In this document: piece after piece, positions 1 through 64,000 of the stretch
Numbering within the stretch: the first letter of the stretch is position 1
Layout: the number at the start of each line of letters is the position of its first letter
Assembly (NCBI GenBank): GCA_046725585.1
Contig: JBKOYV010000160.1
Coordinates: forward strand, 2,742-66,741
Reading direction: 5' to 3'
DNA: 64,000 nt
From: Gemmatimonadota bacterium
GTDB lineage: Bacteria > Gemmatimonadota > Gemmatimonadetes > Gemmatimonadales > Gemmatimonadaceae
Translations under genes and position numbers: made by a program
Notes under the pieces: generated by a model
The model's database searches: none
The model's input: the letters and a program-made list of their open reading frames with translations, nothing else
Told to the model about the DNA's origin: nothing

Positions 1-1
1 G

Positions 2-1342
2 TCGGCCGCCGAGCGAGCGGCGGACCGAACCAACCGACTCCGTCGCACGGCCGAAGCGCTCTCGGGCGCACTGACGCCAATCGCCGTTGCGCGCGTCATC
101 GTCTCGGAGGGTTTGCCGGCGCTCAGCGCCACCGCGAGCGAGGTGGCAGTCCTCACGGGCGATGGCATCGCGCTGGATCTCATGGCGGTGAGCGGGGTGC
201 CGGCCGAGGTCGCCGACGCGTGGCGCCGGTTCCCGGTGACGAGTCGCGTGCCGCTGGCGGACGCGGTGCGCACGACCGAGCCGGTTCTGCTCGACTCGCC
301 GGACGAAATCGCGCGTCGCTATTCGGACCTGGCGCCGGTCCTCGAGCGCGTGAACGTCCGCGCGATGATCGTGACGCCGATGATCGTCGATGGGAGGCCA
401 CTCGGCTCGCTGAGCTTCAGCTTCAGCGGGCCCCGAACGTTCGACGACAGTGATGTCACGTTCACCCGCGCGCTCGGGCAACAGTGCGCGCAGGCGCTCG
501 AGCGGGCGCGACTTTTCGCGGCCGAGCAATCCGCGAGGGCTGACGCCGAGGCGGCGAACCGCGCCAAGACGGAGTTTCTGGCGATGATGTCCCACGAGCT
601 CCGGACGCCACTCAACGCCATTGCCGGCTATGCCGAGCTGATGGAGCTCGGCATCAGCGGTCCGGTGAGCGACATGCAGCGGGAGCAGCTCGGCCGCATT
701 CGGCGGAGCCAGCGCCATCTCCTGGGGATCATCGAGGACCTGCTGGACCTCTCGCGGCTCGAGCACGGGATGCCGGCGGACATCGAGCTGGGTCCGGTGC
801 CGGTCCACGACACGTTAGGCAACCTCGAGCCACTGATCGCGCCGCAGCTCAAGGCGCGGAACCTGACCTACATCTATAACCCCGCCGAGGGTGGCCTCAT
901 CGCGTACGGGAACCGGGCGCGCATCGAGCAGATTGTGCTCAACCTGCTGTCGAACGCCATCAAGTACACGGCGCCCGGTGGGCGCGTGGGACTTTCCAGC
1001 AGCCTCCACGCCGGGCGAGTAGAGATTCGCGTCAGCGACACCGGCCACGGGATTCCGCGCGAGAAGCTCGATTCGATCTTCGAGCCGTTCACCCGACTGG
1101 AGATGGACCTCACGCGGACGACGGAGGGTACCGGGCTTGGTCTCGCCATCAGCCGCCACCTTGCGCGGGCGATGATGGGCGACCTCAGCGCCCGCAGCGA
1201 GGTGGGGCGGGGATCGATCTTCACGCTCACGCTGCCCGTAAACGCCCCGGTGATCGCCGACCAGCCGCCGGCGGTCACGCCCGCGGCGTCCATGGTGGCC
1301 GTGCCTCGCGACGCCATCCCGCTCCACCGAGTCCGGATGTAG
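2..1342 (+). CDS. GAF-domain sensor histidine kinase, probably 5'-truncated by the window edge
   Basis: ORF 113..1342. The frame stays open back to nt 2, and the upstream residues (..ALSGALTPIAVARVIVSEG..) read like the start of the GAF fold. H-box MSHELRTPLNAI; HATPase boxes NLLSNAIKYT, DTGHGI, GTGLGLAI. Confidence 0.85.
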   Translation, partial: SAAERAADRTNRLRRTAEALSGALTPIAVARVIVSEGLPALSATASEVAVLTGDGIALDLMAVSGVPAEVADAWRRFPVTSRVPLADAVRTTEPVLLDSPDEIARRYSDLAPVLERVNVRAMIVTPMIVDGRPLGSLSFSFSGPRTFDDSDVTFTRALGQQCAQALERARLFAAEQSARADAEAANRAKTEFLAMMSHELRTPLNAIAGYAELMELGISGPVSDMQREQLGRIRRSQRHLLGIIEDLLDLSRLEHGMPADIELGPVPVHDTLGNLEPLIAPQLKARNLTYIYNPAEGGLIAYGNRARIEQIVLNLLSNAIKYTAPGGRVGLSSSLHAGRVEIRVSDTGHGIPREKLDSIFEPFTRLEMDLTRTTEGTGLGLAISRHLARAMMGDLSARSEVGRGSIFTLTLPVNAPVIADQPPAVTPAASMVAVPRDAIPLHRVRM

Positions 1343-1508
1343 GTCGGCGCGCGCGGGCGGTTCCGACTGCAGCCCCGGTTCGGCTCCACAGTTTTCTGAC
1401 AGAGCAGCCCTCGGCGCCGATGAGGCTCCGACGCCAGTCGCGCTATACATTGACAGGTGTCCCGCCGTCGCCGCGTGGGCGGGGCGACGACTTCAACCAT
1501 TTCGGTCC

Positions 1509-3233
1509 GTGCTGGCAGGGATGCGCCGCTCGCGCGCGACCATCGCGGTAGTGGTGTGCACGTTCACCGCCGCGTCGGTCGCCGCCTATCAGGTCTACAA
1601 CGCCGTGTGCGCGCAGGAGTCGGCCGCGCAGCGCGCGTTGTTATCGCACGCGCGGTTTGCGGCGTGGACGTTCACGCGCGAGGCCAACGCGGAGCTCGAG
1701 CGCGCCGCGCGGCGTGTTCTCGCGCCCACGGTGGCGCTTGCGGCGGAGCGCGGCGCCGCCTCGGCGCCGTCAGTGCTCGTGGCGGAGGGCATCCGAGCTG
1801 CCCGCCGCTGTGCGTGCGTGGCGGTGCCGGATGTTCGGTTCACGTTCGCGGTCGATCTGTCGCGCGGCGACGTCGTCGTCGGAGCGGTGGGTGACGAAAT
1901 GCCCGAGACCCCGAGCGGCGACATCGAACAGAGCGTCATTCGGACGGTTCGTGACGGTATCGCCGCCGGGGCGGTGACGGGCGACCCGATCATCACTCGG
2001 ATGCCGAGCGACGGCACGATCGCGATTGCCTACATGCTCGCCGGACAGACGGGCGTGCACCGGGGCAACAAGCCGCACAGGGCCTATGGCTACGCCTTCG
2101 ATGTGGGATCTGCGGGGCGTGCGGTGTTCCCCGCGGTTCTGGCATCGCGTGCGCTCCTTCCGCCCATGGGGCCGGCGCCAGTACCCGTGGACTCTACACT
2201 CACGCTCTCGGTGACCGGGCCGGATGAGCGCATCGTCTATCGCTCGGCGGCGACGCGCGGGCTCCGCCCGGCGGCGACGTTAGGCATGACCGGCGCCTTC
2301 GACGGGTTCGCCGTGCGGGTGGCGATGCGTCCCGCGTTCGCGTCCCGCGTGGCCGTAGGCAACTGGACGTGGAACCGGTCGCAGTTCGTGCTCGGGTTCA
2401 TCACGCTGAGTGCCGGGCTCGTGATCGTGTCACTGCTGCAACTGCACCGCGAGCGGCAGCTCGCGCGCGTAAAGAGCGAGCTGGTGTCGGGCGTGTCGCA
2501 CGAGCTTCGGACGCCGCTGGCGCAGATTCGGATGTTCGCCGAGATGCTGCGGCTCGGCTGGGTGCGCAGCGACGACGAGCGACAGCGGTCGGTCGCCATC
2601 ATCGACCAGGAGGCACGGCGGCTGGCGCATCTCGTCGAGAACATTTTGCAGTTCTCGAGAGCCGAGCGATCGGCGACGCGTGTGTCACTCGAGCCGCTGG
2701 AGCTGGCGGCGCTGGTGGACGAGGTGGTGGAGAGCTTCGCGCCGCTGGCGGGCTCGCGCGGCGTGACCGTCCGCACGACGCACTCCGGTCATGCCGTGGC
2801 GCTCGCGGACCGTGACGCGCTACGGCAGGTCCTGCTCAACCTCCTGGACAATGCGGTGAAGTATGGCCCCGCGGGCCAGACGGTCACGGCGGGAACGCGC
2901 GTGCTCGGGGACGGGCGTGTGCAGCTCTGGGTGGATGATCAGGGGACCGGGATCCCGGCGCGCGACAAGGCACGCATCTGGGAGCCGTTCCGCCGACTCG
3001 ACCGGGCGGTGGAGGCCGGAATCTCGGGCAACGGCATTGGACTCGCTGTCGTGCGCGAGCTGGCGGCCGCGCAGGCCGGGACGGTGACGGTGCACGACGC
3101 GGCGGGTGGAGGCGCGAGCTTCGTGGTGACGCTGCAGGCGGCGACGCAGGTGTCGCTGGCCCACTCGGAGGCCAGGCCTAACGCGTCCGAGGCGTTCGAC
3201 GCGGCGCCCCACCGCGAGCACTCGCTGCCATGA
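1509..3233 (+). CDS. membrane sensor histidine kinase
   Basis: 574-aa ORF with a TM segment FVLGFITLSAGLVIVSLLQL, H-box VSHELRTPLAQI, and ATPase boxes LLDNAVKYG, DQGTGIP, GNGIGLAVV. The stop overlaps the next start (ATGA). Confidence 0.85.
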   Translation: MLAGMRRSRATIAVVVCTFTAASVAAYQVYNAVCAQESAAQRALLSHARFAAWTFTREANAELERAARRVLAPTVALAAERGAASAPSVLVAEGIRAARRCACVAVPDVRFTFAVDLSRGDVVVGAVGDEMPETPSGDIEQSVIRTVRDGIAAGAVTGDPIITRMPSDGTIAIAYMLAGQTGVHRGNKPHRAYGYAFDVGSAGRAVFPAVLASRALLPPMGPAPVPVDSTLTLSVTGPDERIVYRSAATRGLRPAATLGMTGAFDGFAVRVAMRPAFASRVAVGNWTWNRSQFVLGFITLSAGLVIVSLLQLHRERQLARVKSELVSGVSHELRTPLAQIRMFAEMLRLGWVRSDDERQRSVAIIDQEARRLAHLVENILQFSRAERSATRVSLEPLELAALVDEVVESFAPLAGSRGVTVRTTHSGHAVALADRDALRQVLLNLLDNAVKYGPAGQTVTAGTRVLGDGRVQLWVDDQGTGIPARDKARIWEPFRRLDRAVEAGISGNGIGLAVVRELAAAQAGTVTVHDAAGGGASFVVTLQAATQVSLAHSEARPNASEAFDAAPHREHSLP

Positions 3234-3922
3234 AGCGGATTCTCATCGTCGAGGACAACGCCGACCTGGCGTTCGGCCTTCGCAACAGCCTCGAGATCGC
3301 GTCGTACGAGGTGGTCGTCGCGAACGACGGGCCATCGGGATTGCGGGAGGCGCGAACGGTCTCGCCCGATCTCATCATCCTCGACCTCATGTTGCCGGGC
3401 ATGGACGGCTACCGCGTGCTGCGCGCGGTCCGCGAAGGTGGATCGCAGGTCCCGGTGCTGATCCTGACGGCGCGGGGCGAGGAAGCGGATAAGGTCACGG
3501 GGTTCCGGCTTGGCGCCGACGACTATGTGACGAAGCCGTTCGGTGTTCTGGAGCTCGTCGCGCGGGTGGAAGCGGTGCTGCGGCGCGCGTCGGCGTCGTC
3601 GAGTCCGAAGGCGCCGTCGGCGGATTCGTCGCGGTTCGGCGACATCGAGATCCAGCCGGTTTCGCGCGTCGTGCGGAAGAATGGCAGGCCGGTGGAGCTC
3701 TCGCCCAAGGAGTACGAGCTCCTGCTCGCCCTGGTGCAGCGGCCGGGGCAGGTCATCTCGCGTGCGGAGCTGCTCAAGACGGTGTGGGGGTACCACGCGT
3801 CGGTCGTGAGCCGGACGATCGACACGCACATTGCCGAGCTGCGACGAAAGCTCGAGCCGAACCCGGCGTCGCCGAGGCACATAACGACGGTCTGGAAAAC
3901 GGGATACCGATTTCTGCCATAA
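3230..3922 (+). CDS. OmpR/PhoB-family response regulator
   Basis: Receiver domain (ILIVEDNADL, DLIILDLMLPGMDG, DDYVTKPF) plus winged-helix output (ELSPKEYELLLALV.., TVWGY...RTIDTHIAELRRKLE). Translationally coupled to the upstream kinase. Confidence 0.9.
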   Translation: MKRILIVEDNADLAFGLRNSLEIASYEVVVANDGPSGLREARTVSPDLIILDLMLPGMDGYRVLRAVREGGSQVPVLILTARGEEADKVTGFRLGADDYVTKPFGVLELVARVEAVLRRASASSSPKAPSADSSRFGDIEIQPVSRVVRKNGRPVELSPKEYELLLALVQRPGQVISRAELLKTVWGYHASVVSRTIDTHIAELRRKLEPNPASPRHITTVWKTGYRFLP

Positions 3923-4003
3923 AGCAGCTGCAGGCTGGTACCCGACGGCTGCGTGCTACTGCCGCTAGCTACGAACTGCTGCCAATAGCCCAACGAGCCC
4001 GGG
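3923..4003 (+). repeat. GCTGCC-rich repeat arm (third copy of the arms at 27317..27411 and 27541..27620)
   Basis: ..GCTACTGCCGCTAGCTACGAACTGCTGCCAATAGCCCAACGAGCCCGG.. aligns at roughly 85% with 27365..27412 (same orientation) and with the reverse complement of 27541..27600. Confidence 0.6.
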
Positions 4004-4192
4004 TCGTCAGGCATCCAGTCCCGCGTTTGGGACATGTCCCATCCCGGGGCTGGGATTTCGTGCGGATGCCGGCGAGTCTTCCCGATTCATAACTCGCGAC
4101 AGCTCTAGGCGTTAGGCAGCGACGCCGCGGTGGCATTGGGCTGGCCTAGGGTTTCGGTTCGCGGTTGTCGCGGCCGCGCGTCCGTTGCGCGC

Positions 4193-4229
4193 CGATTCCC
4201 GATTCCCGATTCCCCATTCCCGATTCCCG
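4193..4229. repeat. heptad tandem array (CGATTCC)x5, = (GGAATCG)n on the minus strand
   Basis: CGATTCC CGATTCC CGATTCC CCATTCC CGATTCC CG, running directly into the ATG at 4230. Confidence 0.9.
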
Positions 4230-6650
4230 ATGCTCCGGTACGCGCTCCGAACACTCGCCAAGAATCCGGCGTGGACGCTCGCCGCCGTTGCGTGTCTCGC
4301 GATCGGCATTGGCGCAAACACGACCGTGTACACGGCCATGCGGGCGATTGCGATCGAGCCGGTCCCCACGCCCAACAGCGACCGGCTCGTCATGATGTCG
4401 GAGGTGAAGCCACGGGATCCGGACGACCCCGATTTCGATCAGCTCGCGCCGGCCAATCTCGTCGATTGGATGCAGCAGACGCGCACGCTCGAGCATATTG
4501 CGGCGTTCTCGTGGTGGGACGTCAACATCACGGGCATCAACGACCCCGAGCGCGTCACGGGGTTTCGCGTGACGCCCGAGTTCTTCCGCACGCTCGACGA
4601 GCGTCCCGTGCTCGGGCGTGCGTTCACGGAGGAGGAAGGACACACCGGCAACACCGATCGCGTCATTCTCAGTCATCCGCTGTGGATGCGGCGGTTCGGC
4701 GGTGATCCTGGCGTGGTTGGTCGGACGGTGCAGCTCAACGGAGCGCCGCACACGATCGTCGGTGTAATGGGCGAGGACTTCATCTTCCCGCCGGGCGCCG
4801 AGCTGTGGAAGGCGTTCGCGCTCGAAGGTGCGGTTGCGGCCGACCGCGACGGACGCTGGTTGAACGCGATCGCGCGGTTGCGGCCCACGGCGACGCTCAC
4901 CGAGGCCCGCGCGGAGGCCCGCGCCATCGCTCGGCGGCTCGAGCTGCAGTATCCCGACATGAACGCGAAGTGGGGAATGAAGGTCGAGCCCGCACAGGTG
5001 TTCTACGGACGCCATCCGCGGCCGTACATGGTCGTGATGCTGGCGTCGGTGGCGCTGGTGCTGCTCATCGGGTGCGCGAACGTGGCGAACCTGCTGCTGG
5101 CACGCGCCACCACACGCGGGCGGGAGCTCGCCGTGCGGGTCGCGTTAGGCGCACGGCGCAGCGATCTCGTCCGGCAGATGCTCGCCGAGAGCATGGTGAT
5201 CGCGCTCATTGGCGGCGCGCTCGGCGCGTTGCTCGCGCTCTGGGGCGTGAGGCTCATGCGAAACACGCTGCCAGCGGACCTGGTGCGCTTCAACCCGGGG
5301 TGGACGCGCATAACGATCAACGGCCACGCGCTTCTGTTCACCATGGCCGTGTCGATCGCTACCGCGGTGGTGGTGGGTCTCGTTCCGGCGCTCATTGCGT
5401 CTCGCGCCGATCCGCAGCAGGCGCTGAAGGAAAGTGGGCGGACCGCGAGCGGCGCCGCCGGGCGTTACCGGCTCCGGAGCGCGCTGGTGGTTGGTGAGGT
5501 CGCGCTCGCGCTGATGCTGCTGTTCGGTACCGGCCTCATGGTGCGGAGCTTCATCGGGCTGATCGAAACGGACCAGGGGTACACCGTGGAGAAGGCGCTC
5601 ACCATGCAGCTCACGCTGCCGAGCGCGCGGTACAAGACCGACGGTGACCGCACGAGGTTCTATACGGCCCTCATCGATCGCGTGCGTGAGCTGCCGGGGG
5701 TTCGCGCGGCCAGCCTGATCAACGAGCTCCCGCCCTCATGGAATGACGTCTCTACACGCTTCATCCTGGAGGGCGAGCCAAAGCCACAACGTGGCGATCC
5801 GGCGCATCAGGAGCGCCAGCACCTGGTCTGGGATGGGTACTTCGCGGCCATGGACATTCCCGTTAGGCGCGGCCGGGACTTCGATCGCCATGATGACACG
5901 ACGAGTCCATCGGTGGCGATCGTCAGCGAGGCGTTCGCCCGGAAGTACTGGCCAGGTCAGGACGCGATCGGCAAGCGAATCTCGGGGCTCGCGGACTCGA
6001 TGCACCTGACGACGGTGGTTGGTGTCGTCGGGGATGTGCGGCACAACCCGAACACCGGACGGGCGCTGCTCGCCCCGGTGGTCTACTACCCGGCGACCCA
6101 GGGTCCGTGGGACACCATGACGCTCCTCGTGCGGACAGCCGGGAGCCCTCTCTCGATCACCGCGGATGTGCAGCGAGCGATTGGGTCGCTCGACCAGACG
6201 CTCGCTCCGGGCGAGGTCAAGACCCTCGAGCGGATGCTGTCGTCGTCGCTGTCGCCGCAGCGCATCACGGCCGGGATGCTGAGCGTGTTCGCGGGCATCG
6301 CGCTGCTGCTGGCGGTGATCGGCATCTACGGCGTCATGTCGTACACCGTAAACCAGCGCACGCACGAGATCGGAATCCGCATGGCGCTGGGCGCGCAGCG
6401 CGCGGACGTGGTGAGGCGTGTCCTGCGTCAGGGCGTGGCGTTGGCCGCGTTAGGTATCACGATCGGGGCGTTCGGGTCGTTCGCAATGACGCGAGGAATG
6501 GCGACCCTGCTTCACGAGGTGAGTCCAACGGATCCGCTCACGTTCGTGGCGGTGGCGGCGATGCTGGCGGCGGTGGCACTGCTGGGGAGCTGGCTCCCGG
6601 CGCAGCGCGCGGCGGCAGTCGATCCGGTTGTGGCGTTGAGGGACTCGTGA
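4230..6650 (+). CDS. ADOP-family (MacB-like periplasmic core + duplicated FtsX) permease
   Basis: ORF 4185..6650 trimmed to MLRYALRTLAKNP.. because the upstream 15 codons only translate the heptad array. Two FtsX modules (..GCANVANLLLARA.., ..RTHEIGIRMALGA..) and C-terminal ..PAQRAAAVDPVVALR. Confidence 0.85.
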   Translation: MLRYALRTLAKNPAWTLAAVACLAIGIGANTTVYTAMRAIAIEPVPTPNSDRLVMMSEVKPRDPDDPDFDQLAPANLVDWMQQTRTLEHIAAFSWWDVNITGINDPERVTGFRVTPEFFRTLDERPVLGRAFTEEEGHTGNTDRVILSHPLWMRRFGGDPGVVGRTVQLNGAPHTIVGVMGEDFIFPPGAELWKAFALEGAVAADRDGRWLNAIARLRPTATLTEARAEARAIARRLELQYPDMNAKWGMKVEPAQVFYGRHPRPYMVVMLASVALVLLIGCANVANLLLARATTRGRELAVRVALGARRSDLVRQMLAESMVIALIGGALGALLALWGVRLMRNTLPADLVRFNPGWTRITINGHALLFTMAVSIATAVVVGLVPALIASRADPQQALKESGRTASGAAGRYRLRSALVVGEVALALMLLFGTGLMVRSFIGLIETDQGYTVEKALTMQLTLPSARYKTDGDRTRFYTALIDRVRELPGVRAASLINELPPSWNDVSTRFILEGEPKPQRGDPAHQERQHLVWDGYFAAMDIPVRRGRDFDRHDDTTSPSVAIVSEAFARKYWPGQDAIGKRISGLADSMHLTTVVGVVGDVRHNPNTGRALLAPVVYYPATQGPWDTMTLLVRTAGSPLSITADVQRAIGSLDQTLAPGEVKTLERMLSSSLSPQRITAGMLSVFAGIALLLAVIGIYGVMSYTVNQRTHEIGIRMALGAQRADVVRRVLRQGVALAALGITIGAFGSFAMTRGMATLLHEVSPTDPLTFVAVAAMLAAVALLGSWLPAQRAAAVDPVVALRDS

Positions 6651-6656
6651 ACGGCC

Positions 6657-6720
6657 GGGAAGCGGGAAGCGGGAAGCGGGAAGCGGGAGGCGGGATCAGG
6701 GAACAGGGAACACGGGATCG
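6657..6720. repeat. heptad tandem array (GGGAAGC)n, about 9 units
   Basis: GGGAAGC x4, GGGAGGC, GGGATCA, GGGAACA x2, GGGATCG. It ends 2 nt before the ATG at 6723, giving ten G3 tracts separated by 4-nt loops. Confidence 0.9.
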
Positions 6721-6722
6721 CT

Positions 6723-9122
6723 ATGATCTCTGAACTCCGATTGGCCAGTCGAACCCTCGCGCGCTCGCGTGGCTTCGCCATTGCGGCTGTCGGTGTCCTC
6801 GCGCTCGGCATCGGCGCGGCGGCAACCGTGTTCAGTGTGGTCGACGCGATACTCATCCGGCCGCTGTCGTATCCAGCGGCCGACCGGTTGGCGGTCATCT
6901 ACGCGACGCAGCCATCTCGCGGCGTGAGGCGTGGTGGCGCGTCGTTCCCCGACCTCAACGACTGGCGCGCCCAGCTTCCCGCGTTCGACGGCATCTTTGC
7001 GTACCTCGGCTCCAACGTGTCGCTCTCGGGAGCTGGCGAGGCCGAGCGCGTGCGAGCCGCGCTCGTGTCGGAGGACTTCTTCCACGTCATGGGCGCATCC
7101 CCCGCGTCAGGCCGATCGTTCCGCGGGGACGAGTGGAAGCCAGGTGGTCCGAAGGTCGCGATCCTGAGCGACGCGCTCTGGCGCAGGCGATTCGGCGCCG
7201 ACCAGCGTATTCTCGGACGCACGGCAATCGTCGACGGCGCGAGCTACGAGATCGTGGGCGTGATGCCGCGCGGTTTCGATTTCCCCGACGTCGAGGTGTG
7301 GGCGCCGTTCACCTTCCCGCCTGACGTCGCGACGCGGGAGGAGCGCGCGCTGGGAGCCGTGGCCCGGCTCCGAGACGGAGCGTCGATGCGCGACGCGCAG
7401 GTGCAGCTCGACGCGTTCAACACCCGATTGGAACGCGCCTTTCCGGCCACGAACGCCGGCTGGCAGGCGAGGATCGTCTCGCTGCACGATGACCTCGCCG
7501 CGGACTTCCGCTCAGGGTTGTATCTGCTCGCTGCGACGGTCGTGCTCGTTTTGCTGATCACCTGCGCGAACGTCGCGAATCTCATGCTCGCCCGCACGAA
7601 CGACCGGCGTCGAGAGCTGGCCGTGCGAATTGCGTTAGGCGGCAGCCGACGCCAGATCGCGCGCCAGACCCTGGCCGAGAGCGCGATCATCGCCACTGCG
7701 GGCGCCGGCCTCGGAATGCTCATCGCCCTCTGGGGCGCCCGACTCGTTCGGGTCGTGATTCCGGTCGAGATCCCGTCATGGATCCGTCTCAACGTGGGCC
7801 CGCGGACTGTTCTGTTTGCGTTAGGCGTTGCCGGGGCGCTGGCACTGGTCCTGAGCCTCGCGGCGAGCGCGCACATCACGGATCGATCGGTGGCTGACGC
7901 CCTTCGCGACGGTAGCCGCGCCGGGGCAGGCGCGCACCGCGCAAGATCGCGGCGCGCCCTCGTGGTCTCGGAGATCGCGGTGTCGCTCGCGCTGCTCGTC
8001 GGAGCGCTGCTCCTGACGCGCAGCTTTGCGCGGATGGCGCGTGCCGATCCCGGCTTCGACGCGACCGGCGTGCTGACGCTTCGCATCTCGCTGCCGGCCT
8101 CTCGCTACGCCAGCGACTCGTCCGTCGCGCGGTTCCACGAGGACGTCAACGCCGAACTGCGCGCGCTGCCGGGGGTCTCGTCGAGCGCGAGCGTCCTCAT
8201 GGCGCCGTTGAGCGACGAAAACATCTTCACGGCCATTACGATCGAGGGACAACCTGCGCCACCCGGGCAGGCGATGCACGCACTCCGACAAGCCATCATG
8301 CCGGACTACTTCTCGGTGCTGCGGATTCCACTGGTCGCTGGCCGCGCGTTCACGGCGGCCGATGGCGCGTCGGCACCACCGGTCGCGATCGTCACCGAGG
8401 CACTTGTGCGCGACCGATGGCCGAACGAGAGCGCCGTGGGTCGACGGTTCAAGCTCGGGCAGGCGGACTCGAAGGAAGCGTGGATCACGGTGGTGGGCAT
8501 AGCGCGCGACATCAAGCAGTTCGGCGTCCGCGAGGGCACCGCCGAAGGGATCTATCTGCCCATCGCCCAGTCGCCGCCGCGGACGGCAACGATCGTGCTT
8601 CGCGTAACGGGCGAGCCTACCGCGCTCGCGCCGTTGGCACGGAGGGTAATCCACGCACTGGACCCCGAGCTCGCGGTCTTCGGCGTGGAGTCATTGCCGC
8701 AGGTCCTCGCGCGATCGATCTGGCAACCGAGGCTGCAGGCGATCCTCGTGGGCACGTTCGCGGTCATTTCGCTGGTGCTCGCCGCCGTTGGCGTTTATAG
8801 CGTGGTCTCGTACGTGGTCGCCCAGCGGACGCGTGAGATCGGCGTACGCATGGCGCTCGGCGCTCAACAGTCGTCGGTGTTGCGGCTCGTCATCGCACAG
8901 GGCGTGCGCTTAACGCTCGCCGGCATCGCGCTCGGTCTCATCGGGTCGCTCGCGGCGGCGCGACTGCTCCAGGGACTGCTGTTCGGCGTTGGCGCGCGCG
9001 ACCCCGTGACGTTCGCGGGGGTTCCGATTCTCCTGTTTCTCGTCACGGTGCTCGCGTGTTACCTGCCCGCGCGTCGAGCGGCGAGCGTCGACCCGGCGGT
9101 TGCGCTCCGCGCCGATCAGTAA
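6723..9122 (+). CDS. ADOP-family permease
   Basis: 799 aa with the same architecture as 4230..6650 (MISELRLASRTLARSRGF.., ..TCANVANLMLART.., ..RTREIGVRMALGA.., ..PARRAASVDPAVALR). Confidence 0.9.
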   Translation: MISELRLASRTLARSRGFAIAAVGVLALGIGAAATVFSVVDAILIRPLSYPAADRLAVIYATQPSRGVRRGGASFPDLNDWRAQLPAFDGIFAYLGSNVSLSGAGEAERVRAALVSEDFFHVMGASPASGRSFRGDEWKPGGPKVAILSDALWRRRFGADQRILGRTAIVDGASYEIVGVMPRGFDFPDVEVWAPFTFPPDVATREERALGAVARLRDGASMRDAQVQLDAFNTRLERAFPATNAGWQARIVSLHDDLAADFRSGLYLLAATVVLVLLITCANVANLMLARTNDRRRELAVRIALGGSRRQIARQTLAESAIIATAGAGLGMLIALWGARLVRVVIPVEIPSWIRLNVGPRTVLFALGVAGALALVLSLAASAHITDRSVADALRDGSRAGAGAHRARSRRALVVSEIAVSLALLVGALLLTRSFARMARADPGFDATGVLTLRISLPASRYASDSSVARFHEDVNAELRALPGVSSSASVLMAPLSDENIFTAITIEGQPAPPGQAMHALRQAIMPDYFSVLRIPLVAGRAFTAADGASAPPVAIVTEALVRDRWPNESAVGRRFKLGQADSKEAWITVVGIARDIKQFGVREGTAEGIYLPIAQSPPRTATIVLRVTGEPTALAPLARRVIHALDPELAVFGVESLPQVLARSIWQPRLQAILVGTFAVISLVLAAVGVYSVVSYVVAQRTREIGVRMALGAQQSSVLRLVIAQGVRLTLAGIALGLIGSLAAARLLQGLLFGVGARDPVTFAGVPILLFLVTVLACYLPARRAASVDPAVALRADQ

Positions 9123-9175
9123 CGCTCATGCGAGCGCTTCGCTCCGACTCGTAACGTCTTTCCTCTTCGAACGAG

Positions 9176-11575
9176 ATGTTGGTCAACGACATTCGCTTTG
9201 CAGTCCGTGCGCTCGCGCGCAGCCGCACGTTCAGCATCACGGCGCTCGCGACGCTGGCGCTCGGCATCAGTGTCAACACCGCGATCTTCAGCGTGATCGA
9301 CTCGGTGCTGCTCACGCCGCCGCCATTCGCCCAGCCCGACCGGATCGTCACGATCGAAGGCCAGAACAAGGCGCACGGGCTCGAGGGTTCGAGCGTGGCG
9401 TACCCCGACGTGCTCGACTGGCGCGCCGACGCCCACGCCTTCGACGAGATCGCGATCTACCGTAGCCAGACGTTCAACGTCGCCGGCGACGACCGGGCCG
9501 AGCGCGCGAGTGGCGCGCGGGTGTCGGCGAACTACTTCCGGGTGTTCGGCGTCACGCCCCAGCTCGGGCGAACGTTCCTGCCGGAGGAGGAGGCGTTAGG
9601 CAGAGAGCGTGTGATCGTGCTGAGCGACGCATACTGGCGGCGCCGGTTCGCGGCGTCGTCGGCCATCATTGGGCAGCCGCTCCTGATCAACGGGTGGCAG
9701 TACACGGTCGTTGGTGTGATGCCGAAGGGGTTCGCGTACCCGCCGAATGCCGAGGCGTGGTCACCGTTCGTGGCCGACTCGCAGGCGATGCACCGGGGAA
9801 GTCGGTTCATTCGCGGCGTCGGCCGTCTGTCGGCACCCGCCACAGTTCAGCAAGGAGTGGCGGAGCTGAACGCGATCGCGACGCGACTCGAGCAGGCGTA
9901 TCCGGGATCGAACACAGGATGGCGGGTGACGGCCCGCCCGATTCAGGAAGCCATGGAGGGCCGAGCACCGAAGATTCTGTACACGTTCCTCGGCGCGGTG
10001 GGATTCGTGCTGCTCATCGCCTGCGCGAACGTCGCGAATCTGCTCCTGGCCCGTGCGTCGGGTCGGGCGCGTGAGGTGGCAGTGCGTAAGGCACTCGGCG
10101 CATCGGGCTGGCGCCTGATGAGGCAGCTGCTTACCGAGAGTATCATCCTCGCGATGGGCGGCGCGACGCTCGGAGTCTTGCTGTCACTCTGGGAAGTGCG
10201 TCTCCTCAAATCGGTCGTGCCGATTCCGCTTCCGCCCTGGCTGTCGATCGAAGTGAGTGCGCGCGCGCTTGCGTTCACGGTATTGCTGGCGGTCGTGACT
10301 GGCGTGATCGCGGGCATCGTTCCCGCGCTCAAGTTGGCGCGCGGTGGCGTGCACGAGTCATTGGCAACCGGTGTTCGCGGCTCCGGTTCGATGCGACGGA
10401 GTCGGGCACAGCGGACTCTCGTCGTGGCCGAAGTCGCGCTCGCGGTCGTTCTACTCGCAGGCGCCGGGCTCCTGCTCACGAGCCTCGCTCGGCTGCAGGC
10501 GGTGTCACCGGGCTTCTCGGCCGACGGCGTGCTCCTCGCGCGCCTAACGCTGGCCGGTCCGCGATACCAGGACCGTGCGGCGATGGTGCGATTCTACGAC
10601 AATGTGCTGAATCGGCTCCAAGAGACGCCGGGAGTGGAGGCCGCCGGGGCCGCCGGCGCGCTGCCGCTCACCGGATCCGCGAACACGTCGAGCTTTCGCA
10701 TTCCTGGCCGACCCGAGCCTGCCGACGGTCAGGGGCCGACATCGCGGTGGGAGCGGGTGACGCCTGGCTACTTTCGCACGCTCGGGATTCCGCTCAAATC
10801 GGGGCGCGAGTTCGACGCTCGAGACAAAGCGGACGCACCGGCCGTTCTCGTGGTGACGGAGTTGTGGGCGCGAACGTTCTTCCCGGGCGAGCGGAACGTC
10901 GTTGGGAGGCTCGTCGGGCAAGGCGGATCCGACAAACAGTCGACGATCGTGGGCGTCGTGGGCGACGTACGGCACGACGGGCTCGACGAGCCGGTGCAGC
11001 CCACGATGTATTTCCCGTATGCTCAAATGCCGGACGGCGGCATGACGATGGTCGTTCGCTCGTCAGGCGACGCTGCGGCAATGACGAGCGCTGTGCGCGA
11101 CGCGGTCCGCGCCGTGGACGCCACCATTCCTGTGTACGACGTGTCGACAATGCACGAGCAGGTGTCGCGCTCGATCCTGGCGCAGCGATTGAGTGGATCG
11201 ATGATCGGTGTGTTCGCGCTCATGGCCCTCGTACTGGCGACGGTCGGGGTGTACGGATTGATCGCGTACTCGGTGGCTGAGCGCAGGCACGAGATCGGGA
11301 TTCGGCTCGCGCTCGGGGCACGGGGGCAGGATGTACGCCGCCTGGTGGTTGGTCAGGGCGTGCGGTTGACGCTGGCCGGCGTGGCGATCGGACTTGTCGG
11401 CGCGATCCTGGTCGGCCGAGGTATTCGAAGCATGCTGTATGGCGTTACGGCCATACATGTCCCGACGCTCCTGATCGTCTCCGCGGTCCTACTGATCGTG
11501 GCCGTGCTGGCAAGCTGGATTCCGGCGCGTCGCGCGGCACGCACTGACTTGCTTGGAGCATTGCGCGGGGAGTAA
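9176..11575 (+). CDS. ADOP-family permease
   Basis: 799 aa, third tandem paralogue (MLVNDIRFAVRALARSRTF.., ..ACANVANLLLARA.., ..RRHEIGIRLALGA.., ..PARRAARTDLLGALR). Confidence 0.9.
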   Translation: MLVNDIRFAVRALARSRTFSITALATLALGISVNTAIFSVIDSVLLTPPPFAQPDRIVTIEGQNKAHGLEGSSVAYPDVLDWRADAHAFDEIAIYRSQTFNVAGDDRAERASGARVSANYFRVFGVTPQLGRTFLPEEEALGRERVIVLSDAYWRRRFAASSAIIGQPLLINGWQYTVVGVMPKGFAYPPNAEAWSPFVADSQAMHRGSRFIRGVGRLSAPATVQQGVAELNAIATRLEQAYPGSNTGWRVTARPIQEAMEGRAPKILYTFLGAVGFVLLIACANVANLLLARASGRAREVAVRKALGASGWRLMRQLLTESIILAMGGATLGVLLSLWEVRLLKSVVPIPLPPWLSIEVSARALAFTVLLAVVTGVIAGIVPALKLARGGVHESLATGVRGSGSMRRSRAQRTLVVAEVALAVVLLAGAGLLLTSLARLQAVSPGFSADGVLLARLTLAGPRYQDRAAMVRFYDNVLNRLQETPGVEAAGAAGALPLTGSANTSSFRIPGRPEPADGQGPTSRWERVTPGYFRTLGIPLKSGREFDARDKADAPAVLVVTELWARTFFPGERNVVGRLVGQGGSDKQSTIVGVVGDVRHDGLDEPVQPTMYFPYAQMPDGGMTMVVRSSGDAAAMTSAVRDAVRAVDATIPVYDVSTMHEQVSRSILAQRLSGSMIGVFALMALVLATVGVYGLIAYSVAERRHEIGIRLALGARGQDVRRLVVGQGVRLTLAGVAIGLVGAILVGRGIRSMLYGVTAIHVPTLLIVSAVLLIVAVLASWIPARRAARTDLLGALRGE

Positions 11576-11577
11576 TC

Positions 11578-11600
11578 GGGACTGGGGGCTGGGGACTCGG
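11578..11600. repeat. heptad array GGGACTG GGGGCTG GGGACTC GG (left inverted arm)
   Basis: 22 of 23 positions match the reverse complement of 12099..12130. Confidence 0.85.
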
Positions 11601-11613
11601 CTACTCAGACCGT

Positions 11614-11993
11614 TTACCTCACCGTCTGTTTGGAAGCGCGGTAAAGCGCGCGAAGGAGCTTCGTTAGCATCCTGCCGATCGAGCTGATTAGCCTGAACGC
11701 CTTGGCGCATTCTTCCTCGCTGAGACGCTTGTAGCGAATCGCCACGTAAAGAATGGATTCCACCTCGAGCAGTGACCCACGCGCCATCGACACGTGATGC
11801 GCGTACTCGAGACGGTGTACGCGCCCGTTGCCCTCCGCGATATTCGATGGCGCGGATAGGGCGGCGCTACAGATCTGGTTTGCCATGGCGAACCGACGGC
11901 AGCGGATCGGTTTCTCCGCTAGCTCATCGACCGTTGCAGGCAGTTCACGCCAAGGTTCCAGACGTCGAGATCCTTGTAGCTGTGCAGAGTCAT
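11614..11993 (-). pseudogene. four-helix-bundle protein (23S rRNA intervening-sequence-protein family) split by a 1-nt frameshift
   Basis: The N-terminus MTLHSYKDLDVWNLG.. (ATG at 11993) runs into a TAG at 11919. The rest of the family signature (..ELPATVDELAEKP..ANQICSAALSAPSNIAEGNGR..ARGSLLEVES..) continues in another frame to the stop at 11614. The junction is near 11950 (TTGGCG). Confidence 0.7.
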
Positions 11994-12095
11994 GTCGCGT
12001 ACCGTAGTTGATCGTCCGGACGCGAGGTAAACTGCTTCCGGGCTTTCGCCGACTCGCCATCGCCATTCTTCAGGTAGGCACAAACCTTTGCAACG

Positions 12096-13472
12096 ATGCC
12101 GAGTCCCGAGTCCCCAGTCCCCAGTCCCCAAATCCTCATTGCCGACGACCAACCGGCCGTGCTCGATGCACTCCGACTCCTTCTGAAGGAAGAAGGCTGG
12201 CGTGTCGTCTCGGCATCGCGACCCGTCGAGATCCTGAAGGCTGTCGAGGCACACACGCTCGACGCGGTCGTCATGGATCTCAACTACGCGCGCGACACGA
12301 CGTCGGGGAAGGAAGGGCTCGACGTTCTCGCGCGCGTGCGCGGGTTCGACGCGACGTTGCCGATCATCGTCATGACCGCGTACGGCAGCGTCCAGGGCGC
12401 CGTCGAGGCCATGCGCCGAGGGGCGGCGGATTACATCGAGAAGCCGTGGGATGACGAGCGGCTCATCGCGATCCTGAGGACACAGATCGAGCTCTCCCAG
12501 GCGCGGCGAGCGAACGAGCGGCTCGCGACCCAGAACAAGCGCCTCGCGCCTAACGTGCCGACGCTCGTCGCGGGCTCGCGCGCGATGCAGCCGGTGCTCG
12601 AGTTGATCGACCGCGTTGCGGCGTCCGACGCGAACGTGCTCATCACCGGTGAGCACGGGACCGGTAAAGAAGTCGTCGCGCAGCGTCTGCATGCCGCGTC
12701 GCACCGCGCCTCGCGGCCGCTCATCACGGTGAACGCCGGCGGGCTCTCCGAAGGCGTCGCCGAGAGCGAGCTGTTCGGTCACATGAAGGGCGCGTTCACC
12801 GACGCGAAGACCGATCGCGTCGGCTGCTTCGAGCTCGCCGACGGCGGCACCCTGTTTCTCGACGAGATCGCGAACATGGCGGCCAAGCTCCAATCGAAGC
12901 TCCTCCGCGTGCTGCAAACGGGCGAGTTCCAGCGCGTGGGGTCGTCGCGCACCCTGCGCGCGGACGTGCGCGTGCTGGCCGCGACCAACGCGGACATCAA
13001 CGCCGAGATCGCGGCCGGCCGCTTTCGCGAAGACCTGTTATACCGACTGAACACCGTGGAGATTCGCCTTCCGCCGCTCCGGGACCGGCGAGAAGACATC
13101 CCTCGTCTGGCCGCTCACTTCCTCGGGGAATACTCGGCACGCTACCGCAAGTCGCTCCACGGGTTCGATGACGACGCCACCGCAGCCATGCACGCGCACG
13201 GCTGGCCGGGCAACGTGCGCGAGCTGCAACATGCGGTCGAGCGCGCGGTGCTCATGGCCCGCACGGGCTCCATCACGAGCGGCGACCTCGGCCTCCGAGC
13301 GGGCGCACCCGGGAGCGCGGCCGACCTCTCGGGCATGACGATGGATGACGCCGAGAAGTACATCATCCAGCAGGCGCTGGCGCGACATGGCGGCAACGTC
13401 GTGCAGGCGGCTGAGGCGTTAGGCATGAGCCGGAGCGCGCTGTACCGGCGGATACAGCAGCATGGGCTCTGA
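12096..13472 (+). CDS. sigma-54-dependent NtrC-family response regulator
   Basis: Receiver domain (ILIADDQPAVL.., DAVVMDLNY), AAA+ sigma-54 interaction domain (GEHGTGKEVVA, ESELFGHMKGAFTDA, RVLAATN, GNVRELQH) and a C-terminal Fis-type HTH (AAEALGMSRSALYRRI). Confidence 0.9.
   Translation: MPSPESPVPSPQILIADDQPAVLDALRLLLKEEGWRVVSASRPVEILKAVEAHTLDAVVMDLNYARDTTSGKEGLDVLARVRGFDATLPIIVMTAYGSVQGAVEAMRRGAADYIEKPWDDERLIAILRTQIELSQARRANERLATQNKRLAPNVPTLVAGSRAMQPVLELIDRVAASDANVLITGEHGTGKEVVAQRLHAASHRASRPLITVNAGGLSEGVAESELFGHMKGAFTDAKTDRVGCFELADGGTLFLDEIANMAAKLQSKLLRVLQTGEFQRVGSSRTLRADVRVLAATNADINAEIAAGRFREDLLYRLNTVEIRLPPLRDRREDIPRLAAHFLGEYSARYRKSLHGFDDDATAAMHAHGWPGNVRELQHAVERAVLMARTGSITSGDLGLRAGAPGSAADLSGMTMDDAEKYIIQQALARHGGNVVQAAEALGMSRSALYRRIQQHGL
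12099..12130. repeat. heptad array CCGAGTC x2, CCCAGTC x2, CCC (inverted copy of the GGGGACT arrays)
   Basis: Starts at codon 2 of the 12096 CDS, where it is translated as PSPESPVPSPQ. It is the reverse complement of the unit used at 11578 and 13483. Confidence 0.85.
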
Positions 13473-13482
13473 ATCGAGGACG

Positions 13483-13527
13483 GGGGACCGACGACCGGGG
13501 ACTGGAGACTCGGGACTGGGGACTCGG
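13483..13527. repeat. heptad array GGGGACC GACGACC GGGGACT GGAGACT CGGGACT GGGGACT CGG
   Basis: Same unit and orientation as 11578..11600, and inverted relative to 12099..12130. Confidence 0.85.
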
Positions 13528-13572
13528 CGTGGGCCGCGATCGTCTCGGGTCCGGCTCCCTGTAGAGTCTCGT

Positions 13573-14877
13573 GTGCCGCTCGTCGTTCTTCTCGGCGGGT
13601 TGCCGGGCGTCATCGTGTCACTCGTGTGGCTCTGGACGGGCGACCACGGGATCGAGGTTCGGTGGACGCTGACCGTCGTCGTGTTAGGCGCATGGTTGAC
13701 GGCTGCGGCCATCGCGCGCGAGCGGGTCATCCGGCCGATTCAGACGCTCGCCAACCTGCTTTCGGGGCTCCGTGAAGGCGACTACTCGGTTCGCGGCGCC
13801 GGTGCCAACGAGGACGACGCCCTAGGTATCGCCATCACCGAGATCAACGCGTTAGGCAACACGCTCCAGGCGCAGCGACTGGGCGCGCTGGAAGCGACGG
13901 CGCTCCTCCGGACGGTGATCGCCGAGATCGACGCGGCGATCTTCGCGTTCGATAGCGAGGGGAAACTCCGGCTCGTCAACCGCGAGGGCGGACGGCTGCT
14001 CGGCCAGCCGATCGAACGCCTGTTGGGTCGTGGGGCAGACACGTTAGGCCTGGACATCTACCTGCGCGACGACGCACCGCGTACCCTCGACCTCTCACGC
14101 GACGGCCGGATAGCGCGGTGGGAGGTGAGGCGCCGCGAGTTTCGGCAGGATGGGCTTCCCCATCAACTGCTCGTGCTCACCGATGTGAGTCACGTGCTGC
14201 GCGAAGAGGAGCGCCAGGCGTGGCAGCGCATCGTGCGCGTGCTGAGCCATGAGATCAACAACTCGCTCGCTCCCATCAAGTCCATCGCGCGCAGCCTGAA
14301 CCGGGTGCTCAAGCGGGAACCCCGGGCGCCCGACTGGGAGCACGAGATGTCGCATGGGCTCGACGTGATCGAGGGGCGTTCGGGTTCGCTCAGTCGATTT
14401 CTCCAGGCGTACGCGCGGCTCGCCCAGCTCCCGAAGCCCGTGCGGCGGCCAGTGGATGTGGAAGCATGGGTACGGCGCGTCGTGGAGCTGGAAGAGCGGA
14501 TGGCGGTCGCGCTCTGCCCTGGTCCACCAACGACGGTCCTCGCCGATCGCGATCAGCTCGACCAGCTGCTCATCAATATCGTGCGCAACGCGGTGGACGC
14601 TGCGTCCGACAGCGGCGGTGGCGTGCGCGTCTCCTGGATGAGCGATGAGTCGTCGGTGATCGTGTCCGTCGAGGACGAGGGTCCGGGCCTGAGCAACACG
14701 GCAAACCTCTTCGTGCCGTTCTTCACGACCAAGCCGGAGGGCACGGGGATTGGCCTCGCGCTCAGCCGACAGATCGCCGAAGCGCATGGTGGGACGCTCA
14801 CGCTGGAGAACCGGGAGGACCGTCCCGGGGCCCGTGCCCGGCTACGGCTTCCGCTTCGGCAGAACGCTCAGGCCTAA
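13573..14877 (+). CDS. sensor histidine kinase (partner of the NtrC-type regulator)
   Basis: ORF 13462..14877. The first 37 codons only translate the heptad array, so GTG 13573 (VPLVVLLGGLPG.., TM) is preferred, though the start is uncertain. HAMP-like segment, H-box LSHEINNSLAPI, ATPase boxes NIVRNAVDA, DEGPGL, GTGIGLALS. Confidence 0.75.
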   Translation: MPLVVLLGGLPGVIVSLVWLWTGDHGIEVRWTLTVVVLGAWLTAAAIARERVIRPIQTLANLLSGLREGDYSVRGAGANEDDALGIAITEINALGNTLQAQRLGALEATALLRTVIAEIDAAIFAFDSEGKLRLVNREGGRLLGQPIERLLGRGADTLGLDIYLRDDAPRTLDLSRDGRIARWEVRRREFRQDGLPHQLLVLTDVSHVLREEERQAWQRIVRVLSHEINNSLAPIKSIARSLNRVLKREPRAPDWEHEMSHGLDVIEGRSGSLSRFLQAYARLAQLPKPVRRPVDVEAWVRRVVELEERMAVALCPGPPTTVLADRDQLDQLLINIVRNAVDAASDSGGGVRVSWMSDESSVIVSVEDEGPGLSNTANLFVPFFTTKPEGTGIGLALSRQIAEAHGGTLTLENREDRPGARARLRLPLRQNAQA

Positions 14878-15333
14878 CGCGGCCGGAACGGCGGTCAGCC
14901 AGCCAACGTGGATCACGCCCCAGAGCCCGATCAGGATCGCCTCGGCGGCGTCGTGGCGGAGCGACGTAGGCCGCGAGGCCTCTGACCATTCGACGACGCG
15001 TCGCGCGATGCCATCGGCGATGCGCTTCGCCTGCTCGCCCGAGCGCTGATCGCGGGCGAGCAGGAACATCGACCGCCACTCTTCCGCGCTGACGCGTCGT
15101 ACGCGCGACCCGTGTCGCTCGGACGCCGTGGCCCAGTGCTCGGCGAGCGGGCCGCCGCCCTCCAGCACGACATAGCTGGGATCGAAGGCCTCGTGCAGCA
15201 GCGCGGGTATCGCGCGCTTGAGACGCGAGGCCGCACCGAAGTTCCGCGAGCGGTACCAGATGAGGCGACCATCATCGCGGTAGACGGCAAGCCCGGTGCG
15301 GACGCCAACATCAACGGCGAGGAGCGACGGCAT
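14842..15333 (-). CDS. hypothetical protein, RNase H-fold (RuvC/YqgF-like) pattern
   Basis: 163 aa. LLAVDVGVRTGLAVY.., ..YVVLEGGG.., ..RHDAAEAILIGLWG.. resemble the acidic residues of RuvC-like nucleases. The 3' end overlaps the kinase convergently by 36 nt. Confidence 0.4.
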   Translation of the reverse strand: MPSLLAVDVGVRTGLAVYRDDGRLIWYRSRNFGAASRLKRAIPALLHEAFDPSYVVLEGGGPLAEHWATASERHGSRVRRVSAEEWRSMFLLARDQRSGEQAKRIADGIARRVVEWSEASRPTSLRHDAAEAILIGLWGVIHVGWLTAVPAALGLSVLPKRKP

Positions 15334-15359
15334 CTGCCCCTTGATCGTCGGCGAAGCGG

Positions 15360-15797
15360 TCAGGCGAGATGCCGTTGCTCGCCCACGGCGTATGCCTCAC
15401 GCATCCACGCGACGAACGTTCCGTCCACCTCGTTAGGGTGCTCGAGGCGAAACGCGTGCAGGTGATTTCTTGGCGAGAACGTCTCGATCTTCCGAAATCG
15501 AGGATGCTCCAGACGTCGCGCCAGAACGACGTGACCGTCGAGCCACCGTTTGCGTGGGGTGACCTGCGCGAACGACATGCGAACCTGGAAGGCGATGCGC
15601 GTTTTCTCCGGGAGGATGATGACCGGCCCGATGGAGCGAACGGCGGTCGCCACGAGATCGTAGAGCTCCCGCACGACTGGCTCGCATCCGGCGAAGTGGT
15701 GGTCGAGGTCGTGCAACGCGCCGCAGGTGTGCGTCTGATTCCGGTTCGCGAACCGGCGCCCGCACTTTGGGCAGCGCCACAGCGACTCGTCAGGCAT
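15360..15797 (-). CDS. DUF5655-like protein with N-terminal zinc ribbon
   Basis: Trimmed from ORF 15360..16142 to MPDESLWRCPKCGRRFANRNQTHTC... The ATG overlaps the upstream stop by 8 nt (ATGCCTGA). Confidence 0.6.
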   Translation of the reverse strand: MPDESLWRCPKCGRRFANRNQTHTCGALHDLDHHFAGCEPVVRELYDLVATAVRSIGPVIILPEKTRIAFQVRMSFAQVTPRKRWLDGHVVLARRLEHPRFRKIETFSPRNHLHAFRLEHPNEVDGTFVAWMREAYAVGEQRHLA

Positions 15798-16206
15798 CGT
15801 CGAACCCCCAGAGTCTTGGCGACGCGAGCTCGACACAGTTGCCGGCCGGGTCGCGGACGTACAGCGATCGGCCTCCGCGCGGCCACGCGACCTCCGATTC
15901 GATGGCGACGCCGTCGCCTTCGAGGCGCGTGCGCCACGCCGGAATGTCCGCGTCGGGGACGGCGAACGCCACGTGCCCGGGACCGATGGCGCCATGCGCC
16001 GGGACGATCGCGCCGCCAACGAGCGACGGCTCGCCACTGGTGCGCTCCGGATTGAAGACGAGAAACATCCCGGATCCGCATCGAAAGAAGACATGCCTCC
16101 CAGGCATGCTCGAGTATCGCTCCAGGCCGAGCACGTCGACATAGAACCGCTCGGCGGCGTCGAGGTCGGTGGCGTAGAGGCAGGCTTCGAGAACTCGAGA
16201 GATCAT
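15790..16206 (-). CDS. VOC/glyoxalase-family protein
   Basis: 138 aa. LEACLYATDLDAAERFYVDVLGL.., ..GHVAFAV.., ..SLYVRDPAGNCVEL.. follow the typical paired beta-alpha-beta-beta-beta module. Confidence 0.8.
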   Translation of the reverse strand: MISRVLEACLYATDLDAAERFYVDVLGLERYSSMPGRHVFFRCGSGMFLVFNPERTSGEPSLVGGAIVPAHGAIGPGHVAFAVPDADIPAWRTRLEGDGVAIESEVAWPRGGRSLYVRDPAGNCVELASPRLWGFDDA

Positions 16207-16221
16207 TGAAACGGGGTGTTC

Positions 16222-16333
16222 GTCATTTCGAGCGTAGCTATGTCAGCCCGAGCGAAGCGAGGGATCTTCAGGTTCCCGACAGAGGGCCTCGATCGGGACG
16301 ATGAGGATCCCTCGCCTGACGGCTCGGGATGAC
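16222..16333. repeat. GTCATCC..GGATGAC hairpin repeat (MITE/REP-like), copy a
   Basis: GTCATTTCGAGCG..GAGCGAAGCGAGGGATC..GGATCCCTCGCCTGACGGCTCGGGATGAC. Family members are at 20708, 25293, 27426, 33791 and 62461. Confidence 0.8.
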
Positions 16334-16400
16334 ACGCGCTCACAGCATTCTCACATCGTTCGGATGAGCCGGGCTGGGCAATCCCGACTAGATTGGGCCC

Positions 16401-18752
16401 ATGTTTTCGACGACGTTTTTGCTGCTCCAGATGGCCGCCGCGCAGGGCGCTGCACTACCGGCCCAATCATACGACGGCACGGGCCGTCCCGCTGTTCGCA
16501 TTCCGAGAATCGCCAGTCCCGCCGTCACGGTCGATGGGTCGTTGAGTGAGCCCGCCTGGGCGCAAGCGGCGCGACTGACAGGGTTCCATCAATACCAACC
16601 CGTCGACGGCCGCCCCGCCGAGGAGCGCACCGAGGCGCGCGTCCTTTATTCGCCAGATGCGATTTATTTCGGGGTCATCGCCAGCGCGAAGAACCCGGCG
16701 TCCATCCGTGCCACGGTCGCCGATCGCGACAACCTCGGCAACGAAGACCGGATCACGATCTACCTCGACACGTTCAACGATCATCGCCGAGCGTTCTTCT
16801 TCGTTGTGAACCCGTTAGGCTCGCAGGGGGACGGCATGCGCACGGAGGGCGCGGCGAGCGCAGGCAACATCTTCGGCGGGAACATCGACTGGAACCCTGA
16901 TTTCCGCTTCGAGTCCAAGGGGCAGCTCACCGACAGCGGGTACGTCGTCGAGCTCCGCATTCCGTTCAAGAGCCTGCGCTTTCCGTCGAGCGATCCGCAG
17001 ACGTGGGGCATCAACGTCGTGCGGAACGTGCAGGCGACGGGCTTCGAGGACACGTGGACCGACGCGCGAAGGGCGACGGCGAGCTTCCTGAGCGAGGCGG
17101 GTTCGCTGACGGGCATCGGGAACATCGAGCGCGGCATCACGACCGAGGTGCAGCCGTTCGTGACGGCGCAGTTGACTGGCACGCGGACGCCGACGGGTGG
17201 CTTCGATCACGACGACGTGAACCCCGACGCGGGCGTCAACCTCAAGGTCGCGTTCCCGTCGGTGACACTCGACGCGACGGTGAAGCCCGACTTCTCGCAG
17301 GTGGAGTCGGACGCCGGGCTCGTGACGGTGAACGAGCGGTTCGCGCTCTTTTTCGCGGAGAAGCGGCCGTTCTTCCTCGAGGGGATCGAGCTGTTCAACA
17401 CGCCGAACCAGCTCGTCTACACGCGGCAGATCGCATCGCCAGTCGCGGGGGCGAAGGTGACGGGGAAGCTCGGCCCGATCAGCATCGCCTATCTCTCCGC
17501 GCTCAATGACACGCCGTGTCCGACGGTCATCGGCGACGCTCCCGACTTCGAGCCGACTTGCGACAAGGCGCTGTTCAACGTCGCGCGGCTGCGTCGCGAC
17601 TTCGGCGGAAACTCGACGATCGCGCTCACGATGACCGACCGTCGGGCGGGCGACACGACCAATACGGTGATCGCGAGCGACCTGCGCTATGTGTTCGGCC
17701 GCATGTACTACTTCGAGGCGCAGGCCGGCGGCTCGTACACGAAGGATCCGCTGCGGTTAGGCGCGTCGGACGCGAAGACGTCGCCGGTGTGGAAGACGGA
17801 GCTCGATCGCACCGGACGTCTCTGGGGATTCAACTATCTCTTCAGCGGCCTGGGCGAGGACTTCATCAGCCGTGCCGGGTTCGTGCCACGCACTGGGATC
17901 GTCACGTTCCACGGCTTCAACCGATTCTCGTATTACGGCAAGCCAGGTGCGCGGCTCGAGAACATCACGTTCTTCTTCGGACCGACACGCATCTGGCAGT
18001 ACGACAACTTCTCGTTGCCCGACGCGTACGAGGGCCAGGAATCGGGCAACGCGATGTTCCGGCTGCGCGGCGGGTGGAACGCCTCGCTCAACGGCTCGCG
18101 CAACTTCTTCACCTTCGACGAAGGGTCGTACAACGGGCTATACGTCGGCGGGCCGGGCGGGCTCCAGCCGTACGTCCCGCCGGACGATCAGCTCTCCGGC
18201 CTGATGAACGTGTCGATGACGGTGACGACGCCGACGTTCCGCCGGTTCAACGCTTTGGTGAGCGTTGCGCGCAACGAGGTTGCGATCTTCGCGGAGGGGT
18301 CCGAGGGGCGTGAGCTGAGGACGACGGGAAGCCTAACGATGCGCCCGACGAAGAGTGTGCGCAGCGAGGCGAGCTTACAACTGTCGCAGATCGACCGCGC
18401 CTTCGACGGGTCGGAGTATGCGCGGACGGTGATCCCACGGCTCAAGGTCGAATACCAGCCCACGCGCGCGCTGTTCTTTCGCGTCGTGAGTCAGTACCAG
18501 GCGCAGCGAACGAGCGGGCTCCGAACGCCGACGGGCGAGCAGATCTTTCGCCAGGATGGGTCGCCCGTTTCGGGCGGTGATTTCGGAACGTTGCAGACGG
18601 ACTGGCTAGTGTCGTACGAGCCGACCCCCGGGACCGTGGCGTTCTTCGGGTACGGCGACACGCGGGACGCACTGGACTCATCGAAGCTCTCCGATCTCGA
18701 GCGAAGGCGCGACGGGTTCTTCGTGAAGATCGCGTATCAGTGGAGGCGGTGA
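16401..18752 (+). CDS. DUF5916-type secreted protein with CBM9-like N-terminal domain
   Basis: 783 aa with a signal peptide. ..VDGSLSEPAWAQAARLTGFHQYQPVDGRPAEERTEARVLYSPDAIYFG.. is the characteristic N-terminal module, followed by a long beta-rich C-terminus. Confidence 0.7.
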   Translation: MFSTTFLLLQMAAAQGAALPAQSYDGTGRPAVRIPRIASPAVTVDGSLSEPAWAQAARLTGFHQYQPVDGRPAEERTEARVLYSPDAIYFGVIASAKNPASIRATVADRDNLGNEDRITIYLDTFNDHRRAFFFVVNPLGSQGDGMRTEGAASAGNIFGGNIDWNPDFRFESKGQLTDSGYVVELRIPFKSLRFPSSDPQTWGINVVRNVQATGFEDTWTDARRATASFLSEAGSLTGIGNIERGITTEVQPFVTAQLTGTRTPTGGFDHDDVNPDAGVNLKVAFPSVTLDATVKPDFSQVESDAGLVTVNERFALFFAEKRPFFLEGIELFNTPNQLVYTRQIASPVAGAKVTGKLGPISIAYLSALNDTPCPTVIGDAPDFEPTCDKALFNVARLRRDFGGNSTIALTMTDRRAGDTTNTVIASDLRYVFGRMYYFEAQAGGSYTKDPLRLGASDAKTSPVWKTELDRTGRLWGFNYLFSGLGEDFISRAGFVPRTGIVTFHGFNRFSYYGKPGARLENITFFFGPTRIWQYDNFSLPDAYEGQESGNAMFRLRGGWNASLNGSRNFFTFDEGSYNGLYVGGPGGLQPYVPPDDQLSGLMNVSMTVTTPTFRRFNALVSVARNEVAIFAEGSEGRELRTTGSLTMRPTKSVRSEASLQLSQIDRAFDGSEYARTVIPRLKVEYQPTRALFFRVVSQYQAQRTSGLRTPTGEQIFRQDGSPVSGGDFGTLQTDWLVSYEPTPGTVAFFGYGDTRDALDSSKLSDLERRRDGFFVKIAYQWRR

Positions 18753-19024
18753 GCCGCGGCCGCCACGCATGCCGCGGGCGGCTGCTGTACGGCCGCCGGA
18801 GACGCGGGCGCCGACGCGCGGCCTAACGCTGCTCCGCCCAGCGCTCCGAGCCCCACGTAGGCCAGGTCGATCACGAAGGCCAGACGGAAGGAGAACTGCG
18901 TCAGCTCTCCTCCCAGTTGGCGGCGCCCCGTGAGCCGGACGCCGCCAGCGGCACGCGGCGTGTGAACGATCGGGGCGACAAGGCGGCGAGCACGAACGGC
19001 GAGCTCAATGAAGCGGCCAGGCAT
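18737..19024 (-). CDS. hypothetical small protein (weak call)
   Basis: 95 aa from ATG 19024, with moderate GC3 and no recognisable motif. It lies directly downstream of 17-mer box A. Confidence 0.25.
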   Translation of the reverse strand: MPGRFIELAVRARRLVAPIVHTPRAAGGVRLTGRRQLGGELTQFSFRLAFVIDLAYVGLGALGGAALGRASAPASPAAVQQPPAACVAAAAHRLH

Positions 19025-19063
19025 GGTGACCTCGAGTGCAGCGGTGACTCTGGAATGCTTTCC

Positions 19064-19093
19064 CCTCTGTCTCGAATGACACCGGAGTGTTAC
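19064..19093 (-). promoter_or_regulatory. conserved box A: GTAACACTCCGGTGTCA-N6-ACAGAGG (minus-strand reading)
   Basis: The perfect 17-mer TGACACCGGAGTGTTAC (19077..19093) is repeated at 20828..20844. It contains the imperfect palindrome TAACAC-TCCG-GTGTCA and has a nearby shared CCTCTGT. Confidence 0.55.
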
Positions 19094-19121
19094 CGCCAAC
19101 GCCGGCTGGCTGCCTAACGCC

Positions 19122-19865
19122 TCAATGCACCCGCTGTTCTCCGTGCGTACACCAGCGCAGCAGCACCGTACCTAACACGAGTGACGGGTCGCGCGGGATC
19201 ACGATCGGCGGGTAGTCCGGGTTGAGCGATGCGAGCTCCACGCGCGAGCCCGCGACACCGCCCACGCGCTTCACCACGTAGCCACCGTCGGGCACGCGGG
19301 CCACCACCACCGAATCTGGCACGATCTCGTCGCTCAGCTTCACGAGGATCGTGTCGCCGTCGTGCAGCAGCGGGATCATGCTGTCGCCCGTCACGCGTAG
19401 CGCGACGTACTTCCCATCCGGCGCGCTCTCCGGGAGCGGGATCCACCGGTCGCAGGGCTCATCCCAGAGCTCGCGCCCCACGCCGGCCGCGACCGACAGC
19501 GCCATGGCCGGCGCGTGCCGAACGCGAGCAGCCGCGGCCACCACCTGGGCGAGCGTCCCCTCCTCCCAGGCGGGGGCCATCTCCGGCTCAGCCGCCACCT
19601 CTCGCACCCGCGAGCGCTCCGCTGCGCGCCGGGCGACCACGTCGCGCACGAAACGATCGGCGGTGGCCTCGAGCCGCTGCCGCTCCGCGAGCGACAGCGT
19701 CGCTCTCGCCTCGCGCGCGTACCACTCGATGAACCCCGTCTCGGTCGGATCGAGTGGATCGAGCCGCCGCATCGCGCGGTCGCCGGCGATGCGCACGAGC
19801 AGATCCTTCGTTCGCTCCAGTCCCGCGCGCTCTCCGGCGCTCAGGGATTCGTCGTCGTATCTCAC
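19122..19865 (-). CDS. S24 (LexA/UmuD-type) self-cleaving peptidase without a recognisable N-terminal HTH
   Basis: The C-terminus has a VAAG cleavage-site-like motif (..ALSVAAGVGRE..), the Ser motif ..RVTGDSMIPLL.. and the Lys motif ..YVVKRV... The 120-aa N-terminus is helical with no wHTH pattern. The start overlaps the sigma stop (ATGA). Confidence 0.8.
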   Translation of the reverse strand: MRYDDESLSAGERAGLERTKDLLVRIAGDRAMRRLDPLDPTETGFIEWYAREARATLSLAERQRLEATADRFVRDVVARRAAERSRVREVAAEPEMAPAWEEGTLAQVVAAAARVRHAPAMALSVAAGVGRELWDEPCDRWIPLPESAPDGKYVALRVTGDSMIPLLHDGDTILVKLSDEIVPDSVVVARVPDGGYVVKRVGGVAGSRVELASLNPDYPPIVIPRDPSLVLGTVLLRWCTHGEQRVH

Positions 19866-20674
19866 TGGTCCTCCCCTTCATTTCGTTCGTTTCGTTCATT
19901 CCGTGACGCGCGGCCCGCACCGCGCCGGTTCCGTTCCGGTTCCAGGGCGTCCCGCGAGCCCTCGACGGCTCTGCGTGCGCGCTCCGACAGACCGCTCCGG
20001 CGAAAGAACTCGTACAGCTCCTGGCGCTCGCCGGGACGCCACGGGCCCGAGTCGCGGAGCGCGACCTCGATGAGTCGCTCGCGAAGGCGCAGTACGCGCA
20101 CCCGCGCCGCGTTATGCGTGATACCCAGCCACTCGCCGATGAGGCGCTGCGGGATGGACGCGCTCACCCAGCGGAGGATCTGACGTTCCTCGTCGGTGAT
20201 GCCTGCTTCGATCACGCGCGAGAGTCGCTCGAGCACCGGTGAGAGCGGCGGCGCCTCGGCTGCCGGCCCGGCACTCGCGCGGATCGAGGCCTCGGAGACC
20301 ACCTCGCGCACGACGCGCTCGCCGTCGCCGAGCGACGCCGCGGCGGTTCCGGTGGCGGCGCGGCGCTTCGTCGCGCGGCGGTCGTTCGCGAGCCGATGCC
20401 GGAACATCGCGATGAGGTAGCCCGTGAGGTTCGCCGGAAAGGCGACCGCTGGTTGCATGAGATGAATGGCGGCATCGCTCAGGCAGTCCGTGACGACGTC
20501 GTCACGGAGCGCGATCTGCACGTGGGCCTGCCGAGCGAGCTTGTAGAGCGCAGGACTGAAACGCCGGTAGAACTCGCGAATGGCGAGCGCCTCGTCGTGT
20601 CGCATCCGGTGCAGCAACTCCTGATCGCTCCACGACTCGGCGCTCGCCTCATCCGCTCGTCTCTCGATTCGCAT
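19862..20674 (-). CDS. ECF-like sigma-70-family RNA polymerase sigma factor
   Basis: Region 2-like ..ALAIREFYRRFSPALYKLARQ..DCLSDAAIHL.. and region 4 HTH ..ITDEERQILRWVSASIPQRLIGEWLGITHNAARVRVLRLRERL... The C-terminal tail carries (NER)n from a 9-nt repeat. Confidence 0.75.
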   Translation of the reverse strand: MRIERRADEASAESWSDQELLHRMRHDEALAIREFYRRFSPALYKLARQAHVQIALRDDVVTDCLSDAAIHLMQPAVAFPANLTGYLIAMFRHRLANDRRATKRRAATGTAAASLGDGERVVREVVSEASIRASAGPAAEAPPLSPVLERLSRVIEAGITDEERQILRWVSASIPQRLIGEWLGITHNAARVRVLRLRERLIEVALRDSGPWRPGERQELYEFFRRSGLSERARRAVEGSRDALEPERNRRGAGRASRNERNERNEGEDQ

Positions 20675-20707
20675 CGCTCCCGCACCGGCCCTGTAGTCCG
20701 ACCTTCA

Positions 20708-20801
20708 GTCATCCTGAGGCGTCCGGCCGAAGGATTCTCATTGTCCCGGCAGAGAGCCCTCGCTCGGGACGACGAACATCCTTCGCTTTGCTCAGGATGA
20801 C
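20708..20801. repeat. GTCATCC..GGATGAC hairpin repeat, copy b
   Basis: GTCATCCTGAGGCGTCCGGCCGAAGGATTCTCAT...CATCCTTCGCTTTGCTCAGGATGAC. Confidence 0.8.
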
Positions 20802-20816
20802 ATGCCTTCGTGTCCT

Positions 20817-20844
20817 CCTCTGTTAACTGACACCGGAGTGTTAC
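20817..20844 (-). promoter_or_regulatory. conserved box B: GTAACACTCCGGTGTCA-N4-ACAGAGG (minus-strand reading)
   Basis: Second perfect copy of the 17-mer (20828..20844), located upstream of the sigma gene. It overlaps the TAA stop of the 20841..21530 gene. Confidence 0.55.
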
Positions 20845-21530
20845 AGCCTGAGACGCAGGGCATGACGCGACGCGGTCCACGAGCGGAGCATGCGTTCAAC
20901 CCGGTGAACAGTCGCCTCGCTCACCGTTGGCCGCATGAGCGTTTCACGCAGTCGGCGCGCAGGACACGGGGTCAGGCCGGCGCGCTGCGCCACCGCGAGC
21001 AGGTCGAGCGCATCCATCAAGCGGTCGGCGTTGCGCTGGAGGGCGATACTCCCTGGCGGGGGAGACGTTAGGCGACGAGGTGACGCCTCCGCCACGCGCA
21101 GGGGGCGCTCGCGATTCGCTTTGAGCATCTCCTCGCGACTCGGCCGCTGCATCGACGCCGTGAGGCCGAGGTTCGCGAGCGCTCGGCCGATGGCCGAGGT
21201 CTCGGTGTTCTCGAGGCAGGCGACGGTGTTGACGTCGCCGTCGCCGATGCGCTCGGATGCGAGGCCCGTTGCCGACGGGCGCTGCTCGTCGACGGACCGA
21301 AACACGAACGCCTGCACCGTGATGTCGTGCTCGGTCCGCGAGATGAGCCGGGTGATGATGCGACCGGTCGGGAAGCGTGCGTAGAACAGGATGATCCGAT
21401 CCGCGACCGGCGCGTACTCCCCGACATCGAACAGCAGCTCGTGTTTCGGCACTGGTCCTCCCGTCGCTGGCGCCGGCGCGACCGGCGACGGCGGGAGGCA
21501 TACAATAAGCCGAACAAACACCGAAAACAA
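20841..21530 (-). CDS. hypothetical protein with a phage-protein-like core
   Basis: 229 aa. The core ..YAPVADRIILFYARFPTGRIITRLI..VQAFVF..ATGLASE..NTVACLENTETSAIGRALANLG.. resembles a module I associate with phage/prophage (possibly ssDNA-annealing) proteins. Family not verified and start uncertain. Confidence 0.5.
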   Translation of the reverse strand: MFSVFVRLIVCLPPSPVAPAPATGGPVPKHELLFDVGEYAPVADRIILFYARFPTGRIITRLISRTEHDITVQAFVFRSVDEQRPSATGLASERIGDGDVNTVACLENTETSAIGRALANLGLTASMQRPSREEMLKANRERPLRVAEASPRRLTSPPPGSIALQRNADRLMDALDLLAVAQRAGLTPCPARRLRETLMRPTVSEATVHRVERMLRSWTASRHALRLRL

Positions 21531-21560
21531 GACCCGCGCACGGGTCAGTCGCGGGAGTGC

Positions 21561-22478
21561 TTAATGGTTGGCAGTCAACGCGTTACATGCCCGGAACACG
21601 AGATCGCTGACATGCACCTCGGGATCAGCCCGGAACCGCATCGGCAACGAGCCCTGCCCAATCCCCCGGCTCACGAGCAGGATCCGCTCTCCCGGCTTCC
21701 CAAGCTCGAACAGCCCGCCGTACAGGTAGCGCTGACTGAGCGGCCCCTTGGCGCCGATGAGCGACTTCCCGCCCGGAAGTACGAACTGCCCGCCGTGCAC
21801 GTGCCCAGTAAACGCCACTGCGAATGGCTCGCCGCCTAACGCGGTCAACCCGTCGGGCGAATGCATGAGGATCAACCGTAATCCTTCCGCGCCCGCGAGC
21901 GCGCGCTGGCCGTGCGGCGTCCCCTGTTCGGTGTTGTCGAGCCCACAGACACAGAGCTGGTCGTACGGCGTAGCGAGACGAACGTTCTCGTTCACCAGCG
22001 TCCGCACCCCGATCGTGGCGAGCCGCTTCACCAGGTAGGCGTCATCGACGATGAGATCGTGGTTGCCGAGCACGGCCAGCTTGCCGAGCGGCGCGTCGAC
22101 GCTCGCGATCGCGTCGAGCACGGCACCGTCCACGTGGCGCGCGTGGAACGAGACGAAGTCGCCGCCTAACAGCAGCAGCTGCGGCTTCGCCTCGGCCAAC
22201 AACCGGAAGGCGCGCCGGATCGTGGCCGGATGCGTCCCGGGGCCGCCGTGGAGGTCCGACGCAAAGGCAATGCGGAGCGGCGGAATGGGTGCGCCATCGT
22301 TCGCGATCGTGAACTGATGCGTCGCCAGGTGAAGCCGTCCTTGGAGCCCGAGCGGCCTCGCGAGCCACGACGGCCAGCCGCCGGTGTACACGAGGTCGTA
22401 CAGTCGCTCCATCCGCCGCTTGCGCGCCGAGAGGCGCAGCGCGCGGCCGAATCGTCTCGGGCCCGGCTCGTCGGTCAC
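21561..22478 (-). CDS. metallophosphoesterase (calcineurin-like)
   Basis: ..LRIAFASDLHGG.., ..LLLLGGDFV.., ..VLGNHD.., ..FTGHVHGGQ.. motifs. Confidence 0.85.
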   Translation of the reverse strand: MTDEPGPRRFGRALRLSARKRRMERLYDLVYTGGWPSWLARPLGLQGRLHLATHQFTIANDGAPIPPLRIAFASDLHGGPGTHPATIRRAFRLLAEAKPQLLLLGGDFVSFHARHVDGAVLDAIASVDAPLGKLAVLGNHDLIVDDAYLVKRLATIGVRTLVNENVRLATPYDQLCVCGLDNTEQGTPHGQRALAGAEGLRLILMHSPDGLTALGGEPFAVAFTGHVHGGQFVLPGGKSLIGAKGPLSQRYLYGGLFELGKPGERILLVSRGIGQGSLPMRFRADPEVHVSDLVFRACNALTANH

Positions 22479-23233
22479 GCGATGAGCGGGCCGTCGTCGG
22501 TCGGCAGGAACGTCCGCCGAATAAACTCGCGCGCGGGCACCCGTCGGTCATCCAGGGCGCGAAAGACCGGGTCCGGGTCGTACGGCGCGCTCCGGAACGA
22601 CACCGCCCAGTTCCCGCCCGGTTCGACATCGACGATCAGGAATCGGGCGACAGGATCGCGCGAGCAGCCGAGCGAACCAGGGTTCATGAAGTGCGTGCGT
22701 CCGCCAGTCACGTTCCACGGGCGATGGTCGTGGCCGAAAAACACGAGGGTGGACGTCGGCAACTGAAACAGCGATGACACCGAGTCCGGCGACAGGAGCT
22801 GTGGGGATTGGAACCCACCCGCGTCACTGAGCGGGTAGTGCAGGAAATCCAGACGGAGCCCCTCGATGCGGAGGGTCGATGCATACGGCCACGCAGCCAC
22901 GACCTCCTTCAACCCCGGGTCGAGCTGCCCGTGGACCCAGCGCTGATGCTCGCGCTCGTCCGGCGGCATCGACGACACCGACTCGTCAGGCAGGCCGAAC
23001 GCGAACCACGCATCATGATTTCCCATGAGGAGATGCGTCGACCGTCGTGACAGCAGCCGGTCGAGACACTCCGCGGGAAACGGGCCGATGCCGATCGCGT
23101 CGCCGGTGTGGTACGTCGCGTCAACCCCGAGCCGGTCGATCTGGGCGAGCGCGGCGTCCAGCGCAGGCAGGTTCGCGTGCACGTCGGTGAAGACGGCGAT
23201 GCGCGCGGTCGTGGCGCCCGGGCGGGGAGGCAT
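22475..23233 (-). CDS. metallophosphoesterase-family protein (YfcE/MJ0936-like)
   Basis: ..IAVFTDVHAN.., ..HTGDAIG.., ..LMGNHD.., ..FFGHDH... 4-nt overlap with the downstream gene. Confidence 0.8.
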   Translation of the reverse strand: MPPRPGATTARIAVFTDVHANLPALDAALAQIDRLGVDATYHTGDAIGIGPFPAECLDRLLSRRSTHLLMGNHDAWFAFGLPDESVSSMPPDEREHQRWVHGQLDPGLKEVVAAWPYASTLRIEGLRLDFLHYPLSDAGGFQSPQLLSPDSVSSLFQLPTSTLVFFGHDHRPWNVTGGRTHFMNPGSLGCSRDPVARFLIVDVEPGGNWAVSFRSAPYDPDPVFRALDDRRVPAREFIRRTFLPTDDGPLIA

Positions 23234-23278
23234 GGGGAGAGTCTACCTGCCTCGCCGCCGCTGGCGCGACGACACGCG

Positions 23279-24772
23279 TCACGTCTCGCGCAGGGAGGGC
23301 TTTCTGGGCGCCGCGCCCGGCTTCGGCGCCGCCGGCGTGCTCTGTTGGGGGATCACGCGCTTCGCCGAATCGGCCTTCGCGGAATCCGCTCGCGCCTTCG
23401 CGACCGAGTCGGCACGCGCCTTCACGCGCGCGGAATCGGCAGCGGTGCGCGGCGGCTCCTCGAACTCCTCCTTCGGGATCCGGAACGCCTTCGCGACCGC
23501 CGGGTCGCCCTCGATGCCCATCACGCGCTTCGCCGTGTAGTCGCCCACCATCGGGCCGAACTTGAATCCCTCGGCCGACCCGCCACCGGCGATCCAGACG
23601 TTCGACCACTCGGGGTGGGTGTCGATGTAGAAGTTGCGCGTGACGGAGAGCTCGTAGTGGCAGGAGCGTGTCTCGAGCAGCGGCGCGTCGATCAGCAATG
23701 GGAACCGGTCGATGAGGAACTGGCGCGGGCGCGAGAAGTTGCTCGGGTCGATCCAGCGCTGGCTCGTGTCGGGGTCCGTCTGCGTGCCGCCGCCCACGCG
23801 CACGCGGAAGCCGCGGGCATCGTTAGGCAGCGCCGGCCACCCGGTGATGCCGGGAAAGTTGAAGCTCGGCAGGTTCGGCGCGATCCACCGGTTATCACCG
23901 ACGGGAGTGCCGTAGTAGTAGACGTTCCCCATCGGCGTGCGGAGCCGAGTGCGGAGGAACTCGGGGAAGAGCTTCCAGAGCCACGGCCCGCAGGCGAAGA
24001 CGAACTTCTCCGCCCGGAGCGTCTCTCCGCTCGAGAGCGCGATGTCCTGCAGTCGATTGCCATTGGCGAGCGACGGCAGCGCCCGCGCGACGACCATCTT
24101 TCCGCCGTTATGCTGGAACGACTCGGCCACCCGCTCGCACGAGCGGCGTGCGCGCACGACGCCCGCCTGCGGCTCGTACATGATGACGCCGATCTCCTTG
24201 AGGTCGATCACCGGGTACTGCGAGCGGACATCGTTAGGTGTCAGGACCTCGTACTTCACGCCGACGGTGTCCCAGTTCTTCCGCGTGTCCTTCATGTAGG
24301 GCTCCCAGTCCTTGCGGAAGATCAGGTCACCCGTGGTGAAGAAGACGCGCTCCTGGGTCGTGCGGCTGAACTCCTCGTCCCACTCCTTCCAGCGCTGGAT
24401 GGCCTGCGACGCCCAGCGCGCCCAGAGCACGCCGTGCGGACGGTCGCCGTAGGACGTGCGGACGCCGCGCGTCTCCTCCCCTGACGTGGACCGCGAATTT
24501 CCAGGGCCCCACGTGTCCACGAGCGTGACGCGCGCGCCCATCTTCCGCAGGTGATAGGCAGTCCATCCGCCGAACGCGCCGGCGCCGATGACCGCGATGT
24601 CGGGAGACTTCTGCCCTATGACCGCCGGCGCGCGACGCGGCGTGGGTTGCTGCTGCTGGGCGATCGCCTTTGCCCCTGAAGCGGCGGCAACGAGCAATCC
24701 CGTCTGGACGCCGGCAACCTTGAGAAAACGCCGCCGGTCGAGGGTGGTGTTATGGTCGTCGTCCTTCTTCAC
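23279..24772 (-). CDS. Tat-exported FAD-dependent oxidoreductase (DAO/sarcosine-oxidase-like)
   Basis: Twin-arginine signal ..DRRRFLKVAGV..AKA and dinucleotide fold ..IAVIGAGAFGGWTAYHLRKMGARVTLVD... Low-complexity C-terminus (ADSAK/ARADS repeats). Confidence 0.8.
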   Translation of the reverse strand: MKKDDDHNTTLDRRRFLKVAGVQTGLLVAAASGAKAIAQQQQPTPRRAPAVIGQKSPDIAVIGAGAFGGWTAYHLRKMGARVTLVDTWGPGNSRSTSGEETRGVRTSYGDRPHGVLWARWASQAIQRWKEWDEEFSRTTQERVFFTTGDLIFRKDWEPYMKDTRKNWDTVGVKYEVLTPNDVRSQYPVIDLKEIGVIMYEPQAGVVRARRSCERVAESFQHNGGKMVVARALPSLANGNRLQDIALSSGETLRAEKFVFACGPWLWKLFPEFLRTRLRTPMGNVYYYGTPVGDNRWIAPNLPSFNFPGITGWPALPNDARGFRVRVGGGTQTDPDTSQRWIDPSNFSRPRQFLIDRFPLLIDAPLLETRSCHYELSVTRNFYIDTHPEWSNVWIAGGGSAEGFKFGPMVGDYTAKRVMGIEGDPAVAKAFRIPKEEFEEPPRTAADSARVKARADSVAKARADSAKADSAKRVIPQQSTPAAPKPGAAPRKPSLRET

Positions 24773-24796
24773 GCGGAGAGAGGCGAGAGTTGGCGA

Positions 24797-25267
24797 CTAT
24801 CGCGTCGCCGTGGCTGGAATGTGAGCGTGCGGGTGGTACATCGGCCGAAGGGCCGTCTGCTTGTTCGGCTTCGCGTCGATTCTGAGACGCCGCATGGCCT
24901 CCGGATCGTTCGACAGGGAGTCGGTGCCCGCCGGGATGCCGTTGGTCTTCAGGATGTACGCAACGATGTCCTTGTACTGTTGAGCCGACAGCCCGCCGGG
25001 GTTGTCGTCAGGCATCGTGGTCTTGATCTGGTCGAAGAGGTCGAACACAGTGCGGCCGACCCAGTTCTTCGTGAACGCGTCGCCGGCGTACTTCTCGGTG
25101 CCGTGACAGGAGCTGCAGTTGGTCTGGTGCTCCGTGTCTCCGCGCGTGGCCTGCTCCTCGGTGTAGACGCCCTGCCACACGGATTTGCCGGCGGTAGAGT
25201 CGGTGCTCTGGGCGCGGGCGGTGCCAGCAAGGAGGAACGGAAGGGTGAACAGGAAAAGACGACGCAT
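24797..25267 (-). CDS. c-type cytochrome (monohaem), secreted
   Basis: ORF 24797..25297 trimmed to MRRLFLFTLPFLLAGTARA (signal peptide). Haem-binding CSSCH motif. 24 nt upstream of the flavoprotein gene on the same strand. Confidence 0.8.
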   Translation of the reverse strand: MRRLFLFTLPFLLAGTARAQSTDSTAGKSVWQGVYTEEQATRGDTEHQTNCSSCHGTEKYAGDAFTKNWVGRTVFDLFDQIKTTMPDDNPGGLSAQQYKDIVAYILKTNGIPAGTDSLSNDPEAMRRLRIDAKPNKQTALRPMYHPHAHIPATATR

Positions 25268-25292
25268 ACGGGCCAGGTGAGAAAACGTCAAT

Positions 25293-25457
25293 GTCATCCC
25301 GGGCAGATTTTGTCATGCCGAGCCGCCATCCCTATACCGCCCGCTTCGCGGGCCCCCGCGCTCGGGATGACAAGCGAGGGATGACACCATCCGGGCCGGG
25401 ACGATGAAGATCCTTCGCTGCGCTCAGGATGACAACCTCCCGGATCCTTGTCATCAC
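25293..25457. repeat. GTCATCC..GGATGAC hairpin repeat, composite copy c
   Basis: GTCATCCCGGG..GTCATGCCGAGCC..GCTCGGGATGAC..GGGATGAC..GCGCTCAGGATGAC..GGATCCTTGTCATCAC, i.e. several half-sites. Confidence 0.7.
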
Positions 25458-25515
25458 GACGGCGGCCCCTATCAGGACCCATTGGACTCCGCCTCCGCCT
25501 CCCGCTTCCCTCTGA

Positions 25516-26466
25516 TCAGGCGGATTCGTCCGGGGCGCCGCCCGTGCGAGCAACCTGATCCACCCTGATCTTGCTCGCGTCGAAGCGCGTCGCCGACCCG
25601 ATCATCTTGTCGATCGTCTCATCGAAGTCCGCGGTCGGCTTTCGCTGGAACCGCAGCGGGTTGATGCGCGCGACCACGAACGCCTTGAGGTACGGGCTCT
25701 CGAAGCCGCGTTGCTTGAGGTTCGCGACCGCTGCGTTCACCGCCTCGTTGAGCTCCAGCAGCTTGTTCGCCCGCTCGCGTCGCGTCTCGATCGCCTTCGG
25801 CAGCCTGGAGCCGAGGAACTTGTCGCAGCGCTTGAGGACGGGGTGGAAGGCGCCGCCAGCGAACCGGCCGTTCTGCTGATAGCAGAACCCGAGCGTCACG
25901 AGGCCGGCCTCCTCGAACTCGGTGGCGAACTCGCGCTCCGGGCGCTCGTCGAGCGCGGCGAGCGCCTCGGCCAGGCGCGCCACCTCGAGCGAGCGCTCGC
26001 GGAGGTTGTGCGCCTTCTCCGTATTGAGGAGCAGGATGCGATGGGCAACTTCGACCTCGGGAACCACGAGCGCCACGATGGACTTCGCGCCGAGTTGCTT
26101 CATCGCGCCGAGCCGGTGGTACCCGTTAGGCGACCAGTATTTGCCGTCGCCCGCCGGTACGGCGATGACGGGATCGAGGAAGCGATCCAGCTTGTCGATC
26201 GCCACCGCGAGGCGTTCGACGTGCGACTCCGAGAGATCGCGCTGGAAGGGCGTGGGCTCGACGCGGTCAATGGGAAGAGAGGCGAGGATCTGCCAGTGTC
26301 CGCCGAGTGGATCGCGGTAGCTCGCGAGCGCAGAGCCGCCATCATCCTCGATGGTCCGCGCGAGCGTCATGACGCTGGTTGGCGCTGCGGCGCTGGCGAG
26401 GCGGCGGGCATCGAGCCCGCGCGAGGCGGGTTCGACCTCGGGTTTCTTCTTCTTTGCACGCGGCAT
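25516..26466 (-). CDS. ParB N-terminal (ParB/Srx-fold) domain protein, orphan
   Basis: 629-aa ORF trimmed to MPRAKKKKPE.. (316 aa). ..LPIDRVEPTPFQRDLSESHVERLAVAI.., ..SPNGYHRLGAMKQLG... No parA or second partner gene nearby. Confidence 0.7.
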   Translation of the reverse strand: MPRAKKKKPEVEPASRGLDARRLASAAAPTSVMTLARTIEDDGGSALASYRDPLGGHWQILASLPIDRVEPTPFQRDLSESHVERLAVAIDKLDRFLDPVIAVPAGDGKYWSPNGYHRLGAMKQLGAKSIVALVVPEVEVAHRILLLNTEKAHNLRERSLEVARLAEALAALDERPEREFATEFEEAGLVTLGFCYQQNGRFAGGAFHPVLKRCDKFLGSRLPKAIETRRERANKLLELNEAVNAAVANLKQRGFESPYLKAFVVARINPLRFQRKPTADFDETIDKMIGSATRFDASKIRVDQVARTGGAPDESA

Positions 26467-26567
26467 TGTCCCCAACTCCCCGCTGGATGCTTTGGAACGA
26501 AAGCAGTACGCAGAGAACCGGTGGCGCAAGGCGAGCGCCACCGGTCGGTCCCGGCCGCGACCGCGCG

Positions 26568-27224
26568 TCAGTCGTGTGAAGCGAAGCGACTCGTGGCTCG
26601 ATGCCGAGTGATGCTGACACCCGGGACGACTATGTAGCTGGTCGAGCGCACGCCGAGCGCGGACCTGTCGTGATAGACGCCGAGCTCGGGGCTCACGTCC
26701 ACGTCGGCGAACCGGAGGCGCATCCCGACGTAACCACCAGCCGTTGGCGTGTCGCGGACGGCGGATCGCGATAGCGGAAAGACCTGCATGACGCGAAGCC
26801 CGCCATAGGGCGTCACGATCCCTCCGCCGCGGCCGGAAGCCATGAGCGTCAGCTCGGTCTCGGCGTGCTCGCCCCAGTTCACGAATCCCCCGCCGGCCAT
26901 GACCGATATCGCGGCGCTCTCCGGTGCCGACGTGCCAGCGAGGCGCCGCTTGTAGGTGAAGACGGCACCGCTGTACGCCGGAATGCGAAAGCCGAGATCG
27001 GACTTGTCGTCGAGGCCGTAGCGCATCTCGAGGTCGGTACCGCGCATGGGGCTCGCGATCGAATCGCCAGAGAGGTCGATGGCGTCGGGGATGTAGTACA
27101 CGATCGCGCTTCGGGTGGACTGGCCCTGGGGAATGGTGTGCGCCGTGGACCCGACAGTGTACGGCAGGCACCCTGTCGTGAGCGCGAGCGTGAGCGCGGC
27201 GGCGGTGAGGTAACGCGGAGCCAT
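26568..27224 (-). CDS. hypothetical lipoprotein (beta-rich)
   Basis: Trimmed to MAPRYLTAAALTLALTTGC (lipobox). Alternating beta-strand-like sequence. Confidence 0.6.
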   Translation of the reverse strand: MAPRYLTAAALTLALTTGCLPYTVGSTAHTIPQGQSTRSAIVYYIPDAIDLSGDSIASPMRGTDLEMRYGLDDKSDLGFRIPAYSGAVFTYKRRLAGTSAPESAAISVMAGGGFVNWGEHAETELTLMASGRGGGIVTPYGGLRVMQVFPLSRSAVRDTPTAGGYVGMRLRFADVDVSPELGVYHDRSALGVRSTSYIVVPGVSITRHRATSRFASHD

Positions 27225-27316
27225 CGGTTCTCCGTGAAGTGTCGAGAACCAGAGTAGGCCGTCTGGCATTGCGTCGGCATACGTCGGTCGACGTAGGAAT
27301 CAGGCGGCACGATCGC

Positions 27317-27620
27317 GCTGGCTGCCTGCTGCGTGCAGCTGCTGGCTGGTAGCCGACGGCCGGCGCGCTACTGCCGCGGGCTTCGAGCTGCTGCCAATAC
27401 CCCAACGAGCCCGGTCAGGACGCCAGTCATCCCGAGCCGTCAGGCGAGGGATCCTCATCGTCCCGACGGAGAGCCCTCGATCGTGAGCCTGAGGATCCCT
27501 CGCTTCGCTCGGGATGACACGACGGCTCGAGATGACACGCGGCTCGTTGCGCTAATAGCAGCAGCTCGCAGCACGCGGCAGCAGCGCGAAGCCGTCGGCT
27601 ACCAGCGGGCAGCTGGCAGC
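27317..27620. repeat. about 300-bp nested palindrome: GCTGCC-rich arms flanking hairpin repeat copy d (27426..27536)
   Basis: The left arm 27317..27411 is approximately the reverse complement of the right arm 27541..27620 (..CTGGTAGCCGACGGC..GCTGCTGCC..AACGAGCC). The core is GTCATCCCGAGCC..GGATCC...GGATCCCTCGCTTCGCTCGGGATGAC. Confidence 0.8.
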
Positions 27621-27663
27621 TGAACCCACGCAACCTTGATGACGAATCCTGTGTCTGTAGCAT

Positions 27664-27682
27664 ATGTGGTATAACCATACAT
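27664..27682. promoter_or_regulatory. AT-rich imperfect palindrome ATGTGGTATAACCATACAT upstream of padR (candidate operator/-10 region)
   Basis: ATGT-N11-ACAT with inner GGT-ATA-ACC, 10 nt upstream of the ATG at 27693, in otherwise GC-rich DNA. Confidence 0.3.
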
Positions 27683-27692
27683 GGCTTAGGCA

Positions 27693-28025
27693 ATGCTGGA
27701 TCGCGAACTCAAGAAGGGCAGCGCGGAGCTTCTCATCCTCTCGCTCGTCGAACACGAGCCGCGACACGGCTACGAGCTGAGCAAGCTCATCGACTCGCGG
27801 TCGAAGGGCGCGATTCGGTTCCACGTCGCGTCGCTCTACCCGCTGCTCTACCGGTTGGAGAAGCGCGGCTGGATCGAGGGGCGCTGGGTCGAGAAGGCCG
27901 GCCAGCGCCGGCGACGCTACTACCGCCTCACCGCGGAGGGACGTCGCGTGCTCGCGGCGCAGCGCCGGAATTGGCGGGAGTTTGTCCAGGCCATTGCCAG
28001 GATCACGGGGGTGCAGAATGCATGA
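27693..28025 (+). CDS. PadR-family transcriptional regulator
   Basis: 110 aa. ..LLILSLVEHEPRHGYELSKLI..FHVASLYPLLYRLEKRGWIEGRW.. is a classic PadR wHTH. Confidence 0.9.
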   Translation: MLDRELKKGSAELLILSLVEHEPRHGYELSKLIDSRSKGAIRFHVASLYPLLYRLEKRGWIEGRWVEKAGQRRRRYYRLTAEGRRVLAAQRRNWREFVQAIARITGVQNA

Positions 28026-30732
28026 CGCATCGAGCGACGCCGAACGACAAGACTGGCGAGCCGAGATCGCCCGCCGCCTGACGAGCCTTCGCCTCGCACC
28101 GGAAGAGGAAGTCGATCTCGCTGACGAGCTTTCCCAGCACCTCGAGGACCGCTTCCGCGAGCTTCGCCTCCGCGGCGCGAGCGAGGCGGAGGCAAGGCGA
28201 GTTGTCCTCGAGGAGCTGGACCGCGAAGACGGGCTGGCGTCGAAGCTCCGCGACGTCGTGCATCGCGGAACACCCTCCACGCCGCTCGGCACACGGGGAC
28301 GCGGTGGGCTGGCCGGGCAGATCGCGCAGGACGTCCGCTACGCGATACGGGCCATGCGGCGGTCGCCGGGGTTCACCGCAGTCGTCGTGCTCACGCTGGC
28401 GTTAGGCATCGGGGCCGCCACCACGATCTTCAGCGTCGTGAACGGCGTTCTGCTGACGCCATTGCCGTACCGGGATCAGCGCCAGCTGGTCGTGTTCTAC
28501 GGTACGGCACCCGAGAAGCAACTTCCCTACGTTGAATTCCCGGCGGGGCTATTCGTAGCAATTCGAGAAAAAAGCCACGCCTTCACCAACATGGCGGCCT
28601 ATGAGCCAGCCGGGTTCACAGTCACCGGGACAGGCGATCCTGTTCGTATCGACGCGGCGAGTGTCTCGCTCGATTTCTTCCGCGTGTTCGGAACGCCGCC
28701 GCTCATGGGCCGGACGTTCGTCGCCGCAGAAGATACGCCCGACCAAAGCCGTGTGAGTGTGATCAGCTATGGGCTCTGGCAACGGATGTTCGGAGGCGAC
28801 TCGAGCATCCTCGGGCGCGTGATCAAGCTCAATGGCAATCCCTCCACCATCGTCGGCGTGATGCCACGCGAGTTCACAATGCCCGATCGCGCCGAGCTGT
28901 GGGTGCCGCTGCGGCTCGATCCGGCGGAATTCCATTGCTGGTGTTACGCGATGTTGGGGCGCATGAAGCCGGGCATCACCGATGATGGCGCCAGGCGTGA
29001 CCTGATCACGACGGTCGACGCGTTCGCGCTGTCGCGTCCCGACGTCTTCCCCGACGCGAAGCCCGACGATCACGCGAAGATCGTCGTCATGCCTCTCGTG
29101 AAGCGGATCGCCGGCGACATACGCACGCCACTGCTCGTGCTCATCTCGGCCGTTGGCGTAGTGCTGCTCATTGCCTGCGCCAACATTGCGAACCTGTTAC
29201 TGTCGCGCGCCTCCGCCCGCAATCGCGAGATGGCGGTCCGATGCTGCCTCGGCGCGAGCCCTCGCCGGATCGCGACGCAGTTGCTGACGGAAAGCGCGTT
29301 GTTAGCTGGAACTGGTGCTGCGTTGGGACTCGCCCTCACCGTCGTCGCGCTCAGGCTCATCAGGCGTCTGCCCGAGGGACAGATCCCGCGAGTCGAGGAA
29401 GTTCGTGTGGATCCGGTCGTGCTGCTGTTCGCGGTCGGCGTGACCGTGATCTGTGCGCTGTTGTTCGGGTTGGCGCCGGCCATTCGTGCCGCGCGTGTGG
29501 ACCTGCAAACCAACCTGAAGGACGGCGCGCGCGGTTCCTCGTCGGGCAGCTCGCGGCGCCTGAGCGATGCGTTCGTGGTGGTGCAGTTCGCCTCGTCGCT
29601 CGTGCTCCTTGCGGGATCCGGCTTGCTCCTCAAGAGCTTCCAGCGGCTCCTGTCGGTCGACCCCGGGTTCCGGGCCGAGAACGTGCTCGTAACCCGCCTG
29701 CAGCCGCCGTATCCTCGCTACGCGGACGCGCAGATGGTTCGCGCGTTCTACGACCGTCTTCTCGAGCGTGCGGCGGCGATCCCAGGCGTCCGGGCCATCG
29801 GTCTGACAACACGTGCCCCGTTCACGCGCGGAAACCCTCAGGCAAACGTGATCGTCGAGGGCAAGGAGCCAAAGCCGGGCGAGCCGATCGTCGTCTCCAA
29901 CGTTCGCAACGTCACCCCCGGGTTCTTCGAAGCCATGGGGACACCGATCCTCAAAGGCCGGTCGTTCCGTGCGACCGACGGACCGGCCGCGCCTCGGGTT
30001 GCCGTGGTGGACGAGACGTTCGCGCGACACTACTGGCCGAACGGTGAAGCACTTGGCAAGCGGATCATGGCCCAGGGTGACACGAGCGCCAGACGGTGGA
30101 TCACGATCGTCGGCGTCGTGCCTAACGTTCGCCACGCCAGCCTCGGCGAGGAGCCGAGCCTGCAGGTGTACGAGCCGTTTTTCCAAAGAACGTCGTGGAC
30201 GATGTATCTCATCGTTCGCAGCGCGCGCGAGCCGCGTTCGCTGGTGTCGTCCATCCGGTCGCAGGTCGCGGCCGTGGATCCGGAGATTCCGTTGTACGAG
30301 GTCCGGACCATGGAGGAAGCCGTGTCGACCTCCCTCTCGACTCGGCGCCTAACGAACATGCTGCTCGCGGCGTTTGCGACGGCCGCGTTCGTGCTCGCGG
30401 CGATCGGGATCTACGGCGTGATTGCGATCGGTGTTGCCGGCCGAACGCGTGAGTTCGGGGTGCGCATTGCACTCGGGGCGAAGCCGGCGGACGTCCTGCA
30501 GCTCGTTCTCCAACAGGGTGTGTGGTTGGCGGGCGCCGGGATCGCGATCGGGCTCGTCGGGGCGACGTGGGTCGTGCGGTTTCTCCGCTCGCTGCTGTTC
30601 GGCGTCAGTGTGTTCGACGTGCCCACGTTCGTTGCGGCGACCGCAGTGCTGGCCCTCGTTGCGATCGTTGCATGCTTGATCCCCGCTCGGCGCGCGACCC
30701 AGGTCGCGCCGGCAGTCGTGCTTCGCGAGTGA
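28018..30732 (+). CDS. ADOP-family permease with the N-terminal extension typical of PadR-coupled members
   Basis: ORF 27982..30732 trimmed to MHDASSDAERQDW... The ATG overlaps the PadR stop (ATGCATGA). MacB-like core plus two FtsX modules (..ACANIANLLLSRA.., ..RTREFGVRIALGA..). Confidence 0.85.
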   Translation: MHDASSDAERQDWRAEIARRLTSLRLAPEEEVDLADELSQHLEDRFRELRLRGASEAEARRVVLEELDREDGLASKLRDVVHRGTPSTPLGTRGRGGLAGQIAQDVRYAIRAMRRSPGFTAVVVLTLALGIGAATTIFSVVNGVLLTPLPYRDQRQLVVFYGTAPEKQLPYVEFPAGLFVAIREKSHAFTNMAAYEPAGFTVTGTGDPVRIDAASVSLDFFRVFGTPPLMGRTFVAAEDTPDQSRVSVISYGLWQRMFGGDSSILGRVIKLNGNPSTIVGVMPREFTMPDRAELWVPLRLDPAEFHCWCYAMLGRMKPGITDDGARRDLITTVDAFALSRPDVFPDAKPDDHAKIVVMPLVKRIAGDIRTPLLVLISAVGVVLLIACANIANLLLSRASARNREMAVRCCLGASPRRIATQLLTESALLAGTGAALGLALTVVALRLIRRLPEGQIPRVEEVRVDPVVLLFAVGVTVICALLFGLAPAIRAARVDLQTNLKDGARGSSSGSSRRLSDAFVVVQFASSLVLLAGSGLLLKSFQRLLSVDPGFRAENVLVTRLQPPYPRYADAQMVRAFYDRLLERAAAIPGVRAIGLTTRAPFTRGNPQANVIVEGKEPKPGEPIVVSNVRNVTPGFFEAMGTPILKGRSFRATDGPAAPRVAVVDETFARHYWPNGEALGKRIMAQGDTSARRWITIVGVVPNVRHASLGEEPSLQVYEPFFQRTSWTMYLIVRSAREPRSLVSSIRSQVAAVDPEIPLYEVRTMEEAVSTSLSTRRLTNMLLAAFATAAFVLAAIGIYGVIAIGVAGRTREFGVRIALGAKPADVLQLVLQQGVWLAGAGIAIGLVGATWVVRFLRSLLFGVSVFDVPTFVAATAVLALVAIVACLIPARRATQVAPAVVLRE

Positions 30733-30815
30733 CCCTGGCATCGGGGTCGGGACGCTTGAAAAGGGGAACGCGGATTTGACGGATCTTGAACGGTGATTGC
30801 CGGAGCGAGTCCAAA

Positions 30816-31187
30816 TCAGGCGGAGCCGTCAGCGGAATTCATCCAGGCGGCGCGCGTTCGTTGTCCGAGATAGGGCTCGACTCGCCGAGAGTCGATTGCC
30901 GCGAGACGACATTCGGTGGCGAGGGCTTGCACGAGATCGCGGTCGAGGAGGTCTCGCAGGACCGGATCCGCCTCGCCCAGCAGACGTTCGAGGGCGTAGA
31001 AGAACCGCGTTGTCTCCGCGACGCGACCGGTGAGGAGCAGCGACACCACGTGCGCGCGGAACGCGGCGAGAAAATCAGCGTCACTGGGCGATGAGCCGGC
31101 CGGGTAGGCTCGCCGGAGCGCGTCCCACTCCGCGGCGAACGACGGGAGCGTGCCCGCCAGCGCCGACTCGAGATATGACCGCGCCAT
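30816..31187 (-). CDS. hypothetical protein
   Basis: 123 aa, helical, with coding-like composition and no recognised motif. Confidence 0.5.
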   Translation of the reverse strand: MARSYLESALAGTLPSFAAEWDALRRAYPAGSSPSDADFLAAFRAHVVSLLLTGRVAETTRFFYALERLLGEADPVLRDLLDRDLVQALATECRLAAIDSRRVEPYLGQRTRAAWMNSADGSA

Positions 31188-31206
31188 GAGGGCGACCAGT
31201 GCGTGC

Positions 31207-32484
31207 CTAACGCTGTTTGTCGGAGTCGGGCGCGGGACGCAAGTCCAGGGTGACGGTCGCTCGCTTCAGCGAGACCGTGAACCGCGATCCTTCACCCACC
31301 GTGCTCTCGACCGTGAGATCGCCCTGCATGCCGCGCGCGAGGTCGCGACTGATCGCGAGGCCGAGTCCGGCCCCTTCCCGCGGATTGCCGAAGGTTCGAT
31401 CGAGCTGAACGAACGGCTCGAAGATCACACCGAGACGATCCGCCGGGATACCGGGACCGTTGTCCTGCACGTGCGCCAGCACGCGATCCCCCACTGCCTC
31501 GCAGCGCAGCGACACGTGCCCGCCGGGTTTCGTGAACTTCACCGCGTTCGACAACAGGTTGAGCAGGACCTGCTCGAGCTTCGACGCGTCGGCGAGCGCC
31601 GCCAGCGTGGGCGGGCACGGCTCCAGGGTGAACGTGATGTTCTTCGATCTGGCTTGCGGAGTGATCATGCTGGCGGCGGCATCCACGACGGCGCCTAACG
31701 GCACCGCCCGGATCTCGTACGTCAGCGCCCCGGCCTCGAGGCGACTGAAGTTCAGGATGTCGTTGATGAGGCTGAGCAGATGCTGCTGACTGCGCTGGAT
31801 GCGCGTGAGGTCGGCGATCTGCTCTTCAGTGACCGGACCACGCACTCCCAGCAGCAGGAGTTGCACGTAGCCCGCAATGGCGTTGAGCGGCGTTCGCAGT
31901 TCGTGCGACATCGCCGCGAGGAAGTCGGCCTTCGTGCGGTTCGCGACATCCGCCTCCCTGCGGCGCTCCTCGATCTCCTCCGCCTGGCGGTGAGAGCGCA
32001 CGAGCAGGTCCGACAGCTCGCTCGATCGCATCTCGGCTGCGCGCCGGAGTGCCTCCTCCGCGGCAATGATTCGAGCGTCTTCCACGGCCTGCAGCTCGGC
32101 CGCGCGCCGTTGCGTGAGGTCGCGGGTGACCTTCGCGAACCCCACGAGCTCACCGTCCGGCCCACGCAGGGCCGTGATCACGACGTTCGCCCAAAACTGC
32201 GTGCCGTCCTTCCGAACGCGCCACCCTTCGTCCTCGAGGCGGCCAACCGCGGTCGCGATTTCCAGCTCGATCTGTGGCTTCCGCGCCAGGAGATCTTCCG
32301 GCGGATAGAACACCGAGAAGTGTTTACCGATGATCTCCGGAGCGGTGTAGCCCTTGAATCGCTCCGCACCCGGATTCCAGCTCACGATGTACCCGTTGGG
32401 ATCGAGCGCAAAGATCGCGTAGTCTCTGACGCTCTCTACCAGCAGGCGGTAGAGCTCCGTGGTCGTGATCGAGAGTTGTGTCAC
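31207..32484 (-). CDS. PAS-domain sensor histidine kinase (cytoplasmic)
   Basis: PAS (..DYAIFALDPNGYIVSWNPGAERFKGY..), coiled linker, H-box MSHELRTPLNAIAGY, ATPase boxes NLLSNAVKFT, DNGPGIP, GAGLGLAIS. Confidence 0.9.
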   Translation of the reverse strand: MTQLSITTTELYRLLVESVRDYAIFALDPNGYIVSWNPGAERFKGYTAPEIIGKHFSVFYPPEDLLARKPQIELEIATAVGRLEDEGWRVRKDGTQFWANVVITALRGPDGELVGFAKVTRDLTQRRAAELQAVEDARIIAAEEALRRAAEMRSSELSDLLVRSHRQAEEIEERRREADVANRTKADFLAAMSHELRTPLNAIAGYVQLLLLGVRGPVTEEQIADLTRIQRSQQHLLSLINDILNFSRLEAGALTYEIRAVPLGAVVDAAASMITPQARSKNITFTLEPCPPTLAALADASKLEQVLLNLLSNAVKFTKPGGHVSLRCEAVGDRVLAHVQDNGPGIPADRLGVIFEPFVQLDRTFGNPREGAGLGLAISRDLARGMQGDLTVESTVGEGSRFTVSLKRATVTLDLRPAPDSDKQR

Positions 32485-32506
32485 TGCGGTCGGTGTGCTG
32501 TGCCGT

Positions 32507-32995
32507 TCATAACGCGAGAAGGTAGCGACATTTTCGTTCGCTTCCAGGCACGAACACGTCGCTGTCGCGCGGCACGTCGACGATGTCGATCAACTCGGCG
32601 CCGAGTCGTTCGCACGTACGACGCGACGGCCAGTTGTCCGGGTTGCAAGTTATCCAAAGCTCGTGGAACCCGTGCCGACGAGCGAGCGGCAGCACCAGTC
32701 GGCACGACCGCTCCGCAAGTCGATTGCCGCGAAACGCGGGAGATACCTCATAACCCAAATGTCCTGCGTACTGCTCGATCGTGTGGCTGGTTCCGACCCG
32801 AAATCCGAGCCGGCCCACCGGCTGCTCCACCCCGTCGAGTCGCATCGCGAACCGGTACGCGGGAACCCAACCCCGGACCGGGTTTTCCGGTTCGCGCGCA
32901 CGCAGCTCGAGCCAGAGGTCGCGATCGCGAAGGTGCCCGACCTCGTCGAGAAGCGCCGTGCTGATTATTATCGGCCGATTCGACATCGTTGCCAT
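32507..32995 (-). CDS. GNAT-family N-acetyltransferase
   Basis: ..GYEVSPAFRGNRLAERSCRLVLPLARRHGFHELWITCNPDNWPSRRTCERLGAEL... Start uncertain (ATG at 32995 or 32986; the ORF opens at 33052). Confidence 0.7.
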   Translation of the reverse strand: MATMSNRPIIISTALLDEVGHLRDRDLWLELRAREPENPVRGWVPAYRFAMRLDGVEQPVGRLGFRVGTSHTIEQYAGHLGYEVSPAFRGNRLAERSCRLVLPLARRHGFHELWITCNPDNWPSRRTCERLGAELIDIVDVPRDSDVFVPGSERKCRYLLAL

Positions 32996-33113
32996 ACGCT
33001 CGCTCGCGGCGCCGGTGGCGCGACGTCCTTGCGAAAGATACGAGTTGGGCATCCGCAGCGCCTCGTCGGTATGACGATGCGATCACAGTCCCGGCCACTT
33101 CGACGCGGCAGAC

Positions 33114-33767
33114 TTAGCGCTGGAACTGGCCGCCCGCCAGAAACGTGAAGATCTGCGCGAGCACATCCGGGGCCCACATGATGAAGGTGTGTGCCCGGTC
33201 GACGATGACGCGGTCGCGCATCCCCTCGAGCTGCGTGCTCTCGACGGTCACCTTCCCGTCGCTTTCGGCGCCGAGGACGCGGCCGAAAAATGGGTTAGTG
33301 CTCCGGCGGCCGGCGATGATGCCCACCTCGAATGGCGGCGGAGGAAGGCGCCTCGGTACGCTGTCGTCGCTCGTGCCGATCTGCTGACCGGCTGGTCCGG
33401 TTGCCAGTCGGTAGACGCGAAGGTCACGGAGGCGATCGGCGAGCTCGCTACCGTGGTTAGGCGGCGCGAGCATGACGACCCGGCGGATGGCCTCGGGCGG
33501 AAGGATACCGGCGGCGACGGCTGCGCGGAGGACGATGCCTCCCATGGAATGCGTCACGACATCGACTGCGCCGTCGCCCGCGATGTGGCGCACGCGGTGG
33601 GCGACATCTTCGGCGAGCTCTTCGATTGGTGCGCTGCGCGACGGGTAGCCGAGGTTGTGGACCTGGTACCCGCGCCGCATTGCCTCGCGAGCGACGGGCC
33701 AGAGCGACCAGCGCGTGCGGCCGAGGCCGTGGAGGAGGACGAGGGAGCCAGTCGGGGCGAGAGTCAT
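33114..33767 (-). CDS. alpha/beta-fold hydrolase (esterase/lipase-like)
   Basis: ..LVLLHGLGRT.. and nucleophile elbow ..VTHSMGG... Confidence 0.8.
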   Translation of the reverse strand: MTLAPTGSLVLLHGLGRTRWSLWPVAREAMRRGYQVHNLGYPSRSAPIEELAEDVAHRVRHIAGDGAVDVVTHSMGGIVLRAAVAAGILPPEAIRRVVMLAPPNHGSELADRLRDLRVYRLATGPAGQQIGTSDDSVPRRLPPPPFEVGIIAGRRSTNPFFGRVLGAESDGKVTVESTQLEGMRDRVIVDRAHTFIMWAPDVLAQIFTFLAGGQFQR

Positions 33768-33790
33768 CCAGGCAAAAACTAGCAGTCGTT

Positions 33791-33883
33791 GTCATCCTGA
33801 GGCGTCAGCCGAAGGATCCTCATCGTCCCGGCAGGCTCTCTGCCAGGAACCCGAAGATCCCTCGCCTGACGGCTCGGGATGAC
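33791..33883. repeat. GTCATCC..GGATGAC hairpin repeat, copy e
   Basis: GTCATCCTGAGGCGTCAGCCGAAGGATCCTCATCGTCCCGG...GATCCCTCGCCTGACGGCTCGGGATGAC. Confidence 0.8.
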
Positions 33884-33890
33884 ACACCGG

Positions 33891-34007
33891 CTAGTACCCC
33901 GGGTTTTGTGTGAGTCCGGGCGAGACGATGATCTCACGCGTCGGAATCGGGACCGAACCCACGAACGCGACGAACGCGACGCACCGTAATAGACGTGCGA
34001 CGTACAT
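33891..34007 (-). CDS. candidate small ORF (38 aa) with a strong Shine-Dalgarno
   Basis: GGAGGACTC-ATG. Product MYVARLLRCVAFVAFVGSVPIPTREIIVSPGLTQNPGY. Locally lower G+C, with an internal 9-nt direct repeat (VAF VAF). Confidence 0.3.
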   Translation of the reverse strand: MYVARLLRCVAFVAFVGSVPIPTREIIVSPGLTQNPGY

Positions 34008-34326
34008 GAGTCCTCCATGGTTAGGCAGGCAGGGCTGACCCTTGTCGTGGGTCGCCGACGAGAAGGAGGGAAGCTGCTGGATGACGCGCGTTATGTTCGG
34101 GGGGCACCTGTGGTTGGTCAAGGAGGACCAGACCACTTTCACTCGCTCCGAACAGGGCGACTCGCTAGGCGTTAGGCGCTCAGCACCTGAGATGTACTGA
34201 CGTCAGACCACCAGACACAGTGAGGCAGCACGCACGATGGCGTGATGAGACGCGTTCCGTACGCCGACCGTGTGAATTGGTCGGCGCGCCCGCATCGGCA
34301 TCGCGGTGGGGATGGTCTGAAGGTCC

Positions 34327-37020
34327 TTAATCGCTCCGGAGCGCGTTCAGCGGATCGACGTGCGCGGCGCGCAGGGCGGGGAGCCAGTTGGCGACCAGCG
34401 TCGCGACGCCAATCACCGCGGCCACCGAAACGAGCGTGGCGACGTCGTAGGGGCTAACCCCGTACAGAAGTCCCGTCATGAGCCGGCCGGCGACGAGCGC
34501 CCCGGCGAGCCCGACGCCGAGTCCGATCATCGCCACGATCATCCCCTGCCGCACGACCATACCCACCACCTGTGCGGGTTGAGCGCCAAGCGCGAGGCGG
34601 ACGCCGACCTCGCGCGTGCGCTGCGCCACGAGATACGACGTCACGCCATACACGCCCACGACGCCGAGAACGAGCGCCAGCCCGGCGAAGGCGCCGAGCA
34701 GCGTCATGCTGAAGCGCCGCTGCGCGACCATCGACGACAGCAGCTGGTCCATGGACGCGACCTCGAACACCGGTTGCTCGGCGTCGAGCGCGCGCACCTG
34801 CCCGCGCACCGCCGGCACGGCGGCGAGCGGGTCGCCCGCGGTGCGCACGACGAGCGTGAAGTAACCGACCACGCGCTGCGTGTGTGGGAGGAACGTCTCG
34901 TAGCGGACGGGTGCGTCGAACCCGGTACGACGCATGTCGGCTACGACGCCGACGATGGTCATGAGCGGCCCGCTGCTCCCGTCGCCATACCGGAAGCGCT
35001 TGCCGAGCGGATCCTCGTTAGGCCAGAAGCGGCGCGCCATCGTCTCGTTGATGATGACGACCTGCGGCGCATCGAGGTTGTCCGCGGCGGTGAAGGTGCG
35101 GCCACGGCGCAGCGGAATACCCATCACCTTGAAGTAGTCCGCCGATGTGGCGTCGAGCGGAATCTCGACGTTCTGCTCCTCGGGCGTCATCTCGCGCCCG
35201 TCGATGCGGAAAATCGTGGAGTTCGGCGTCGAGCTGAGGAAGATGTCCGAGATGAGCCCCGCGCCCTGGACGCCAGGCATCTGCCTCACGCGGTCGAGCA
35301 GGGCATCCTGGAACGCCGCGCGCGCCTGAGGCGTGCCGTACTTCGCGGCCGGGATCGAGAGCCGCATCGTCAACAGGTGGTCCGGTCGAAAGCCGAGGTC
35401 CACCCGCTGCAGGTGCAGGAAGCTGCGAATCAGGAGACCGGCGCCCGTTAGGAGCACGACGACGAGCGCGACCTGCGCGCCCACGAGACCGCGCCGCATG
35501 CGCTGCGCGCGACGCCCGCCCGTGCCGCCGCGAATGTGCTCGCGCAGGGCGCCGCCCGAGGCGGCGCGGGACGACTGCATCGCCGGTACCAGCCCGAACA
35601 AGAGCCCGGTCACGACGGCGAGGCCGAGCGTCACGGCGAGCACGGACAAGTCGATGCTCACCTGGTCGAGCCTCGGAATGTCCTCGGGGGCAAGGCGCGT
35701 GAGGACGCGCAATCCGCCCCACGCCAGCGCGGCGCCTAACGCCGCGCCGACCACCGACAACAGCACGCTCTCCGTCAGCAGCTGGCGGATGAGGCGCGAG
35801 CGCGCGGCGCCGAGCGCGACCCGCACGCCGATCTCACGCTCGCGGACGGCGGCGCGAGACATCATGAGGTTCGCGACGTTGGCACAGGCGATGAGGAGCA
35901 CGGCACCCACGGCCGCCATCATGACCCAGAGCGACGTGCGCAGCGTCCGGCCAACGACCTGTTCCGGCAACGGAACGAGGTAGACACCGATGTCCTTGTC
36001 CACGGGATACTGCTGCTCGAGCCGCCGACCGATGGCGTTGAGGTCGGCCACCGCGCGCTCGAACGGGACGCCGGGGTTGAGCCGCCCGACCGCCCACAAG
36101 AAGTAGCTCGATCGCTGCTGCTTGTTATCGGCGTCGAGCGCGAGCGGCACCCAGATGTCGATGTCGCGTGTCGGGAACGCGAAGCCGGGGGGCATGACGC
36201 CAATGACCGTATACTCGCGTCCACTGAGTCGCACGGTGCGGCCGATCGCGTTGCGGTCGCCAGCGAAGAGACGCATCCAGATGCCGTTGCTCAGCACCAC
36301 GACCGCGTCGCGACCCGGCTCGTCTTCGCCCGCGGTGAACGTTCGGCCAAGGATCGGGCTCACGCGCAGGACGGCAGCCATATCGGGGGTCGAGACCAGC
36401 GCGCGGACCCGCTGCGGCTCGCACTCGTTCTCGCGGCAGCCGGCCGCCGTGAGGTTATACCCGCCCGTGAAGTACGCGGCCGCGGCCGAGAACACCCGGT
36501 TCTGGTCGCGCAGGTCGGCGTAATTGGGCCACGAGTGCAGGTCCTCCTTGAGGCCCGTTCGCCGGTTGTCCATCCACATCTGGACGAGGTGGTCGGCCTC
36601 GGGGTACGGGAGCGGCCGCAGGATGACCGCGTTGACGACGCTGTAGATCGCGGTGGTGGCGCCGATGCCTAACGCGATGGTCAGCAGCGCGACGGTCGTG
36701 AAGGCCGGCGCGCGGACGAACGCGCGGAGGCCGTAGCGGATGTCGTTCGTGAGGTCGCTCATATACTCCTGCCTCTGGCGGCCGCGCTCGCGGCGCCTGT
36801 CGTGGGTGCGCAGTGCCCCGCCAATGCCCTGGACGTCGCCGAACCGCTCGGCTGCCGCGCGGCGGGCGTCGTCGGACGCAAGCCCGCGCGCCTCGTAGTC
36901 GCGCGCGCGCATGTCGAGGTGAAACCGCAGCTCGTCGTCGACGTCCGCTTCAATGTTGGATCCCCAGAAGCGGAGGTAGCGACGCCAAGCCGGCGTCTTC
37001 CCGGGTGACTTGTCCGTCAT
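34327..37020 (-). CDS. ADOP-family permease (PadR-coupled type)
   Basis: ORF 34327..37164 trimmed to MTDKSPGKTPAWRRYLRFW... The ATG overlaps the PadR stop (ATGA). ..ACANVANLMMSRA.., ..RTREVGVRLALGA.., ..PALRAAHVDPLNALR. Confidence 0.85.
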   Translation of the reverse strand: MTDKSPGKTPAWRRYLRFWGSNIEADVDDELRFHLDMRARDYEARGLASDDARRAAAERFGDVQGIGGALRTHDRRRERGRQRQEYMSDLTNDIRYGLRAFVRAPAFTTVALLTIALGIGATTAIYSVVNAVILRPLPYPEADHLVQMWMDNRRTGLKEDLHSWPNYADLRDQNRVFSAAAAYFTGGYNLTAAGCRENECEPQRVRALVSTPDMAAVLRVSPILGRTFTAGEDEPGRDAVVVLSNGIWMRLFAGDRNAIGRTVRLSGREYTVIGVMPPGFAFPTRDIDIWVPLALDADNKQQRSSYFLWAVGRLNPGVPFERAVADLNAIGRRLEQQYPVDKDIGVYLVPLPEQVVGRTLRTSLWVMMAAVGAVLLIACANVANLMMSRAAVREREIGVRVALGAARSRLIRQLLTESVLLSVVGAALGAALAWGGLRVLTRLAPEDIPRLDQVSIDLSVLAVTLGLAVVTGLLFGLVPAMQSSRAASGGALREHIRGGTGGRRAQRMRRGLVGAQVALVVVLLTGAGLLIRSFLHLQRVDLGFRPDHLLTMRLSIPAAKYGTPQARAAFQDALLDRVRQMPGVQGAGLISDIFLSSTPNSTIFRIDGREMTPEEQNVEIPLDATSADYFKVMGIPLRRGRTFTAADNLDAPQVVIINETMARRFWPNEDPLGKRFRYGDGSSGPLMTIVGVVADMRRTGFDAPVRYETFLPHTQRVVGYFTLVVRTAGDPLAAVPAVRGQVRALDAEQPVFEVASMDQLLSSMVAQRRFSMTLLGAFAGLALVLGVVGVYGVTSYLVAQRTREVGVRLALGAQPAQVVGMVVRQGMIVAMIGLGVGLAGALVAGRLMTGLLYGVSPYDVATLVSVAAVIGVATLVANWLPALRAAHVDPLNALRSD

Positions 37021-37361
37021 GCCAGCGACGGTGACGAGCGGAGGACCTGACTCACAGCGCCGGCGTAGCGGAACCAGACGGTCGCTTCGGCCCGCAGGTG
37101 CGAGCGGCCGGCGCGCGTGATCGTGTAGTAGCGAGCGCGCCGGTTGTTCTCGGAGAGTCCCCACTCGGAAGTGACCCAGCCGTTGTCCTCGAGGCGGCGC
37201 AGCGCGGGGTAGAGCGAGCCTTCCTCTATTCGCAGGACGTCATCGGTGGTGGACTCGACCCAACGCGCGATTCCGTAACCGTGCGAGGGGCCGCTGACCA
37301 GCGCCTTGAGGATGAGGATGGCGAGCGTGCCCTGAAGCAGATCGCCGGTGTTGGCGGCCAT
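37017..37361 (-). CDS. PadR-family transcriptional regulator
   Basis: 114 aa. ..LAILILKALVSGPSHGYGIARWV..EEGSLYPALRRLEDNGWVTSEW... Confidence 0.9.
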   Translation of the reverse strand: MAANTGDLLQGTLAILILKALVSGPSHGYGIARWVESTTDDVLRIEEGSLYPALRRLEDNGWVTSEWGLSENNRRARYYTITRAGRSHLRAEATVWFRYAGAVSQVLRSSPSLA

Positions 37362-37363
37362 AA

Positions 37364-37390
37364 CTGTCCCTTGGCAAGACTATGGGACAG
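37364..37390. promoter_or_regulatory. inverted repeat CTGTCCC-N13-GGGACAG abutting the padR start (candidate operator)
   Basis: Perfect 7-bp arms, 3 nt upstream of the ATG at 37361. A second small hairpin TCTTGCGA-AGA-TCGCAAGA lies at 37401..37419. Confidence 0.35.
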
Positions 37391-37434
37391 GGTAGAGCAA
37401 TCTTGCGAAGATCGCAAGACCCAACGCCGTATGA

Positions 37435-37468
37435 AACTGATGACCGAGTACGTACTCGGTCATCAGTT
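37435..37468 (-). terminator. perfect 34-bp palindrome (17-bp stem) downstream of the tricorn-like gene
   Basis: AACTGATGACCGAGTAC|GTACTCGGTCATCAGTT, 13 nt after the stop at 37481. The U-tract is weak (..GUUUCAU). Confidence 0.5.
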
Positions 37469-37480
37469 CCCGCTCCGGGA

Positions 37481-40400
37481 TCAGAACGGCTTGACTCGCT
37501 TGCCCCACGTCGGTGGCGGCGGCTCCGCCATCAGACGATCGCCCGGGTTCGCGGCGAGAAGCCTCATCGCCTCCTGGACCGCGCGTTCCAGCTGTGGATC
37601 GCGACCCGCGATCACGTCCTTGGGCCAGTTCTCGACGTCGATGTCAGGCGCCACGCCTTCGTTCTCCACGGCCCACTTGTTGTCGCGCGCGAAGAACCCG
37701 AACCGCGGTGCGATCATCGACCCGCCGTCAACGAACGGCGGCGTGTCGCTCGTGGCGACGAGACCGCCCCACGTCCGCTTGCCCACGAGCGGCCCGATCT
37801 TGCGGCGCTTGAACATGTACGGCATGAGGTCGCCGCCCGAGCCGGCCATTTCGTTGATGATCATGACCTTCGGACCCCAGATGCCCGATGCAGGGCTCGT
37901 GAACGGCACGCGATCGCCGGCGGGGTTGTTGAAGTACCCGTCGTAGTCGCGGCCGAGGATGTCGACGATGTAGTCGGCCGCGGATCCGCCGCCGTTGTAG
38001 CGCTCATCGATCACGGCGCCTTTGCGATCCTGCTGCGCGAAGTAGTAGCGGTTGAAGCTCGTGTAGCCGGGCTGCCCGGTGTTCGGGACATACACGTAGG
38101 CGAGCTTGCCGTTGGAGAGCGAGTCGACGAGGTGCCGGTTGCGCTCCACCCACGCGCGTGTGCGGAGGCCCTGTTCGTTCGCGACGGGAATGACCGTGAC
38201 CTGTCGCGCGCCCTCGATAGCCGGCCGCGAGTTCACCGCGATGACTGTCTGCTTGTTCGCCGTACCGTCGAGCAGCCGGTAGATGTTGTCCGGCGCTTTG
38301 AGCTCGACGCCGTTGATGGCGACGATGTAGTCGCCCTTGCTCACGTTGACGCCGGGCATGGCGAGCGGCGCACGCAGCTCGGGGTTCCAGGCCTCGGTGT
38401 CGTAGATGCGGGCGATCCGGTACCGCCCGTTCTCGATGGTAAAGTCGGCGCCTAACAAGCCACCGTTGGCCTGCGGCACTTCAGGCATCTCGCCACCGCG
38501 CACGTACGAGTGCCCGATGGCGATCTCCGCGCCCATCATGTCGAGCAGGTAGTTGAGATCGGCGCGGTGGTTCACGTACGGGAGGAGCTGGCCGTACATC
38601 TGCTTCATCTTCGGCCAGTCGGTGCCGTGCAGGTTCTTCACGTACAGGTTGTTGCGCTCGTTGCGCCACCCTTCGTTGAAGATCTGGCGGAACTCCGCCC
38701 TGGGGTCGATGAACGCGCGGAGCTGCGCCGTCAGGCGACCCTGCCCGGCCTGCGGCGGCTGCTTGTCGGTGTCCACGAGGTAGAGCGCGGGGCCGGCGCC
38801 GGCGCCCTGGGCGGCGCCACCGCCCTGACCACCGCCGCCACCGCCGGTCCGATACAGCAGCTTGCGGCCGTCGGCGCTCACGACGTACTGCGCCACACCC
38901 TGGGCGACGAACGGAACCGCTTTGCGCGTGCTCAGTTGATAGCGATGCAGGGTGTTGTTGCCGCCACCGCCGAAGCCGCCACCCGGACGATCGGTCGTGC
39001 CGGTGGCCGGGATTGGTTCGAGGAAGAACACGGTGCCCGGCGGGCCGGCGCGGAGCTGTGCGTAGTCGCGCAGTGCCAGATCGGGCACCGCCACGATCCG
39101 CTGCTGGATGCCGTCGAAGTCGATGCGAACCGGACGCCCGGGCACGGCGCGCTGGGCGTTAGGCATCGAGTCCGGAGCCTCCGCGTTCTGCGCGGGGTTG
39201 GTGGTGGCGCCGCGCGCTGGCGGCGCGGCACTGTCGGGTCGGTTCGGGACCTCCCGGCCCGGCTCGCGCGGCGGGCGACCAGCGCGCGCGGCTTCCTCGT
39301 CGCTCTCAGGGAGCAGCGGCGACGAGTCGGCCTTCGACAGCACCATCAGGTAGAGGCCACGCGTCGTCGCGCGCTCGTACGCCGACATGTCGAGCACCGA
39401 CGAGTTGAGACCGTAGTTCGTGGACCCGAAGAACCAGACATACTTGCCGCTCGCGTCCCACGCGGGCGACGTCGCATCGGCGAGGCCGTCGGTGATCTGG
39501 TGCTTCTCGCCGGTCTGTGTGTCGTACAGGAAGATCGCCCGAAAAAGTGACGGCAGGTGCTTCGGGTACGCGATATAGCGCGAGTCCGGGCTCCACACCG
39601 GCACGATGGAGCGGTCCGCGTTATAGAACGGGTCCGCGTCCGTCACCTTCACGTTCCCGCTGGCCACATCCACGAGCCACAGGCGATAGTGGGTGTCCTG
39701 GAACGCGATCCGCTGCCCGTTAGGCGACCACGCCGGCGAGAAGAACCGGCTTGGCTCGGGAATCGTGATCTCGCGCGGCGGCGTGAGCCCATCCTGCGAC
39801 GCGATGTAGAGTTTGTATTCGCCCGATTTGTCGCTGAAGTACGAGACGGACCGCCCGTCCGGAGACCACGCCGGCCAGATCTCCGCCGACCCGCTCGAGC
39901 TCGTGAGGTTGCGCACGTCGCCCTTTTCGGCCGGGATCGTGAAGATCTCGCCGCGCGCCTCGACCGCGGCACGCTTGCCGGTCGCGGACAGGGCGAGGTT
40001 CGTCATGCGGTTCGAGACGTCCTTCCACTGCGGCATCATCCACGGGAAGTCCCCCGTGGCGGCGATGTTCACGACGCGGTCGCGCTCGGAGCCGGGGTCG
40101 ATCTCGTGGATGTAGCCGGCCTGCTCGAAGACGAGCACGCCCGCACCGGCGTCGAGTGTCTTCACGTCGAAGTCGCCGTAGTTCGTGATCTGGCCGAGCT
40201 TCTTGGTGCGCGTTTCGTAGGCCCAGATGTTGGAGACGCCGTCGCGGTCCGAGAGGAAGTACACGACGTCGCCCAACCACACCGGGTCCATGTCCTTCGA
40301 GTCCTTCCACGGCGGCGACTCGAGCTCGAACGTCTTGAGATCGACGATCCAGATCGGGCGGTTCTGGCCGCCGCGGTAGTTGCGACGCTCCTCGTCCCAC

Positions 40401-40939
40401 GAATTGTTCATGCGGTAGGCGATCCGCTTGCCGTCGGGCGAGATCTTGCCCTGGTAGGCGCGCGGCAGCACCATCGGCTCCTCGACGCCGCCTTCGAGCG
40501 GCACGGTGTAGAAGCGCGGTGCGGCGTTAGGCGCGTTCGCCGCCCGGCCGGTCGAGAACATGACGCGCTTGCCGTCGGGGGTCCATCCCTGAACGAGGTC
40601 GGCGCCGGGATGCCAGGTGAGGCGCTTCGGCTGGCCACCGGTTTCCGCCGCAGCGGCGGGATCGGTCGCCACGACATACACGTCCGTGTTCCCACCGTAC
40701 TCGGCGCTGAACGCCACCCACTTGCCGTCGGGCGAAAGCTTCGGGTTCTGCGTTTCCCCCTGGAAGCTCGTGAGGCGCCGCGCCGCGCCGCCGCCGCGGT
40801 CCACGACCCAGATGTTGTTCGCGTACGCGAACGCGATGTGTTTTTCGCTGACGGTGGGGCTGCGCAGCATGCGGGTCTGCGCGGCGGCGGGCGCGGCTGA
40901 CACGACCGCGAGGGCGAGAGCAAGACGAAGGTGGCGCAT
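37481..40939 (-). CDS. tricorn-protease-like multidomain peptidase (beta-propellers + PDZ + S41-like domain)
   Basis: 1152 aa with a signal peptide. TolB-like repeats (..LSPDGKWVAFSAEYGGNTDVYV.., ..WSPDGRSVSYFSD.., ..WSPNGQRIAF..) and a C-terminal S41-like region (..NGGGSAADYIV.., ..INEMAGSGGD..). Confidence 0.85.
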   Translation of the reverse strand: MRHLRLALALAVVSAAPAAAQTRMLRSPTVSEKHIAFAYANNIWVVDRGGGAARRLTSFQGETQNPKLSPDGKWVAFSAEYGGNTDVYVVATDPAAAAETGGQPKRLTWHPGADLVQGWTPDGKRVMFSTGRAANAPNAAPRFYTVPLEGGVEEPMVLPRAYQGKISPDGKRIAYRMNNSWDEERRNYRGGQNRPIWIVDLKTFELESPPWKDSKDMDPVWLGDVVYFLSDRDGVSNIWAYETRTKKLGQITNYGDFDVKTLDAGAGVLVFEQAGYIHEIDPGSERDRVVNIAATGDFPWMMPQWKDVSNRMTNLALSATGKRAAVEARGEIFTIPAEKGDVRNLTSSSGSAEIWPAWSPDGRSVSYFSDKSGEYKLYIASQDGLTPPREITIPEPSRFFSPAWSPNGQRIAFQDTHYRLWLVDVASGNVKVTDADPFYNADRSIVPVWSPDSRYIAYPKHLPSLFRAIFLYDTQTGEKHQITDGLADATSPAWDASGKYVWFFGSTNYGLNSSVLDMSAYERATTRGLYLMVLSKADSSPLLPESDEEAARAGRPPREPGREVPNRPDSAAPPARGATTNPAQNAEAPDSMPNAQRAVPGRPVRIDFDGIQQRIVAVPDLALRDYAQLRAGPPGTVFFLEPIPATGTTDRPGGGFGGGGNNTLHRYQLSTRKAVPFVAQGVAQYVVSADGRKLLYRTGGGGGGQGGGAAQGAGAGPALYLVDTDKQPPQAGQGRLTAQLRAFIDPRAEFRQIFNEGWRNERNNLYVKNLHGTDWPKMKQMYGQLLPYVNHRADLNYLLDMMGAEIAIGHSYVRGGEMPEVPQANGGLLGADFTIENGRYRIARIYDTEAWNPELRAPLAMPGVNVSKGDYIVAINGVELKAPDNIYRLLDGTANKQTVIAVNSRPAIEGARQVTVIPVANEQGLRTRAWVERNRHLVDSLSNGKLAYVYVPNTGQPGYTSFNRYYFAQQDRKGAVIDERYNGGGSAADYIVDILGRDYDGYFNNPAGDRVPFTSPASGIWGPKVMIINEMAGSGGDLMPYMFKRRKIGPLVGKRTWGGLVATSDTPPFVDGGSMIAPRFGFFARDNKWAVENEGVAPDIDVENWPKDVIAGRDPQLERAVQEAMRLLAANPGDRLMAEPPPPTWGKRVKPF

Positions 40940-41131
40940 GAGACGGGGCGCGGTTCGGGTGCGCGGGGAAGTGCTCGGGCAGGGTGTTAAGCATTGCGCG
41001 GGGCGATGCGGTCGGCTAGTGCAACCGTGGCCGGCATCTCTCCCGCTTTTCCTGTTGGGTTCGTGATGTCTCGCGCTTGCGACGCCCGCGGTCTAGACTT
41101 GGACCGGTAGTCTCTCGAGGGAGCAGTTGTT

Positions 41132-42625
41132 GTGGCAGTACAATCCACGCGAGCCACGTACCTCGTGGCGACGCGCCCGCGCACCGACCTGCAGACCGCG
41201 TCGTGGCGCATGTTGCGGGAGGAGTGGGCCGCCGACTCGGCGGCCGCCGCGGAGTGTGAGGAGTGGGAGCGCGAGCGCGCTCGCGTGCGACCCCAGATGG
41301 TCGCCCTCCTCCAGCGGTTTCTCACCGGAGGCATCGGGCTCGAGCAGTTTCGATCGACGTTCGACCGTCGCACGCGAACCGACTGGGACGCGTTCGCGCT
41401 CAAGGGTGCCTCCGGCGCGATGTTTCTCAACGCGCTCGTCAAGCACACGGCCCACCGGGTAGTACTCGCTCGGCAATTGCGCGCGGCGTTCCGCGCGCCG
41501 AAGGACGTCGACACCGCCGCCGCCCAACTCGCCGAGCTCATCGGCGCGGTCGCTCCCCCGGTGCTGGCGCTCGACACCAACGAGCACGGCGAGAGTCCCG
41601 CGGAGAAGCCGGTCGTCGCGCCGGCGCACGCCGCCTTCTTCGCGACGATGTGCTGGCACCTCCAGACGCCCGATCAGTGGCCGGCGTTCCAACCGTCATC
41701 GCGGCGGGTGCTCCATGATGAAGAGGATCTGTTCACCGCGACCGGTGACCCGATACACGACTATCTGCTCTTTCGTGAGTCGTTCCTCTCGCTTGCTGCG
41801 GTCCTCTCCCTCACGACGTGGCAGCTCGAACATCTGTGCTGGTGGCAGTCGCAACGGTTGCATGAAACGGACGAGCCGCTCTTCGGGTTCGAGGAGGCGC
41901 CGAGTCGCGGCCGACCGAAGACACGCCGGACGGTCGGGGACAGGTCGGCGCCGCGCCTAACGTGGGTCGAGCCGTCGGTGCGAGCGAGCATGCCCCTCGC
42001 CCGGGCGCATCGCGATTCCTCGCCTTCGCGGCCTGACAGCCGCTCCACTCGGAATGACAGAGTCCGGGAAACGCCTCCGCCCTACGTGCCCTTCACCGAC
42101 ACGCCGACGCTCGACCACACGCACGTGCAGTGGCTGCTGGCGAAGGTCGGCAAGCAGCTCGGATGCCGGGTGTGGATCGCGGCGAACGACCGGCGGCGCC
42201 AGTGGGGAGGCGAGCCACTGGGCTCGCTGAGCGTGCCAGCGCTGCCACCCCTCGGCCTCAGTGCCGACTCGCAGCGCGTGATCTCGATGATCGACGTCGT
42301 GTGGCTGACCGGTGTGAACCAGGTGGCCGCGGCGTTCGAGGTCGAGCACACGACCTCAGTCTATTCGGGATTGCTCCGGATGGCGGACCTGGCCGCGCTC
42401 TCGCCGAACCTGAGTTTCCCGCTCTATGTAGTCGTTCCGGCCTCGCGCCTGCCGAAGGTGCGGCGTGAGCTCGTGCGCCCGACGTTCCGCGCGCTCGGGC
42501 TCGACCACCGCTGCCGATTCTTCTCGAGCGAGGCGCTGCTCAAGGCACTGCCGAGCCTCGCGCGATGGGCAACCGGGCCCGAGGCCATCGAAAAGCTCGC
42601 CGAGGCGGTGATGGCGGCCGATTGA
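41132..42625 (+). CDS. hypothetical protein with a C-terminal restriction-endonuclease-like (PD-(D/E)xK-type) module
   Basis: 497 aa. The C-terminus ..HVQWLLAKVGKQLGCRVWIAANDR...ISMIDVVWL..AAFEVEHTTSVYSGLLRMADL..PLYVVVP..VRRELVRPTF.. has a nuclease-like beta-strand/acidic pattern. A disordered R/S/P linker separates it from an unknown helical N-terminal domain. Start uncertain (GTG 41132 or a later ATG). Confidence 0.55.
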   Translation: MAVQSTRATYLVATRPRTDLQTASWRMLREEWAADSAAAAECEEWERERARVRPQMVALLQRFLTGGIGLEQFRSTFDRRTRTDWDAFALKGASGAMFLNALVKHTAHRVVLARQLRAAFRAPKDVDTAAAQLAELIGAVAPPVLALDTNEHGESPAEKPVVAPAHAAFFATMCWHLQTPDQWPAFQPSSRRVLHDEEDLFTATGDPIHDYLLFRESFLSLAAVLSLTTWQLEHLCWWQSQRLHETDEPLFGFEEAPSRGRPKTRRTVGDRSAPRLTWVEPSVRASMPLARAHRDSSPSRPDSRSTRNDRVRETPPPYVPFTDTPTLDHTHVQWLLAKVGKQLGCRVWIAANDRRRQWGGEPLGSLSVPALPPLGLSADSQRVISMIDVVWLTGVNQVAAAFEVEHTTSVYSGLLRMADLAALSPNLSFPLYVVVPASRLPKVRRELVRPTFRALGLDHRCRFFSSEALLKALPSLARWATGPEAIEKLAEAVMAAD

Positions 42626-42637
42626 CGCTGCCGCCGG

Positions 42638-43744
42638 TTACCCGCCCACATCGTAGATGGCCGTCAACGCCTGCGCCTTCGCCACGTCATCGAGGATGTC
42701 GGTCGAATCGGCGAATTGATCGACCGCGCCCACGTACGGGGCGAGCGCGCGGACCGTCGGCGACTCGATGGCGCCGAGGAGCGCGCCGGTGAACCGCATC
42801 GCGTGGGGCACCTGATACGGCCGTCCGAAAAACGGAGCCAGCCGCGGCTCGACGGGCTCCGTCAGCCCGAGCTCGTTATGCATCGCGCCGACCTGCAGGT
42901 ACGCGCGGCCGAGCACCGCCTCGCGCGTCCTCCAGTCGGTCGTGCTCATCACGTCGTGAAAGATCGGCGTCAGGGTGGCGGCGCAGCGCAGACGCGAGAA
43001 CGCCCTCCCGAACCACTTGAAGTAGGGCCAGTACTCGCCCTCGATCAGGAAGCACAGGCGCATGAGCTCGACGACCAATCGAGTCGCGACAACGCGTGAC
43101 CCGAGCTCGTCACCGACGTCGCCACACCGGCCCACCCACGGTTCCTCCTGGTCGATGCGCCGCCACTGGTTGGCCATGCGGTAGAGCCAGACGTCACGCG
43201 GATACCAGTGAACCCGTTCGCGCGCGGCGGCGAGTCCCAGGCCGTCGTGGAAGACGCGTCCGGCCCGCACGGTTCGCAGTCGCTGCGACGGGATCGCGAG
43301 CCACGCGCGCTCGTCGATCGGTCGAGTAGCATCCACACCGAGGTACGCGCGCGTGAAGCGCGCGATGGTCGTGACGTCCACGCCGTGTGTGATGGGGCGG
43401 CGGTCCGTGGCGGTGAGGAAACCGCCGTCGACGTTAGGCTCACCGAAGTGCGTGGGGTAGCCGTCGACCGTGAACGGAAGCTCGTTCCCCAGCATCGTCA
43501 AGATTGCTTCCCCGTGGCGGGTGAGGTCCTCGTCCGTAAGAAACAGCGTCGTTTTCGGGCCCCAGTGATGGTCGCGCGATTGCGCGGTGTCGAAGCCCAT
43601 GACGTCGGACCCCCGGCCGAGGTGCGCAGCGCTGTAGCGAAGCGCGCGGAAGTGCCTCGCGAGCAGCGGCTCGACCGCCGTCCGGAAGAACTGCTCGGAG
43701 AGCGCCAGCCCCGGGACGAACGGCGGCAGGGCATCCGCCGCCAT
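42638..43744 (-). CDS. DUF4037-like protein
   Basis: ORF trimmed to MAADALPPFVPGL... ..GSDVMGFDTAQSRDHHWGPK.., ..DVWLYRMANQWRRI... Family recognised from memory only. Confidence 0.55.
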   Translation of the reverse strand: MAADALPPFVPGLALSEQFFRTAVEPLLARHFRALRYSAAHLGRGSDVMGFDTAQSRDHHWGPKTTLFLTDEDLTRHGEAILTMLGNELPFTVDGYPTHFGEPNVDGGFLTATDRRPITHGVDVTTIARFTRAYLGVDATRPIDERAWLAIPSQRLRTVRAGRVFHDGLGLAAARERVHWYPRDVWLYRMANQWRRIDQEEPWVGRCGDVGDELGSRVVATRLVVELMRLCFLIEGEYWPYFKWFGRAFSRLRCAATLTPIFHDVMSTTDWRTREAVLGRAYLQVGAMHNELGLTEPVEPRLAPFFGRPYQVPHAMRFTGALLGAIESPTVRALAPYVGAVDQFADSTDILDDVAKAQALTAIYDVGG

Positions 43745-43746
43745 CG

Positions 43747-44052
43747 TCAGGGCATCCAGCCCGGTGGCAGGCCTTCGACGAGCAGCATGCGAGTGCTCGC
43801 CGTTGCATGACGGAGCTTCTTGGCCTCCGCGTACTCCGGCGACGCCCACCAGGCGCGGGCGCGGTCGGCGTTCTCGAACTCGAGGATCACGAAGCGCGGC
43901 GGGGTCCAGTCGCCCTCGAGCGTTTCCGTCTTGCCGCCTCGGGCGATGTAGCGGCCGCCGTACTGATAGATCGAAGGCGGCGCGAGATCCTTGTAACGGG
44001 CGTAGCGTTCGGGGTCGTGGATATCCACTTCAACGACGACGTAGGCTGGCAT
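43747..44052 (-). CDS. DUF1330-domain protein
   Basis: 101 aa. MPAYVVVEVDIHDPERYARYKDLAPPSIYQYGGRYIARGG..LEFENADRARAWWASPEY... Confidence 0.75.
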   Translation of the reverse strand: MPAYVVVEVDIHDPERYARYKDLAPPSIYQYGGRYIARGGKTETLEGDWTPPRFVILEFENADRARAWWASPEYAEAKKLRHATASTRMLLVEGLPPGWMP

Positions 44053-44096
44053 GTTCTAAAGGTTGGTGAGTGGTTCCGAGGAAGGGGAAATCGTTT

Positions 44097-44247
44097 GAGA
44101 CGGCAGACGGAAGCGCACTGAAGCCGGCGGTGGGCGGTGGGCAGTAGGCAGAAGGCAGAGGAGAAACCGCGATGCCTGGCGCTCTCTCTGCCGTCTGCTA
44201 TCTGCCGTCTGCCGTCTGCCCGCTTCAGTTCGCTGCCGTCTGCCCTC
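44097..44247. repeat. about 150-bp imperfect hairpin built from GGCAGAC-type heptads
   Basis: The left arm GAGACGGCAGACGGAAGCGCACTGAAGC..GGCAGTAGGCAGAAGGCAGAGGAG is approximately the reverse complement of the right arm CTCTCTCTGCCGTCTGCTATCTGCCGTCTGCCGTCTGCCCGCTTCAGTTCGCTGCCGTCTGCCCTC. Confidence 0.8.
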
Positions 44248-44306
44248 TCATTCGGTTCGTTGCGATAGAAGCCGATCAATGCTGCCGGTCGTGAAACGAA
44301 CCTCGG

Positions 44307-44786
44307 TTACGATATCGGCGCATTGCCTAACAAGCGCAGGAACGCCTCGAGTACCAGCACGACAGGGGGAATGACGGCCAGCCCGCCGGCGACCACGCGG
44401 ACCACGCGCACCCACCGCGCCCGCGACGGGTTGTCCGATGCCGACTCTGCCAGCCAATGATCCGCCAACCCCCACGCGCCGAACGACGCGATCGCCAGCG
44501 ACCAGCCGGCGCCGCGCCACCAGCCACGCATCGCGAAATCGATCGCCACCGGCAACGCGAGATGAAGGACCTGATACAACCGCCGCGGCACCGTCGTGCG
44601 GACGAAACGCGTCGCCAGCGCGGCGAGCGTTGGTTCGGGCGCAGCACGTTCGTATTCGATCTCGTACTTCTCCGACACCGTGGCCATGTGCCCTCGCGTG
44701 ACGCTCCCCGTCGGTACGGTACGACGCGTGAATGCACTCGTCCAGCGCACCAGGGCGCGTCTCGCCCCGTCGAGCAGCGTGCTCAT
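44307..44786 (-). CDS. hypothetical membrane protein
   Basis: 159 aa with three or four hydrophobic segments. The ATG overlaps the upstream stop (ATGA). Confidence 0.55.
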   Translation of the reverse strand: MSTLLDGARRALVRWTSAFTRRTVPTGSVTRGHMATVSEKYEIEYERAAPEPTLAALATRFVRTTVPRRLYQVLHLALPVAIDFAMRGWWRGAGWSLAIASFGAWGLADHWLAESASDNPSRARWVRVVRVVAGGLAVIPPVVLVLEAFLRLLGNAPIS

Positions 44787-46030
44787 CGAGCGGCCGATCG
44801 CACGACCGCAGCGAGCTCGCGCGCCAGCGTACCGCGTCGCGCCACCGACACCGCATCGAGCTCGAGCCAGCGCGCCATCGTCGCGAGCTCGCGCGCGAGC
44901 GCTGGCGCCACCTCGTCGGCTCGTGCGTGCGGCTCGATGTAGGCGCCGAGCACGCGCAGGTCCCCCCCGGCACGATCGGCCTTGAGGTCCACCCGACCCA
45001 CCAGCCGATCGCCGAGCAGGAATGGCAGCACGTAGTAGCCGTATTTGCGCTTCTCGCGCGGGACGTAGATCTCGATGCGATAGTCGAACTCGAAGAGTCG
45101 CTCCGCCCGCGGACGATACCAGATCACCGGGTCGAACGGCGACAGGAGTGCCGCCGCCTCGATCCGCCGTGGTACGCGCGCGTCACGATGCACGTACGCC
45201 TTGTCTCGCCAGCCCTCGACCTGCACCTCCAGCAGCTCGCCGGCGCTCGTCAGCTCCGCCACTCGCTGCCGAGCCTCGCGAGGCGCCATCCGGTAGTAGT
45301 CGGCGAGATCGCTCGCGGTAGCGACGCCGTTCGCACGCGCTGCGAGACGCACGAGCTCTCGCTGCGCCTCCTCGCGCGACAGCGTCCGCGTCTGGTGGTC
45401 GTTAGGTACGATACGCTCGGCGAGATCGTAGGCGCGCGCGAACCCGGCGGATCGCCGCTCCGCGATGGCGATGTTGCCGCGAGCGAAGTGCCCCTCGAGC
45501 GCGATCTTGGCTTGCGTCCATCCCCACCACCCTCCGCCCTTGCCGCGCGTCCCGTCAGGTTCGTGAACCTCGCCGGCCAGGACCGGCCCGCGCGCACGCA
45601 CCTCCTCGAGCACGCGCGCGGCGTAGTCCGCGTTCGCCTCCATCCACTTCGAAAGCGCTCCCCAGCGGCGTTCGTGCGGGCTCAAGTGATGCCGGATGAG
45701 CGGCCAGTGTTCGACGGGCAGGATGGACGCTTCGTGCGCCCACTGCTCCGCGAACTCGCGGTCGCGATAGATGAGCGCGTCCAGCCGCGAGCGATCGTAC
45801 GGCCCGAGCCGCGAGAACGGCACTTGGTAGTGCGCGGGCAGCAACACGTTCACCGAGTCGATCTGCAGCAGCCCGACCTGGCGAATGATGCGGCGCAGAT
45901 GTCCGGCGTTGACGCTGCCAGGTCGGGGCCGGTCGAACCCCTGTGCCGCAAGCGCGATGCGACGCGCCTCGCCTAACGACAAGGGGTCACGCCGCGCGCG
46001 CGTCCGCCCCGCAGGTGCCGAAGCCGTCAC
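44783..46030 (-). CDS. YcaQ/AlkZ-family winged-helix DNA glycosylase-like protein (DUF1006)
   Basis: ..LSLGEARRIALAAQGFDRPRP..HLRRIIRQVGLLQIDSVNVL..HYQVPFSRLGPY..EQWAHEASILP... ORF 44783..46240 trimmed to GTG 46030, just after the upstream stop. Confidence 0.7.
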   Translation of the reverse strand: MTASAPAGRTRARRDPLSLGEARRIALAAQGFDRPRPGSVNAGHLRRIIRQVGLLQIDSVNVLLPAHYQVPFSRLGPYDRSRLDALIYRDREFAEQWAHEASILPVEHWPLIRHHLSPHERRWGALSKWMEANADYAARVLEEVRARGPVLAGEVHEPDGTRGKGGGWWGWTQAKIALEGHFARGNIAIAERRSAGFARAYDLAERIVPNDHQTRTLSREEAQRELVRLAARANGVATASDLADYYRMAPREARQRVAELTSAGELLEVQVEGWRDKAYVHRDARVPRRIEAAALLSPFDPVIWYRPRAERLFEFDYRIEIYVPREKRKYGYYVLPFLLGDRLVGRVDLKADRAGGDLRVLGAYIEPHARADEVAPALARELATMARWLELDAVSVARRGTLARELAAVVRSAAR

Positions 46031-46031
46031 G

Positions 46032-46679
46032 TCACACTGCCGCGCGATGCCGGTCGACCCACCAGCCGAAGAGCGGTATGAGCCACCCGGCGAGCGCTGC
46101 CCACGCGAGCCCCGAGACGCTCGCCGGCGGTGGTGTGTAGACGCTCGCGACATAGAGCACCGCGAGCAGCGCCACGAATCCCCACAATGCCCAGCGGCCG
46201 GTTCGGTCGGTCGCCCGCGTAACCCGCGTATAGACGGCAACGCCGACCACGAACATCACGGCCTCCACGACCATCGTTCCGTACATCGATCGCCAAAGTC
46301 CCAGGCCAACGCGTGGGCCACCCGGATAGAGTGGCAGGTCGGGCAAATGCACGATCCAGTCGAGCACCCAGTGGCTCACGACCAGCAGCCCGACGACCAC
46401 GCCACCCCGGCGATCACCGCGAATGGCGGCGTATCCGCCACCGGCGAGCACCCCCCACACGATTGCCATGAGGAGGCTGTGCGTCCACGGATACGAGTCG
46501 AACGAGAGTCTGAGAAGCGGATTCGCGTTCGGCACGATGCTCACGTGCTCCACCCCGACGAGCAGCAGCACTGGCCAGATGAGGTCCGCTAACTGCGCCG
46601 CGCCGGTCAGCGTGCCGAGCGACACCCGTGGTGCCGCACGCTTCATGACGAGCGCGAGTCCGTAATGTCCTAGGACCAT
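46032..46679 (-). CDS. membrane-bound metal-dependent hydrolase, YdjM/DUF457-like
   Basis: Trimmed to MVLGHYGLALVMK... Multiple TM helices and conserved His/Asp (..SYPWTHSLL.., ..VVSHWVLDWIVH..). Confidence 0.6.
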   Translation of the reverse strand: MVLGHYGLALVMKRAAPRVSLGTLTGAAQLADLIWPVLLLVGVEHVSIVPNANPLLRLSFDSYPWTHSLLMAIVWGVLAGGGYAAIRGDRRGGVVVGLLVVSHWVLDWIVHLPDLPLYPGGPRVGLGLWRSMYGTMVVEAVMFVVGVAVYTRVTRATDRTGRWALWGFVALLAVLYVASVYTPPPASVSGLAWAALAGWLIPLFGWWVDRHRAAV

Positions 46680-46835
46680 GTGGGGTTCCGTGACGGACGC
46701 CGGAGCGAGAACATACGATCGAACGAGTGCTCGAATAGATGCCGTGCTCGGGCACATCAGGGTAGAGACGGATCAAAGGGTTCCTGAACGGGTAGCACTG
46801 AGGCTTTCTTCGCGCCCAACCGCCGCATCCGACGC

Positions 46836-49226
46836 ATGCGTCTCACTCCGGCCGCGCTCGTCACAGCAATCACTCTCGTTGCGGGCGCGCCGACGGTCCG
46901 GTTGGCAGCGCAGCAACCGCCAACGCGGCCGGTCACCCAGGCGGTGGGCTCGCTCACCGGCGCCGTCACCAACGTCGCGACCGGCGACGCGGTTCGCGCC
47001 GAGATCAGCATCGATCGGCCCCGACGCAGCGTCCGTGCGGATTCGGCGGGTCGTTTCGCGTTCCGTGACATTCCAGCGGGACGCGTTCGGTTGCGCGCCA
47101 TCTCGTTCGGCTACGAGCCCGCCGATACGATGGTCGTGGTTCGCGGTGGGGAGGTCGTCACCGTCTCCCTGCGGCTTCGCATGGTGCCGCAATCACTCGC
47201 CGCCGTGCGCACCGTCGCCAAGTCGCCGGAGCGCACGCGCTTCGACGAACAGGCGACACCCAGCGTCGTGAGCATCTCGGGCGCCGAGGTTCGTCACCTG
47301 CCCGCCCTCGGCGAGAGCGATGTGCTGCGATCGGTTGCCCTCCTGCCGGGCGTCATCGCGCGCAACGACTTCTCCGCCGGCTTCAACGTGCGCGGCGGCG
47401 AGGCCGATCAGAACCTCGTGCTGCTCGACGGCATCCCGATCTACAATCCCTTCCACCTCGGCGGTCTATTCGGGACGTTCATCGACAAGGCCGTGAGTGG
47501 CGTGGACGTCATCACGGGCGCCTTCCCGTCTCGCTACGGCGGCCGCCTGTCGAGCGTGCTCGATGTGAAGAGTCTCGAGGAGACGCGACGCGGCATGCAC
47601 GGGACGGCGGAGATCTCGCTGCTGTCGTCGTCGCTGTTTCTGGGTGGCGCGTTGAGCCAGAACAAGCTCTCGTGGAACTTCGCCGCGCGCCGCACCTACG
47701 CCGACAAGGTCGTGGAGTGGATCCGCGGGAACAATGACTTCCCCTACCACTTCCAGGACGCGCAGTTCCGGTCGCGCCTCGCCCTGCCGAAAGGCGGCTC
47801 GCTCGGCCTAACGATGTACATGGGGAAGGATCTGCTCTATCACCAGGATGAGAGCGTGCGGCTCGGCAGCGATCCCGGCGGCCCCATCGACATCACCGAC
47901 GATGATGACGAAACGATCACGTTCGACTGGGGGAACCGCGTCGTCGGCCTCACGCTGGACCAGCCGCTCGGCGCGCGGACGATACTGTCGCAGCGCCTCG
48001 CGTACACACGGTTCGGGACGCACTTCGATCTGCCCAGCGAGTCGGTGTTCCTCGCCCAGAGCGTGACGGAACTGCAGCTCGCTGGCACGATCACGCATGC
48101 CCGCGGCGGACAGACGCTGTCGGCTGGATACGAGGCGTCGAGCTACCGGACGTCCTACCGCGAGCGGATCGCGATCGCGACGGAGGACGACAACGGAGAC
48201 GTCGGGTTCCCCGACCCGCTCGCGACGGACGGCGACACCACGATGCGGCAGGCTCCGGGAATGGGCGCCCTGTTCGCGGAAGACCTGTGGAAGCCTAACG
48301 ACCGATGGTTGGTGCGCGCGGGGCTCCGCGGCGAGTTCGTTTCCGGCGCGAGCTGGTTCGGCCTCTCACCGCGGGTGTCGGCCAAGTACTTCGTCACGCC
48401 GCGGCTCGCGATCACGGCGGCTGGCGGCCGGTACTCGCAGTGGATGCGCGCAATGCGCAACGAGGACCTGCCGCTGCGCGTGTTCGACCTCTGGATGGCC
48501 AGCGACCGGACGATCCCGGTCTCGACATCGACGCAATTCGGCCTGGGTGCCGAGCGCTGGCTGTCGAACGACCGGTTTCTTCGAGTGGAGGGGTATACCA
48601 AGACGTACGACCGGCTGGCGGAGCCCGCGAGCACGGTGGACCCCCGCATCCGACCGACGCTGCTGCGCTACTACGATGGGCGGTCGTACGGGGCGGACTT
48701 CTACCTGCGACAGCTCGCCCACAACGGCTTCAGCGGCTGGATCGCGTACAGCTACGGCGTCACGACGCGCGAGCGGAACGGTGTCTCGTACTGGCCGGCA
48801 CACGACCGGCGCCACAACGCGAACATCGTGGCGACGTACGCACCTGACGGGAGTCGCTGGGCGTTAGGCAGCCATCTGGGGCTCGCGACCGGAACGCCCT
48901 ATACCGGCTGGGCAGGGCTGATGAACCGCTACCGGTACGACCCCATCCGCAACGTGTGGGGTGGACCCGGAAGCGATGGCGAGGAGGACGTGCGCGGGCC
49001 GCGCAACGGAGAGCGCTTCCCCTTCTACTGGAGGATGGACCTGAGCGCAGAGCGACGGTTCGACATCGGGGCGATGACGGTCAAGCCCTACCTCAACCTC
49101 GTGAACGTCTTCAACAGAAAGAACGTGTTCCTGTACACGATCGAGACGAACACCGACCCGCCACTCGTGCAGGGTGCGTCGCAGCTGCCGTTCCTGCCGT
49201 CGTTCGGGTTGAGGATCGAATGGTGA
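46836..49226 (+). CDS. TonB-dependent receptor with CarboxypepD_reg-like N-terminal domain
   Basis: Signal peptide. ..GSLTGAVTNVATGDAV..FRDIPAGRVRLRAISFGYEP... Plug (..DVLRSVALLPGV..NVRGG..LLDGIPIYNPFHLGG..). The beta-barrel ends ..FGLRIEW. Confidence 0.85.
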   Translation: MRLTPAALVTAITLVAGAPTVRLAAQQPPTRPVTQAVGSLTGAVTNVATGDAVRAEISIDRPRRSVRADSAGRFAFRDIPAGRVRLRAISFGYEPADTMVVVRGGEVVTVSLRLRMVPQSLAAVRTVAKSPERTRFDEQATPSVVSISGAEVRHLPALGESDVLRSVALLPGVIARNDFSAGFNVRGGEADQNLVLLDGIPIYNPFHLGGLFGTFIDKAVSGVDVITGAFPSRYGGRLSSVLDVKSLEETRRGMHGTAEISLLSSSLFLGGALSQNKLSWNFAARRTYADKVVEWIRGNNDFPYHFQDAQFRSRLALPKGGSLGLTMYMGKDLLYHQDESVRLGSDPGGPIDITDDDDETITFDWGNRVVGLTLDQPLGARTILSQRLAYTRFGTHFDLPSESVFLAQSVTELQLAGTITHARGGQTLSAGYEASSYRTSYRERIAIATEDDNGDVGFPDPLATDGDTTMRQAPGMGALFAEDLWKPNDRWLVRAGLRGEFVSGASWFGLSPRVSAKYFVTPRLAITAAGGRYSQWMRAMRNEDLPLRVFDLWMASDRTIPVSTSTQFGLGAERWLSNDRFLRVEGYTKTYDRLAEPASTVDPRIRPTLLRYYDGRSYGADFYLRQLAHNGFSGWIAYSYGVTTRERNGVSYWPAHDRRHNANIVATYAPDGSRWALGSHLGLATGTPYTGWAGLMNRYRYDPIRNVWGGPGSDGEEDVRGPRNGERFPFYWRMDLSAERRFDIGAMTVKPYLNLVNVFNRKNVFLYTIETNTDPPLVQGASQLPFLPSFGLRIEW

Positions 49227-50404
49227 GGCGTACTCGTCGCCCGCTCGGCGCCCGCATCACGGCCCTCTTCGCCGCGTTGACGACATCGGTCGCCGCCGGC
49301 TGCGAGATCAAAGGCACCGCGGCCCCCGAGATCGAGTCGCGTGTCGTGGTGCACGCGGTGCTCAACCCAACGAGCGGTGTGCAGACCGTCATCGTCGAGC
49401 GCTCGCTGCGGTCGATCGTTCGGACTGCCCGCGAGACGCCGCAATACGAGGAGATCGGCAATGCGCGTGTCGTCTTCTACGGTCCGCGCGGGGACTCCGC
49501 CGTTGCCGGCAAAGCAACCGGCACCGGCGTGAGTGACGGCGTGTATCGCGTGTCGAGCATCACGATCACCGATGGCTCCACGGGCAACGTACAGCCTAAC
49601 GTCCTGCGCCTCCGTCCCGGCGAGCGCTATCGGCTGCGCGTCGAGACGGCGATCGGCGTCGCGGTCGGGGAGACGACCATTCCGGTCAGCGAGCCGGTGG
49701 ACGGAGCGCGGCGCACGTTCAATCTCGACCGCGACACGCTGCGGGCGAAGACCGCGAACGTGCGACAGGCCGCCGGCTACTATCTGCGCCACGAAACGAC
49801 CCGCGCCGCGCACGAACGCTACGTGACGACCCTGGACGACGCCCTGATTCGGCCGCTGAGCAGCGCCGACGACACGGACTGGTCGTTCTCGTTCGCGCAG
49901 GAGGCGATCTACCCCGGACTCGCGCAGCGGTTCACGATCGTCGCCGTCGACTCGAACTATTTCCGCTACTACGTGGCCAGCTTCGATCCCTTCGGCGACG
50001 ACACGCGTGGCAACACGTTGACCGGTGGCGTGGGTCTCTTCGGGTCAGTTGCCCCGCTCATGTCGAAGGTCCTCGACCTCACGGCGAACACCGACACGCC
50101 GGTCGAAGGCTCGTGGGCGGCCGACCGCACGTCGTCGACCTTGCCGAGCACGATGGTGCTCTATTCGTCGCCGTACTTTCCGCGTGAGGAATTCGGTCGG
50201 CGCGTTTCGTTGTCGGGCACCGGCCAGATCTCGGGGAAGACAGTCGAAGCCTACGGGACGAACGATGGCACCGGGACAACCCTCCTATTCTTCCCGATCG
50301 ACCAATCGAGTCCCGCGTCCCCGGCCACTGGATCGATGAGCGGGGCAGATCTGGTGTTGACCGACACTCGCACCGGGGAGCGCGTGACGTACCGGAGGCG
50401 GTAG
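49220..50404 (+). CDS. DUF4249-like lipoprotein (usual partner of CarboxypepD_reg TonB receptors)
   Basis: ORF trimmed to MVRRTRRPLGARITALFAALTTSVAAGC (lipobox). The ATG overlaps the receptor stop (ATGGTGA). Confidence 0.55.
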   Translation: MVRRTRRPLGARITALFAALTTSVAAGCEIKGTAAPEIESRVVVHAVLNPTSGVQTVIVERSLRSIVRTARETPQYEEIGNARVVFYGPRGDSAVAGKATGTGVSDGVYRVSSITITDGSTGNVQPNVLRLRPGERYRLRVETAIGVAVGETTIPVSEPVDGARRTFNLDRDTLRAKTANVRQAAGYYLRHETTRAAHERYVTTLDDALIRPLSSADDTDWSFSFAQEAIYPGLAQRFTIVAVDSNYFRYYVASFDPFGDDTRGNTLTGGVGLFGSVAPLMSKVLDLTANTDTPVEGSWAADRTSSTLPSTMVLYSSPYFPREEFGRRVSLSGTGQISGKTVEAYGTNDGTGTTLLFFPIDQSSPASPATGSMSGADLVLTDTRTGERVTYRRR

Positions 50405-50470
50405 ATTGGCGGTATCCCCGGCCCGATGGTGTGCTGCACACCGTCCGGGTCGGCATCTACTCAGTCCTTC

Positions 50471-52561
50471 ATGACAAGACGAAAGCGGGTGAGCCAGCGC
50501 ATTGCCCGGGACGGCCGTGTGTCGTGCGTCGCGATAACCGCGGTCGTGTCCGCTACGATCCTCGCGTGCTCGTCAGGCACACGGCCGGCGACAAGCGCGC
50601 CGGCCGCCGCTCCCTCGGTGCAGCCCGTCGGAGCGCGTCCGGTTCCGTACCCGATCTTCGAGACGCCGGCGTTCAAGCGAGCGATCGATCGCGGTACGCG
50701 GTCCCGCACCGGGGACCCGGGGCCGAGGTACTGGACGCAGTACGTGCGGTATGCGCTGAGGGCCGAGCTCGATCCGAAGGACAAGCGCCTAACGGGTAAC
50801 GCGCGCGCGCGGTACCAGAACCGGTCGCCCGACACGCTCCGCCTCGTCGCCGTCCATCTCTACCAGAACCTCTTCGCACCCCGTGCGGCGCGTAACGTCG
50901 AGGTGCCGCCCACGGAAGGCATGAAGCTGTCGCGTGTGATGGCGCAGGGCCGAGCGCTGCCGCAGCTTCGCGATGTCGATGCCAGCGTTCAGGCCGGATT
51001 CCAGATCGACGGGACAGTCGCCTGGATCCGCCTGCCGACACCACTCGCGCCGGGCAGCGCCGCCGATTTCGAGTTTTCCTGGGAGTACACCGTTCCGACG
51101 GATGGTGCTCCCCGCTCCGGAACCGACGGTGAAGTGTTCATGATCGCGTACTGGTACCCACAGTTCGCCGTGTACGACGACATGACCGGGTGGCAGACCG
51201 ACCACTACATGGGGAACGCCGAGTTCTACATGGGCTACGCGGACTATGACGTGGCACTCACGGTACCGGCTGGATGGCTCATTGGCGCGACGGGAGAGCT
51301 CAAGAACGCGTCGGAGGTGTTGACACCGGAAACGCGCCAGCGACTCGCCGAAGCGCGGCGAACGCCGGAGGTCGTGCACGTGGTGACGGAGGACGACCGC
51401 GCGCCGGGACGCTCGACGACGACGGGAACCGGCGGCAAGGTGACCTGGCTGTTCGAGGCGCGAAACGTCCGCGACTTCGCCTGGGGAACGTCCGACCAAT
51501 ACCTGTGGGACGCGACGCGTGCGGCGGTCGGTACGGTTGGGTGCCTCCCGACCGCCTCGTCAGGCGCTGCGGCGTCCGCACAGCCACCGGCCTGCGGTCA
51601 GGGTACCGACAGCGCGACGATCAACTCGTTCTATCGCCCGTCGCGAATCCCGTGGGCGTGGGATCAGTCGGCGCGTTATGCACGCCACTCGATCGAGTTC
51701 CTGTCCGGTTTCCTCTGGCCGTACCCGTACCCGCAGATGACGGCGCTCGACGGCGTCGTGTCGTGCAGCGGGATGGAGTACCCGATGATCACCTGCATCG
51801 GTGGCCAGCGCGACACGTTAGGCCTGTACTCGGTGACCGTGCACGAGTTCGGTCACATGTGGTTCCCCATGCAGGTGGGGTCCGACGAGAAGCGGCACGC
51901 GTGGCAGGACGAGGGGCTCACGCGGTTCAACCAGGCGCAGGCCATGCGGTCGTTCTTCGGCGGGTACGACCTCGAGCGCGTCGTGCGCGAGGCGTACCTC
52001 GGCTTCGCTCGCACTGGCGATGAGGTAGAGCTCATGCGGCACGGCGACCTCTATCCCGTGGGGACGCCGGCCTATGCCGTGGCGAGCTATCAGAAGATGG
52101 CGACGAACCTCGTGGCGCTGCGCGCCGTGCTCGGTGACGACGTATTCATGCGCGCGTACCGCGAGTATGGTCGGCGATGGATCAACAAGCACCCGACGGA
52201 GTACGATTTCTTCAACACGTTCAACGACGTGAGCGAGCGGGACCTCTCGTGGTTCTGGCGCACGTGGTTCTACGAGACGTGGACGCTGGATCAGGCGATC
52301 GCGGGCGTGCAGGTGAGTGGAGACAGCGCGACGGTCACGATCGAGGATCGCGGCCTCGCGCCAATGCCTGTCAGGCTCGCCATCACCCGGCAGGGCGTGT
52401 CGGCGGTCGAGCGGCGGGAGATTCCGGTGGACGTCTGGCTCCGCGGCGAGCGCCGCGCGACGCTTCGCGTGGCGGCGTCGCCGAAGATCGTGAAGGTCGA
52501 GATCGATCCGGAGAACGCGTTCCCGGACATCGATAGAACGAACAACCGATGGGGACGTTAG
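50471..52561 (+). CDS. M1-family (gluzincin) metallopeptidase, lipoprotein
   Basis: HEFGH-x18-E (HEFGHMWFPMQVGSDEKRHAWQDEGLTRF). N-terminal ..ILACSSG lipobox. The stop TAG lies inside a CGTTAGGC copy. Confidence 0.85.
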   Translation: MTRRKRVSQRIARDGRVSCVAITAVVSATILACSSGTRPATSAPAAAPSVQPVGARPVPYPIFETPAFKRAIDRGTRSRTGDPGPRYWTQYVRYALRAELDPKDKRLTGNARARYQNRSPDTLRLVAVHLYQNLFAPRAARNVEVPPTEGMKLSRVMAQGRALPQLRDVDASVQAGFQIDGTVAWIRLPTPLAPGSAADFEFSWEYTVPTDGAPRSGTDGEVFMIAYWYPQFAVYDDMTGWQTDHYMGNAEFYMGYADYDVALTVPAGWLIGATGELKNASEVLTPETRQRLAEARRTPEVVHVVTEDDRAPGRSTTTGTGGKVTWLFEARNVRDFAWGTSDQYLWDATRAAVGTVGCLPTASSGAAASAQPPACGQGTDSATINSFYRPSRIPWAWDQSARYARHSIEFLSGFLWPYPYPQMTALDGVVSCSGMEYPMITCIGGQRDTLGLYSVTVHEFGHMWFPMQVGSDEKRHAWQDEGLTRFNQAQAMRSFFGGYDLERVVREAYLGFARTGDEVELMRHGDLYPVGTPAYAVASYQKMATNLVALRAVLGDDVFMRAYREYGRRWINKHPTEYDFFNTFNDVSERDLSWFWRTWFYETWTLDQAIAGVQVSGDSATVTIEDRGLAPMPVRLAITRQGVSAVERREIPVDVWLRGERRATLRVAASPKIVKVEIDPENAFPDIDRTNNRWGR

Positions 52562-52644
52562 GCGTGCCACTGCCCACTGCACACCGCCCGCTGCGTGTCC
52601 AAGGTCGACCGATCACTCGCCACTCCTACCCTGGTCGTCGTCTG

Positions 52645-53136
52645 ATGCGAATGGATCGAGTGTTGATCGCTACGGTCGCTGTGGGATTGATCGCCGTCTC
52701 GGCGTGCAGCCGCATAGCCGAGCGGGCCTACGCCCGCCCGACGATCGCGGTCCGGAGCGTGAAGCTGAAGAGTGTCGGCCTCACCGGCGGCTCTATCGAG
52801 ATCGCGCTCGCCATCGCGAACCCAAACCCCTATCCACTCCCGGTGCACCACGCCGTCTACAGCTTCGCCCTCGCGGACTCGACGGAAGTGGGCCGAGGCG
52901 AATCGGCTGCCGCGTTCACGCTGCCCGCGCACGACTCGGCCGTCGTCAATCTTCCGGTCGACGTCTCGTGGCCGGGACTTCGCGCCGCCGCGCGCGATGC
53001 GGCCCGCGACGGCACCGTCGACTACATCCTGAAGGGTTCCGTCACGCTGGACACGCCGCTCGGGAACCCGAACGTGCCGTTCCAGCTTGCCGGGCGTTTC
53101 ACGCCACCGCCGTCGCTCGTGCGATCACTCAACTAA
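52645..53136 (+). CDS. LEA type-2 (NDR1/HIN1-like) family lipoprotein
   Basis: MRMDRVLIATVAVGLIAVSAC... ..VRSVKLKSVGLTGGSIEIALAIANPNPYPLPV..Y.F... Confidence 0.65.
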   Translation: MRMDRVLIATVAVGLIAVSACSRIAERAYARPTIAVRSVKLKSVGLTGGSIEIALAIANPNPYPLPVHHAVYSFALADSTEVGRGESAAAFTLPAHDSAVVNLPVDVSWPGLRAAARDAARDGTVDYILKGSVTLDTPLGNPNVPFQLAGRFTPPPSLVRSLN

Positions 53137-53970
53137 CCGCGGCCGCGTCATGAAGCCGACGACCGGCGCCCAGTACTCGTCGGTCGGCCGCTGATGGCCG
53201 TCTTCATGCCGATAGCCGTGGAGCACGACCATCTGCTTCGGTACCGTCGCCGCGTCGTACACAGCCTTCGCCATGCTCACGGGGAAGAGCTGATCGGCGT
53301 CGCTCTGCATGACGAGCAGTGGCTGACGGAGATTGCGGGTGTCGCGGACGTTGTTCCACAGGTCCGGCAGGAGGACCGTGGCCCACTTCGGGATGAGACC
53401 GAACGCCACGGCACCGTCCCGCGCGGACGAGTACGAGGCCACGAACACGACGCCAGCCGGCGACGGCGTGAAGCGGCGAACGGCGTCGAACACGACGCCC
53501 GTACCTAACGAGTAGCCAAGCACGTAGTGGCGGGCCCGCGGGTCGACGCGCCGCACGAACTCGGCGTAGGCCGAGTCCGCATCCTCCTCCAGATGCGCGG
53601 CCGTCGGGCGGCCGCTGCTCCGGCCGAAGCCCGAGTAATCGAACACCATCGAGGTGATGCCGTGGCGGTAGAGCAACGCCTGCGTGTCCGACCAGTACGA
53701 CACGGCTTCGGCGGTGCCGTGAAAGATCAGCAAAGCAGGGGCGGTGTCGTCCGGGGCGCGCACGAGTGTGGCGTCCAGCGTCCGGTCTCCGCTCGCGAGC
53801 GCGAGCCGCTCGAACGGCGCGCCGAATACCGCCGGCGTCTCTGGCCCGTTGGGCGCGACGATCAGCCCGCTGCGCTCGACGGACATGAACGCAACGCGAC
53901 GAATCCCGAGGAACACCACGGCCAACACGAGCACCAGCGCACAAAGCTGCGCCAACCGTCGCCGTGCCAT
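53125..53970 (-). CDS. alpha/beta hydrolase
   Basis: N-terminal TM, ..LLIFHGTAE.., nucleophile elbow ..GYSLGTG... Confidence 0.8.
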   Translation of the reverse strand: MARRRLAQLCALVLVLAVVFLGIRRVAFMSVERSGLIVAPNGPETPAVFGAPFERLALASGDRTLDATLVRAPDDTAPALLIFHGTAEAVSYWSDTQALLYRHGITSMVFDYSGFGRSSGRPTAAHLEEDADSAYAEFVRRVDPRARHYVLGYSLGTGVVFDAVRRFTPSPAGVVFVASYSSARDGAVAFGLIPKWATVLLPDLWNNVRDTRNLRQPLLVMQSDADQLFPVSMAKAVYDAATVPKQMVVLHGYRHEDGHQRPTDEYWAPVVGFMTRPRLVE

Positions 53971-53971
53971 G

Positions 53972-54487
53972 TCAGCCGTCCCTCGATGCCACGGGAGATC
54001 CGAGCCGGATCGTTGGCGTCACGGACCGGTACTGCTTTGCCAGGAGACGCCGGAAGAGATGCGCTTTCCTGTGCTTGGCGCTCGACACGAAGACGATCAT
54101 CGTCGATCTTCCCGCCGGAGAAACGCGCAGGTGCACGACGCCGCCCGGCACCGTCAGCGTGCAGGCGTCAGCGGCGCGGGCGGACGGCGCGCACAGCCGG
54201 GAGGCGCACTCCTCGATCACCGTCAGCACCGCGCCCGAGTCCTGACCGATCACCCACCAGCGCGACCGCACGAGCCAGCCTCCAAGCAGCACGACGATGG
54301 CGCCCGCCAGCACGCCTAACGACAAGTGTCCGCCGCCCAGCACGGTGATCGCCGCGGCCACCAGGACGTACAGCGCCGTCAGGAAAAAGACCCAGTCACC
54401 ACGCACGACCGTCGGCTCGCGCCGCGCGAGGACGACCACCGACGCCGCAATCACCAGTGCGACGTACGCGGCCGCCCAGCCGAGCAC
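53972..54487 (-). CDS. hypothetical membrane protein
   Basis: 171 aa with three N-terminal TM helices. The stop is 1 nt before the hydrolase start. Confidence 0.55.
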   Translation of the reverse strand: MLGWAAAYVALVIAASVVVLARREPTVVRGDWVFFLTALYVLVAAAITVLGGGHLSLGVLAGAIVVLLGGWLVRSRWWVIGQDSGAVLTVIEECASRLCAPSARAADACTLTVPGGVVHLRVSPAGRSTMIVFVSSAKHRKAHLFRRLLAKQYRSVTPTIRLGSPVASRDG

Positions 54488-54500
54488 GTCCCGGCTCCGT

Positions 54501-54935
54501 CTACTGGTCGAGAATCGCCTTCAGATTCTCGACCGCGCGAGCGCCTTCCGCCTCGTTCAACCTCTCGACTACCCCGGTTTGCATCTTCGCCAGGAGCGAC
54601 TGCGGCACGTCGTATGTCACATCGACCATCACCTTCACGCTATTGCCCTGTGGCTCGGCACTGTAGGTGAAGGTGCTCTTGATCCCGGTGGTCGTCTTGA
54701 AGCTGAATTTTTTCCCGCTCTCATAGCTCACCGTCTCGGCGCGGCCGGAGAATTCGACGCCCGCCATCACGAACGTCCAATCCCAGGACGTGCCCGCCTT
54801 TTTCGGATCGCCGTTGATGTTTGCGACAGACTTGAGCGGTCCGAGAAAGGCCGGATGGTTTCTCACATCGGCGATGTAGCTCATGATCTGATCGGCCTTG
54901 TTCGTGATGATCGCTGACTTGGCTACATGGGACAT
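54501..54935 (-). CDS. SRPBCC (START/polyketide-cyclase-like) family protein
   Basis: 144 aa. ..ADQIMSYIADVRNHPAFLGPLKSV.. and a beta-rich core. Visibly lower G+C than its neighbours. Confidence 0.65.
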   Translation of the reverse strand: MSHVAKSAIITNKADQIMSYIADVRNHPAFLGPLKSVANINGDPKKAGTSWDWTFVMAGVEFSGRAETVSYESGKKFSFKTTTGIKSTFTYSAEPQGNSVKVMVDVTYDVPQSLLAKMQTGVVERLNEAEGARAVENLKAILDQ

Positions 54936-55754
54936 CGTGCCCTCCGAAAATGCGACGCTGATTCGAGTGAACGCCTGCCGCCGGACGATAATCGCCAGAC
55001 CGTCGGCGCGGCTACTACCTTACTCGAACCTTCTGCGTTGAGCGAGACGTTGCTGGTCCGATTCCCGGTAGCCCGACACTCGGCGCGTGTACACCTCGTG
55101 ACCCCGGCGGTCGTCGAGCGGACGGTCGCGCGTCGCGGCGTGGAAGGAATCCTGACGGCCGGCGAGCGCGCGGCCTTCGACGCGTTCCCCCTCGAGCGAC
55201 GTCGCCGCGACTGGCTCGCCGGCCGTCTGGCAGCCAAGCGTGCCCTGCGCGCGACGTGTCGAGGTCGGGGCGGGACCGTACCGGCATACACCGCGATCGA
55301 GATCCGAAACGACGCCGACGGTGCGCCGGGCTTCGCCATCGATGGAAGCCCCGAGCTCGACGGACGCCTCGACATCTCCATCGCGCACTCAGACGGTGCC
55401 GCGGTCGCCGCGGTCGCGGACAGACTCGCGTCAGGCCCCGTCGGCGTTGACGTGGAGGTCACGAAACCACTGTCGATCGGTCTTGTGCGACGCGTGCTCC
55501 GATCCGCCGAGATCGACCGCCTTGGCGGAAGCTCGACCATTGATCCGACGCCACTCGAGATGTGGACCGCCAAGGAGGCGGCGATGAAGGCGGCGCGACA
55601 TCTGTGTGAAGCGCTCCGCGACGTGGAGCTCTCGTGGACGCGCGCGCGTACGATGCGTGCGCGCATCGTACGCGACGGGTTGCCGGCGCACTCGATCCTC
55701 GTCAGGCATCGGACTGCTGGCCCGTACACCATCGCCCTCGCACTCTATCGATGA
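54927..55754 (+). CDS. 4'-phosphopantetheinyl transferase
   Basis: ..RRRRDWLAGRLAAKRAL.., ..ISIAHSDGAAVAAV.., ..GVDVEV.., ..WTAKEAAMKA... The true start is probably downstream (TTG near 55035/55047), because ATG 54927 overlaps the divergent SRPBCC start. Confidence 0.75.
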   Translation: MGHRALRKCDADSSERLPPDDNRQTVGAATTLLEPSALSETLLVRFPVARHSARVHLVTPAVVERTVARRGVEGILTAGERAAFDAFPLERRRRDWLAGRLAAKRALRATCRGRGGTVPAYTAIEIRNDADGAPGFAIDGSPELDGRLDISIAHSDGAAVAAVADRLASGPVGVDVEVTKPLSIGLVRRVLRSAEIDRLGGSSTIDPTPLEMWTAKEAAMKAARHLCEALRDVELSWTRARTMRARIVRDGLPAHSILVRHRTAGPYTIALALYR

Positions 55755-56725
55755 CACGCGTCGGCATCGACGCCCTGACCTACTACCTGCCCGCGTCTGC
55801 CCCCACCCTTGCGGAGCTCGAGCAGCGTGGGGCGCTGCGCGGACCCGCATCCACGCTTGCCGGGTTCGGCTTCGAGCGGGCGCGCGTGGCCGAGTCGGAG
55901 AGTCACGTGGACATGGCGATGCACGCCGTGCGAACGCTCCTCGACGAGACGAACACCTCGCCCGATGAGATCGATCTCGTCCTCTATGCGGGCGCGCTGA
56001 CGTCCAGCTCCACCATGGAGTGCGCACCTGCCCCCGCGGGGTCGGTGCTGCAGCTGCGGGACCTCATGGACTTCTTCAAGTACCCGGTCTCACAGCTCCA
56101 GAGTGAGCTCGATCTCGTGAACGCATCGGTCGCCGGCATCGACCAGCAAGGGTGTGCCGCGATCTTCTCGAGCGTTCGGCTCGCCCGCGCGACACTGCTC
56201 GCGGAGCCCGACGTTCGCACGGTGCTGTGCGTGAGCGCGGACCGGTTGCCGCACGGTACGTCACGCGAGGTCGTTTACAATCTGGTGTCGGACGGTGCGT
56301 GCGCGATGCTCGTGCGCCGTGACGCGGCGCGAAACCGTCTCGTCGCCACGCACCAGGTGACCAAGGGGGCGTTCTGGGATTCCGGGTCGCTCGAGAACGA
56401 GATCATCGCCGCCTACTTTCCGACCGCACGCACCGTGATCGGGGACACGCTGCGGAAGGCAGGCGTCACCCTGAACGACATCCGGTGGGTGATCCCGCAT
56501 AACGTGTCCCTGCGCAGCTGGGAAATCCTGCTCGGGCTCATCGGGTGTCCCCGCGAAAAGCTGTTCAGCGCCAACATCGGGCGCGTGGGCCACACGATCG
56601 CCGCGGACAACTTCATCAACCTTCGCGACGCGACCGACGCTGGGCTCCTCCACACGGGCGATCTGCTGCTCCTCTTCACGTTCGGCTACGGGCTGAACTG
56701 GAGCTGCATGGTGCTCGAGCACTGA
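55751..56725 (+). CDS. KAS III (FabH)-like condensing enzyme/acyltransferase
   Basis: Trimmed to MTRVGIDALTYYLP.. (ATGA overlap with the PPTase). Active-site Cys ..DQQGCAAIF.., ..VIPHNVS.., ..VGHTIAADN.. (GHT where FabH has GNT). Confidence 0.8.
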   Translation: MTRVGIDALTYYLPASAPTLAELEQRGALRGPASTLAGFGFERARVAESESHVDMAMHAVRTLLDETNTSPDEIDLVLYAGALTSSSTMECAPAPAGSVLQLRDLMDFFKYPVSQLQSELDLVNASVAGIDQQGCAAIFSSVRLARATLLAEPDVRTVLCVSADRLPHGTSREVVYNLVSDGACAMLVRRDAARNRLVATHQVTKGAFWDSGSLENEIIAAYFPTARTVIGDTLRKAGVTLNDIRWVIPHNVSLRSWEILLGLIGCPREKLFSANIGRVGHTIAADNFINLRDATDAGLLHTGDLLLLFTFGYGLNWSCMVLEH

Positions 56726-56734
56726 CCGCCGCGC

Positions 56735-57844
56735 ATGACGAGCTCGCGGGTGCCGGAGCGGCGAACGATCCTCGTGACGGGCGGGACCGGTACGTTAGGC
56801 AGGGAGCTGGTCGCGCGTTTCGCCCGCGCAGATGACGCTTCGGTCGTCGTGCTCGCGCGCGGTACGGCGCATCCGCGTCCCGCCGTGCTGCCGCCAGGTG
56901 TCCGCGCGCTCGCGAGCGACGTGCGGCATGGTTCCACGCTCGGGCTCAGTGCGTCCGACCGCGCGATGCTTCGCGAGAGCGTCACCGACATTGTACACTG
57001 TGCGGCCGACACGACGTTCAACCGCCCGCTCGCCGACGCGCGCGCAACCAACGTGACGGGCACCGAGGCGGTCCTCGCGTTCGCAAAGGAGTGTCGGCGG
57101 CTCCGGCGGCTTGCCTGCTTCAGTACGGTGTACGTCGCGGGGCGCACGACGGGCTGCTTCACGGAGCACGATGTCGGCGGCGCCGACGGGTTCGTGAACA
57201 GCTACGAGCAGTCGAAGGCGGAAATGGAAGCGGTGGTGCGCGACGCGATGCGCCGGCTGCCGATCGCCATCTACCGCCTGAGCACGATCATTGGCGACGC
57301 TCGTACCGGCGAGGTCTCCGGGTTCAACGCGATCCATCACGCCCTGAGACTGCTGTATCAGGGCCTTGCCCCGATGGTGCCGGGTCGGGAAACCGGCCTC
57401 GTGGACCTCATCCCCGTGGATTTCGCTGCCGACGCGAGCCACCATCTCTTCGAGCGCGAGTTCACTGCCGGCGCGACGTATCATCTGTGTGCCGGCGCGG
57501 CGCATTCTGCCACGCTGGGAACCCTGCTGGATGCGACGATGGCGGCGTTCGAGCGATACCGCCCGGCGTGGCGCAAGCGCAGCATCGCCCGGCCCGCAAT
57601 CGTGGAGTTGGAGACGTACGAGCTGTTCGTACGCTCGGTGGAGGAGGCGGGGAATCAGGTGCTGCTGCAGGCGACGCGGGCCGTGCAGGCGTTCGCCTAC
57701 CAGCTCGCGTATCCCAAGGTGTTCGATGCTCGGTACGCCGAGGGCGTGCTCGCGCCGGCAGGCATCGCGGCGCCGAATGTGCTCGACTATTACGACGGGA
57801 TCGTGCGGTGGTGTATCGAAACAAACTGGGGGGCACAGGCATGA
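56735..57844 (+). CDS. NAD(P)-dependent SDR of the thioester-reductase / fatty-acyl reductase type
   Basis: ..ILVTGGTGTLGRELV.. Rossmann motif, catalytic ..NSYEQSK.. (YxxxK), about 370 aa as in stand-alone TR domains. Confidence 0.75.
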   Translation: MTSSRVPERRTILVTGGTGTLGRELVARFARADDASVVVLARGTAHPRPAVLPPGVRALASDVRHGSTLGLSASDRAMLRESVTDIVHCAADTTFNRPLADARATNVTGTEAVLAFAKECRRLRRLACFSTVYVAGRTTGCFTEHDVGGADGFVNSYEQSKAEMEAVVRDAMRRLPIAIYRLSTIIGDARTGEVSGFNAIHHALRLLYQGLAPMVPGRETGLVDLIPVDFAADASHHLFEREFTAGATYHLCAGAAHSATLGTLLDATMAAFERYRPAWRKRSIARPAIVELETYELFVRSVEEAGNQVLLQATRAVQAFAYQLAYPKVFDARYAEGVLAPAGIAAPNVLDYYDGIVRWCIETNWGAQA

Positions 57845-59034
57845 CGGGCTCGTCGCCGAAGGCGCTGCCGACCCCCGCTGAGCTCGAGCGGCAGCTCGCG
57901 CACTTCGTCAACGTCACGCTGCTGGGCGGAGGCAACGCGGTCGGGCGCGACACGCGCCTGTTCGAGGATGGGTACATGAACTCGCTCCGCATCCTCGATC
58001 TGATCGCGATGGTGGAGAAAACGTTAGGCGCGCGCATACCCGACCGCTCGGTTCGCCTCGCGAACTTCCGTACGATCGCCACCATCGTGCAGGTGTTTCA
58101 CCCGGACGCCGGCGTTGTCGCCGCCTCGGCCCCCGATCGGCTGTTCGAGCGCCGCGCTGACCGATCACGCTTTGCCTCGCCAGTCGAACTGCTTCGACAC
58201 CGGGGTGACGTCAGAGTCACCGGTGCCGGTCGCGTCGCCCTGGCTGGCCTCGCGCTCCAGGTCCTCGAGGCGGTCGATGACACCGTCGTGCGTTGGGCGG
58301 AATCCCTCGGCGCTTCCGATCACCGCTACCCGAGCCTGATCGACACGGCCATCCTCCGGCGTGCCGGGCAGACGCCATCCACGATGGTCATCCCGAGCGC
58401 GGATGTCATCCCGAGCGCTGATGACGAGGTTATGCTCGCCCCCGCCGTCTGCTACCACGCCTATCCCGAGTGGGCCGGCAAGGCCATCGGAGACACCCCC
58501 ACGGTCCTCACCGCGCGCGGCCACTGTTACCGCTACGAGGGCGGCCACCACGTCCCGCTGGAACGGCTGTGGGAGTTCACGATGCGCGAGATCATCGTGA
58601 TGGGAACACGCCAGCAGGTCGAAGACGTCCGGCAGTCACTCGTCAGGCAGGTCGCGACTCTCGTCGACACGCTGAAGCTGGACGCCTCGATCGAAACCGC
58701 CACCGACCCGTTCTTCACGGCCGGTGATGAGGGCCGCCGCCTCATGCAGCAGGCCGGCGCGCTCAAGTACGAGCTCCGCCTCGCCGTCGACGCGACGGGC
58801 CGCACGATAGCCGCCGCGTCGTTCAACCATCACCACGACTTCTTCGGCACGCGCTTCGGCATTCGCCTCGCCGACGACACCCCCGCGCACAGCGGATGCG
58901 TCGCGTTCGGGCTCGAGCGGTGGATGCTTGCGCTGCTCGCGCAGCACGGTGTTGAGCGAGACGCGTGGCCTAACGCGGTGCGAGCGTGGCTCGATGAGGC
59001 GCTCCACCGACCGGCTTGGGGATCCGGTGCGTGA
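57841..59034 (+). CDS. carrier-protein domain fused to a class-II aaRS-like (SerRS-type) amino acid:[carrier protein] ligase
   Basis: N-terminal PP-binding-like ..FEDGYMNSLRILDLIAMVEKTLG... C-terminal motif-2-like ..GHCYRYEGGHHVPLERLWEFTMREIIVMG.., motif-3-like ..HSGCVAFGLERWMLALL.. and Cys residues (..APAVCYHAY..) as in Zn-dependent atypical SerRS homologues. No tRNA-binding arm. ATGA overlap with the SDR. Confidence 0.7.
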   Translation: MTGSSPKALPTPAELERQLAHFVNVTLLGGGNAVGRDTRLFEDGYMNSLRILDLIAMVEKTLGARIPDRSVRLANFRTIATIVQVFHPDAGVVAASAPDRLFERRADRSRFASPVELLRHRGDVRVTGAGRVALAGLALQVLEAVDDTVVRWAESLGASDHRYPSLIDTAILRRAGQTPSTMVIPSADVIPSADDEVMLAPAVCYHAYPEWAGKAIGDTPTVLTARGHCYRYEGGHHVPLERLWEFTMREIIVMGTRQQVEDVRQSLVRQVATLVDTLKLDASIETATDPFFTAGDEGRRLMQQAGALKYELRLAVDATGRTIAAASFNHHHDFFGTRFGIRLADDTPAHSGCVAFGLERWMLALLAQHGVERDAWPNAVRAWLDEALHRPAWGSGA

Positions 59035-59918
59035 CTCGGCTGCACAACCGCACGCGCACGTCGGAGTCCATCCCGCGAAAGCTGCTCCGCCAGGGCAAGC
59101 TGCATCTCCTCCCCATCTACGCGCTCATGCGCACCAGCGACCTCGCGCGCGAAGGCATTGAGAACTCCGGCAGCTATCGATTCGCGGACCATGTCTATCG
59201 TAACGAGCCCAGTGGCCGCTTCGGCATCGGCCGCGCGCTCGATGCGGTGTTGCTGCGCATGCGCGGCGCCCGGTCCATGCGCAACCGCTTCCACCACACC
59301 CAGCGCGAAATCCTCGCTGCAGCCCGGACGCTCGAGTCGCGCAGCGCCACCGACCCGGTTGCGGCCAGCGCACCGTTTCGCGTACTGTCGATCCCGAGCG
59401 GTATCGCGCGTGACCTCGTCCTCGCTGCCCGGGCCGTCGAGCGGGAGCTCCCGGGGGTGTACGCGCGCAGCACATTTTTCGGCGTGGACCTCGACCCCGT
59501 GCCGCTCGAGCTTTCGCGTGACCTCGCGGGACGGGACGACCACTACTTCTTCACCCGTGGCGACGCCCTCGATCCGGCGTCCTTCCCCTCGGAGCTCGAC
59601 ATCATCGTCTCCACGGGACTCGGAGAATTCCTGAGCGATGACCTGCTCGTGCAGTTCTACACGAACTGTCGCAATCGGCTTCGGCCGGGCGGCACCTTCG
59701 TCACATCCGCCATGCAACCCGACCGCGTCGCGGACTACCTGATGCGTCAACTCGCGGAGCTTCATGCGCACTACCGCCGCGGCGATGAGATCATTCGATG
59801 GCTGCACGCGGCCGGCTTCCACGAGGTGTCGACACGCCAGGACGAGGTGGGCCTGCAGACGCTCGTCGTCGCGCGGCGTGTCGAGCGCCGGAGTGCCCCC
59901 CGCGGCCAGGAGGCGTGA
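59016..59918 (+). CDS. class I SAM-dependent methyltransferase
   Basis: ..FRVLSIPSGIARDL.., ..GVDLDP.., ..DIIVSTGLGEFLSD.., ..LRPGGTFVTS... Start is TTG 59016 or GTG 59031 (GTGA overlap). Confidence 0.65.
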   Translation: MGIRCVTRLHNRTRTSESIPRKLLRQGKLHLLPIYALMRTSDLAREGIENSGSYRFADHVYRNEPSGRFGIGRALDAVLLRMRGARSMRNRFHHTQREILAAARTLESRSATDPVAASAPFRVLSIPSGIARDLVLAARAVERELPGVYARSTFFGVDLDPVPLELSRDLAGRDDHYFFTRGDALDPASFPSELDIIVSTGLGEFLSDDLLVQFYTNCRNRLRPGGTFVTSAMQPDRVADYLMRQLAELHAHYRRGDEIIRWLHAAGFHEVSTRQDEVGLQTLVVARRVERRSAPRGQEA

Positions 59919-59921
59919 CAA

Positions 59922-60653
59922 GTGATCTACGAATCCCACCTGCGCGCCACCGAGGAAAACGCGTGGCCCCTCGACTCCTCCATCGCGTGGGATGCGATCG
60001 ACCTCGACGTCGCGCGCAGCGAGCGCGATCTACACCAGGCACTGCACGACGCGGCGCTCATCGAAGGGTACCTGCCGGTGTACGCCGCGCGGCTCATGCA
60101 GCTCCTCTGGGACGACGTCGATGCGACCGCCGTGCTCAGCATGGAGCTCTACGAGGGACTCAAGCACTTCACCGCGCTCGCCCGGTACCTCGACCGCGTG
60201 GGCTATCAACGCGAGGAGGTCTCCGAGGCGACGCTCGTGGCCGCGCGAGCGCGCGCGCTCGCGATCGCGTACGACAGGGCCGACCTCATCGCGCACCTCA
60301 CGAACTTCATGTGCTCGGAGCTCTTCGCCGCGTACTTCTTCCTGCGTATTGCCCGCCGCACTAACGAGCCGGTGCTGCGAGAGCTGTTAGGCTACATGTC
60401 GCGCGATGAGTTCCGTCACAGCGCAAGCGCCGGCGACGTCCTCAAGAAGCGCATCGATCGCGATCCCGGGATCGCTGCCCAGGTCCTCGCGGCCGCCGAG
60501 CGGTTTCGCCACTATGGGAGCGACGTCGTTCAGGTCCCCGTCGCCGAGGAGAACGACTTCGAGGCGATCATGGCCATGAACCGAAAGGTCCGCCTGCTGT
60601 GCGGCCTCGCGCCGACCGAGCATCTCAAGGAGTCCGTCCCCGGTGGAGATTAG
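59922..60653 (+). CDS. ferritin-like / acyl-ACP-desaturase-like putative diiron protein
   Basis: 243 aa, all-helical. ..MELYEGLKHF.. and ..SRDEFRHS.. (DExRH-type ligand motif). Confidence 0.55.
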   Translation: MIYESHLRATEENAWPLDSSIAWDAIDLDVARSERDLHQALHDAALIEGYLPVYAARLMQLLWDDVDATAVLSMELYEGLKHFTALARYLDRVGYQREEVSEATLVAARARALAIAYDRADLIAHLTNFMCSELFAAYFFLRIARRTNEPVLRELLGYMSRDEFRHSASAGDVLKKRIDRDPGIAAQVLAAAERFRHYGSDVVQVPVAEENDFEAIMAMNRKVRLLCGLAPTEHLKESVPGGD

Positions 60654-61497
60654 CGAAAACGATCTCTGGATCCTCAGCTACTACCGCGAGTCGGAGCTCG
60701 CGGGAAGTCTCGTCATGGGCCGCCTCGCGCGGGAAACGGACGACGACGACCTGCGTGTGCACCTCACCGAGCATTGCGCGGAAGAGGCCCACCACGCGTG
60801 GCTGTGGACGGAGACGATCCTCAAGGTGGGCGGTACCCCGAAGCGCGTGGCCGAGACGTACCAGACGCGCTACTACGCCGAGATCGGGATGCCGGCGAGC
60901 CTGCTCGAGATTCTTACACTCACACAAGTTTTCGAGCGGCGCGTAATACGGCATTTCCGCGCCCACCTCAAGTGGCCTGACGTGCACCCCGCGGTGGCCG
61001 AAACGCTCCGCCGCATGATCGAGGACGAGGTCGGCCACATCAGCTGGGTAAAGGACCGCCTCGATCGATACGCGGCCGAGAAGGGGGAAGCGATCGTGGC
61101 CGAAACGATGCGCCGCTTCACCGAAGTGGATGAACGCGTCTACGAAGCGGCGATGCGCTACCGGGACAACGCACGCGAGCTGCTCGACCCCGCGCTCCGT
61201 GGGAACGGACAGGCGCGCCCCCAGCCGACGTCGATCACGGCACCGTCGGCCTCACGCGCGACCACGAGCAATGCCGAGCTCCGCCACCTCGTGGCGAAGT
61301 CGCTCGGCGTGAACGACGACATCGTGCTCGATACGTCGTCGCTCCGCGACCTGGGTGTCAACTCGCTCGACCTCGTGGTGCTCGTGATGTCGATCGAGGA
61401 GCATTTCCACGTCGAGTTCGAGGCGAGCGACCTGGAGCGACTGCGGACGTTCGCCGACCTGGCGCGCCGCGTGACCGAGCTGACCGCGGTTCGTTAG
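60643..61497 (+). CDS. diiron four-helix-bundle (ferritin-like) oxygenase domain fused to a C-terminal acyl-carrier domain
   Basis: E..ExxH x2 ligand pattern (..YRESELAG.., ..CAEEAHH.., ..VFERRV.., ..IEDEVGH..). A linker is followed by ..LRDLGVNSLDLVVLVMSIEEHF.. (PP-binding). The stop TAG lies inside a CGTTAGGC copy. Confidence 0.7.
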   Translation: MEISENDLWILSYYRESELAGSLVMGRLARETDDDDLRVHLTEHCAEEAHHAWLWTETILKVGGTPKRVAETYQTRYYAEIGMPASLLEILTLTQVFERRVIRHFRAHLKWPDVHPAVAETLRRMIEDEVGHISWVKDRLDRYAAEKGEAIVAETMRRFTEVDERVYEAAMRYRDNARELLDPALRGNGQARPQPTSITAPSASRATTSNAELRHLVAKSLGVNDDIVLDTSSLRDLGVNSLDLVVLVMSIEEHFHVEFEASDLERLRTFADLARRVTELTAVR

Positions 61498-61513
61498 GCA
61501 GGCCTGACGGCGG

Positions 61514-61786
61514 CTATTTCTTCGTGATGCCCGTCGGCTCGGTATGCTCGACCACGATGGTATAGTCCGACGCGAGCGCGGCAATGCCGGCGATGGCTGC
61601 CCAGAACGGGAGCAGCGCGGCACCCAGGAGGCCGGCGGTGAGCGGAATGTCCAGGATCGTGCGACCCTGCGCGTTCTTGATGACCACGCGCCTAACGGTG
61701 CCCTTGCGAATGATCTCTTTCAGCTTGGCCTTGAGGTTGGCGCCGCTGACCTTGAACTCTTCGGTGCGTGGGCCGGTGGTGGACAT
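61514..61786 (-). CDS. DUF4342-domain protein
   Basis: Trimmed to MSTTGPRTEEFKVSGANLKAKLKEIIRKGTVRRVVIKNAQGRTILDIPLT.. with a C-terminal hydrophobic segment. Confidence 0.65.
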   Translation of the reverse strand: MSTTGPRTEEFKVSGANLKAKLKEIIRKGTVRRVVIKNAQGRTILDIPLTAGLLGAALLPFWAAIAGIAALASDYTIVVEHTEPTGITKK

Positions 61787-61888
61787 GGTGCCTGGGTCGG
61801 AAAGGGAACGAGCCGGGATGGCGTGCCGATCTCCCGGCACGCCGCCCGTCCAGCGCCCAAGCTAGAGGAGCGCCGGCCCCTCGGCTAG

Positions 61889-62290
61889 TCAACCGGTCGG
61901 CTGCGCGAACATCACCACGTGCCCGCCCGGCTCCCGCACGCCGATCTCGTCCATCCCGTAGAACGTCTGGCGCCGCGGCACCACGACCTCCACACCTTCG
62001 AGCGCGCGCACGACGCTCTCGATGTCGCTCACCTCGATGAAGAACCCTGCTCCGTGCCCGTGCGCACGCGGCACGAGCCCCGCCGCGTCCTTCTCGACGC
62101 TCTCGTGCGTCTGGTACATCACCTCGACGTTGTCCTTGGCGAGGATGACGAATCCGAGGCGGTCGCCTTCCGGAACCTCGGCGGTTTTCGTGAACCCCAG
62201 CCGCTCCCAGAACGGCAGGCACGATTCGATGGCGTCTACCATGATCACGGGGCTCAGCTTCTTCATGGCGCTCTGTTGCATGGTCTGCAT
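61889..62290 (-). CDS. VOC/glyoxalase/bleomycin-resistance-family protein
   Basis: ..VIMVDAIESCLPFWERLGF.., ..GFFIEVSDIESV.., ..QTFYGMDEIGVREPGGHVVMF... Start uncertain (several in-frame ATGs). Confidence 0.75.
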   Translation of the reverse strand: MQTMQQSAMKKLSPVIMVDAIESCLPFWERLGFTKTAEVPEGDRLGFVILAKDNVEVMYQTHESVEKDAAGLVPRAHGHGAGFFIEVSDIESVVRALEGVEVVVPRRQTFYGMDEIGVREPGGHVVMFAQPTG

Positions 62291-62373
62291 GGTTGGTCGG
62301 TGCTCCGTTTCAGGTTGCTGGCAACGAAGCTATCGGCTTCGATGGCCGAGGTCTTGGAAAAATGGAACTGCTC

Positions 62374-62578
62374 GGGAGACGGGAAGCGGGAGGCGGGAGG
62401 CGGGAAGCGAAGGCGGGAACCGCGAACGGGGAACCGGGAGCCGTGCTGCTCTACCGGGAACCTGAGGATCCTTCGCTTCGCTCAGGATGACTAAGCCTGT
62501 CATTCCGAGCGCAGCGAGGAATCCTCATTCTCCTGGTAGAGGGCTCCTGTTCCCGGTTCCCCGTTCCCGGTTCCCGCC
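62374..62578. repeat. about 200-bp nested palindrome: GGGAAGC/GGGAACC heptad arms around two back-to-back hairpin-repeat half-sites (copy f, 62461..62528)
   Basis: The left arm GGGAGAC GGGAAGC GGGAGGC GGGAGGC GGGAAGC ..GGCGGGAACCGCGAACGGGGAACCGGGAG pairs with the right arm CTCCTGTTCCCGGTTCCCCGTTCCCGGTTCCCGCC. The core is ..GAGGATCCTTCGCTTCGCTCAGGATGAC-TAAGCCT-GTCATTCCGAGCGCAGCGAGGAATCCTC... Confidence 0.8.
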
Positions 62579-63406
62579 TTACCCCCGATGCCAAGCCGTT
62601 GGAGTAACCCCGGTCAGCTCTCGAAATTCATCGACCAGATGTGACTGGTCGTAGTACCCCACCTCCAGAGCCAGCGCGCTCCAGTTGATTGCCTCACCAG
62701 CCGGCAACGCGCGCGCCCGATCGATCACGCGGCCCAACCGCACCACCCGCGCGAACGTCTTCGGCGACACCCCCACGAGCTGCGAGAACCGCCGTGCCAG
62801 ATGCTGGCGCGTGACGCCTAACGCCGGAGCCAGCCGGGTGATGCCGAGACTTCCTCCGGCCGCGACGATCCGGCGTATCGCCTCGTCCACGTCGTACTGT
62901 GCCGACACAGCACTCGGCGACACGCGAGCCGCGAGCACCCGTTCGAGTGCCCGCACCCGCTCCACCGCGCCGGCGCTCACCGCGAGCGCGTCACGAACCT
63001 CGCCGGCATCGAGCCACAGCGCATCGAGCGGCACGCGCAGGTCCGTGAGCTCGTTCGCCGGGACGCTCAGGAACGCCGCGGCCTTCCCCGGGTGAAACCG
63101 CACGCCCACGAAGCACTCCGGCGATGCCCCGGGCTCGAGAACGAGCGCGCGCGTCATCGTCCCGACAGCCATCGCCGATTCCGGTTCGTCCGCCTGCCCC
63201 GAAAACCCGAGCACCACGTCGATGCACCCATCCGGCAGCACGCGGTGTACTGATGGGCTCGCGGGCTCGCGACCCACTGCCGGGTCGCGCGTCCAGAAGC
63301 ATTCCACGAACGGGCGAAGCTTCTCGGACGGCGCGTATTCGCGATAGCTCGCCGGCGTGAGCGGCTGCGGGCCGGGCGGCGGCGGTCCTCCGGCGGGGGC
63401 GGTCAT
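62579..63406 (-). CDS. AraC-family transcriptional regulator
   Basis: C-terminal double HTH (..ITRLAPALGVTRQHLARRFSQLVGVSPKTFARVVRL.., ..LALEVGYYDQSHLVDEFRELTGVTP..). Confidence 0.85.
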   Translation of the reverse strand: MTAPAGGPPPPGPQPLTPASYREYAPSEKLRPFVECFWTRDPAVGREPASPSVHRVLPDGCIDVVLGFSGQADEPESAMAVGTMTRALVLEPGASPECFVGVRFHPGKAAAFLSVPANELTDLRVPLDALWLDAGEVRDALAVSAGAVERVRALERVLAARVSPSAVSAQYDVDEAIRRIVAAGGSLGITRLAPALGVTRQHLARRFSQLVGVSPKTFARVVRLGRVIDRARALPAGEAINWSALALEVGYYDQSHLVDEFRELTGVTPTAWHRG

Positions 63407-63592
63407 CGATCACAGCCTACCGGGCGGAAACCGGCGGCTCAAGGGGGTCGCCCGTTTCGTGGAGTGCACTGCTACGTCATTTCACCGGGGCTCCTACGTA
63501 CGGTGGCCGATCCACGTCCCGCGAGGTCCGCGGTATCGTCACCAGGAACCCGCGTCATGCCTGGCCGCACCGGTTCTTCGTCGGAGACGCCA

Positions 63593-64000
63593 ATGCACCA
63601 CACATCCATCGTGCGATCGATCGCCCGGCTCGCGACCACCCTGCTCGCGGAGCTTGGAGCCATCGCGGGCACCACGGGGATCGTCGCCGCACAGCACCCG
63701 GCGCCGACACCGAAGACCGTGACCATCCGCGTCGCCGACTCCACGCAGGTGCAGGTGATTCGCCTGAGGGACGGCTCGTCGATCGTCGGTCGCGTCACGG
63801 AAATCGGCACCGACACGATCCGCTTCGCCGCCACGGGTGGCACGCTCTCGCTCACCCGCGCCGACATCGTCGGCGTGCGCGACGTCGCGAAGTCCTCGAT
63901 GCGTGACGGCGAGGTCTGGCCCGCCAACCCTAACGCGACCCGACTGTTCTTCGCGCCGACCGGTCGGATGCTCGCTCAGGGCGAGGGCTACTTCAACGAC
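63593..64000 (+). CDS. hypothetical secreted protein, 3'-truncated by the window edge
   Basis: Not in the ORF track because there is no stop. ATG 63593, MHHTSIVRSIARLATTLLAELGAIAGTTGIVAAQ (signal-like), then beta-rich sequence in frame through nt 64000. The 151-aa minus-strand ORF there looks like a shadow. Confidence 0.45.
   Translation, partial: MHHTSIVRSIARLATTLLAELGAIAGTTGIVAAQHPAPTPKTVTIRVADSTQVQVIRLRDGSSIVGRVTEIGTDTIRFAATGGTLSLTRADIVGVRDVAKSSMRDGEVWPANPNATRLFFAPTGRMLAQGEGYFND

Follow-up and report, generated by a model that had tools for sequence, protein, structure and literature searches.

A LexA-type autopeptidase coupled to a divergent sigma factor in Gemmatimonadaceae: a candidate self-cleaving anti-sigma factor

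To our knowledge, LexA-type autoproteolysis has so far been tied to repressors and to UmuD, and the known drivers of sigma/anti-sigma switching are separate proteases, redox changes and partner exchange. Palindromes or direct repeats are the usual binding sites of LexA-family dimers, and in the classic lexA arrangement autoregulation is paired with an adjacent division inhibitor (yneA or sidA, for example). UmuD, an S24 protein, has no DNA-binding domain and regulates a partner protein. A C-terminal VAA marks the N-terminal fragments of LexA and RseA for ClpXP. ECF autoregulatory promoters carry a -35 'AAC' and a -10 'CGT' set 16-17 nt apart, and in ECF groups elsewhere the sigma factor's own C-terminal extension takes the anti-sigma factor's place. 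A literature search found no S24-type anti-sigma factor, in line with a preliminary description of the present DNA, whose author knew of no characterised example. The locus is read here as a lineage-specific regulatory module of Gemmatimonadaceae in which the S24 protein may act as a LexA-type self-cleaving anti-sigma factor; this joint reading, drawn from sequence comparison and structure models, was given a probability of about 0.45, somewhat short of even odds.

The features concerned, all from a 64-kb window (the whole stretch of DNA that was analyzed), are listed in the order of transcription with the source of each assignment in brackets.

21531-21546: terminator-like hairpin, preceding the candidate promoter
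21499..21530, minus strand: candidate housekeeping-type promoter of the upstream gene, TTGTTT-N17-TATTGT (conserved non-coding block; putative promoter role)
21457..21498, minus strand: 5' leader hairpin, CCUCCCG pairing with the upstream gene's Shine-Dalgarno sequence, CGGGAGG (RNAfold, -30 kcal/mol)
20841..21452, minus strand: upstream gene, 203 aa, PF27148 (Slr1353_N) (P0214 identity, phrog_11717, AlphaFold/Foldseek)
20828..20844, minus strand: cis element copy 1, GTAACACTCCGGTGTCA, overlapping the upstream gene's TAA stop, with 153 nt to the sigma ATG
19862..20674, minus strand: divergent ECF-like sigma factor gene, 270 aa, ATG start, TGA stop (TIGR02937, phrog_1740, family profile)
19122..19865, minus strand: S24 (LexA/UmuD-type) autopeptidase gene, 247 aa, GTG start (Pfam, NCBIfam, family alignment, AlphaFold/Foldseek)
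19506-19865, minus strand: helical N-domain, S24 residues 1 to about 120 (AlphaFold model)
19482-19493, minus strand: codons of the VAAG cleavage site, residues 125-128, predicted cut between Ala127 and Gly128 (family alignment)
19380-19382, minus strand: nucleophile Ser162 in GDSM (alignment with LexA S119)
19269-19271, minus strand: general base Lys199 in VVKRV (alignment with LexA K156)
19077..19093, minus strand: cis element copy 2, GTAACACTCCGGTGTCA, 28 nt past the stop of S24, with 52 nt to the small ORF
18737..19024, minus strand: small ORF, 95 aa, ATG at 19024, GAGG Shine-Dalgarno sequence (conserved in L001-L006 and L024)

The module runs from the annealing-protein-like gene through a cis element to the sigma and S24 genes; two subclades add another cis element and then a gene for a small membrane protein at the 3' end. 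Both central reading frames (19862..20674 and 19122..19865, minus strand) lay where the preliminary description had placed them. Their overlap was 4 nt, as it had said; the letters were GTGA, the S24 GTG start lying on the sigma TGA stop, and not the ATGA it had given, which is present in relatives. Across subclades the sigma stop/S24 start overlap was kept at 4 nt (GTGA or ATGA) or 14 nt. Among genome or long-contig loci (22/22) and metagenome loci with at least 700 nt upstream (52/52), the S24 gene was directly preceded by a co-oriented sigma gene, and adjacency persisted down to about 42% S24 identity with differing outer flanks. The preliminary description had proposed translational coupling of an S24 gene in the usual position of an anti-sigma gene, and had held that the idea would fail if the two genes were not neighbours elsewhere; the conserved overlap bears out the coupling, and the unbroken adjacency fails to refute the idea. 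The annealing-like third gene, the asymmetric cis element at two fixed positions and the downstream hydrophobic ORF were new relative to that description.

Named genome records with related loci were all from Gemmatimonadaceae or close kin. A single copy of the module was found per locus, and chromosomal flanks were conserved among close relatives. Between subclades the sigma factor and the S24 N-domain diverged alike (about 33-39% and 31-36%), and the annealing-like protein was better conserved (about 46-50%). In other subclades the operon was closed by a terminator-like hairpin, with no element-bearing small ORF. Exact-sequence look-ups of the window's own proteins returned no record, and neither an Rfam scan nor a sigma70-type promoter search of the region gave a match.

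The catalytic domain was assigned by Peptidase_S24 (Pfam PF00717; 76.6 bits vs a cutoff of 23.3, E 1.6e-21, residues 124-233). The self-cleavage hallmarks named in the preliminary description were all present, VAAG, Ser162 and Lys199 being invariant among 38 family members. BLASTP against E. coli LexA paired Ser162 with S119 and Lys199 with K156, and the Gly-to-Ser spacing was 34 residues in both proteins. The AlphaFold model (pLDDT 84) matched LexA and lambda CI C-domains in Foldseek (E 6e-8 to 1e-5, about 130 aligned columns), the cleavage-site region included, and the match to the LexA equivalog TIGR00498 was restricted to the C-domain, at 36.5 bits vs a cutoff of 110.95. Sequence and model together mark the S24 protein as a genuine LexA-type autopeptidase in which no DNA-binding domain is recognisable. 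Invariance of its own VAAG points to self-cleavage, and a cut between VAA and G would leave a helical fragment ending C-terminally in VAA. P0094 (400 aa) was considered as a natural sigma-S24 fusion and rejected, being a tandem duplication of the S24 domain.

The preliminary description of the first 120 residues as helical and free of a winged-helix signature was borne out by the AlphaFold model, in which helices were predicted at 10-34, 40-55 and 59-84 (25, 16 and 26 residues) and HTH, winged-helix and ribbon-helix-helix folds were absent. Sequence and N-domain profile searches with residues 1-120 gave no Pfam, NCBIfam or PDB relative. Among 17 N-domains searched, no HTH family was matched at E<=1 and LexA_DNA_bind was likewise unmatched; in contrast, Sigma70_r4 and generic HTH models matched several sigma-family members at E<=0.1. 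An exhaustive phmmer search of 1.84 billion representative proteins placed the N-domain in 24 clusters only, all of the same family, and 9 of the 10 longer (241-441 aa) matches scanned carried S24; on these comparisons the domain is without relatives outside this S24 architecture. The N-domain profile also had no match to known anti-sigma domains (e.g. zf-HC2/ZAS, RskA) in PDB and Pfam by sequence comparison only, which is weak negative evidence because anti-sigma domains diverge greatly in sequence. In Foldseek with the whole S24 model the C-domain dominated the matches; the search is uninformative about the N-domain fold. The invariant N-domain residues were acidic, aromatic or proline (D21, D36, P37, P40, W48, F72), and the domain was near neutral (pI 8.2).

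The sigma protein comprised a sigma2-like region (about 20-105), a long linker, a sigma4 HTH (about 157-205) and, at the C-terminus, a conserved extension of some 65 aa; the linker, of about 50 aa, held an invariant Ser127-Glu128. Its identity as a sigma factor, claimed in the preliminary description, stood: a 22-sequence family profile matched PDB 5uxx (RNA polymerase sigma factor; E 2.3e-7) over the sigma2 and sigma4 regions and, more weakly, the solved ECF factors SigL, SigE and SigH, and phrog_1740 (sigma factor) was matched at E 3.4e-9. Its likeness to ECF factors was weaker than had been stated, with no Pfam match for the window protein and a TIGR02937 score of 40.4 bits, slightly below the 42.9 cutoff. 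Sigma70_r2 was matched by 6/22 family members and Sigma70_r4_2 by 5/22, and only 93 sigma homologues were found. A linker and C-extension of these lengths are atypical for ECF (group 4) factors.

The cis element had the consensus GTAAC-N6-GG(T/G)GT(CA/GC), asymmetric, not palindromic and in a single orientation. Exactly two copies occurred in the window, vs 0.08 expected, with none elsewhere in it at up to 3 mismatches; no DNA-repair regulon was therefore seen. Forty sites were found across 21 loci, and each of the two positions was kept in 19/25 of the genome-derived sequences scanned. The copy after S24 occurred in two subclades, ahead of a small hydrophobic ORF, and overlapped the S24 stop codon in the L008-L021 subclade. 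The centres of the two conserved blocks were separated by about 10.5 bp, on one helix face. GTAAC was invariant with the second block 6 nt off, the distance from AAC to GTC was 8 nt and not 16-17 nt, and no conservation was seen 16-17 nt downstream of GTAAC in the aligned sites; departure from canonical ECF promoter geometry leaves a repressor reading open. In L017 and L021 (and L015, identical in sequence) the sole usable sigma start codon lay 7 nt past the element, which suggests that the promoter is unusually compact and its transcript leaderless, or else that transcription reads through from the gene upstream. In the main reading the element would be a sigma-dependent promoter. An RNA hairpin was rejected, as the ACAC/GUGU pairing of the window was not kept in other loci, and so was a sigma54 -24/-12 promoter, whose GG/GC dinucleotides and spacing do not fit.

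The small ORF past copy 2 had one hydrophobic, membrane-like segment (AFVIDLAYVGLGALGGAAL; Kyte-Doolittle 19-residue maximum 1.76), and its 3' end overlapped the convergent DUF5916 gene. The ORF and its N- and C-terminal motifs were kept with synonymous change in L001-L006 and L024, and a distant subclade had a different small hydrophobic ORF after copy 2. Pfam, PHROG and PADLOC searches with the small ORF gave no match.

The upstream gene probably starts at the GTG at 21452, a 229-aa ORF call being too long. P0214, which carries PF27148, was 100% identical to the 203-aa protein of the window, and phrog_11717 matched it at E 7.8e-25. The AlphaFold model (pLDDT 73) had an alpha-beta-beta-beta-alpha N-domain and a helical C-domain. 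Foldseek against BFVD returned uncharacterised phage proteins at the top (1.8e-12), then ERF (2.2e-5), SAK3 (3.2e-4) and Rad52/59/22 (2.6e-3), and the PDB fold search gave no significant match, the best being dsRBD-like (E>0.05); the modelled fold thus appears to be like that of phage single-strand-annealing proteins (ERF/SAK3/Rad52). Phage homologues sat among early genes, in the neighbourhood of SSB, a replicative helicase and an O-protein-like gene. The gene was present in 20/22 genome or long-contig loci (not L022 and L027) and 33/34 metagenome loci, and in one variant locus it was replaced by an HhH-GPD glycosylase gene. The non-coding block around the candidate promoter was conserved in the six loci of the window's clade, and the leader hairpin arms were preserved in L001-L003 and L024.

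In the proposed mechanism, the S24 protein would be a soluble anti-sigma factor whose three-helix N-domain holds the co-translated sigma factor and whose C-domain would serve as the LexA-type Ser/Lys autopeptidase. DNA damage would be the trigger, with single-stranded DNA presented by RecA or by the adjacent annealing-like protein. The triggered protein would cut itself between Ala127 and Gly128, the freed N-fragment ending in VAA would be degraded, and the released sigma factor would boost transcription from its own operon. In loci that encode the small membrane protein, a possible division inhibitor or toxin, transcription of that gene would rise as well. Reading S24 as an anti-sigma factor is based on the complete LexA-like S24 domain, the HTH-free helical N-domain and strict adjacency and overlap with the sigma gene; sigma/anti-sigma pairs are usually laid out with such a stop/start overlap (4 or 14 nt here), and a non-palindromic element in one orientation before the sigma gene resembles ECF autoregulation. 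The similar divergence of sigma factor and N-domain between subclades was also counted in its favour. Links to DNA metabolism, likewise counted in favour of the mechanism, are the ERF/SAK3/Rad52-like upstream fold, the phage replication neighbours and the HhH-GPD variant. Counted against the anti-sigma role were the lack of a sequence match between the N-domain and any known anti-sigma domain, the departure of the element from ECF geometry, the sigma factor's own conserved C-terminal extension and the presence of only two element copies in 64 kb. A RecA/LexA-independent SOS-like circuit was also framed and is judged quite improbable: the annealing-like protein would coat single-stranded DNA and act as co-protease for the self-cleaving anti-sigma factor, the sigma factor with its unusual linker and C-terminal extension would read a compact promoter (GTAAC near -24, GGTGTCA near -12) giving leaderless transcripts in some species, and the output would include a small membrane protein halting division.

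The main rival, judged unlikely, takes the S24 protein for a LexA-like repressor and its helical N-domain for a new kind of DNA-binding domain, one that acts on GTAAC-N6-GGTGT before its own operon and the small membrane-protein gene. Damage-induced self-cleavage would derepress both, and the sigma factor would be a damage-induced product, as in the LexA-to-SigN circuit. The element does precede both the regulator's own operon and the adjacent small membrane-protein gene, which is the classic lexA arrangement; its blocks share a helix face, and no ECF promoter spacing fits it. Non-canonical LexA DNA-binding domains are documented in Bacteroidetes (PMC8565304), and SigN is a documented LexA-controlled sigma factor with a positive feedback loop (10.1101/624585). 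Yet the modelled N-domain holds only its three helices, with none of the three DNA-binding folds sought, it matches no DNA-binding family, and its invariant residues and near-neutral charge also weigh against DNA binding. The element is asymmetric and strictly oriented, and the universal stop/start overlap with the sigma gene is left unexplained by a repressor.

Two further accounts would give S24 or the whole module another task. It is very doubtful that S24 acts with or on other module proteins and not as a sequestering anti-sigma factor, either by UmuD-like modulation of the annealing-like protein or as a protease cutting the sigma linker (at Ala-Gly in SAGP) to activate or inactivate the sigma factor. 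UmuD is a precedent, three genes and not two are conserved together, and the linker combines the invariant Ser127-Glu128 with a largely conserved SAG/P resembling a LexA-type site; but the linker Ala-Gly is lost in the most distant sigma homologues (RG, HG or RQ), the VAAG of S24 itself is invariant, and L022 and L027 keep the sigma-S24 pair without the annealing-like gene. There is likewise a slim chance that the module is a toxin switch complete in itself, set off by stress or by phage in the manner of abortive-infection systems or cryptic prophages: foreign or damaged DNA would be sensed, the sigma factor would be freed and the small membrane protein would stop or kill the cell. The only element targets found were local (own operon and small hydrophobic ORF), the upstream protein family is common in phages, and defence islands under ECF sigma/anti-sigma control have been described (PMC11506125). 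However, the lack of any PADLOC match and of any relative among IMG/VR viral contigs speaks against phage origin or a known defence system, and neither the single copy per locus with conserved chromosomal flanks nor the hairpin-closed operons of other subclades, free of an element-bearing small ORF, fits such a switch.

If confirmed, a self-cleaving anti-sigma factor would join LexA-type autoproteolysis and sigma/anti-sigma partner switching, principles kept apart until now, in a damage switch that activates transcription by releasing an activator and not by removing a repressor. It would open a first way into DNA-damage signalling in Gemmatimonadota, a major soil phylum on which few studies exist, and would supply synthetic circuits with a compact protease-gated sigma module. 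Promoter recognition at unusual geometry and co-proteases besides RecA are further testable questions posed by the conserved element and the annealing-like partner.

Compared with LexA, lambda CI and UmuD, the S24 protein has the same catalytic domain, fold, Ala-Gly site, Ser and Lys residues and 34-residue Gly-to-Ser spacing, and its predicted cleavage product likewise ends in VAA. Unlike LexA, it has a family-specific three-helix domain in place of the winged helix/HTH, falls far below the equivalog cutoff (36.5 vs 110.95 bits) and is coupled to a sigma gene, not, as far as visible, acting on operators. With RseA-sigmaE and RsgI autoproteolysis (PMC10328401) the locus shares a sigma gene followed by an overlapping partner gene, a partner built of a helical N-domain of about 85 residues and a C-terminal sensor domain, release by proteolysis (as proposed here) and possible autoregulation. 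It differs in that the partner is predicted to be soluble, the cut would be cytoplasmic and made by its own S24 domain, known anti-sigma domain similarity is absent and the element lacks ECF -35/-10 spacing. The proposed sequence of damage, S24 self-cleavage and sigma activity, with positive feedback and a possibly harmful output, parallels SigN of the B. subtilis plasmid pBS32 (10.1101/624585), where LexA is a DNA-bound repressor of the sigma gene; the S24 protein of the window has no recognisable DNA-binding domain and is co-translated with its sigma factor. Bacteroidetes non-canonical LexA (PMC8565304) and Acinetobacter UmuDAb are also S24 regulators with an N-terminus departing from standard LexA, but they retain DNA-binding domains and bind palindromic boxes. 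CapK/CapS (PMC13373217), DriD and CapH/CapP, which are RecA-independent damage sensors activated by single-stranded DNA, belong to other protein families and include no sigma factor or S24 domain; what the present locus may share with them is a direct sensor of single-stranded DNA encoded beside the regulator it controls.

The sigma-like and S24 autopeptidase ORFs, both on the minus strand, were found where the preliminary description had placed them, among the following features:

21457-21498, minus strand: conserved leader hairpin of the upstream gene (-30 kcal/mol), in which CCUCCCG pairs with the CGGGAGG Shine-Dalgarno sequence
20841..21452, minus strand: upstream annealing-like gene (~203 aa)
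20828-20844: cis element copy 1, overlapping the upstream gene's TAA stop and preceding the sigma gene
20708-20801 and ~20 other sites (e.g. 16222-16333, 25293-25433, 27426-27536, 33791-33883, 58387-58416, 62480-62510): dispersed repeat
19862..20674, minus strand: sigma-like ORF (270 aa)
19122..19865, minus strand: S24 autopeptidase ORF (247 aa, GTG start, GGAGGA Shine-Dalgarno sequence)
19077-19093: cis element copy 2, 28 nt 3' of the S24 stop
18737..19024: conserved small ORF downstream of copy 2 (95 aa)

The GTG of the S24 gene overlaps the TGA stop of the sigma gene, so that the 4-nt overlap is GTGA in the window and not the ATGA first described. Across loci this overlap was conserved, reading GTGA or ATGA in most and extending to 14 nt in one subclade. 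All matches in one-genome-per-species GTDB contigs (23/23) belonged to Gemmatimonadaceae or close kin. Wherever the upstream sequence was long enough, a sigma-like gene lay directly 5' of the S24 gene on the same strand: this was so for 22 genome or long-contig loci, and for 52/52 metagenome loci having at least 700 nt upstream. Adjacency persisted down to ~42% S24 identity, and the pair was kept despite wholly different outer neighbours, such as NadA/NadC genes for one subclade and an RHS protein for a second. With adjacency unbroken in all these loci and the overlap conserved, the two genes are conserved neighbours, a point on which the preliminary description had made its reading depend.

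Residues 124-233 of the S24 protein matched Peptidase_S24 (76.6 bits, E 1.6e-21), while the LexA equivalog scored 36.5 bits, far under its cutoff of 110.95, and covered the C-terminal protease domain alone. The LexA/UmuD self-cleavage hallmarks recognised previously, a VAAG site (125-128), Ser162 and Lys199, were all present, and none varied among 38 aligned family sequences. In a BLASTP comparison with E. coli LexA, Ser162 paired with S119 and Lys199 with K156, and the distance from scissile Gly to Ser was 34 residues in both proteins. The AlphaFold model (pLDDT 84) matched the C-domains of LexA and lambda CI, cleavage-site region included (E 6e-8 to 1e-5). His168, Trp238, Cys239 and His241, and mostly Cys138, were family-invariant and absent from LexA; this His/Cys/Trp set includes a C-terminal RWCxH motif and may form a metal or redox site on the protease domain. 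One family protein, P0094 (400 aa), carries the whole cleavage-site-plus-S24 domain duplicated in tandem behind a single N-domain.

The first ~120 residues had been read as helical without a winged helix, and this was borne out: three long helices were predicted (10-34, 40-55, 59-84; AlphaFold model) and no HTH family matched any of 17 N-domain members. The N-domain is a family-specific helical module confined to this protease, since its profile had no relative in PDB or Pfam, phmmer, run exhaustively against 1.84 billion representative proteins, returned it in only 24 clusters, and 9/10 longer matches scanned (241-441 aa) carried an S24 domain. Acidic, aromatic and proline residues make up most of the conserved positions (D21, D36, P37, P40, W48, F72), together with an AREAR motif, and the pI was 8.2. 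Profile and family searches of the N-domain indicated neither DNA binding nor any anti-sigma domain of a known type.

Pfam gave no match to the sigma ORF, and TIGR02937 scored 40.4 bits, below its 42.9 cutoff. A 22-member family profile matched the solved RNA polymerase sigma factor 5uxx (2.3e-7) in the sigma2 and sigma4 regions, with weaker matches to the ECF factors SigL, SigE and SigH, and a phage sigma family matched the ORF at 3.4e-9. On the match to both sigma regions and that to the phage family, we accept the product as a putative divergent two-domain ECF-like sigma factor, although its resemblance to sigma factors is much weaker than originally implied. The linker is ~50 residues, with Ser127-Glu128 invariant, and a C-terminal extension of ~65 residues is conserved. 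Residues 120-140 include a mostly conserved ...RASAGP... stretch resembling a LexA-type Ala-Gly site.

The 17-mer GTAACACTCCGGTGTCA occurred exactly twice in the 64-kb window (0.08 expected by chance), and no further site was found there at up to 3 mismatches. The pattern GTAAC-N6-GG(T/G)GT(CA/GC) gave 40 sites over 21 loci of two subclades, all in gene orientation and each at the copy-1 or copy-2 position; its six spacer bases vary freely. Other subclades carry variants before sigma, such as GTAAC-N6-GCGTTA and GTGACACCCCGG, and there a terminator-like hairpin closes the operon behind the S24 gene. The element is non-palindromic, and the two copies share no sequence 5' of it. Its strict orientation, lack of symmetry and fixed placement speak for a promoter; ECF promoter geometry does not fit, the AAC and GTC blocks being 8 nt apart versus 16-17 nt. 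At loci L017 and L021 the sole usable sigma start codon lies 7 nt 3' of the element, and L015 is identical in sequence. In these three loci (about 5162-5195) the only plausible start is a GTG located 20 nt past the stop of the upstream gene, with no evident Shine-Dalgarno sequence before it. With such spacing, either the promoter would be compact and its transcript leaderless, or transcription would read through from the upstream gene; translation of sigma would be leaderless or coupled.

The dispersed palindromic repeat GTCATCCYGAGC ... GCTCRGGATGAC (22 matches, ~2 expected) is REP- or MITE-like in appearance. One inverted pair is inserted in this genome's sigma leader, which folds as a long hairpin; leaders in L002 and L003 are short and lack the repeat, and L004-L006 carry a related GTCATTCCGAGCG element in the same place.

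The ~203-aa gene preceded sigma in 20/22 genome or long-contig loci and 33/34 metagenome loci; a 229-aa call is probably too long. Its product falls in the very large family PF27148 (Slr1353_N) and matches phrog_11717 (7.8e-25), whose phage members are of unknown function. Homologues in phages are surrounded by early genes; SSB is close by in one phage, an O-protein-like gene and a replicative helicase in another. In the model (pLDDT 73) of the window's protein, an alpha-beta-beta-beta-alpha N-domain is followed by a helical C-domain. A PDB fold search found no significant match; in BFVD, uncharacterised phage homologues ranked first (1.8e-12), followed, by protein name, by ERF (2.2e-5), SAK3 (3.2e-4), Rad52/59/22 (2.6e-3) and RecT. 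A single-strand-annealing or ssDNA-binding fold is likely, with moderate confidence. The gene appears to be served by transcription signals of its own: within the window's clade it is preceded by a terminator-like hairpin and then by a conserved TTGTTT-N17-TATTGT block. The leader hairpin suggests translational control. In a variant module (L027, 5243-7828) an HhH-GPD DNA glycosylase gene takes its place, and the sigma frame is split in the contig, by real frameshift or assembly error.

The small ORF has a hydrophobic segment (1.76, 19-residue Kyte-Doolittle window), and the small hydrophobic ORF that follows copy 2 in the distant subclade is a different one. The window's small ORF and a convergent DUF5916/CBM9 gene (16401..18752) share 16 nt at their 3' ends (18737-18752), so induction of the ORF would send antisense transcription into that gene.

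The best-supported reading, on circumstantial evidence and with a probability of about 0.45, is that of the preliminary description with additions: the S24 protein would be a soluble anti-sigma factor whose LexA-type self-cleavage takes it out of action. It would hold sigma and, when triggered, possibly by RecA*, cut itself at VAA|G, leaving a helical fragment with C-terminal VAA. Through such an end the LexA N-fragment and RseA(1-108) become ClpXP substrates, which would explain how cleavage leads to sigma release. The near-universal ssDNA-protein-like neighbour, apparently transcribed on its own, could be an alternative or additional sensor. The putative outputs seen lie close by, namely the operon itself plus a small membrane protein in two of the subclades, recalling the SOS-induced division inhibitors encoded beside lexA.

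The main rival, which we consider unlikely, makes the S24 protein a LexA-like repressor that binds the cis element through a new DNA-binding domain. It would parallel the autoregulation of lexA and the LexA-to-SigN circuit (10.1101/624585). A UmuD-like or sigma-processing role ranks lower, as does a toxin or defence switch: against the defence reading, PADLOC gave no matches, no relative turned up in IMG/VR viral contigs, and chromosomal flanks are stable among close relatives.

Full-text literature searches found no S24-type anti-sigma factor, in agreement with the preliminary description, which knew of no characterised example. The module combines known parts in a new way; closest to it among documented systems are LexA itself, proteolysed anti-sigma factors, autoproteolytic RsgI among them (PMC10328401), LexA-controlled SigN (10.1101/624585), non-canonical LexA proteins of Bacteroidetes (PMC8565304) and ssDNA-activated regulators such as CapK/CapS (PMC13373217).

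Follow-up and report, generated by a model that had tools for sequence, protein, structure and literature searches.

[quoted passage not shown] Bll0957 and Bll6282 from Bradyrhizobium and Atu2573 from Agrobacterium reportedly work with separate carrier proteins, in studies attributed to Mocibob et al. in 2010 and 2013; the view in the initial annotation that described aa:CP ligases act in trans matches the literature found. A 2022 review still called the biological role of the reaction unknown (PMC9437257). The three enzymes have in common with the protein analyzed here a SerRS-like class II core in truncated form, the two motifs 2 and 3, and, by alignment, a Cys/Glu/Cys zinc site; the carrier type and the joint encoding of carrier and ligase are also the same in Bll0957-type systems. 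In contrast, the carriers of those systems are separate proteins (PDB: 3mey, 4h2s), whereas the carrier in the window (the whole 64,000-nucleotide stretch of Gemmatimonadota DNA that was analyzed) is covalently fused to the ligase N-terminus. Unlike Bll0957, the window ligase also lacks an S-F-P-x-x-L segment, and its conserved context comprises a KAS III-like enzyme, a reductase, a methyltransferase, and two diiron proteins.

The same chemistry, from amino acid to aminoacyl-AMP to a tethered phosphopantetheine thioester, is predicted for the fusion as is known from NRPS A-T didomains and A-T-R modules (HamD/PvfC, MxcG). The NRPS proteins use the ANL (AMP-binding) fold with a C-terminal carrier, while the window protein has a class II aaRS fold and an N-terminal carrier; no AMP-binding match (PF00501, ANL adenylation) was detected in it at E values up to 0.1 in the Pfam search. 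The fusion is a functional analogue only of the A-T didomain.

The coordinates of the gene, its parts, and its neighbors are collected in Table 1. Its ATG shares the ATGA at 57841-57844 with the stop codon of the reductase gene that precedes it, and all peptides quoted in the initial annotation were found in the encoded protein. A PDB sequence search with this protein retrieved the Bll0957 aa:CP ligase (4e-32) and methanogen-type SerRS (1.5e-15). The proposed structural check was carried out with an AF2 model (pLDDT 80.5) and Foldseek; the top match was the Bll0957 Gly:CP ligase (4h2w_B; E 3.9e-22, TM (target) 0.75, 303 columns), and the entries for Bll0957 were followed by Methanosarcina SerRS at about 1e-20. 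Domain, homologue, and structure matches bear out the proposal of a carrier domain and an aaRS-like ligase in one ORF. We put at about 75% the probability that the gene is a natural fusion of an N-terminal aminoacyl carrier to its cognate aa:CP ligase, with a zinc-dependent class II core from a methanogen-type SerRS.

Table 1. Positions in the window of the fusion gene, its domains and key residues, and the surrounding genes.
Feature	Position	Strand	Remarks
171-aa hydrophobic protein	53972..54487	-	accompanies SRPBCC gene
SRPBCC (Polyketide_cyc2) protein	54501..54935	-	PF10604 35.8 bits; divergently transcribed
Sfp-type 4'-phosphopantetheinyl transferase	54927..55754	+	Pfam ACPS 50 bits and 4PPT_N; first operon gene in window clade
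KAS III (FabH)-like enzyme	55748..56725	+	ACP_syn_III_C 72.6 bits; Cys-His-His triad; in every cassette locus
Stand-alone thioester reductase (SDR, NAD_binding_4)	56735..57844	+	PF07993 142 bits; conserved in all cassette loci
Carrier and aa:CP-ligase fusion gene	57841..59034	+	single 397-aa ORF; sequence, domains, full-length homologues, AF2, Foldseek
Carrier (PP-binding) domain	57868..58104	+	about aa 10-88; PF00550, profile matches, AF2 secondary structure
Ser48 codon (tcg), predicted phosphopantetheine attachment site	57982..57984	+	in ..GYMNSLRILDL..
Linker, carrier to ligase core	58105..58131	+	about aa 89-97; short, ~10 residues
Class II aaRS-like ligase core	58132..59010	+	about aa 98-390; whole-length homology to Bll0957
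REP/MITE-like palindromic repeat remnant (VIPSADVIPSADD)	58387..58425	+	within CDS; disordered surface loop aa 176-196
Cys204 codon, first zinc ligand by homology	58450..58452	+	aligns with Cys of Bll0957 PAACYPVYP; invariant in 95
Motif 2 region (GHCYRYE...LWEFTMREIIVMG)	58519..58605	+	R231, E233, zinc ligand E250 (58588-58590); aligns with Bll0957 CFRRE...FRMRE
Motif 3 region (GCVAFGLERWM)	58894..58926	+	Cys353 zinc ligand (58897-58899), Arg360; aligns with Bll0957 GCVAFGMDR
SAM-dependent methyltransferase (Methyltransf_20)	59016..59918	+	PF12147 38.9 bits; conserved in cassette loci
Ferritin-like diiron protein Fe1, distantly like acyl-ACP desaturases	59922..60653	+	orthologue profile vs PDB; conserved in cassette loci
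Fe2, ferritin-like/AurF-like diiron protein and second FAS-type ACP	60643..61497	+	ACP aa 212-277 (..DLGVNSLDLV..)

The N-terminal ~90 aa had been read as a PP-binding domain with the attachment serine in an NSL context. In the whole protein, Pfam PP-binding (PF00550) matched aa 33-84 at 21.0 bits against a cut-off of 20.8, which is marginal support; the isolated domain reached 24.0 bits, and nine of ten diverse fused relatives also gave the match. A profile of the carrier domain retrieved type II carriers (6cxt_A, 2e-12; PltL, 8e-10; also PigG and CcbZ) as well as 4h2s_C, the cognate aminoacyl carrier protein of Bll0957 (7e-6). Four carrier helices appear in the AF2 model (residues 12-27, 48-62, 68-71, and 79-86), and helix II opens with Ser48. 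The possibility that this segment is not a PP-binding fold was checked accordingly, and Pfam, profile, and model all support the carrier fold. Ser48 is invariant across all alignments of fused homologues and corresponds to the serine of the D-S/N-S pair in 6cxt_A and PltL. The residue preceding it is N, T, or D among relatives; since N-S is also present in PltL, and the canonical D-S is found in more distant fused relatives, the N-S context poses no problem for the carrier reading.

The window carrier is most similar to small aminoacyl carriers such as those of the PltL-PltF, PigG-PigI, and DltC-DltA pairs, whose loading enzymes are of the ANL adenylating type and act in trans, while here the putative loading enzyme is fused and aaRS-like. 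The linker that joins the two halves varies in sequence and length in the alignment of fused homologues, and its residues 92-96 were modelled with pLDDT <50. A co-variation of N for D between the two carrier domains of the operon, which would hint at a shared PPTase, was considered and rejected: in locus L008 one carrier has N-S while its companion has D-S, and loci L005 and L007 show T-S and D-S.

The ligase core was compared with known families at several levels. A family profile searched against the PDB matched Bll0957 at 5e-76 (chain residues 28-330) and methanogen-type SerRS at 9e-63, while identity of the window protein to Bll0957 is only about 28%. Pfam tRNA-synt_2b (PF00587) matched aa 204-369 (37 bits; cut-off 29.3), and the NCBIfam amino acid--[ACP] ligase model NF005479 matched aa 196-384 at 173 bits, short of its equivalog cut-off of 357 bits; of the 318 profile positions, only 128-315, the C-terminal 60%, are aligned. 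The window ligase belongs to a divergent subfamily and is no equivalog of NF005479.

The motif-2/3-like class II segments and the two candidate zinc cysteines noted at the outset held up in alignment: CYRYE (R231, E233) and AFGLER (R360) align with Bll0957, as do C204 (AVCYH) and C353 (HSGCVAF) with its cysteines. Among 95 diverse relatives that are only about 30% identical, C204, R231, E233, C353, G357, and R360 are invariant, and E250 (in FTMRE) is conserved in at least 90%. The counterparts of C204, E250, and C353 in Bll0957 are a Cys, the Glu of FRMRE, and a Cys; its zinc ligands we take, after Mocibob 2010, to be Cys131, Glu176, and Cys279, and this numbering agrees with the 3mey_A chain once an offset of 20 residues is allowed for. 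On this alignment and numbering, the three window residues are the likely zinc ligands. E250, the third of them, had not been named in the initial annotation. An extension of the fusion architecture to all ligase relatives of ~400 aa was rejected, as 87 of the 95 bear an unrelated ~75-aa N-terminal domain; PP-binding was matched in only 3 of the 95, and hhalign of the ~75-aa domain against the carrier profile gave a probability of 1.6%.

The methanogen-type zinc-dependent SerRS (2cim, 3w3s) shares the core fold and zinc site, but carries a tRNA-binding N-terminal domain where the window protein has its carrier. The tRNA-binding arm said to be missing is indeed absent: the 90-aa carrier is the only extra domain, and the ligase core begins about 10 residues after it. 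A case for an atypical seryl-tRNA synthetase with retained tRNA-charging activity could be made from the tRNA-synt_2b match and from NCBIfam serS models, which scored 85-106 bits against cut-offs of 490-611, as well as from the name given to the gene by JGI. With a carrier at the N-terminus instead of a tRNA-binding domain, a tRNA-inactive family (Bll0957) as its closest sequence and structure match, and a gene lying within a biosynthetic operon, such an enzyme is scarcely credible. The JGI annotation of the homologues reads 'seryl-tRNA synthetase'.

The S-F-P-x-x-L segment (plus about 25 residues) lies between motif 1 and the Cys strand. It is kept in Bll0957 (SFPNLLG...), the family consensus, the Acidobacteriota ligases, and some fused relatives, and is absent from the window protein, from L002, L003, and L006, and from L007-L011, a second, distant fused lineage. 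In the window protein, the segment is replaced by the repeat-bearing loop (pLDDT about 50), while the rest of the ligase core was modelled with pLDDT >90. The repeat motif GTCATCCCGAGCG is found at 12 places in the window, where 0.41 would be expected, and L003 carries an intact in-frame repeat element at the same site as the window remnant.

These observations could be read as a ligase that is decaying or catalytically dead, having lost the segment after a repeat insertion and surviving only as a carrier or scaffold. A stretch present in Bll0957 and many relatives is missing, a genome-wide palindromic repeat has left its remnant at that very site, and model confidence in the loop is low. However, the ORF is intact and every catalytic and zinc residue is retained, dN/dS of the C-terminal core is low (0.13-0.15) inside the segment-less clade, and the distant L007-L011 lineage likewise lacks the segment while the remaining core is modelled with high confidence. 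We regard a dead ligase as very unlikely.

Database comparisons disclosed that the fused architecture is conserved. Assemblies from JGI, ENA, NCBI, and Logan supplied the best 120 clusters, every one of them full length at 385-451 aa and 60-85% identity, with query coverage of at least 89%, mostly 96-100%, so that the architecture is present in at least 120 clusters. It was also found at 13 Gemmatimonadota genome loci, of which 12 match in a single frame; the fusion gene of L013 (Gemmatimonadaceae) shows frame changes and an in-frame stop, from either sequencing error or real decay. Purifying selection acts on both halves: relative to three orthologues, the carrier has a dN/dS of 0.15-0.19 and the C-terminal core one of 0.13-0.15. 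A frameshift merger of two genes, which the initial annotation had named as a possible refutation, finds no support in the clusters, the 13 loci, or the low dN/dS. An assembly or frameshift artefact could appeal to L013 and to the Acidobacteriota, which have both parts as separate genes in different frames, but the best 120 independent clusters span both halves in one ORF, 12 loci are single-frame, and the linker in the window is in frame with no internal stop; we give it practically no credence.

The origin of the fusion can be traced to adjacent genes. In Ca. Angelobacter (L053), a carrier gene (9947-10246) and a 274-aa ligase gene (10243-11067) overlap, the TGA of the first with the ATG of the second, and the same two-frame layout was found in L058 and L074 (Ca. 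Angelobacter) and L061 (Bryobacteraceae). L083 and L084 have a gene for an 89-aa carrier immediately before that for the ligase; the L083 ligase has an unrelated 75-aa N-terminal domain. The unfused carriers are 40-46% and the unfused ligases 41-49% identical to the window protein. These operons have the same genes in the same order, with the methyltransferase last in Ca. Angelobacter, and differ in encoding carrier and ligase in two translationally coupled genes; in Angelobacter, the second ACP likewise has a gene of its own, apart from that of Fe2, as seen in L053. Because the Acidobacteriota operon holds both as separate, coupled genes, the Gemmatimonadota protein is likely a fusion of a cognate pair, and this arrangement is the strongest available evidence for the carrier as the presumed acceptor of the ligase. 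In Rosetta-stone fashion, fused and unfused versions together pair one carrier with one ligase.

Counted against the fusion as a cognate pair were the NF005479 score, the missing segment, the second operon carrier as a possible acceptor, the short ~10-residue linker, and the marginal Pfam carrier score. The second carrier bears on an alternative in which the ligase charges the C-terminal ACP of Fe2, free CoA, or another thiol, while the fused carrier holds some other intermediate (e.g., for the KAS III-like enzyme or the reductase). The operon does contain two carrier domains, and characterized aa:CP ligases use free CoA and cysteine as aminoacyl acceptors too (PMC5370406). Yet the unfused carrier gene sits immediately upstream of the ligase and is translationally coupled to it, the second carrier is fused or adjacent to Fe2 rather than to the ligase, and the two carriers differ in kind: the fused one is PCP/aminoacyl-carrier-like, including the Bll0957 partner among its matches, while the second resembles fatty-acid-synthase ACPs. 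We consider this alternative improbable.

If the fused carrier is loaded by its own ligase core, the Sfp-type transferase at the head of the operon would first attach phosphopantetheine to Ser48. The ligase core would then convert ATP and a small amino acid to an aminoacyl-adenylate, and the amino acid would move to the thiol of the tethered arm, either within one chain or across a homodimer. This self-acylation would leave a covalently held aminoacyl thioester, on which the KAS III-like condensing enzyme or acyltransferase, the stand-alone reductase, the methyltransferase, and the two diiron oxidases (one with a second ACP) may then act; the order of these later steps, the amino-acid specificity, and the product are equally conjectural.

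The conserved operon comprises genes for the KAS III-like enzyme, the thioester reductase, the carrier-ligase protein, the methyltransferase, the desaturase-like diiron protein, and the AurF-like diiron protein with the second ACP; genes for a PPTase, an SRPBCC protein, and a small membrane protein frequently occur in the vicinity. KAS III, reductase, methyltransferase, Fe1, and Fe2 are present at every locus where the pair is fused or adjacent, and none of these five was found at any of 62 other ligase loci. Alignment of the KAS III-like enzyme, a candidate consumer of the aminoacyl-S-carrier, to FabH (2ebd) showed that a His replaces the FabH Asn. The reductase scored 99.5 bits against TIGR01746, below the cut-off of 213.35 bits. 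The methyltransferase may start at the GTG at 59031, overlapping the ligase stop. An Fe1 orthologue profile matched DesA2 (3.9e-7) and R2lox (2.7e-5) in the PDB. Fe2 gave Pfam scores of 52 bits for PP-binding, 25.9 for Ferritin, and 22.8 for AurF (PF11583), the last below its cut-off of 29.6; five of eight Fe2 orthologues match AurF, the best at 3.1e-7.

A thioester reductase follows loading in A-T-R modules as well, though here it is encoded by a separate gene. In ham/pvf pathways, the tethered amino acid is the substrate of an AurF-like diiron N-oxygenase, and ham includes a thioester reductase that releases the carrier-bound amino acid and a polyketide-cyclase-like (SRPBCC) protein (PMC11659414). 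A thioester reductase and an SRPBCC protein are encoded here too, a likeness that we do not take as family membership. The operon could, tentatively, be a non-NRPS counterpart of pvf/ham, with a self-loading aaRS-based A-T equivalent that supplies a small tethered amino acid, its oxidation by the AurF-like and desaturase-like diiron enzymes, possible KAS III-like extension or shuttling to the second ACP, methylation, and release as an aldehyde by the reductase; we hold this to be doubtful. If true, it would give aa:CP ligases their first physiological role and uncultured Gemmatimonadota and Acidobacteriota a new class of small molecules.

Of the novelty claimed initially, a self-loading A-T analogue of independent origin, the covalent fusion is new, but the idea of independent origin already belongs to the whole aa:CP ligase family. 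No report of an aa:CP ligase fusion, or of a gene cluster with a SerRS-like enzyme, turned up in a search of the accessible literature. The activation and carrier functions of the NRPS A-T didomain were apparently joined a second time, here on the basis of a class II synthetase fold and with the carrier in the position of the SerRS tRNA-binding domain. This is an incremental advance, with known parts joined by an ordinary evolutionary event. The tightly conserved operon of ~6.6 kb names the enzymes expected to consume the aminoacyl thioester and thus offers a compact system that could be expressed in a heterologous host and reconstituted in vitro.

The PPTase gene is also upstream in L002, L003, L005, L006, and L083. 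The SRPBCC gene adjoins the cassette in L001, L004-L007, L012, L013, and L083, and tblastn placed the 171-aa hydrophobic protein beside the cassette in the same loci; in L007, its gene immediately precedes KAS III and shares its strand. On the short contigs P0138 and P0140, the neighboring reductase and methyltransferase were seen.

The window gene is a single ORF of 397 aa, in which all the peptides quoted in the initial annotation were found. Its ATG and the TGA that ends the upstream gene overlap (ATGA), and the downstream gene has a GTG or TTG start at or just before the stop codon of the window gene; because of such short overlaps between genes, the whole gene row looks like one translationally coupled operon. 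Pfam matched the protein twice, with PP-binding at aa 33-84, where 21.0 bits just exceed the 20.8 cut-off, and with tRNA-synt_2b, the class II core, at aa 204-369 (37 bits for a cut-off of 29.3). The top NCBIfam model was 'amino acid--[acyl-carrier-protein] ligase' (NF005479, 173 bits), a match limited to profile positions 128-315 and below the equivalog cut-off of 357.

The fusion of carrier and ligase is real and no artefact. We searched a 5.8-billion-protein set and took the best 120 clusters, which came from JGI, ENA, NCBI and Logan assemblies; all are single ORFs of 372-451 aa with 60-85% identity, query coverage is at least 94% in all but one, and some JGI records carry the automatic name 'seryl-tRNA synthetase/acyl carrier protein'. 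Among species-representative genomes, 13 Gemmatimonadota MAG loci carried the fused form, and the match was confined to one reading frame in 12 of them; in the exception (L013, from CAVUFA/CAWHHI-type 'MFD' assemblies) the orthologous gene changes frame several times and contains an in-frame stop. Measured against three orthologues, ~80% identical, dN/dS was low throughout: the carrier gave 0.15-0.19, the N-terminal core 0.15-0.20 and the C-terminal core 0.13-0.15. These observations uphold the one-gene fusion of the initial annotation against a merger of two genes by a sequencing frameshift.

The N-terminal segment, previously described as a PP-binding domain with its Ser in an NSL context, was confirmed as a carrier fold. 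Ten fused relatives were used to build a profile of the first 90 residues, which matched small stand-alone carriers, namely 6cxt_A (2e-12), PltL (a prolyl carrier, 8e-10), PigG and CcbZ, as well as 4h2s_C, 'Aminoacyl carrier protein 1', the partner of the aa:CP ligase Bll0957 (7e-6). Pfam PP-binding was matched by 9/10 of the fused-relative sequences at E up to 0.1, and the AlphaFold2 model displayed the four-helix carrier topology with Ser48 opening helix II. Ser48 is invariant and lies in one of the best-conserved parts of the protein (..RLFEDGYMNSLRILDLIAxVEK..). Since the residue preceding it, Asn in the window, is Asp, Thr or Asn in relatives and PltL likewise has L-N-S at its attachment site, NSL is a variant context and not a defect.

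For the ligase half, the closest solved relative by sequence was Bll0957, the aa:CP ligase from Bradyrhizobium (4e-32), with methanogen-type SerRS next (1.5e-15). A profile of 95 diverse relatives aligned with chain residues 28-330 of Bll0957 (5e-76); therefore, the N-terminal core (window aa ~98-195), missed by single-sequence searches, is homologous too. In the structure comparison that the initial annotation had proposed, the AlphaFold2 model (65-sequence alignment, mean pLDDT 80.5, pTM 0.71) retrieved from the PDB the Bll0957 glycine:[carrier protein] ligase entries at the top (E ~4e-22, TM 0.75), followed by Methanosarcina SerRS. The class II segments noted earlier are present as motif 2 CYRYE (R231, E233) and motif 3 AFGLER (R360), invariant in relatives averaging only ~30% identity, and the same holds for C204 and C353, the two candidate zinc cysteines. 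Alignment to FRMRE of Bll0957 predicts E250 as the third zinc ligand. The Cys/Glu/Cys trio of the Bll0957-type ligase is reported to bind zinc (Mocibob et al. 2010). For its part, a 2022 review confirms that aa:CP ligases are zinc-dependent and goes no further (PMC9437257).

Also as previously supposed, the window protein contains no tRNA-binding domain; it differs in this from SerRS and was rejected as one on that ground. It was likewise rejected as an NRPS A domain, from which it differs in having no ANL fold. With aa:CP ligases it shares fold, motifs, predicted zinc site and carrier partnership, and it is predicted from sequence and model to work like them, as a divergent subfamily short of the curated equivalog score.

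The most informative result on this protein came from the comparison with unfused loci. Four loci of Acidobacteriota, three from Ca. Angelobacter (L053, L058 and L074) and one from Bryobacteraceae (L061), have the carrier-like part in another frame than the ligase-like part; in L053, a carrier ORF (9947-10246) ends in a TGA overlapping the ATG of a 274-aa ligase ORF (10243-11067). Two further contigs, L083 and L084, carry an 89-aa carrier gene directly upstream of a 385-aa ligase gene. The neighbours of these unfused loci are those of the window gene, and the Gemmatimonadota protein is therefore a fusion of an adjacent carrier-ligase pair. This origin, as read from the gene comparison, offers the strongest argument so far that the ligase's own acceptor would be the fused carrier. 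A second fusion, the C-terminal FAS-type ACP of the ferritin-like diiron protein Fe2, has the same history, with the Fe2 protein (11773-12327) and an ACP of 83 aa (12324-12575) encoded by separate genes in L053. Both carriers of the window operon have Asn for the canonical Asp before the attachment Ser, and no co-variation of this residue between the two carriers was seen across orthologues.

The window protein and its closest relatives are without a conserved S-F-P-x-x-L stretch and the ~25 residues following it. The stretch is retained in Bll0957, in the orthologue P0107, in the Acidobacteriota ligases and in the fused loci L001, L004, L012 and L013, and partly in L005; a second fused lineage (L007-L011) is also without it. 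In the window, VIPSADVIPSADD occupies the gap, and its coding DNA is GTCATCCCGAGCG repeated twice in tandem. GTCATCCCGAGCG is the terminal repeat of a palindromic, GC-rich REP/MITE-like element of ~92 bp (GTCATCCCGAGCG...CGCTCGGGATGAC); across the window this repeat was observed 12 times, where 0.41 would be expected. At the same site, the clade member L003 holds a complete in-frame element, L002 and L006 hold partial copies or remnants, and many database homologues translate the repeat in several frames (..VIPSEARD.., ..HPERSEGP.., ..SLRSLGMT..); AlphaFold2 modelled the loop at the gap as disordered. Two separate fused lineages have lost the segment, with no relaxed selection seen on the rest of the protein, and the low dN/dS speaks for continued use of the enzyme despite the missing segment.

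Conservation of the operon was scored by tblastn with the window's neighbour proteins. Genes for the KAS III-like protein, the thioester reductase, the Methyltransf_20 methyltransferase, Fe1 and Fe2 were present in every locus with a fused or adjacent pair, and none of the other 62 ligase loci carried any of the five. The KAS III-like protein, with ChlB3 among its PDB matches, keeps Cys (QQGCAA) and His (IPHNVS), and a His (VGHTIAA) replaces the catalytic Asn of FabH; this Cys-His-His triad is unusual for that fold. The reductase matched NAD_binding_4 (142 bits) and the NRPS-type thioester reductase domain at 99.5 bits, below the 213-bit cut-off. Fe1 is remotely related to acyl-ACP desaturases (DesA2, 3.9e-7). 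Fe2, a minimal ferritin-like protein bearing E/ExxH/E/ExxH motifs, has the AurF N-oxygenase as its closest curated family, matched by five of eight orthologues (best 3e-7), with the window copy below the cut-off. In the window's clade, as well as in L083, the first gene of the operon encodes an Sfp-type PPTase. The SRPBCC and 171-aa hydrophobic proteins, encoded in L007 directly upstream of KAS III on the same strand, are probably accessory members of the system.

Features of the operon and of the repeat element, in window positions
Feature	Position	Strand	Remark
171-aa hydrophobic protein	53972-54487	-	accompanies operon in eight loci
SRPBCC (Polyketide_cyc2)	54501-54935	-	divergent; accompanies operon in eight loci
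Gene row of the operon	54927-61497	+	
PPTase	54927-55754	+	Sfp-type
KAS III-like protein	55748-56725	+	
Carrier-ligase (window gene)	57841-59034	+	
ATGA overlap	57841-57844		
Carrier attachment site	57979-57984		YMNSL
Gap site	58366-58440		aa 176-200
In-frame remnant of the repeat element (tandem GTCATCCCGAGCG copies)	58387-58425		
Fe1	59922-60653	+	
Fe2 with C-terminal ACP	60643-61497	+	
ACP attachment site	~61336-61341		GVNSL
Repeat element copy	16242-16333		outside the window gene
Repeat element copy	20761-20773		outside the window gene
Repeat element copy	25359-25433		outside the window gene
Repeat element copy	27426-27518		outside the window gene
Repeat element copy	33871-33883		outside the window gene
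Repeat element copy	62479-62511		outside the window gene

Our main explanation, to which we give about three chances in four, is a natural fusion of an aminoacyl carrier domain to its cognate aa:CP ligase core that would load its own carrier. It has a computed basis: the carrier (with its Ser) and the zinc-type adenylating core are both intact, and the operon encodes a PPTase and conserved thioester-handling enzymes. The PPTase would modify Ser48, the ligase core would form the aminoacyl-adenylate, and the amino acid would be passed to the tethered thiol within the same chain or across a dimer, the form known for this family (PMC9437257). The carrier-ligase linker is short (~10 residues), and loading may take place in cis or in trans. 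The KAS III-like enzyme would then use the aminoacyl thioester, which could serve as primer for condensing an acyl or malonyl group carried by the second ACP; alternatively, the enzyme could shuttle the aminoacyl group from one carrier to the other, a role known for KAS III-like acyltransferases such as ChlB3. The diiron enzymes may oxidise the tethered intermediate, the methyltransferase may modify it, and the reductase would release an aldehyde or alcohol. By analogy, the closest documented precedent for such a pathway would be ham/pvf, in which an AurF-like N-oxygenase oxidises valine tethered to an A-T-R NRPS and the reductase domain releases it, and whose cluster includes a polyketide-cyclase-like protein (PMC11659414).

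What is new here is the covalent carrier-ligase fusion and the conserved operon around it. No published account of either was found, a weak absence given that most subscription journals lay outside the searched literature. A fusion of partner proteins will not greatly surprise a specialist; even so, the protein and its operon make a compact system in which to test what role aa:CP ligases play, a question still open. Most other ligase relatives of ~400 aa (P0128, P0131, P0134, P0143 and others among the 95) carry an unannotated N-terminal domain of ~75 aa, which had no Pfam match and an hhalign probability of 1.6% against carriers; they are not carrier fusions, this domain being unrelated to carrier proteins. 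P0128, one of those with this domain, is encoded in the operon described here, where the carrier has a gene of its own, as in L083 and L084. A distant fused ligase with the motif LIDS (P0137, contig JGI 3300050046) lies in a different cluster with two KAS III-like genes and a PPTase, in the order TENA_THI-4 (haem-oxygenase-like), unannotated ORF, AMP-binding enzyme, ketoreductase, 87-aa ORF, PPTase, KAS III, carrier-ligase, unannotated gene and KAS III-like. The association of a carrier-ligase with KAS III-like genes therefore recurs.

Follow-up and report, generated by a model that had tools for sequence, protein, structure and literature searches.

A conserved gene cluster of soil Gemmatimonadota encodes two putative families of ferritin-like diiron oxidases, one joined to its own acyl carrier domain

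Two ferritin-like proteins at the end of a conserved gene cluster

The last two genes of a conserved ten-gene cluster in a soil Gemmatimonadaceae genome, FerA and FerB-ACP2, encode ferritin-like proteins that on sequence comparison appear to be previously undescribed families of iron-dependent oxidases. Our preferred reading, which we judge could go either way, is that FerB is a diiron oxidase acting on its own carrier domain, ACP2, that FerA is a second oxidase of the pathway, and that the thiotemplate pathway runs as proposed below. Ferritin-like diiron enzymes that act on carrier-bound substrates, such as acyl-ACP desaturases, PvfB/HamC, BioE and CylC, are sought both for use as catalysts and because they mark unusual chemistry. 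The locus contributes two families without a curated model or a characterised member, one of which (FerA) has a non-canonical first metal motif, and a covalent oxidase-carrier fusion inside a compact cluster whose entry enzyme is a tRNA-synthetase-like amino acid:[carrier protein] ligase (aa:CP ligase).

In the window, the whole 64,000-nt stretch of DNA that was analysed, the cluster has the following features:

53972..54487, minus strand: 171-aa membrane protein; no Pfam match; likely accessory cluster member
54501..54935, minus strand: SRPBCC / Polyketide_cyc2 protein, 144 aa (PF10604, E 1.2e-8)
54927..55754, plus strand: 4'-phosphopantetheinyl transferase (PPTase; ACPS PF01648, E 3.5e-13); true start perhaps downstream
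55748..56725, plus strand: KAS III-like thiolase-fold enzyme (ACP_syn_III_C, E 2.2e-20)
56735..57844, plus strand: stand-alone thioester / fatty-acyl reductase-like SDR (TR; NAD_binding_4, E 1.9e-41; TIGR01746 thioester reductase domain, E 2.3e-28)
57841..59034, plus strand: ACP1 fused to SerRS-like aa:CP ligase (NF005479, E 7.4e-51; PP-binding, E 3.9e-4)
about 57841-58140, plus strand: ACP1 part of the preceding; NSL motif at residue 48, Ser48 codon at 57982-57984
59016..59918, plus strand: SAM-dependent methyltransferase (Methyltransf_20, PF12147, E 7.5e-10); start codon uncertain
59922..60653, plus strand: FerA, 243 aa, ferritin-like, predicted desaturase/R2lox/R2 structural class (profile, fold, invariant residues)
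60643..61197, plus strand: FerB, small ferritin-like diiron-type domain, residues 1-185 (ligand conservation, Pfam, AlphaFold2 model)
61198..61257, plus strand: flexible linker, Pro/Ser/Thr/Ala-rich, residues about 186-205 (pLDDT < 50 at residues 189-202)
61258..61497, plus strand: ACP2, FAS-type acyl carrier domain (PP-binding, E 6.4e-14)

The cluster order is SRPBCC protein, membrane protein, PPTase, KAS III, TR, ACP1-ligase, methyltransferase, FerA and FerB-ACP2. The genes of FerA and FerB overlap by 11 nt (GTG start at 60643, TAG stop at 60651-60653), which suggests translational coupling. Aligned with FabH 2ebd, the KAS III keeps Cys and His and replaces the Asn of GNTSAAS with His (GHTIAAD), giving a Cys-His-His triad. 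The ligase matches Bll0957 (3mey, E 4.4e-32) and shares one ORF with ACP1 in 33 of 36 loci. Within the cluster we found no NRPS or PKS modules, no adenylation domain, and no reductase or ferredoxin partner gene for the diiron centres. The SRPBCC gene adjoins the cluster in nearly all loci with sufficient flank, including L013 and L104, and in four distant loci (L053, L059, L075 and L077) homologues of the 171-aa membrane protein (~30% identity) separate the SRPBCC gene from KAS III. Genes for DUF4342, VOC, AraC, alpha/beta hydrolase, LEA_2 and M1 peptidase proteins were rejected as cluster members, being syntenic in close relatives only.

FerB has a conserved six-ligand ferritin-like domain

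The ORF of FerB-ACP2 (60643-61497, plus strand) has a GTG start and encodes 284 aa. The original prediction had described a diiron ligand set in a helical bundle, followed by a Pro/Ser/Thr-rich linker and a carrier motif, and the analysis bears out each of these elements. FerB has the ferritin-like diiron-carboxylate pattern E / ExxH / E / ExxH, formed by E18, E48xxH51, E98 and E129xxH132, with the two ExxH elements in the motifs CAEEAHH (residues 45-51) and IEDEVGH (residues 126-132). Each of these six diiron-type ligands is retained by no fewer than 44 of the 47 diverse homologues compared (21-61% identity). H51 has no exception (47/47), and for Y14, E18, E48, E98, E129 and H132 conservation is 90% or higher. 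The codons of the FerB ligands are as follows:

60694-60696, plus strand: E18
60784-60786, plus strand: E48
60793-60795, plus strand: H51
60934-60936, plus strand: E98
61027-61029, plus strand: E129
61036-61038, plus strand: H132

In the AlphaFold2 model of FerB-ACP2 (mean pLDDT 86.6), residues 5-181 form a helical bundle and residues 206-283 a four-helix carrier domain, while residues 189-202 are disordered. The core of the bundle has a pLDDT above 90, and additional C-terminal helices are found at 149-181. Alignments for structure prediction were built from database proteins.

Searching Pfam with FerB-ACP2 gave a Ferritin match (PF00210, E 1e-5, 25.9 bits, cut-off 24.5) and an AurF match under its cut-off (E 6e-5). 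Single-sequence searches of the PDB returned only ACPs for FerB-ACP2 and marginal matches for FerA; both proteins required profiles. The best PDB matches of the FerB profile were a DPS-like protein (8w1d, E 5e-10) and bacterioferritins (about 1e-7); MiaE was matched over nearly the whole length (E 2.5e-7), and COQ7, EncB and aldehyde decarbonylase gave further weak matches. Structure prediction, put forward beforehand as a means of classification, pointed to a desaturase/R2lox/R2 fold for FerA. For FerB, Foldseek with the two-domain model returned mostly ACPs, and among the matches listed the ferritin domain was matched only by PaaC and a thioferritin, with PaaC ranked top at a query-normalised TM of 0.46 for the two-domain model. 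The ligand spacing of FerB is that of bacterioferritin-type ferroxidases, so that oxygenase activity is not proven by sequence alone. FerB belongs to a small family, which makes up 273 clusters (50% identity) in a set of 1.84 billion representatives. Judged by database searches, FerB and FerA both appear to lie outside any curated family, their matches being sub-threshold or generic. They share a weak half-domain similarity (BLASTP) and align with 64% probability in hhalign. In a plasmid collection, nothing closer than a distant ferritin-like gene from Novosphingobium turned up.

FerB is fused to or adjoins a carrier of a separate lineage

The linker between FerB and ACP2 is ALRGNGQARPQPTSITAPSASRATTSNA and has no conserved residue across 63 fused homologues. 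Behind it, LRDLGVNSLDLVVLVMSIEEHF begins at residue 234 of FerB-ACP2, in a domain that matches Pfam PP-binding (PF00550, E 6.4e-14, 52.4 bits, cut-off 20.8). Absence of the phosphopantetheine Ser from homologues had been named beforehand as a refuting observation; we found this residue, Ser241 (codon 61363-61365), within a (D/N/E)SL motif in 62 of 63 non-identical fused homologues. ACP2 has ~30% identity to solved AcpP-type ACPs, with a target-normalised TM of about 0.9. ACP2 (residues 206-284) is an acyl carrier domain, with a four-helix fold and the Ser at the start of helix 2. The PPTase gene in the same operon is suggestive of phosphopantetheinylation of ACP2.

Within the Gemmatimonadota clade, one ORF encodes both FerB and ACP2 at 73 of 75 loci. 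In other lineages, at L013, L099, L101, L104 and L102/L103, two neighbouring genes encode FerB and its carrier. At L102/L103 the carrier gene is the one directly upstream of FerB, and the cluster is an unrelated one: it contains NRPS genes together with genes for an AMP-binding (possibly fatty-acyl) ligase, for an acyl-CoA dehydrogenase and for a fatty-acid desaturase, but none for an aa:CP ligase. FerB is thereby fused to or adjoins a dedicated carrier in six independent arrangements. The FerB-adjacent carriers score 22.6-60.9 bits on the ACP2 HMM and 1-12 bits on the ACP1 HMM, and the ligase-adjacent carriers show the reverse pattern. The FerB-adjacent carriers are a lineage apart from the ligase-borne carrier and are co-inherited with FerB; in the FerB-ACP2 ORF, the two genes of a conserved module have become one. 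The original prediction had proposed on-carrier oxidation by hydroxylation, desaturation or N-oxygenation, of a substrate that would pass over from the ligase-borne carrier or from KAS III. On-carrier oxidation as such finds strong support in the comparative data because FerB is fused to or adjoins a carrier (73/75 fused, adjacency elsewhere) and this carrier has a lineage of its own. N-oxygenation is disfavoured for both FerA and FerB because they lack the seventh His of AurF/CmlI-type N-oxygenases. FerB does not strictly depend on ACP2, since the Obscuribacterales locus (L007) has FerB and no second carrier. Literature searches returned no relevant paper on this gene combination or on an ACP-fused diiron enzyme, and we know of no characterised ferritin-like oxidase that is fused to a dedicated carrier.

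FerA resembles desaturases and R2-type proteins

The neighbouring protein (59922..60653) had been described as ferritin-like, with a DEFRH motif (residues 162-166) as in acyl-ACP desaturases, and it appears to be a distant relative of these. All Pfam matches of FerA alone were sub-threshold: FA_desaturase_2 (PF03405) at E 0.0056 and Rubrerythrin at E 0.012. With 16 bits on PF03405 (cut-off 22.7) and 243 aa versus about 330-360 aa, FerA falls outside the desaturase family as curated; the best member of the FerA family reaches E 4.7e-6. A profile of 36 homologues matched DesA2 of M. tuberculosis (1za0) at E 1.4e-7. The AlphaFold2 model (pLDDT 90, pTM 0.89) retrieved R2lox, castor stearoyl-ACP desaturase and NrdB in Foldseek, with query-normalised TM of 0.55-0.66, and had a weak fold match to aldehyde decarbonylase. 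By profile and predicted fold, FerA appears closest to soluble acyl-ACP desaturases, R2lox and RNR R2.

Six putative metal ligands and H197 are invariant in the FerA sequences (36/36 for the six):

60063-60065, plus strand: E48
60153-60155, plus strand: E78
60165-60167, plus strand: H82
60318-60320, plus strand: E133
60408-60410, plus strand: E163
60417-60419, plus strand: H166
60510-60512, plus strand: H197

E48, E133 and E163xxH166 are canonical. The first metal motif, E78-x3-H82, is non-canonical and has G79/S79 at the position of the canonical Glu of ExxH; an F-x-H-x-G motif is also invariant. The site of the seventh His is occupied by I/M/V in FerA (position 159, 36/36 sequences) and by I/M/V/L in FerB (position 125, 47/47 homologues). 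Both proteins fall under the gathering cut-off of AurF (PF11583), which no protein in the window exceeds, and weak AurF matches occur in 16 of the 47 FerB and five of the 36 FerA homologues.

Distribution of the cluster

The cluster was found in Gemmatimonadota, including hundreds of Gemmatimonadota contigs from soil metagenomes, and in at least three further, more divergent lineages; the metagenome scan, with its narrower alignment, brought up only relatives of at least 63% identity. The order KAS III, TR, ACP1, ligase, methyltransferase, FerA, FerB, ACP2 is found in all loci with sufficient flank, down to 35-49% identity. Locus L104 keeps the genes and their relative order, except that the methyltransferase, whose position is otherwise conserved, follows ACP2, and it has an extra acyl-CoA dehydrogenase. 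FerA homologues also occur in Vicinamibacterales.

FerA, where present, is always accompanied by FerB, and FerB occurs without FerA in L007 and L102/L103. FerB lies in a biosynthetic operon at each locus with enough flank to judge, apart from the most distant homologue (P0199), which adjoins a UbiA prenyltransferase. The variant cluster of Obscuribacterales (L007) has FerB and also encodes a true AurF-family protein (PF11583, E 1.8e-30) with an extra His in IHHLEEARH; this protein had no match in the PDB. FerA was rejected as an orthologue of it, as BLASTP similarity was absent.

Proposed pathway

Sequence comparison establishes the domains, the conserved ligands and carrier Ser, the gene order, the fusion and the joint inheritance of FerB and its carriers; the scheme below, with its metal and O2 chemistry, its substrate, oxidation type, step order and product, is inferred. 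The PPTase would prime ACP1 and ACP2, and the tRNA-synthetase-like ligase would charge ACP1, to which it is fused, with a small amino acid. The KAS III-like enzyme may then join the aminoacyl unit with an acyl or malonyl unit on ACP2, and FerA, FerB and the methyltransferase would modify the product. FerB, tethered to ACP2 by a presumably flexible linker of about 20 residues, would use O2 at its diiron centre to hydroxylate or desaturate an acyl-type intermediate bound to ACP2 as a thioester. FerA, in this scheme a second oxidase and one of the desaturase/R2lox class, would probably act on that intermediate too while it is bound to the carrier, and may form a complex with FerB. The stand-alone reductase would release the product as an aldehyde or alcohol, which is probably hydrophobic and handled by the SRPBCC and membrane proteins.

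A further reading of the cluster, which we regard as a long shot, has it make a sphingoid-base-like lipid, a long-chain amino alcohol or amino aldehyde, by a thiotemplated and PLP-independent route. A fatty acyl chain on ACP2 would be hydroxylated or desaturated by FerB and FerA, the KAS III would then condense it with glycyl-, alanyl- or seryl-ACP1, and the reductase would turn the thioester carbon into the C1 alcohol, with the methyltransferase and the lipid-binding SRPBCC protein finishing and handling the product. If true, this would give aa:CP ligases their first biological function and would add two new families of carrier-dependent diiron lipid oxidases, from abundant and largely uncultured soil phyla.

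Alternative explanations

FerA and FerB could instead be one heteromeric oxygenase, as in PaaA/PaaC or the alpha and beta subunits of multicomponent monooxygenases, with one subunit catalytic and the other mainly structural or used for carrier docking. The gene overlap and the constant presence of FerB beside FerA are in keeping with this, as is the top rank of PaaC, a component of phenylacetyl-CoA monooxygenase (whose substrate is a pantetheine thioester), among the listed Foldseek matches of the FerB ferritin domain. PaaC has lost its ligands, however, whereas FerA and FerB both have complete sets, and FerB occurs without FerA in L007 and L102/L103; we consider a heteromer unlikely. A conversion of seryl-ACP1 to aminomalonyl-ACP1 by the diiron pair, in place of the zwittermicin-type dehydrogenase pair, would give the Cys-His-His KAS III an extender unit that decarboxylates. 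The SerRS descent of the ligase fits this, and a His-His pair such as that of the KAS III is typical of decarboxylating elongation synthases. L104 has an extra acyl-CoA dehydrogenase, a family that serves aminomalonyl conversion in zwittermicin biosynthesis. The proposal offers no reason for the FerB-ACP2 fusion or for ACP2 having a lineage of its own, and the aa:CP ligases characterised so far reportedly accept Gly or Ala besides Ser (PMC9437257), which makes it very unlikely in our view.

An N-oxygenation of the amino group of a carrier-bound amino acid, after which the reductase frees an N-oxidised amino aldehyde that becomes a pyrazine N-oxide, a diazeniumdiolate or a related signal, would align the cluster with pvf and ham. 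As with HamD/PvfC (A-T-R), an amino acid loaded on a carrier would stand at the start of the pathway and a reductase at its end, and ham likewise encodes another oxygenase and a 'polyketide cyclase' (PMC11659414); the scattered weak AurF matches and the true AurF-family protein with its extra His in the Obscuribacterales version point the same way. Against this, the seventh-His position is hydrophobic in all FerB and FerA homologues, both proteins stay below the AurF cut-off, and KAS III and a second carrier are absent from pvf/ham, so we give the idea a small chance. It is highly improbable that FerA or FerB shortens the aldehyde by one carbon once the reductase has released it, in the manner of cyanobacterial aldehyde-deformylating oxygenase (ADO): the operon does contain the fatty-acyl-reductase-like TR, and profile and fold matches to aldehyde decarbonylase exist, but they are much weaker than the others, and with a free aldehyde off the carrier the conserved partnership of FerB with a carrier would be purposeless. 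Least credible of all is a role of FerB in iron storage, ferroxidation or peroxide protection (as a bacterioferritin, Dps-like or rubrerythrin-like protein) without catalysis in the pathway. Its best PDB profile matches (DPS-like, 5e-10; bacterioferritins, about 1e-7) and its bacterioferritin-like ligand spacing favour such a role, but FerB has a dedicated carrier in six independent arrangements, lies in biosynthetic operons with P0199 as the sole exception among loci that can be judged, belongs to a rare family and has the extra C-terminal helices at 149-181.

Comparison with known systems

The preferred reading, with FerB as an oxidase on its own carrier and FerA as a second oxidase, has partial parallels in several known systems. 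FerA shares with castor stearoyl-ACP desaturase, DesA2 and R2lox the ferritin-like R2/desaturase fold, as predicted, and the second-half motif E...DEFRH; desaturases and R2lox act on or bind long acyl chains, which desaturases take from ACP. It differs from them in its length (243 aa versus about 270-360), in having E-x3-H for ExxH, and in an F-x-H-x-G motif without a known counterpart. FerB resembles MiaE, COQ7, cyanobacterial ADO and BioE in its core of about 185 aa and its six-ligand pattern; unlike them, it has a dedicated carrier, fused or adjoining, and it lacks a match to them at curated threshold. With BioE there is a precedent for a small ferritin-like oxygenase whose substrates are acyl-ACP/CoA thioesters (PMC12704756).

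The likeness to pvf/ham (pyrazine N-oxides, valdiazen, fragin) is one of logic only: a carrier-loaded amino acid, oxidation by a ferritin-like diiron protein and release by a reductase. HamC, for instance, oxidises carrier-tethered valine prior to reductive release (PMC11659414). The cluster differs in having a tRNA-synthetase-like ligase for the adenylation domain, a stand-alone reductase, KAS III and a second carrier, and in that FerA and FerB lack the seventh ligand of N-oxygenases, a His that precedes the Glu of the second ExxH by four residues (PMC12154687). PaaA/PaaC, which works on a pantetheine thioester, likewise consists of two ferritin-like partners, but the partners PaaB, PaaD and PaaE are absent here, the ligands are kept in both FerA and FerB, and the PaaC match is weak.

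The ligase of the operon is a clear homologue of the carrier-aminoacylating Bll0957 of Bradyrhizobium. In contrast to Bll0957, it is fused to its carrier in the window and lies in a defined ten-gene cluster with two diiron-type proteins. According to a 2022 review, the biological role of the characterised aa:CP ligases is unknown (PMC9437257); the small, fixed gene set of the cluster makes this role directly testable.

FerB and its carrier form a conserved module

Two ferritin-like proteins, FerA and FerB, the latter fused to a carrier (ACP2), end an operon that also encodes a 4'-phosphopantetheinyl transferase (PPTase), a KAS III-like enzyme, a stand-alone thioester reductase (TR), a carrier-ligase fusion (ACP1-ligase), and a Methyltransf_20 methyltransferase (MT). 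The window is GC-rich (~67%) and, judged by its closest relatives, derives from a Gemmatimonadaceae bacterium. Both ferritin-like ORFs of the original prediction are real and overlap by 11 nt, and its motifs all lie where it placed them: CAEEAHH at residues 45-51 and IEDEVGH at residues 126-132 of FerB, DEFRH at residues 162-166 of FerA, and a carrier motif beginning at residue 234 of FerB-ACP2.

Genes of the cluster and its flanks
53972-54487, minus strand: membrane protein of no known family, 171 aa, divergent from the operon
54501-54935, minus strand: SRPBCC protein, divergent from the operon
55748-56725: KAS III-like enzyme, Cys-His-His versus Cys-His-Asn in FabH
57841-59034, plus strand: ACP1 (carrier Ser48, NSL motif) in fusion with a SerRS-like aa:CP (amino acid:[carrier protein]) ligase
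59922-60653, plus strand: FerA, 243 aa
60643-61497, plus strand: FerB-ACP2, 284 aa
61514-63406, minus strand: DUF4342 protein, glyoxalase/VOC protein, and AraC-type regulator (with DUF6597), downstream of the cluster

Pfam detects the PP-binding carrier domain of FerB-ACP2 (E 6.4e-14) and a ferritin-like domain that barely exceeds its threshold, with AurF, Rubrerythrin, and COQ7 as sub-threshold matches; the NCBIfam match covers only the carrier, as an FAS-type ACP. No curated model in Pfam or NCBIfam covers the FerB family, which is small: an exhaustive search of 1.84 billion representatives with the ferritin domain alone gave 273 clusters at 50% identity, mostly stand-alone proteins of ~185-220 aa. 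The diiron ligand set proposed for FerB was borne out as a complete E/ExxH/E/ExxH pattern among 47 diverse homologues, with H51 present in all 47 and Y14, E18, E48, E98, E129, and H132 each retained in at least 90%. The phosphopantetheine serine, Ser241, is likewise preserved: of 63 non-identical homologues with the fusion, 62 have it. AlphaFold2 predicted a confident helical bundle, a disordered linker (residues 189-202), and a carrier domain that superposes on solved ACPs (target-normalised TM ~0.9).

Within the Gemmatimonadota clade, FerB and ACP2 share a single ORF in 73 of 75 loci, and the two exceptions look like frameshifts. In four more distant loci (L013, L099, L101, and L104), the genes are separate but adjacent and often overlapping; the fusion is thus a fused two-gene module. 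Two further loci (L102/L103, 9756-20579) encode a FerB homologue (~31-36% identity) with a carrier directly upstream, in an unrelated cluster comprising an AMP-binding (possibly fatty-acyl) ligase, a class IV aminotransferase, an acyl-CoA dehydrogenase, a membrane fatty-acid desaturase, and NRPS modules, the product of which may be a lipopeptide. The five carriers adjacent to FerB were all recognised by an HMM of ACP2, at 22.6-60.9 bits, and those next to the ligase barely were (2-10 bits); an HMM of ACP1 did the reverse. FerB therefore has a carrier lineage to itself, one that does not depend on the aa:CP ligase. No other result here speaks as strongly for FerB acting on a carrier-bound substrate.

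Gene order is constant across distant loci

We compared ~100 related loci, taken from both genomes and metagenomes; in those with enough flanking sequence, gene order (KAS III, TR, ACP1, ligase, MT, FerA, FerB, ACP2) is constant down to 35-49% identity. The ACP1-ligase fusion is retained in 33 of 36 loci; L013, L104, and L007 encode the two separately. The ligase is clearly homologous to Bll0957 (E 4.4e-32), a class whose biological role was called unknown in a 2022 review (PMC9437257). The KAS III-like enzyme retains the Cys and His of FabH, and His replaces Asn (GHTIAAD versus GNTSAAS), a His that the L007 orthologue also has (GHMISGD).

L104 (6885-14207) keeps these genes in their relative order but without any fusion: ACP1, ligase, FerA, FerB, and ACP2 are five overlapping genes, ACP2 is followed by MT and an additional acyl-CoA dehydrogenase, and a PPTase is absent. 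L007, from Obscuribacterales (3240-10561), encodes KAS III, ACP, ligase, TR, PPTase, an acyl-CoA synthetase, an ICMT-type methyltransferase, and a stand-alone FerB (40% identity), and lacks a second carrier. A true AurF-family protein, of the N-oxygenase type with the seventh His, occupies the place of FerA. Of the two oxidases, FerB is therefore the constant one and its companion the exchangeable one. In a Gemmatimonadaceae MAG (L006, contig of 582 kb), several genes of the cluster, FerB/ACP2 and ACP1/ligase among them, are seemingly split across frames, which looks like assembly indel errors rather than true gene fission.

The SRPBCC and membrane proteins accompany the cluster in distant loci too, and are probably members because in L053, L059, L075, and L077 they immediately precede KAS III, upstream and on one strand with it. 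Synteny of the remaining flanking genes is confined to close relatives, and the DUF4342, VOC, and AraC genes therefore probably do not belong to the cluster, which the AraC regulator could nevertheless control.

FerA is a distant relative of desaturases

The FerA sequence alone gives only marginal matches, and none of 492 homologues has a precomputed Pfam domain. Seeding another search with an orthologue of 40% identity brought Vicinamibacterales members into the family. E48, E78, H82, E133, D162, E163, H166, and H197 are invariant in 36 sequences (38-93% identity). The "desaturase-like" assignment holds as distant kinship, since the FerA profile matches DesA2 of M. tuberculosis (E 1.4e-7) and the AlphaFold2 model (pLDDT 90, pTM 0.89) matches the folds of R2lox, castor stearoyl-ACP desaturase, and NrdB. 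Membership does not hold: FerA is ~100 residues shorter than soluble acyl-ACP desaturases and falls below the Pfam cut-off. Aligned with DesA2, FerA has Gly or Ser where the first ExxH carries its canonical Glu, and an invariant Glu lies one position earlier.

A further motif, F-R-H-Y-G (residues 195-199, window 60504-60518), sits outside the four core helices; F195, H197, and G199 are invariant (36/36). It might contribute one more metal ligand or serve for docking.

Proposed pathway and alternatives

In the best-supported reading, FerB would oxidise an ACP2-held intermediate by hydroxylation or desaturation, and FerA would be another oxidase, of desaturase/R2lox-like type, which possibly forms a complex with FerB. 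KAS III would join the ACP1-borne amino acid with an ACP2-borne acyl or malonyl unit, and the product would be methylated and reductively released. Each element has a precedent: the small ferritin-like oxygenase BioE acts on acyl-ACP/CoA (PMC12704756), and in ham/pvf clusters a diiron enzyme oxidises a carrier-bound amino acid that a reductase releases (PMC11659414).

One rival is pvf-like N-oxygenation, and aminomalonyl formation by the two ferritin-like proteins is another. In AurF-type N-oxygenases, a His that precedes the Glu of the second ExxH by four residues is a seventh ligand (PMC12154687); this position is aliphatic in all FerA and FerB homologues examined, and neither protein is of the AurF type. 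FerA and FerB could instead form a PaaAC-like heteromer, PaaC being the top-ranked structural match to the ferritin part of FerB among the matches listed. Iron storage by FerB and ADO-like deformylation by FerB/FerA are further rivals. Searched against the PDB, the profile of the FerB family hits nothing beyond generic small ferritin-like proteins, namely a DPS-like protein (5e-10), bacterioferritins (~1e-7), and MiaE (2.5e-7, across almost the full length).

Carrier-dependent ferritin-like oxidases on the whole are a known kind. We found no description of this cluster in the literature searched, which took in only a minority of subscription journals, so an earlier one may exist. New here are two uncharacterised families (FerA and FerB), the covalent oxidase-carrier fusion, the non-canonical first metal motif of FerA, and the placement of both proteins in a compact cluster headed by an aa:CP ligase. 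Four features hint at a lipid-like product: the SRPBCC protein, the PlsC-type acyltransferase of L013, the acyl-CoA synthetase of L007, and the L102 context (AMP-binding ligase, acyl-CoA dehydrogenase, and fatty-acid desaturase).
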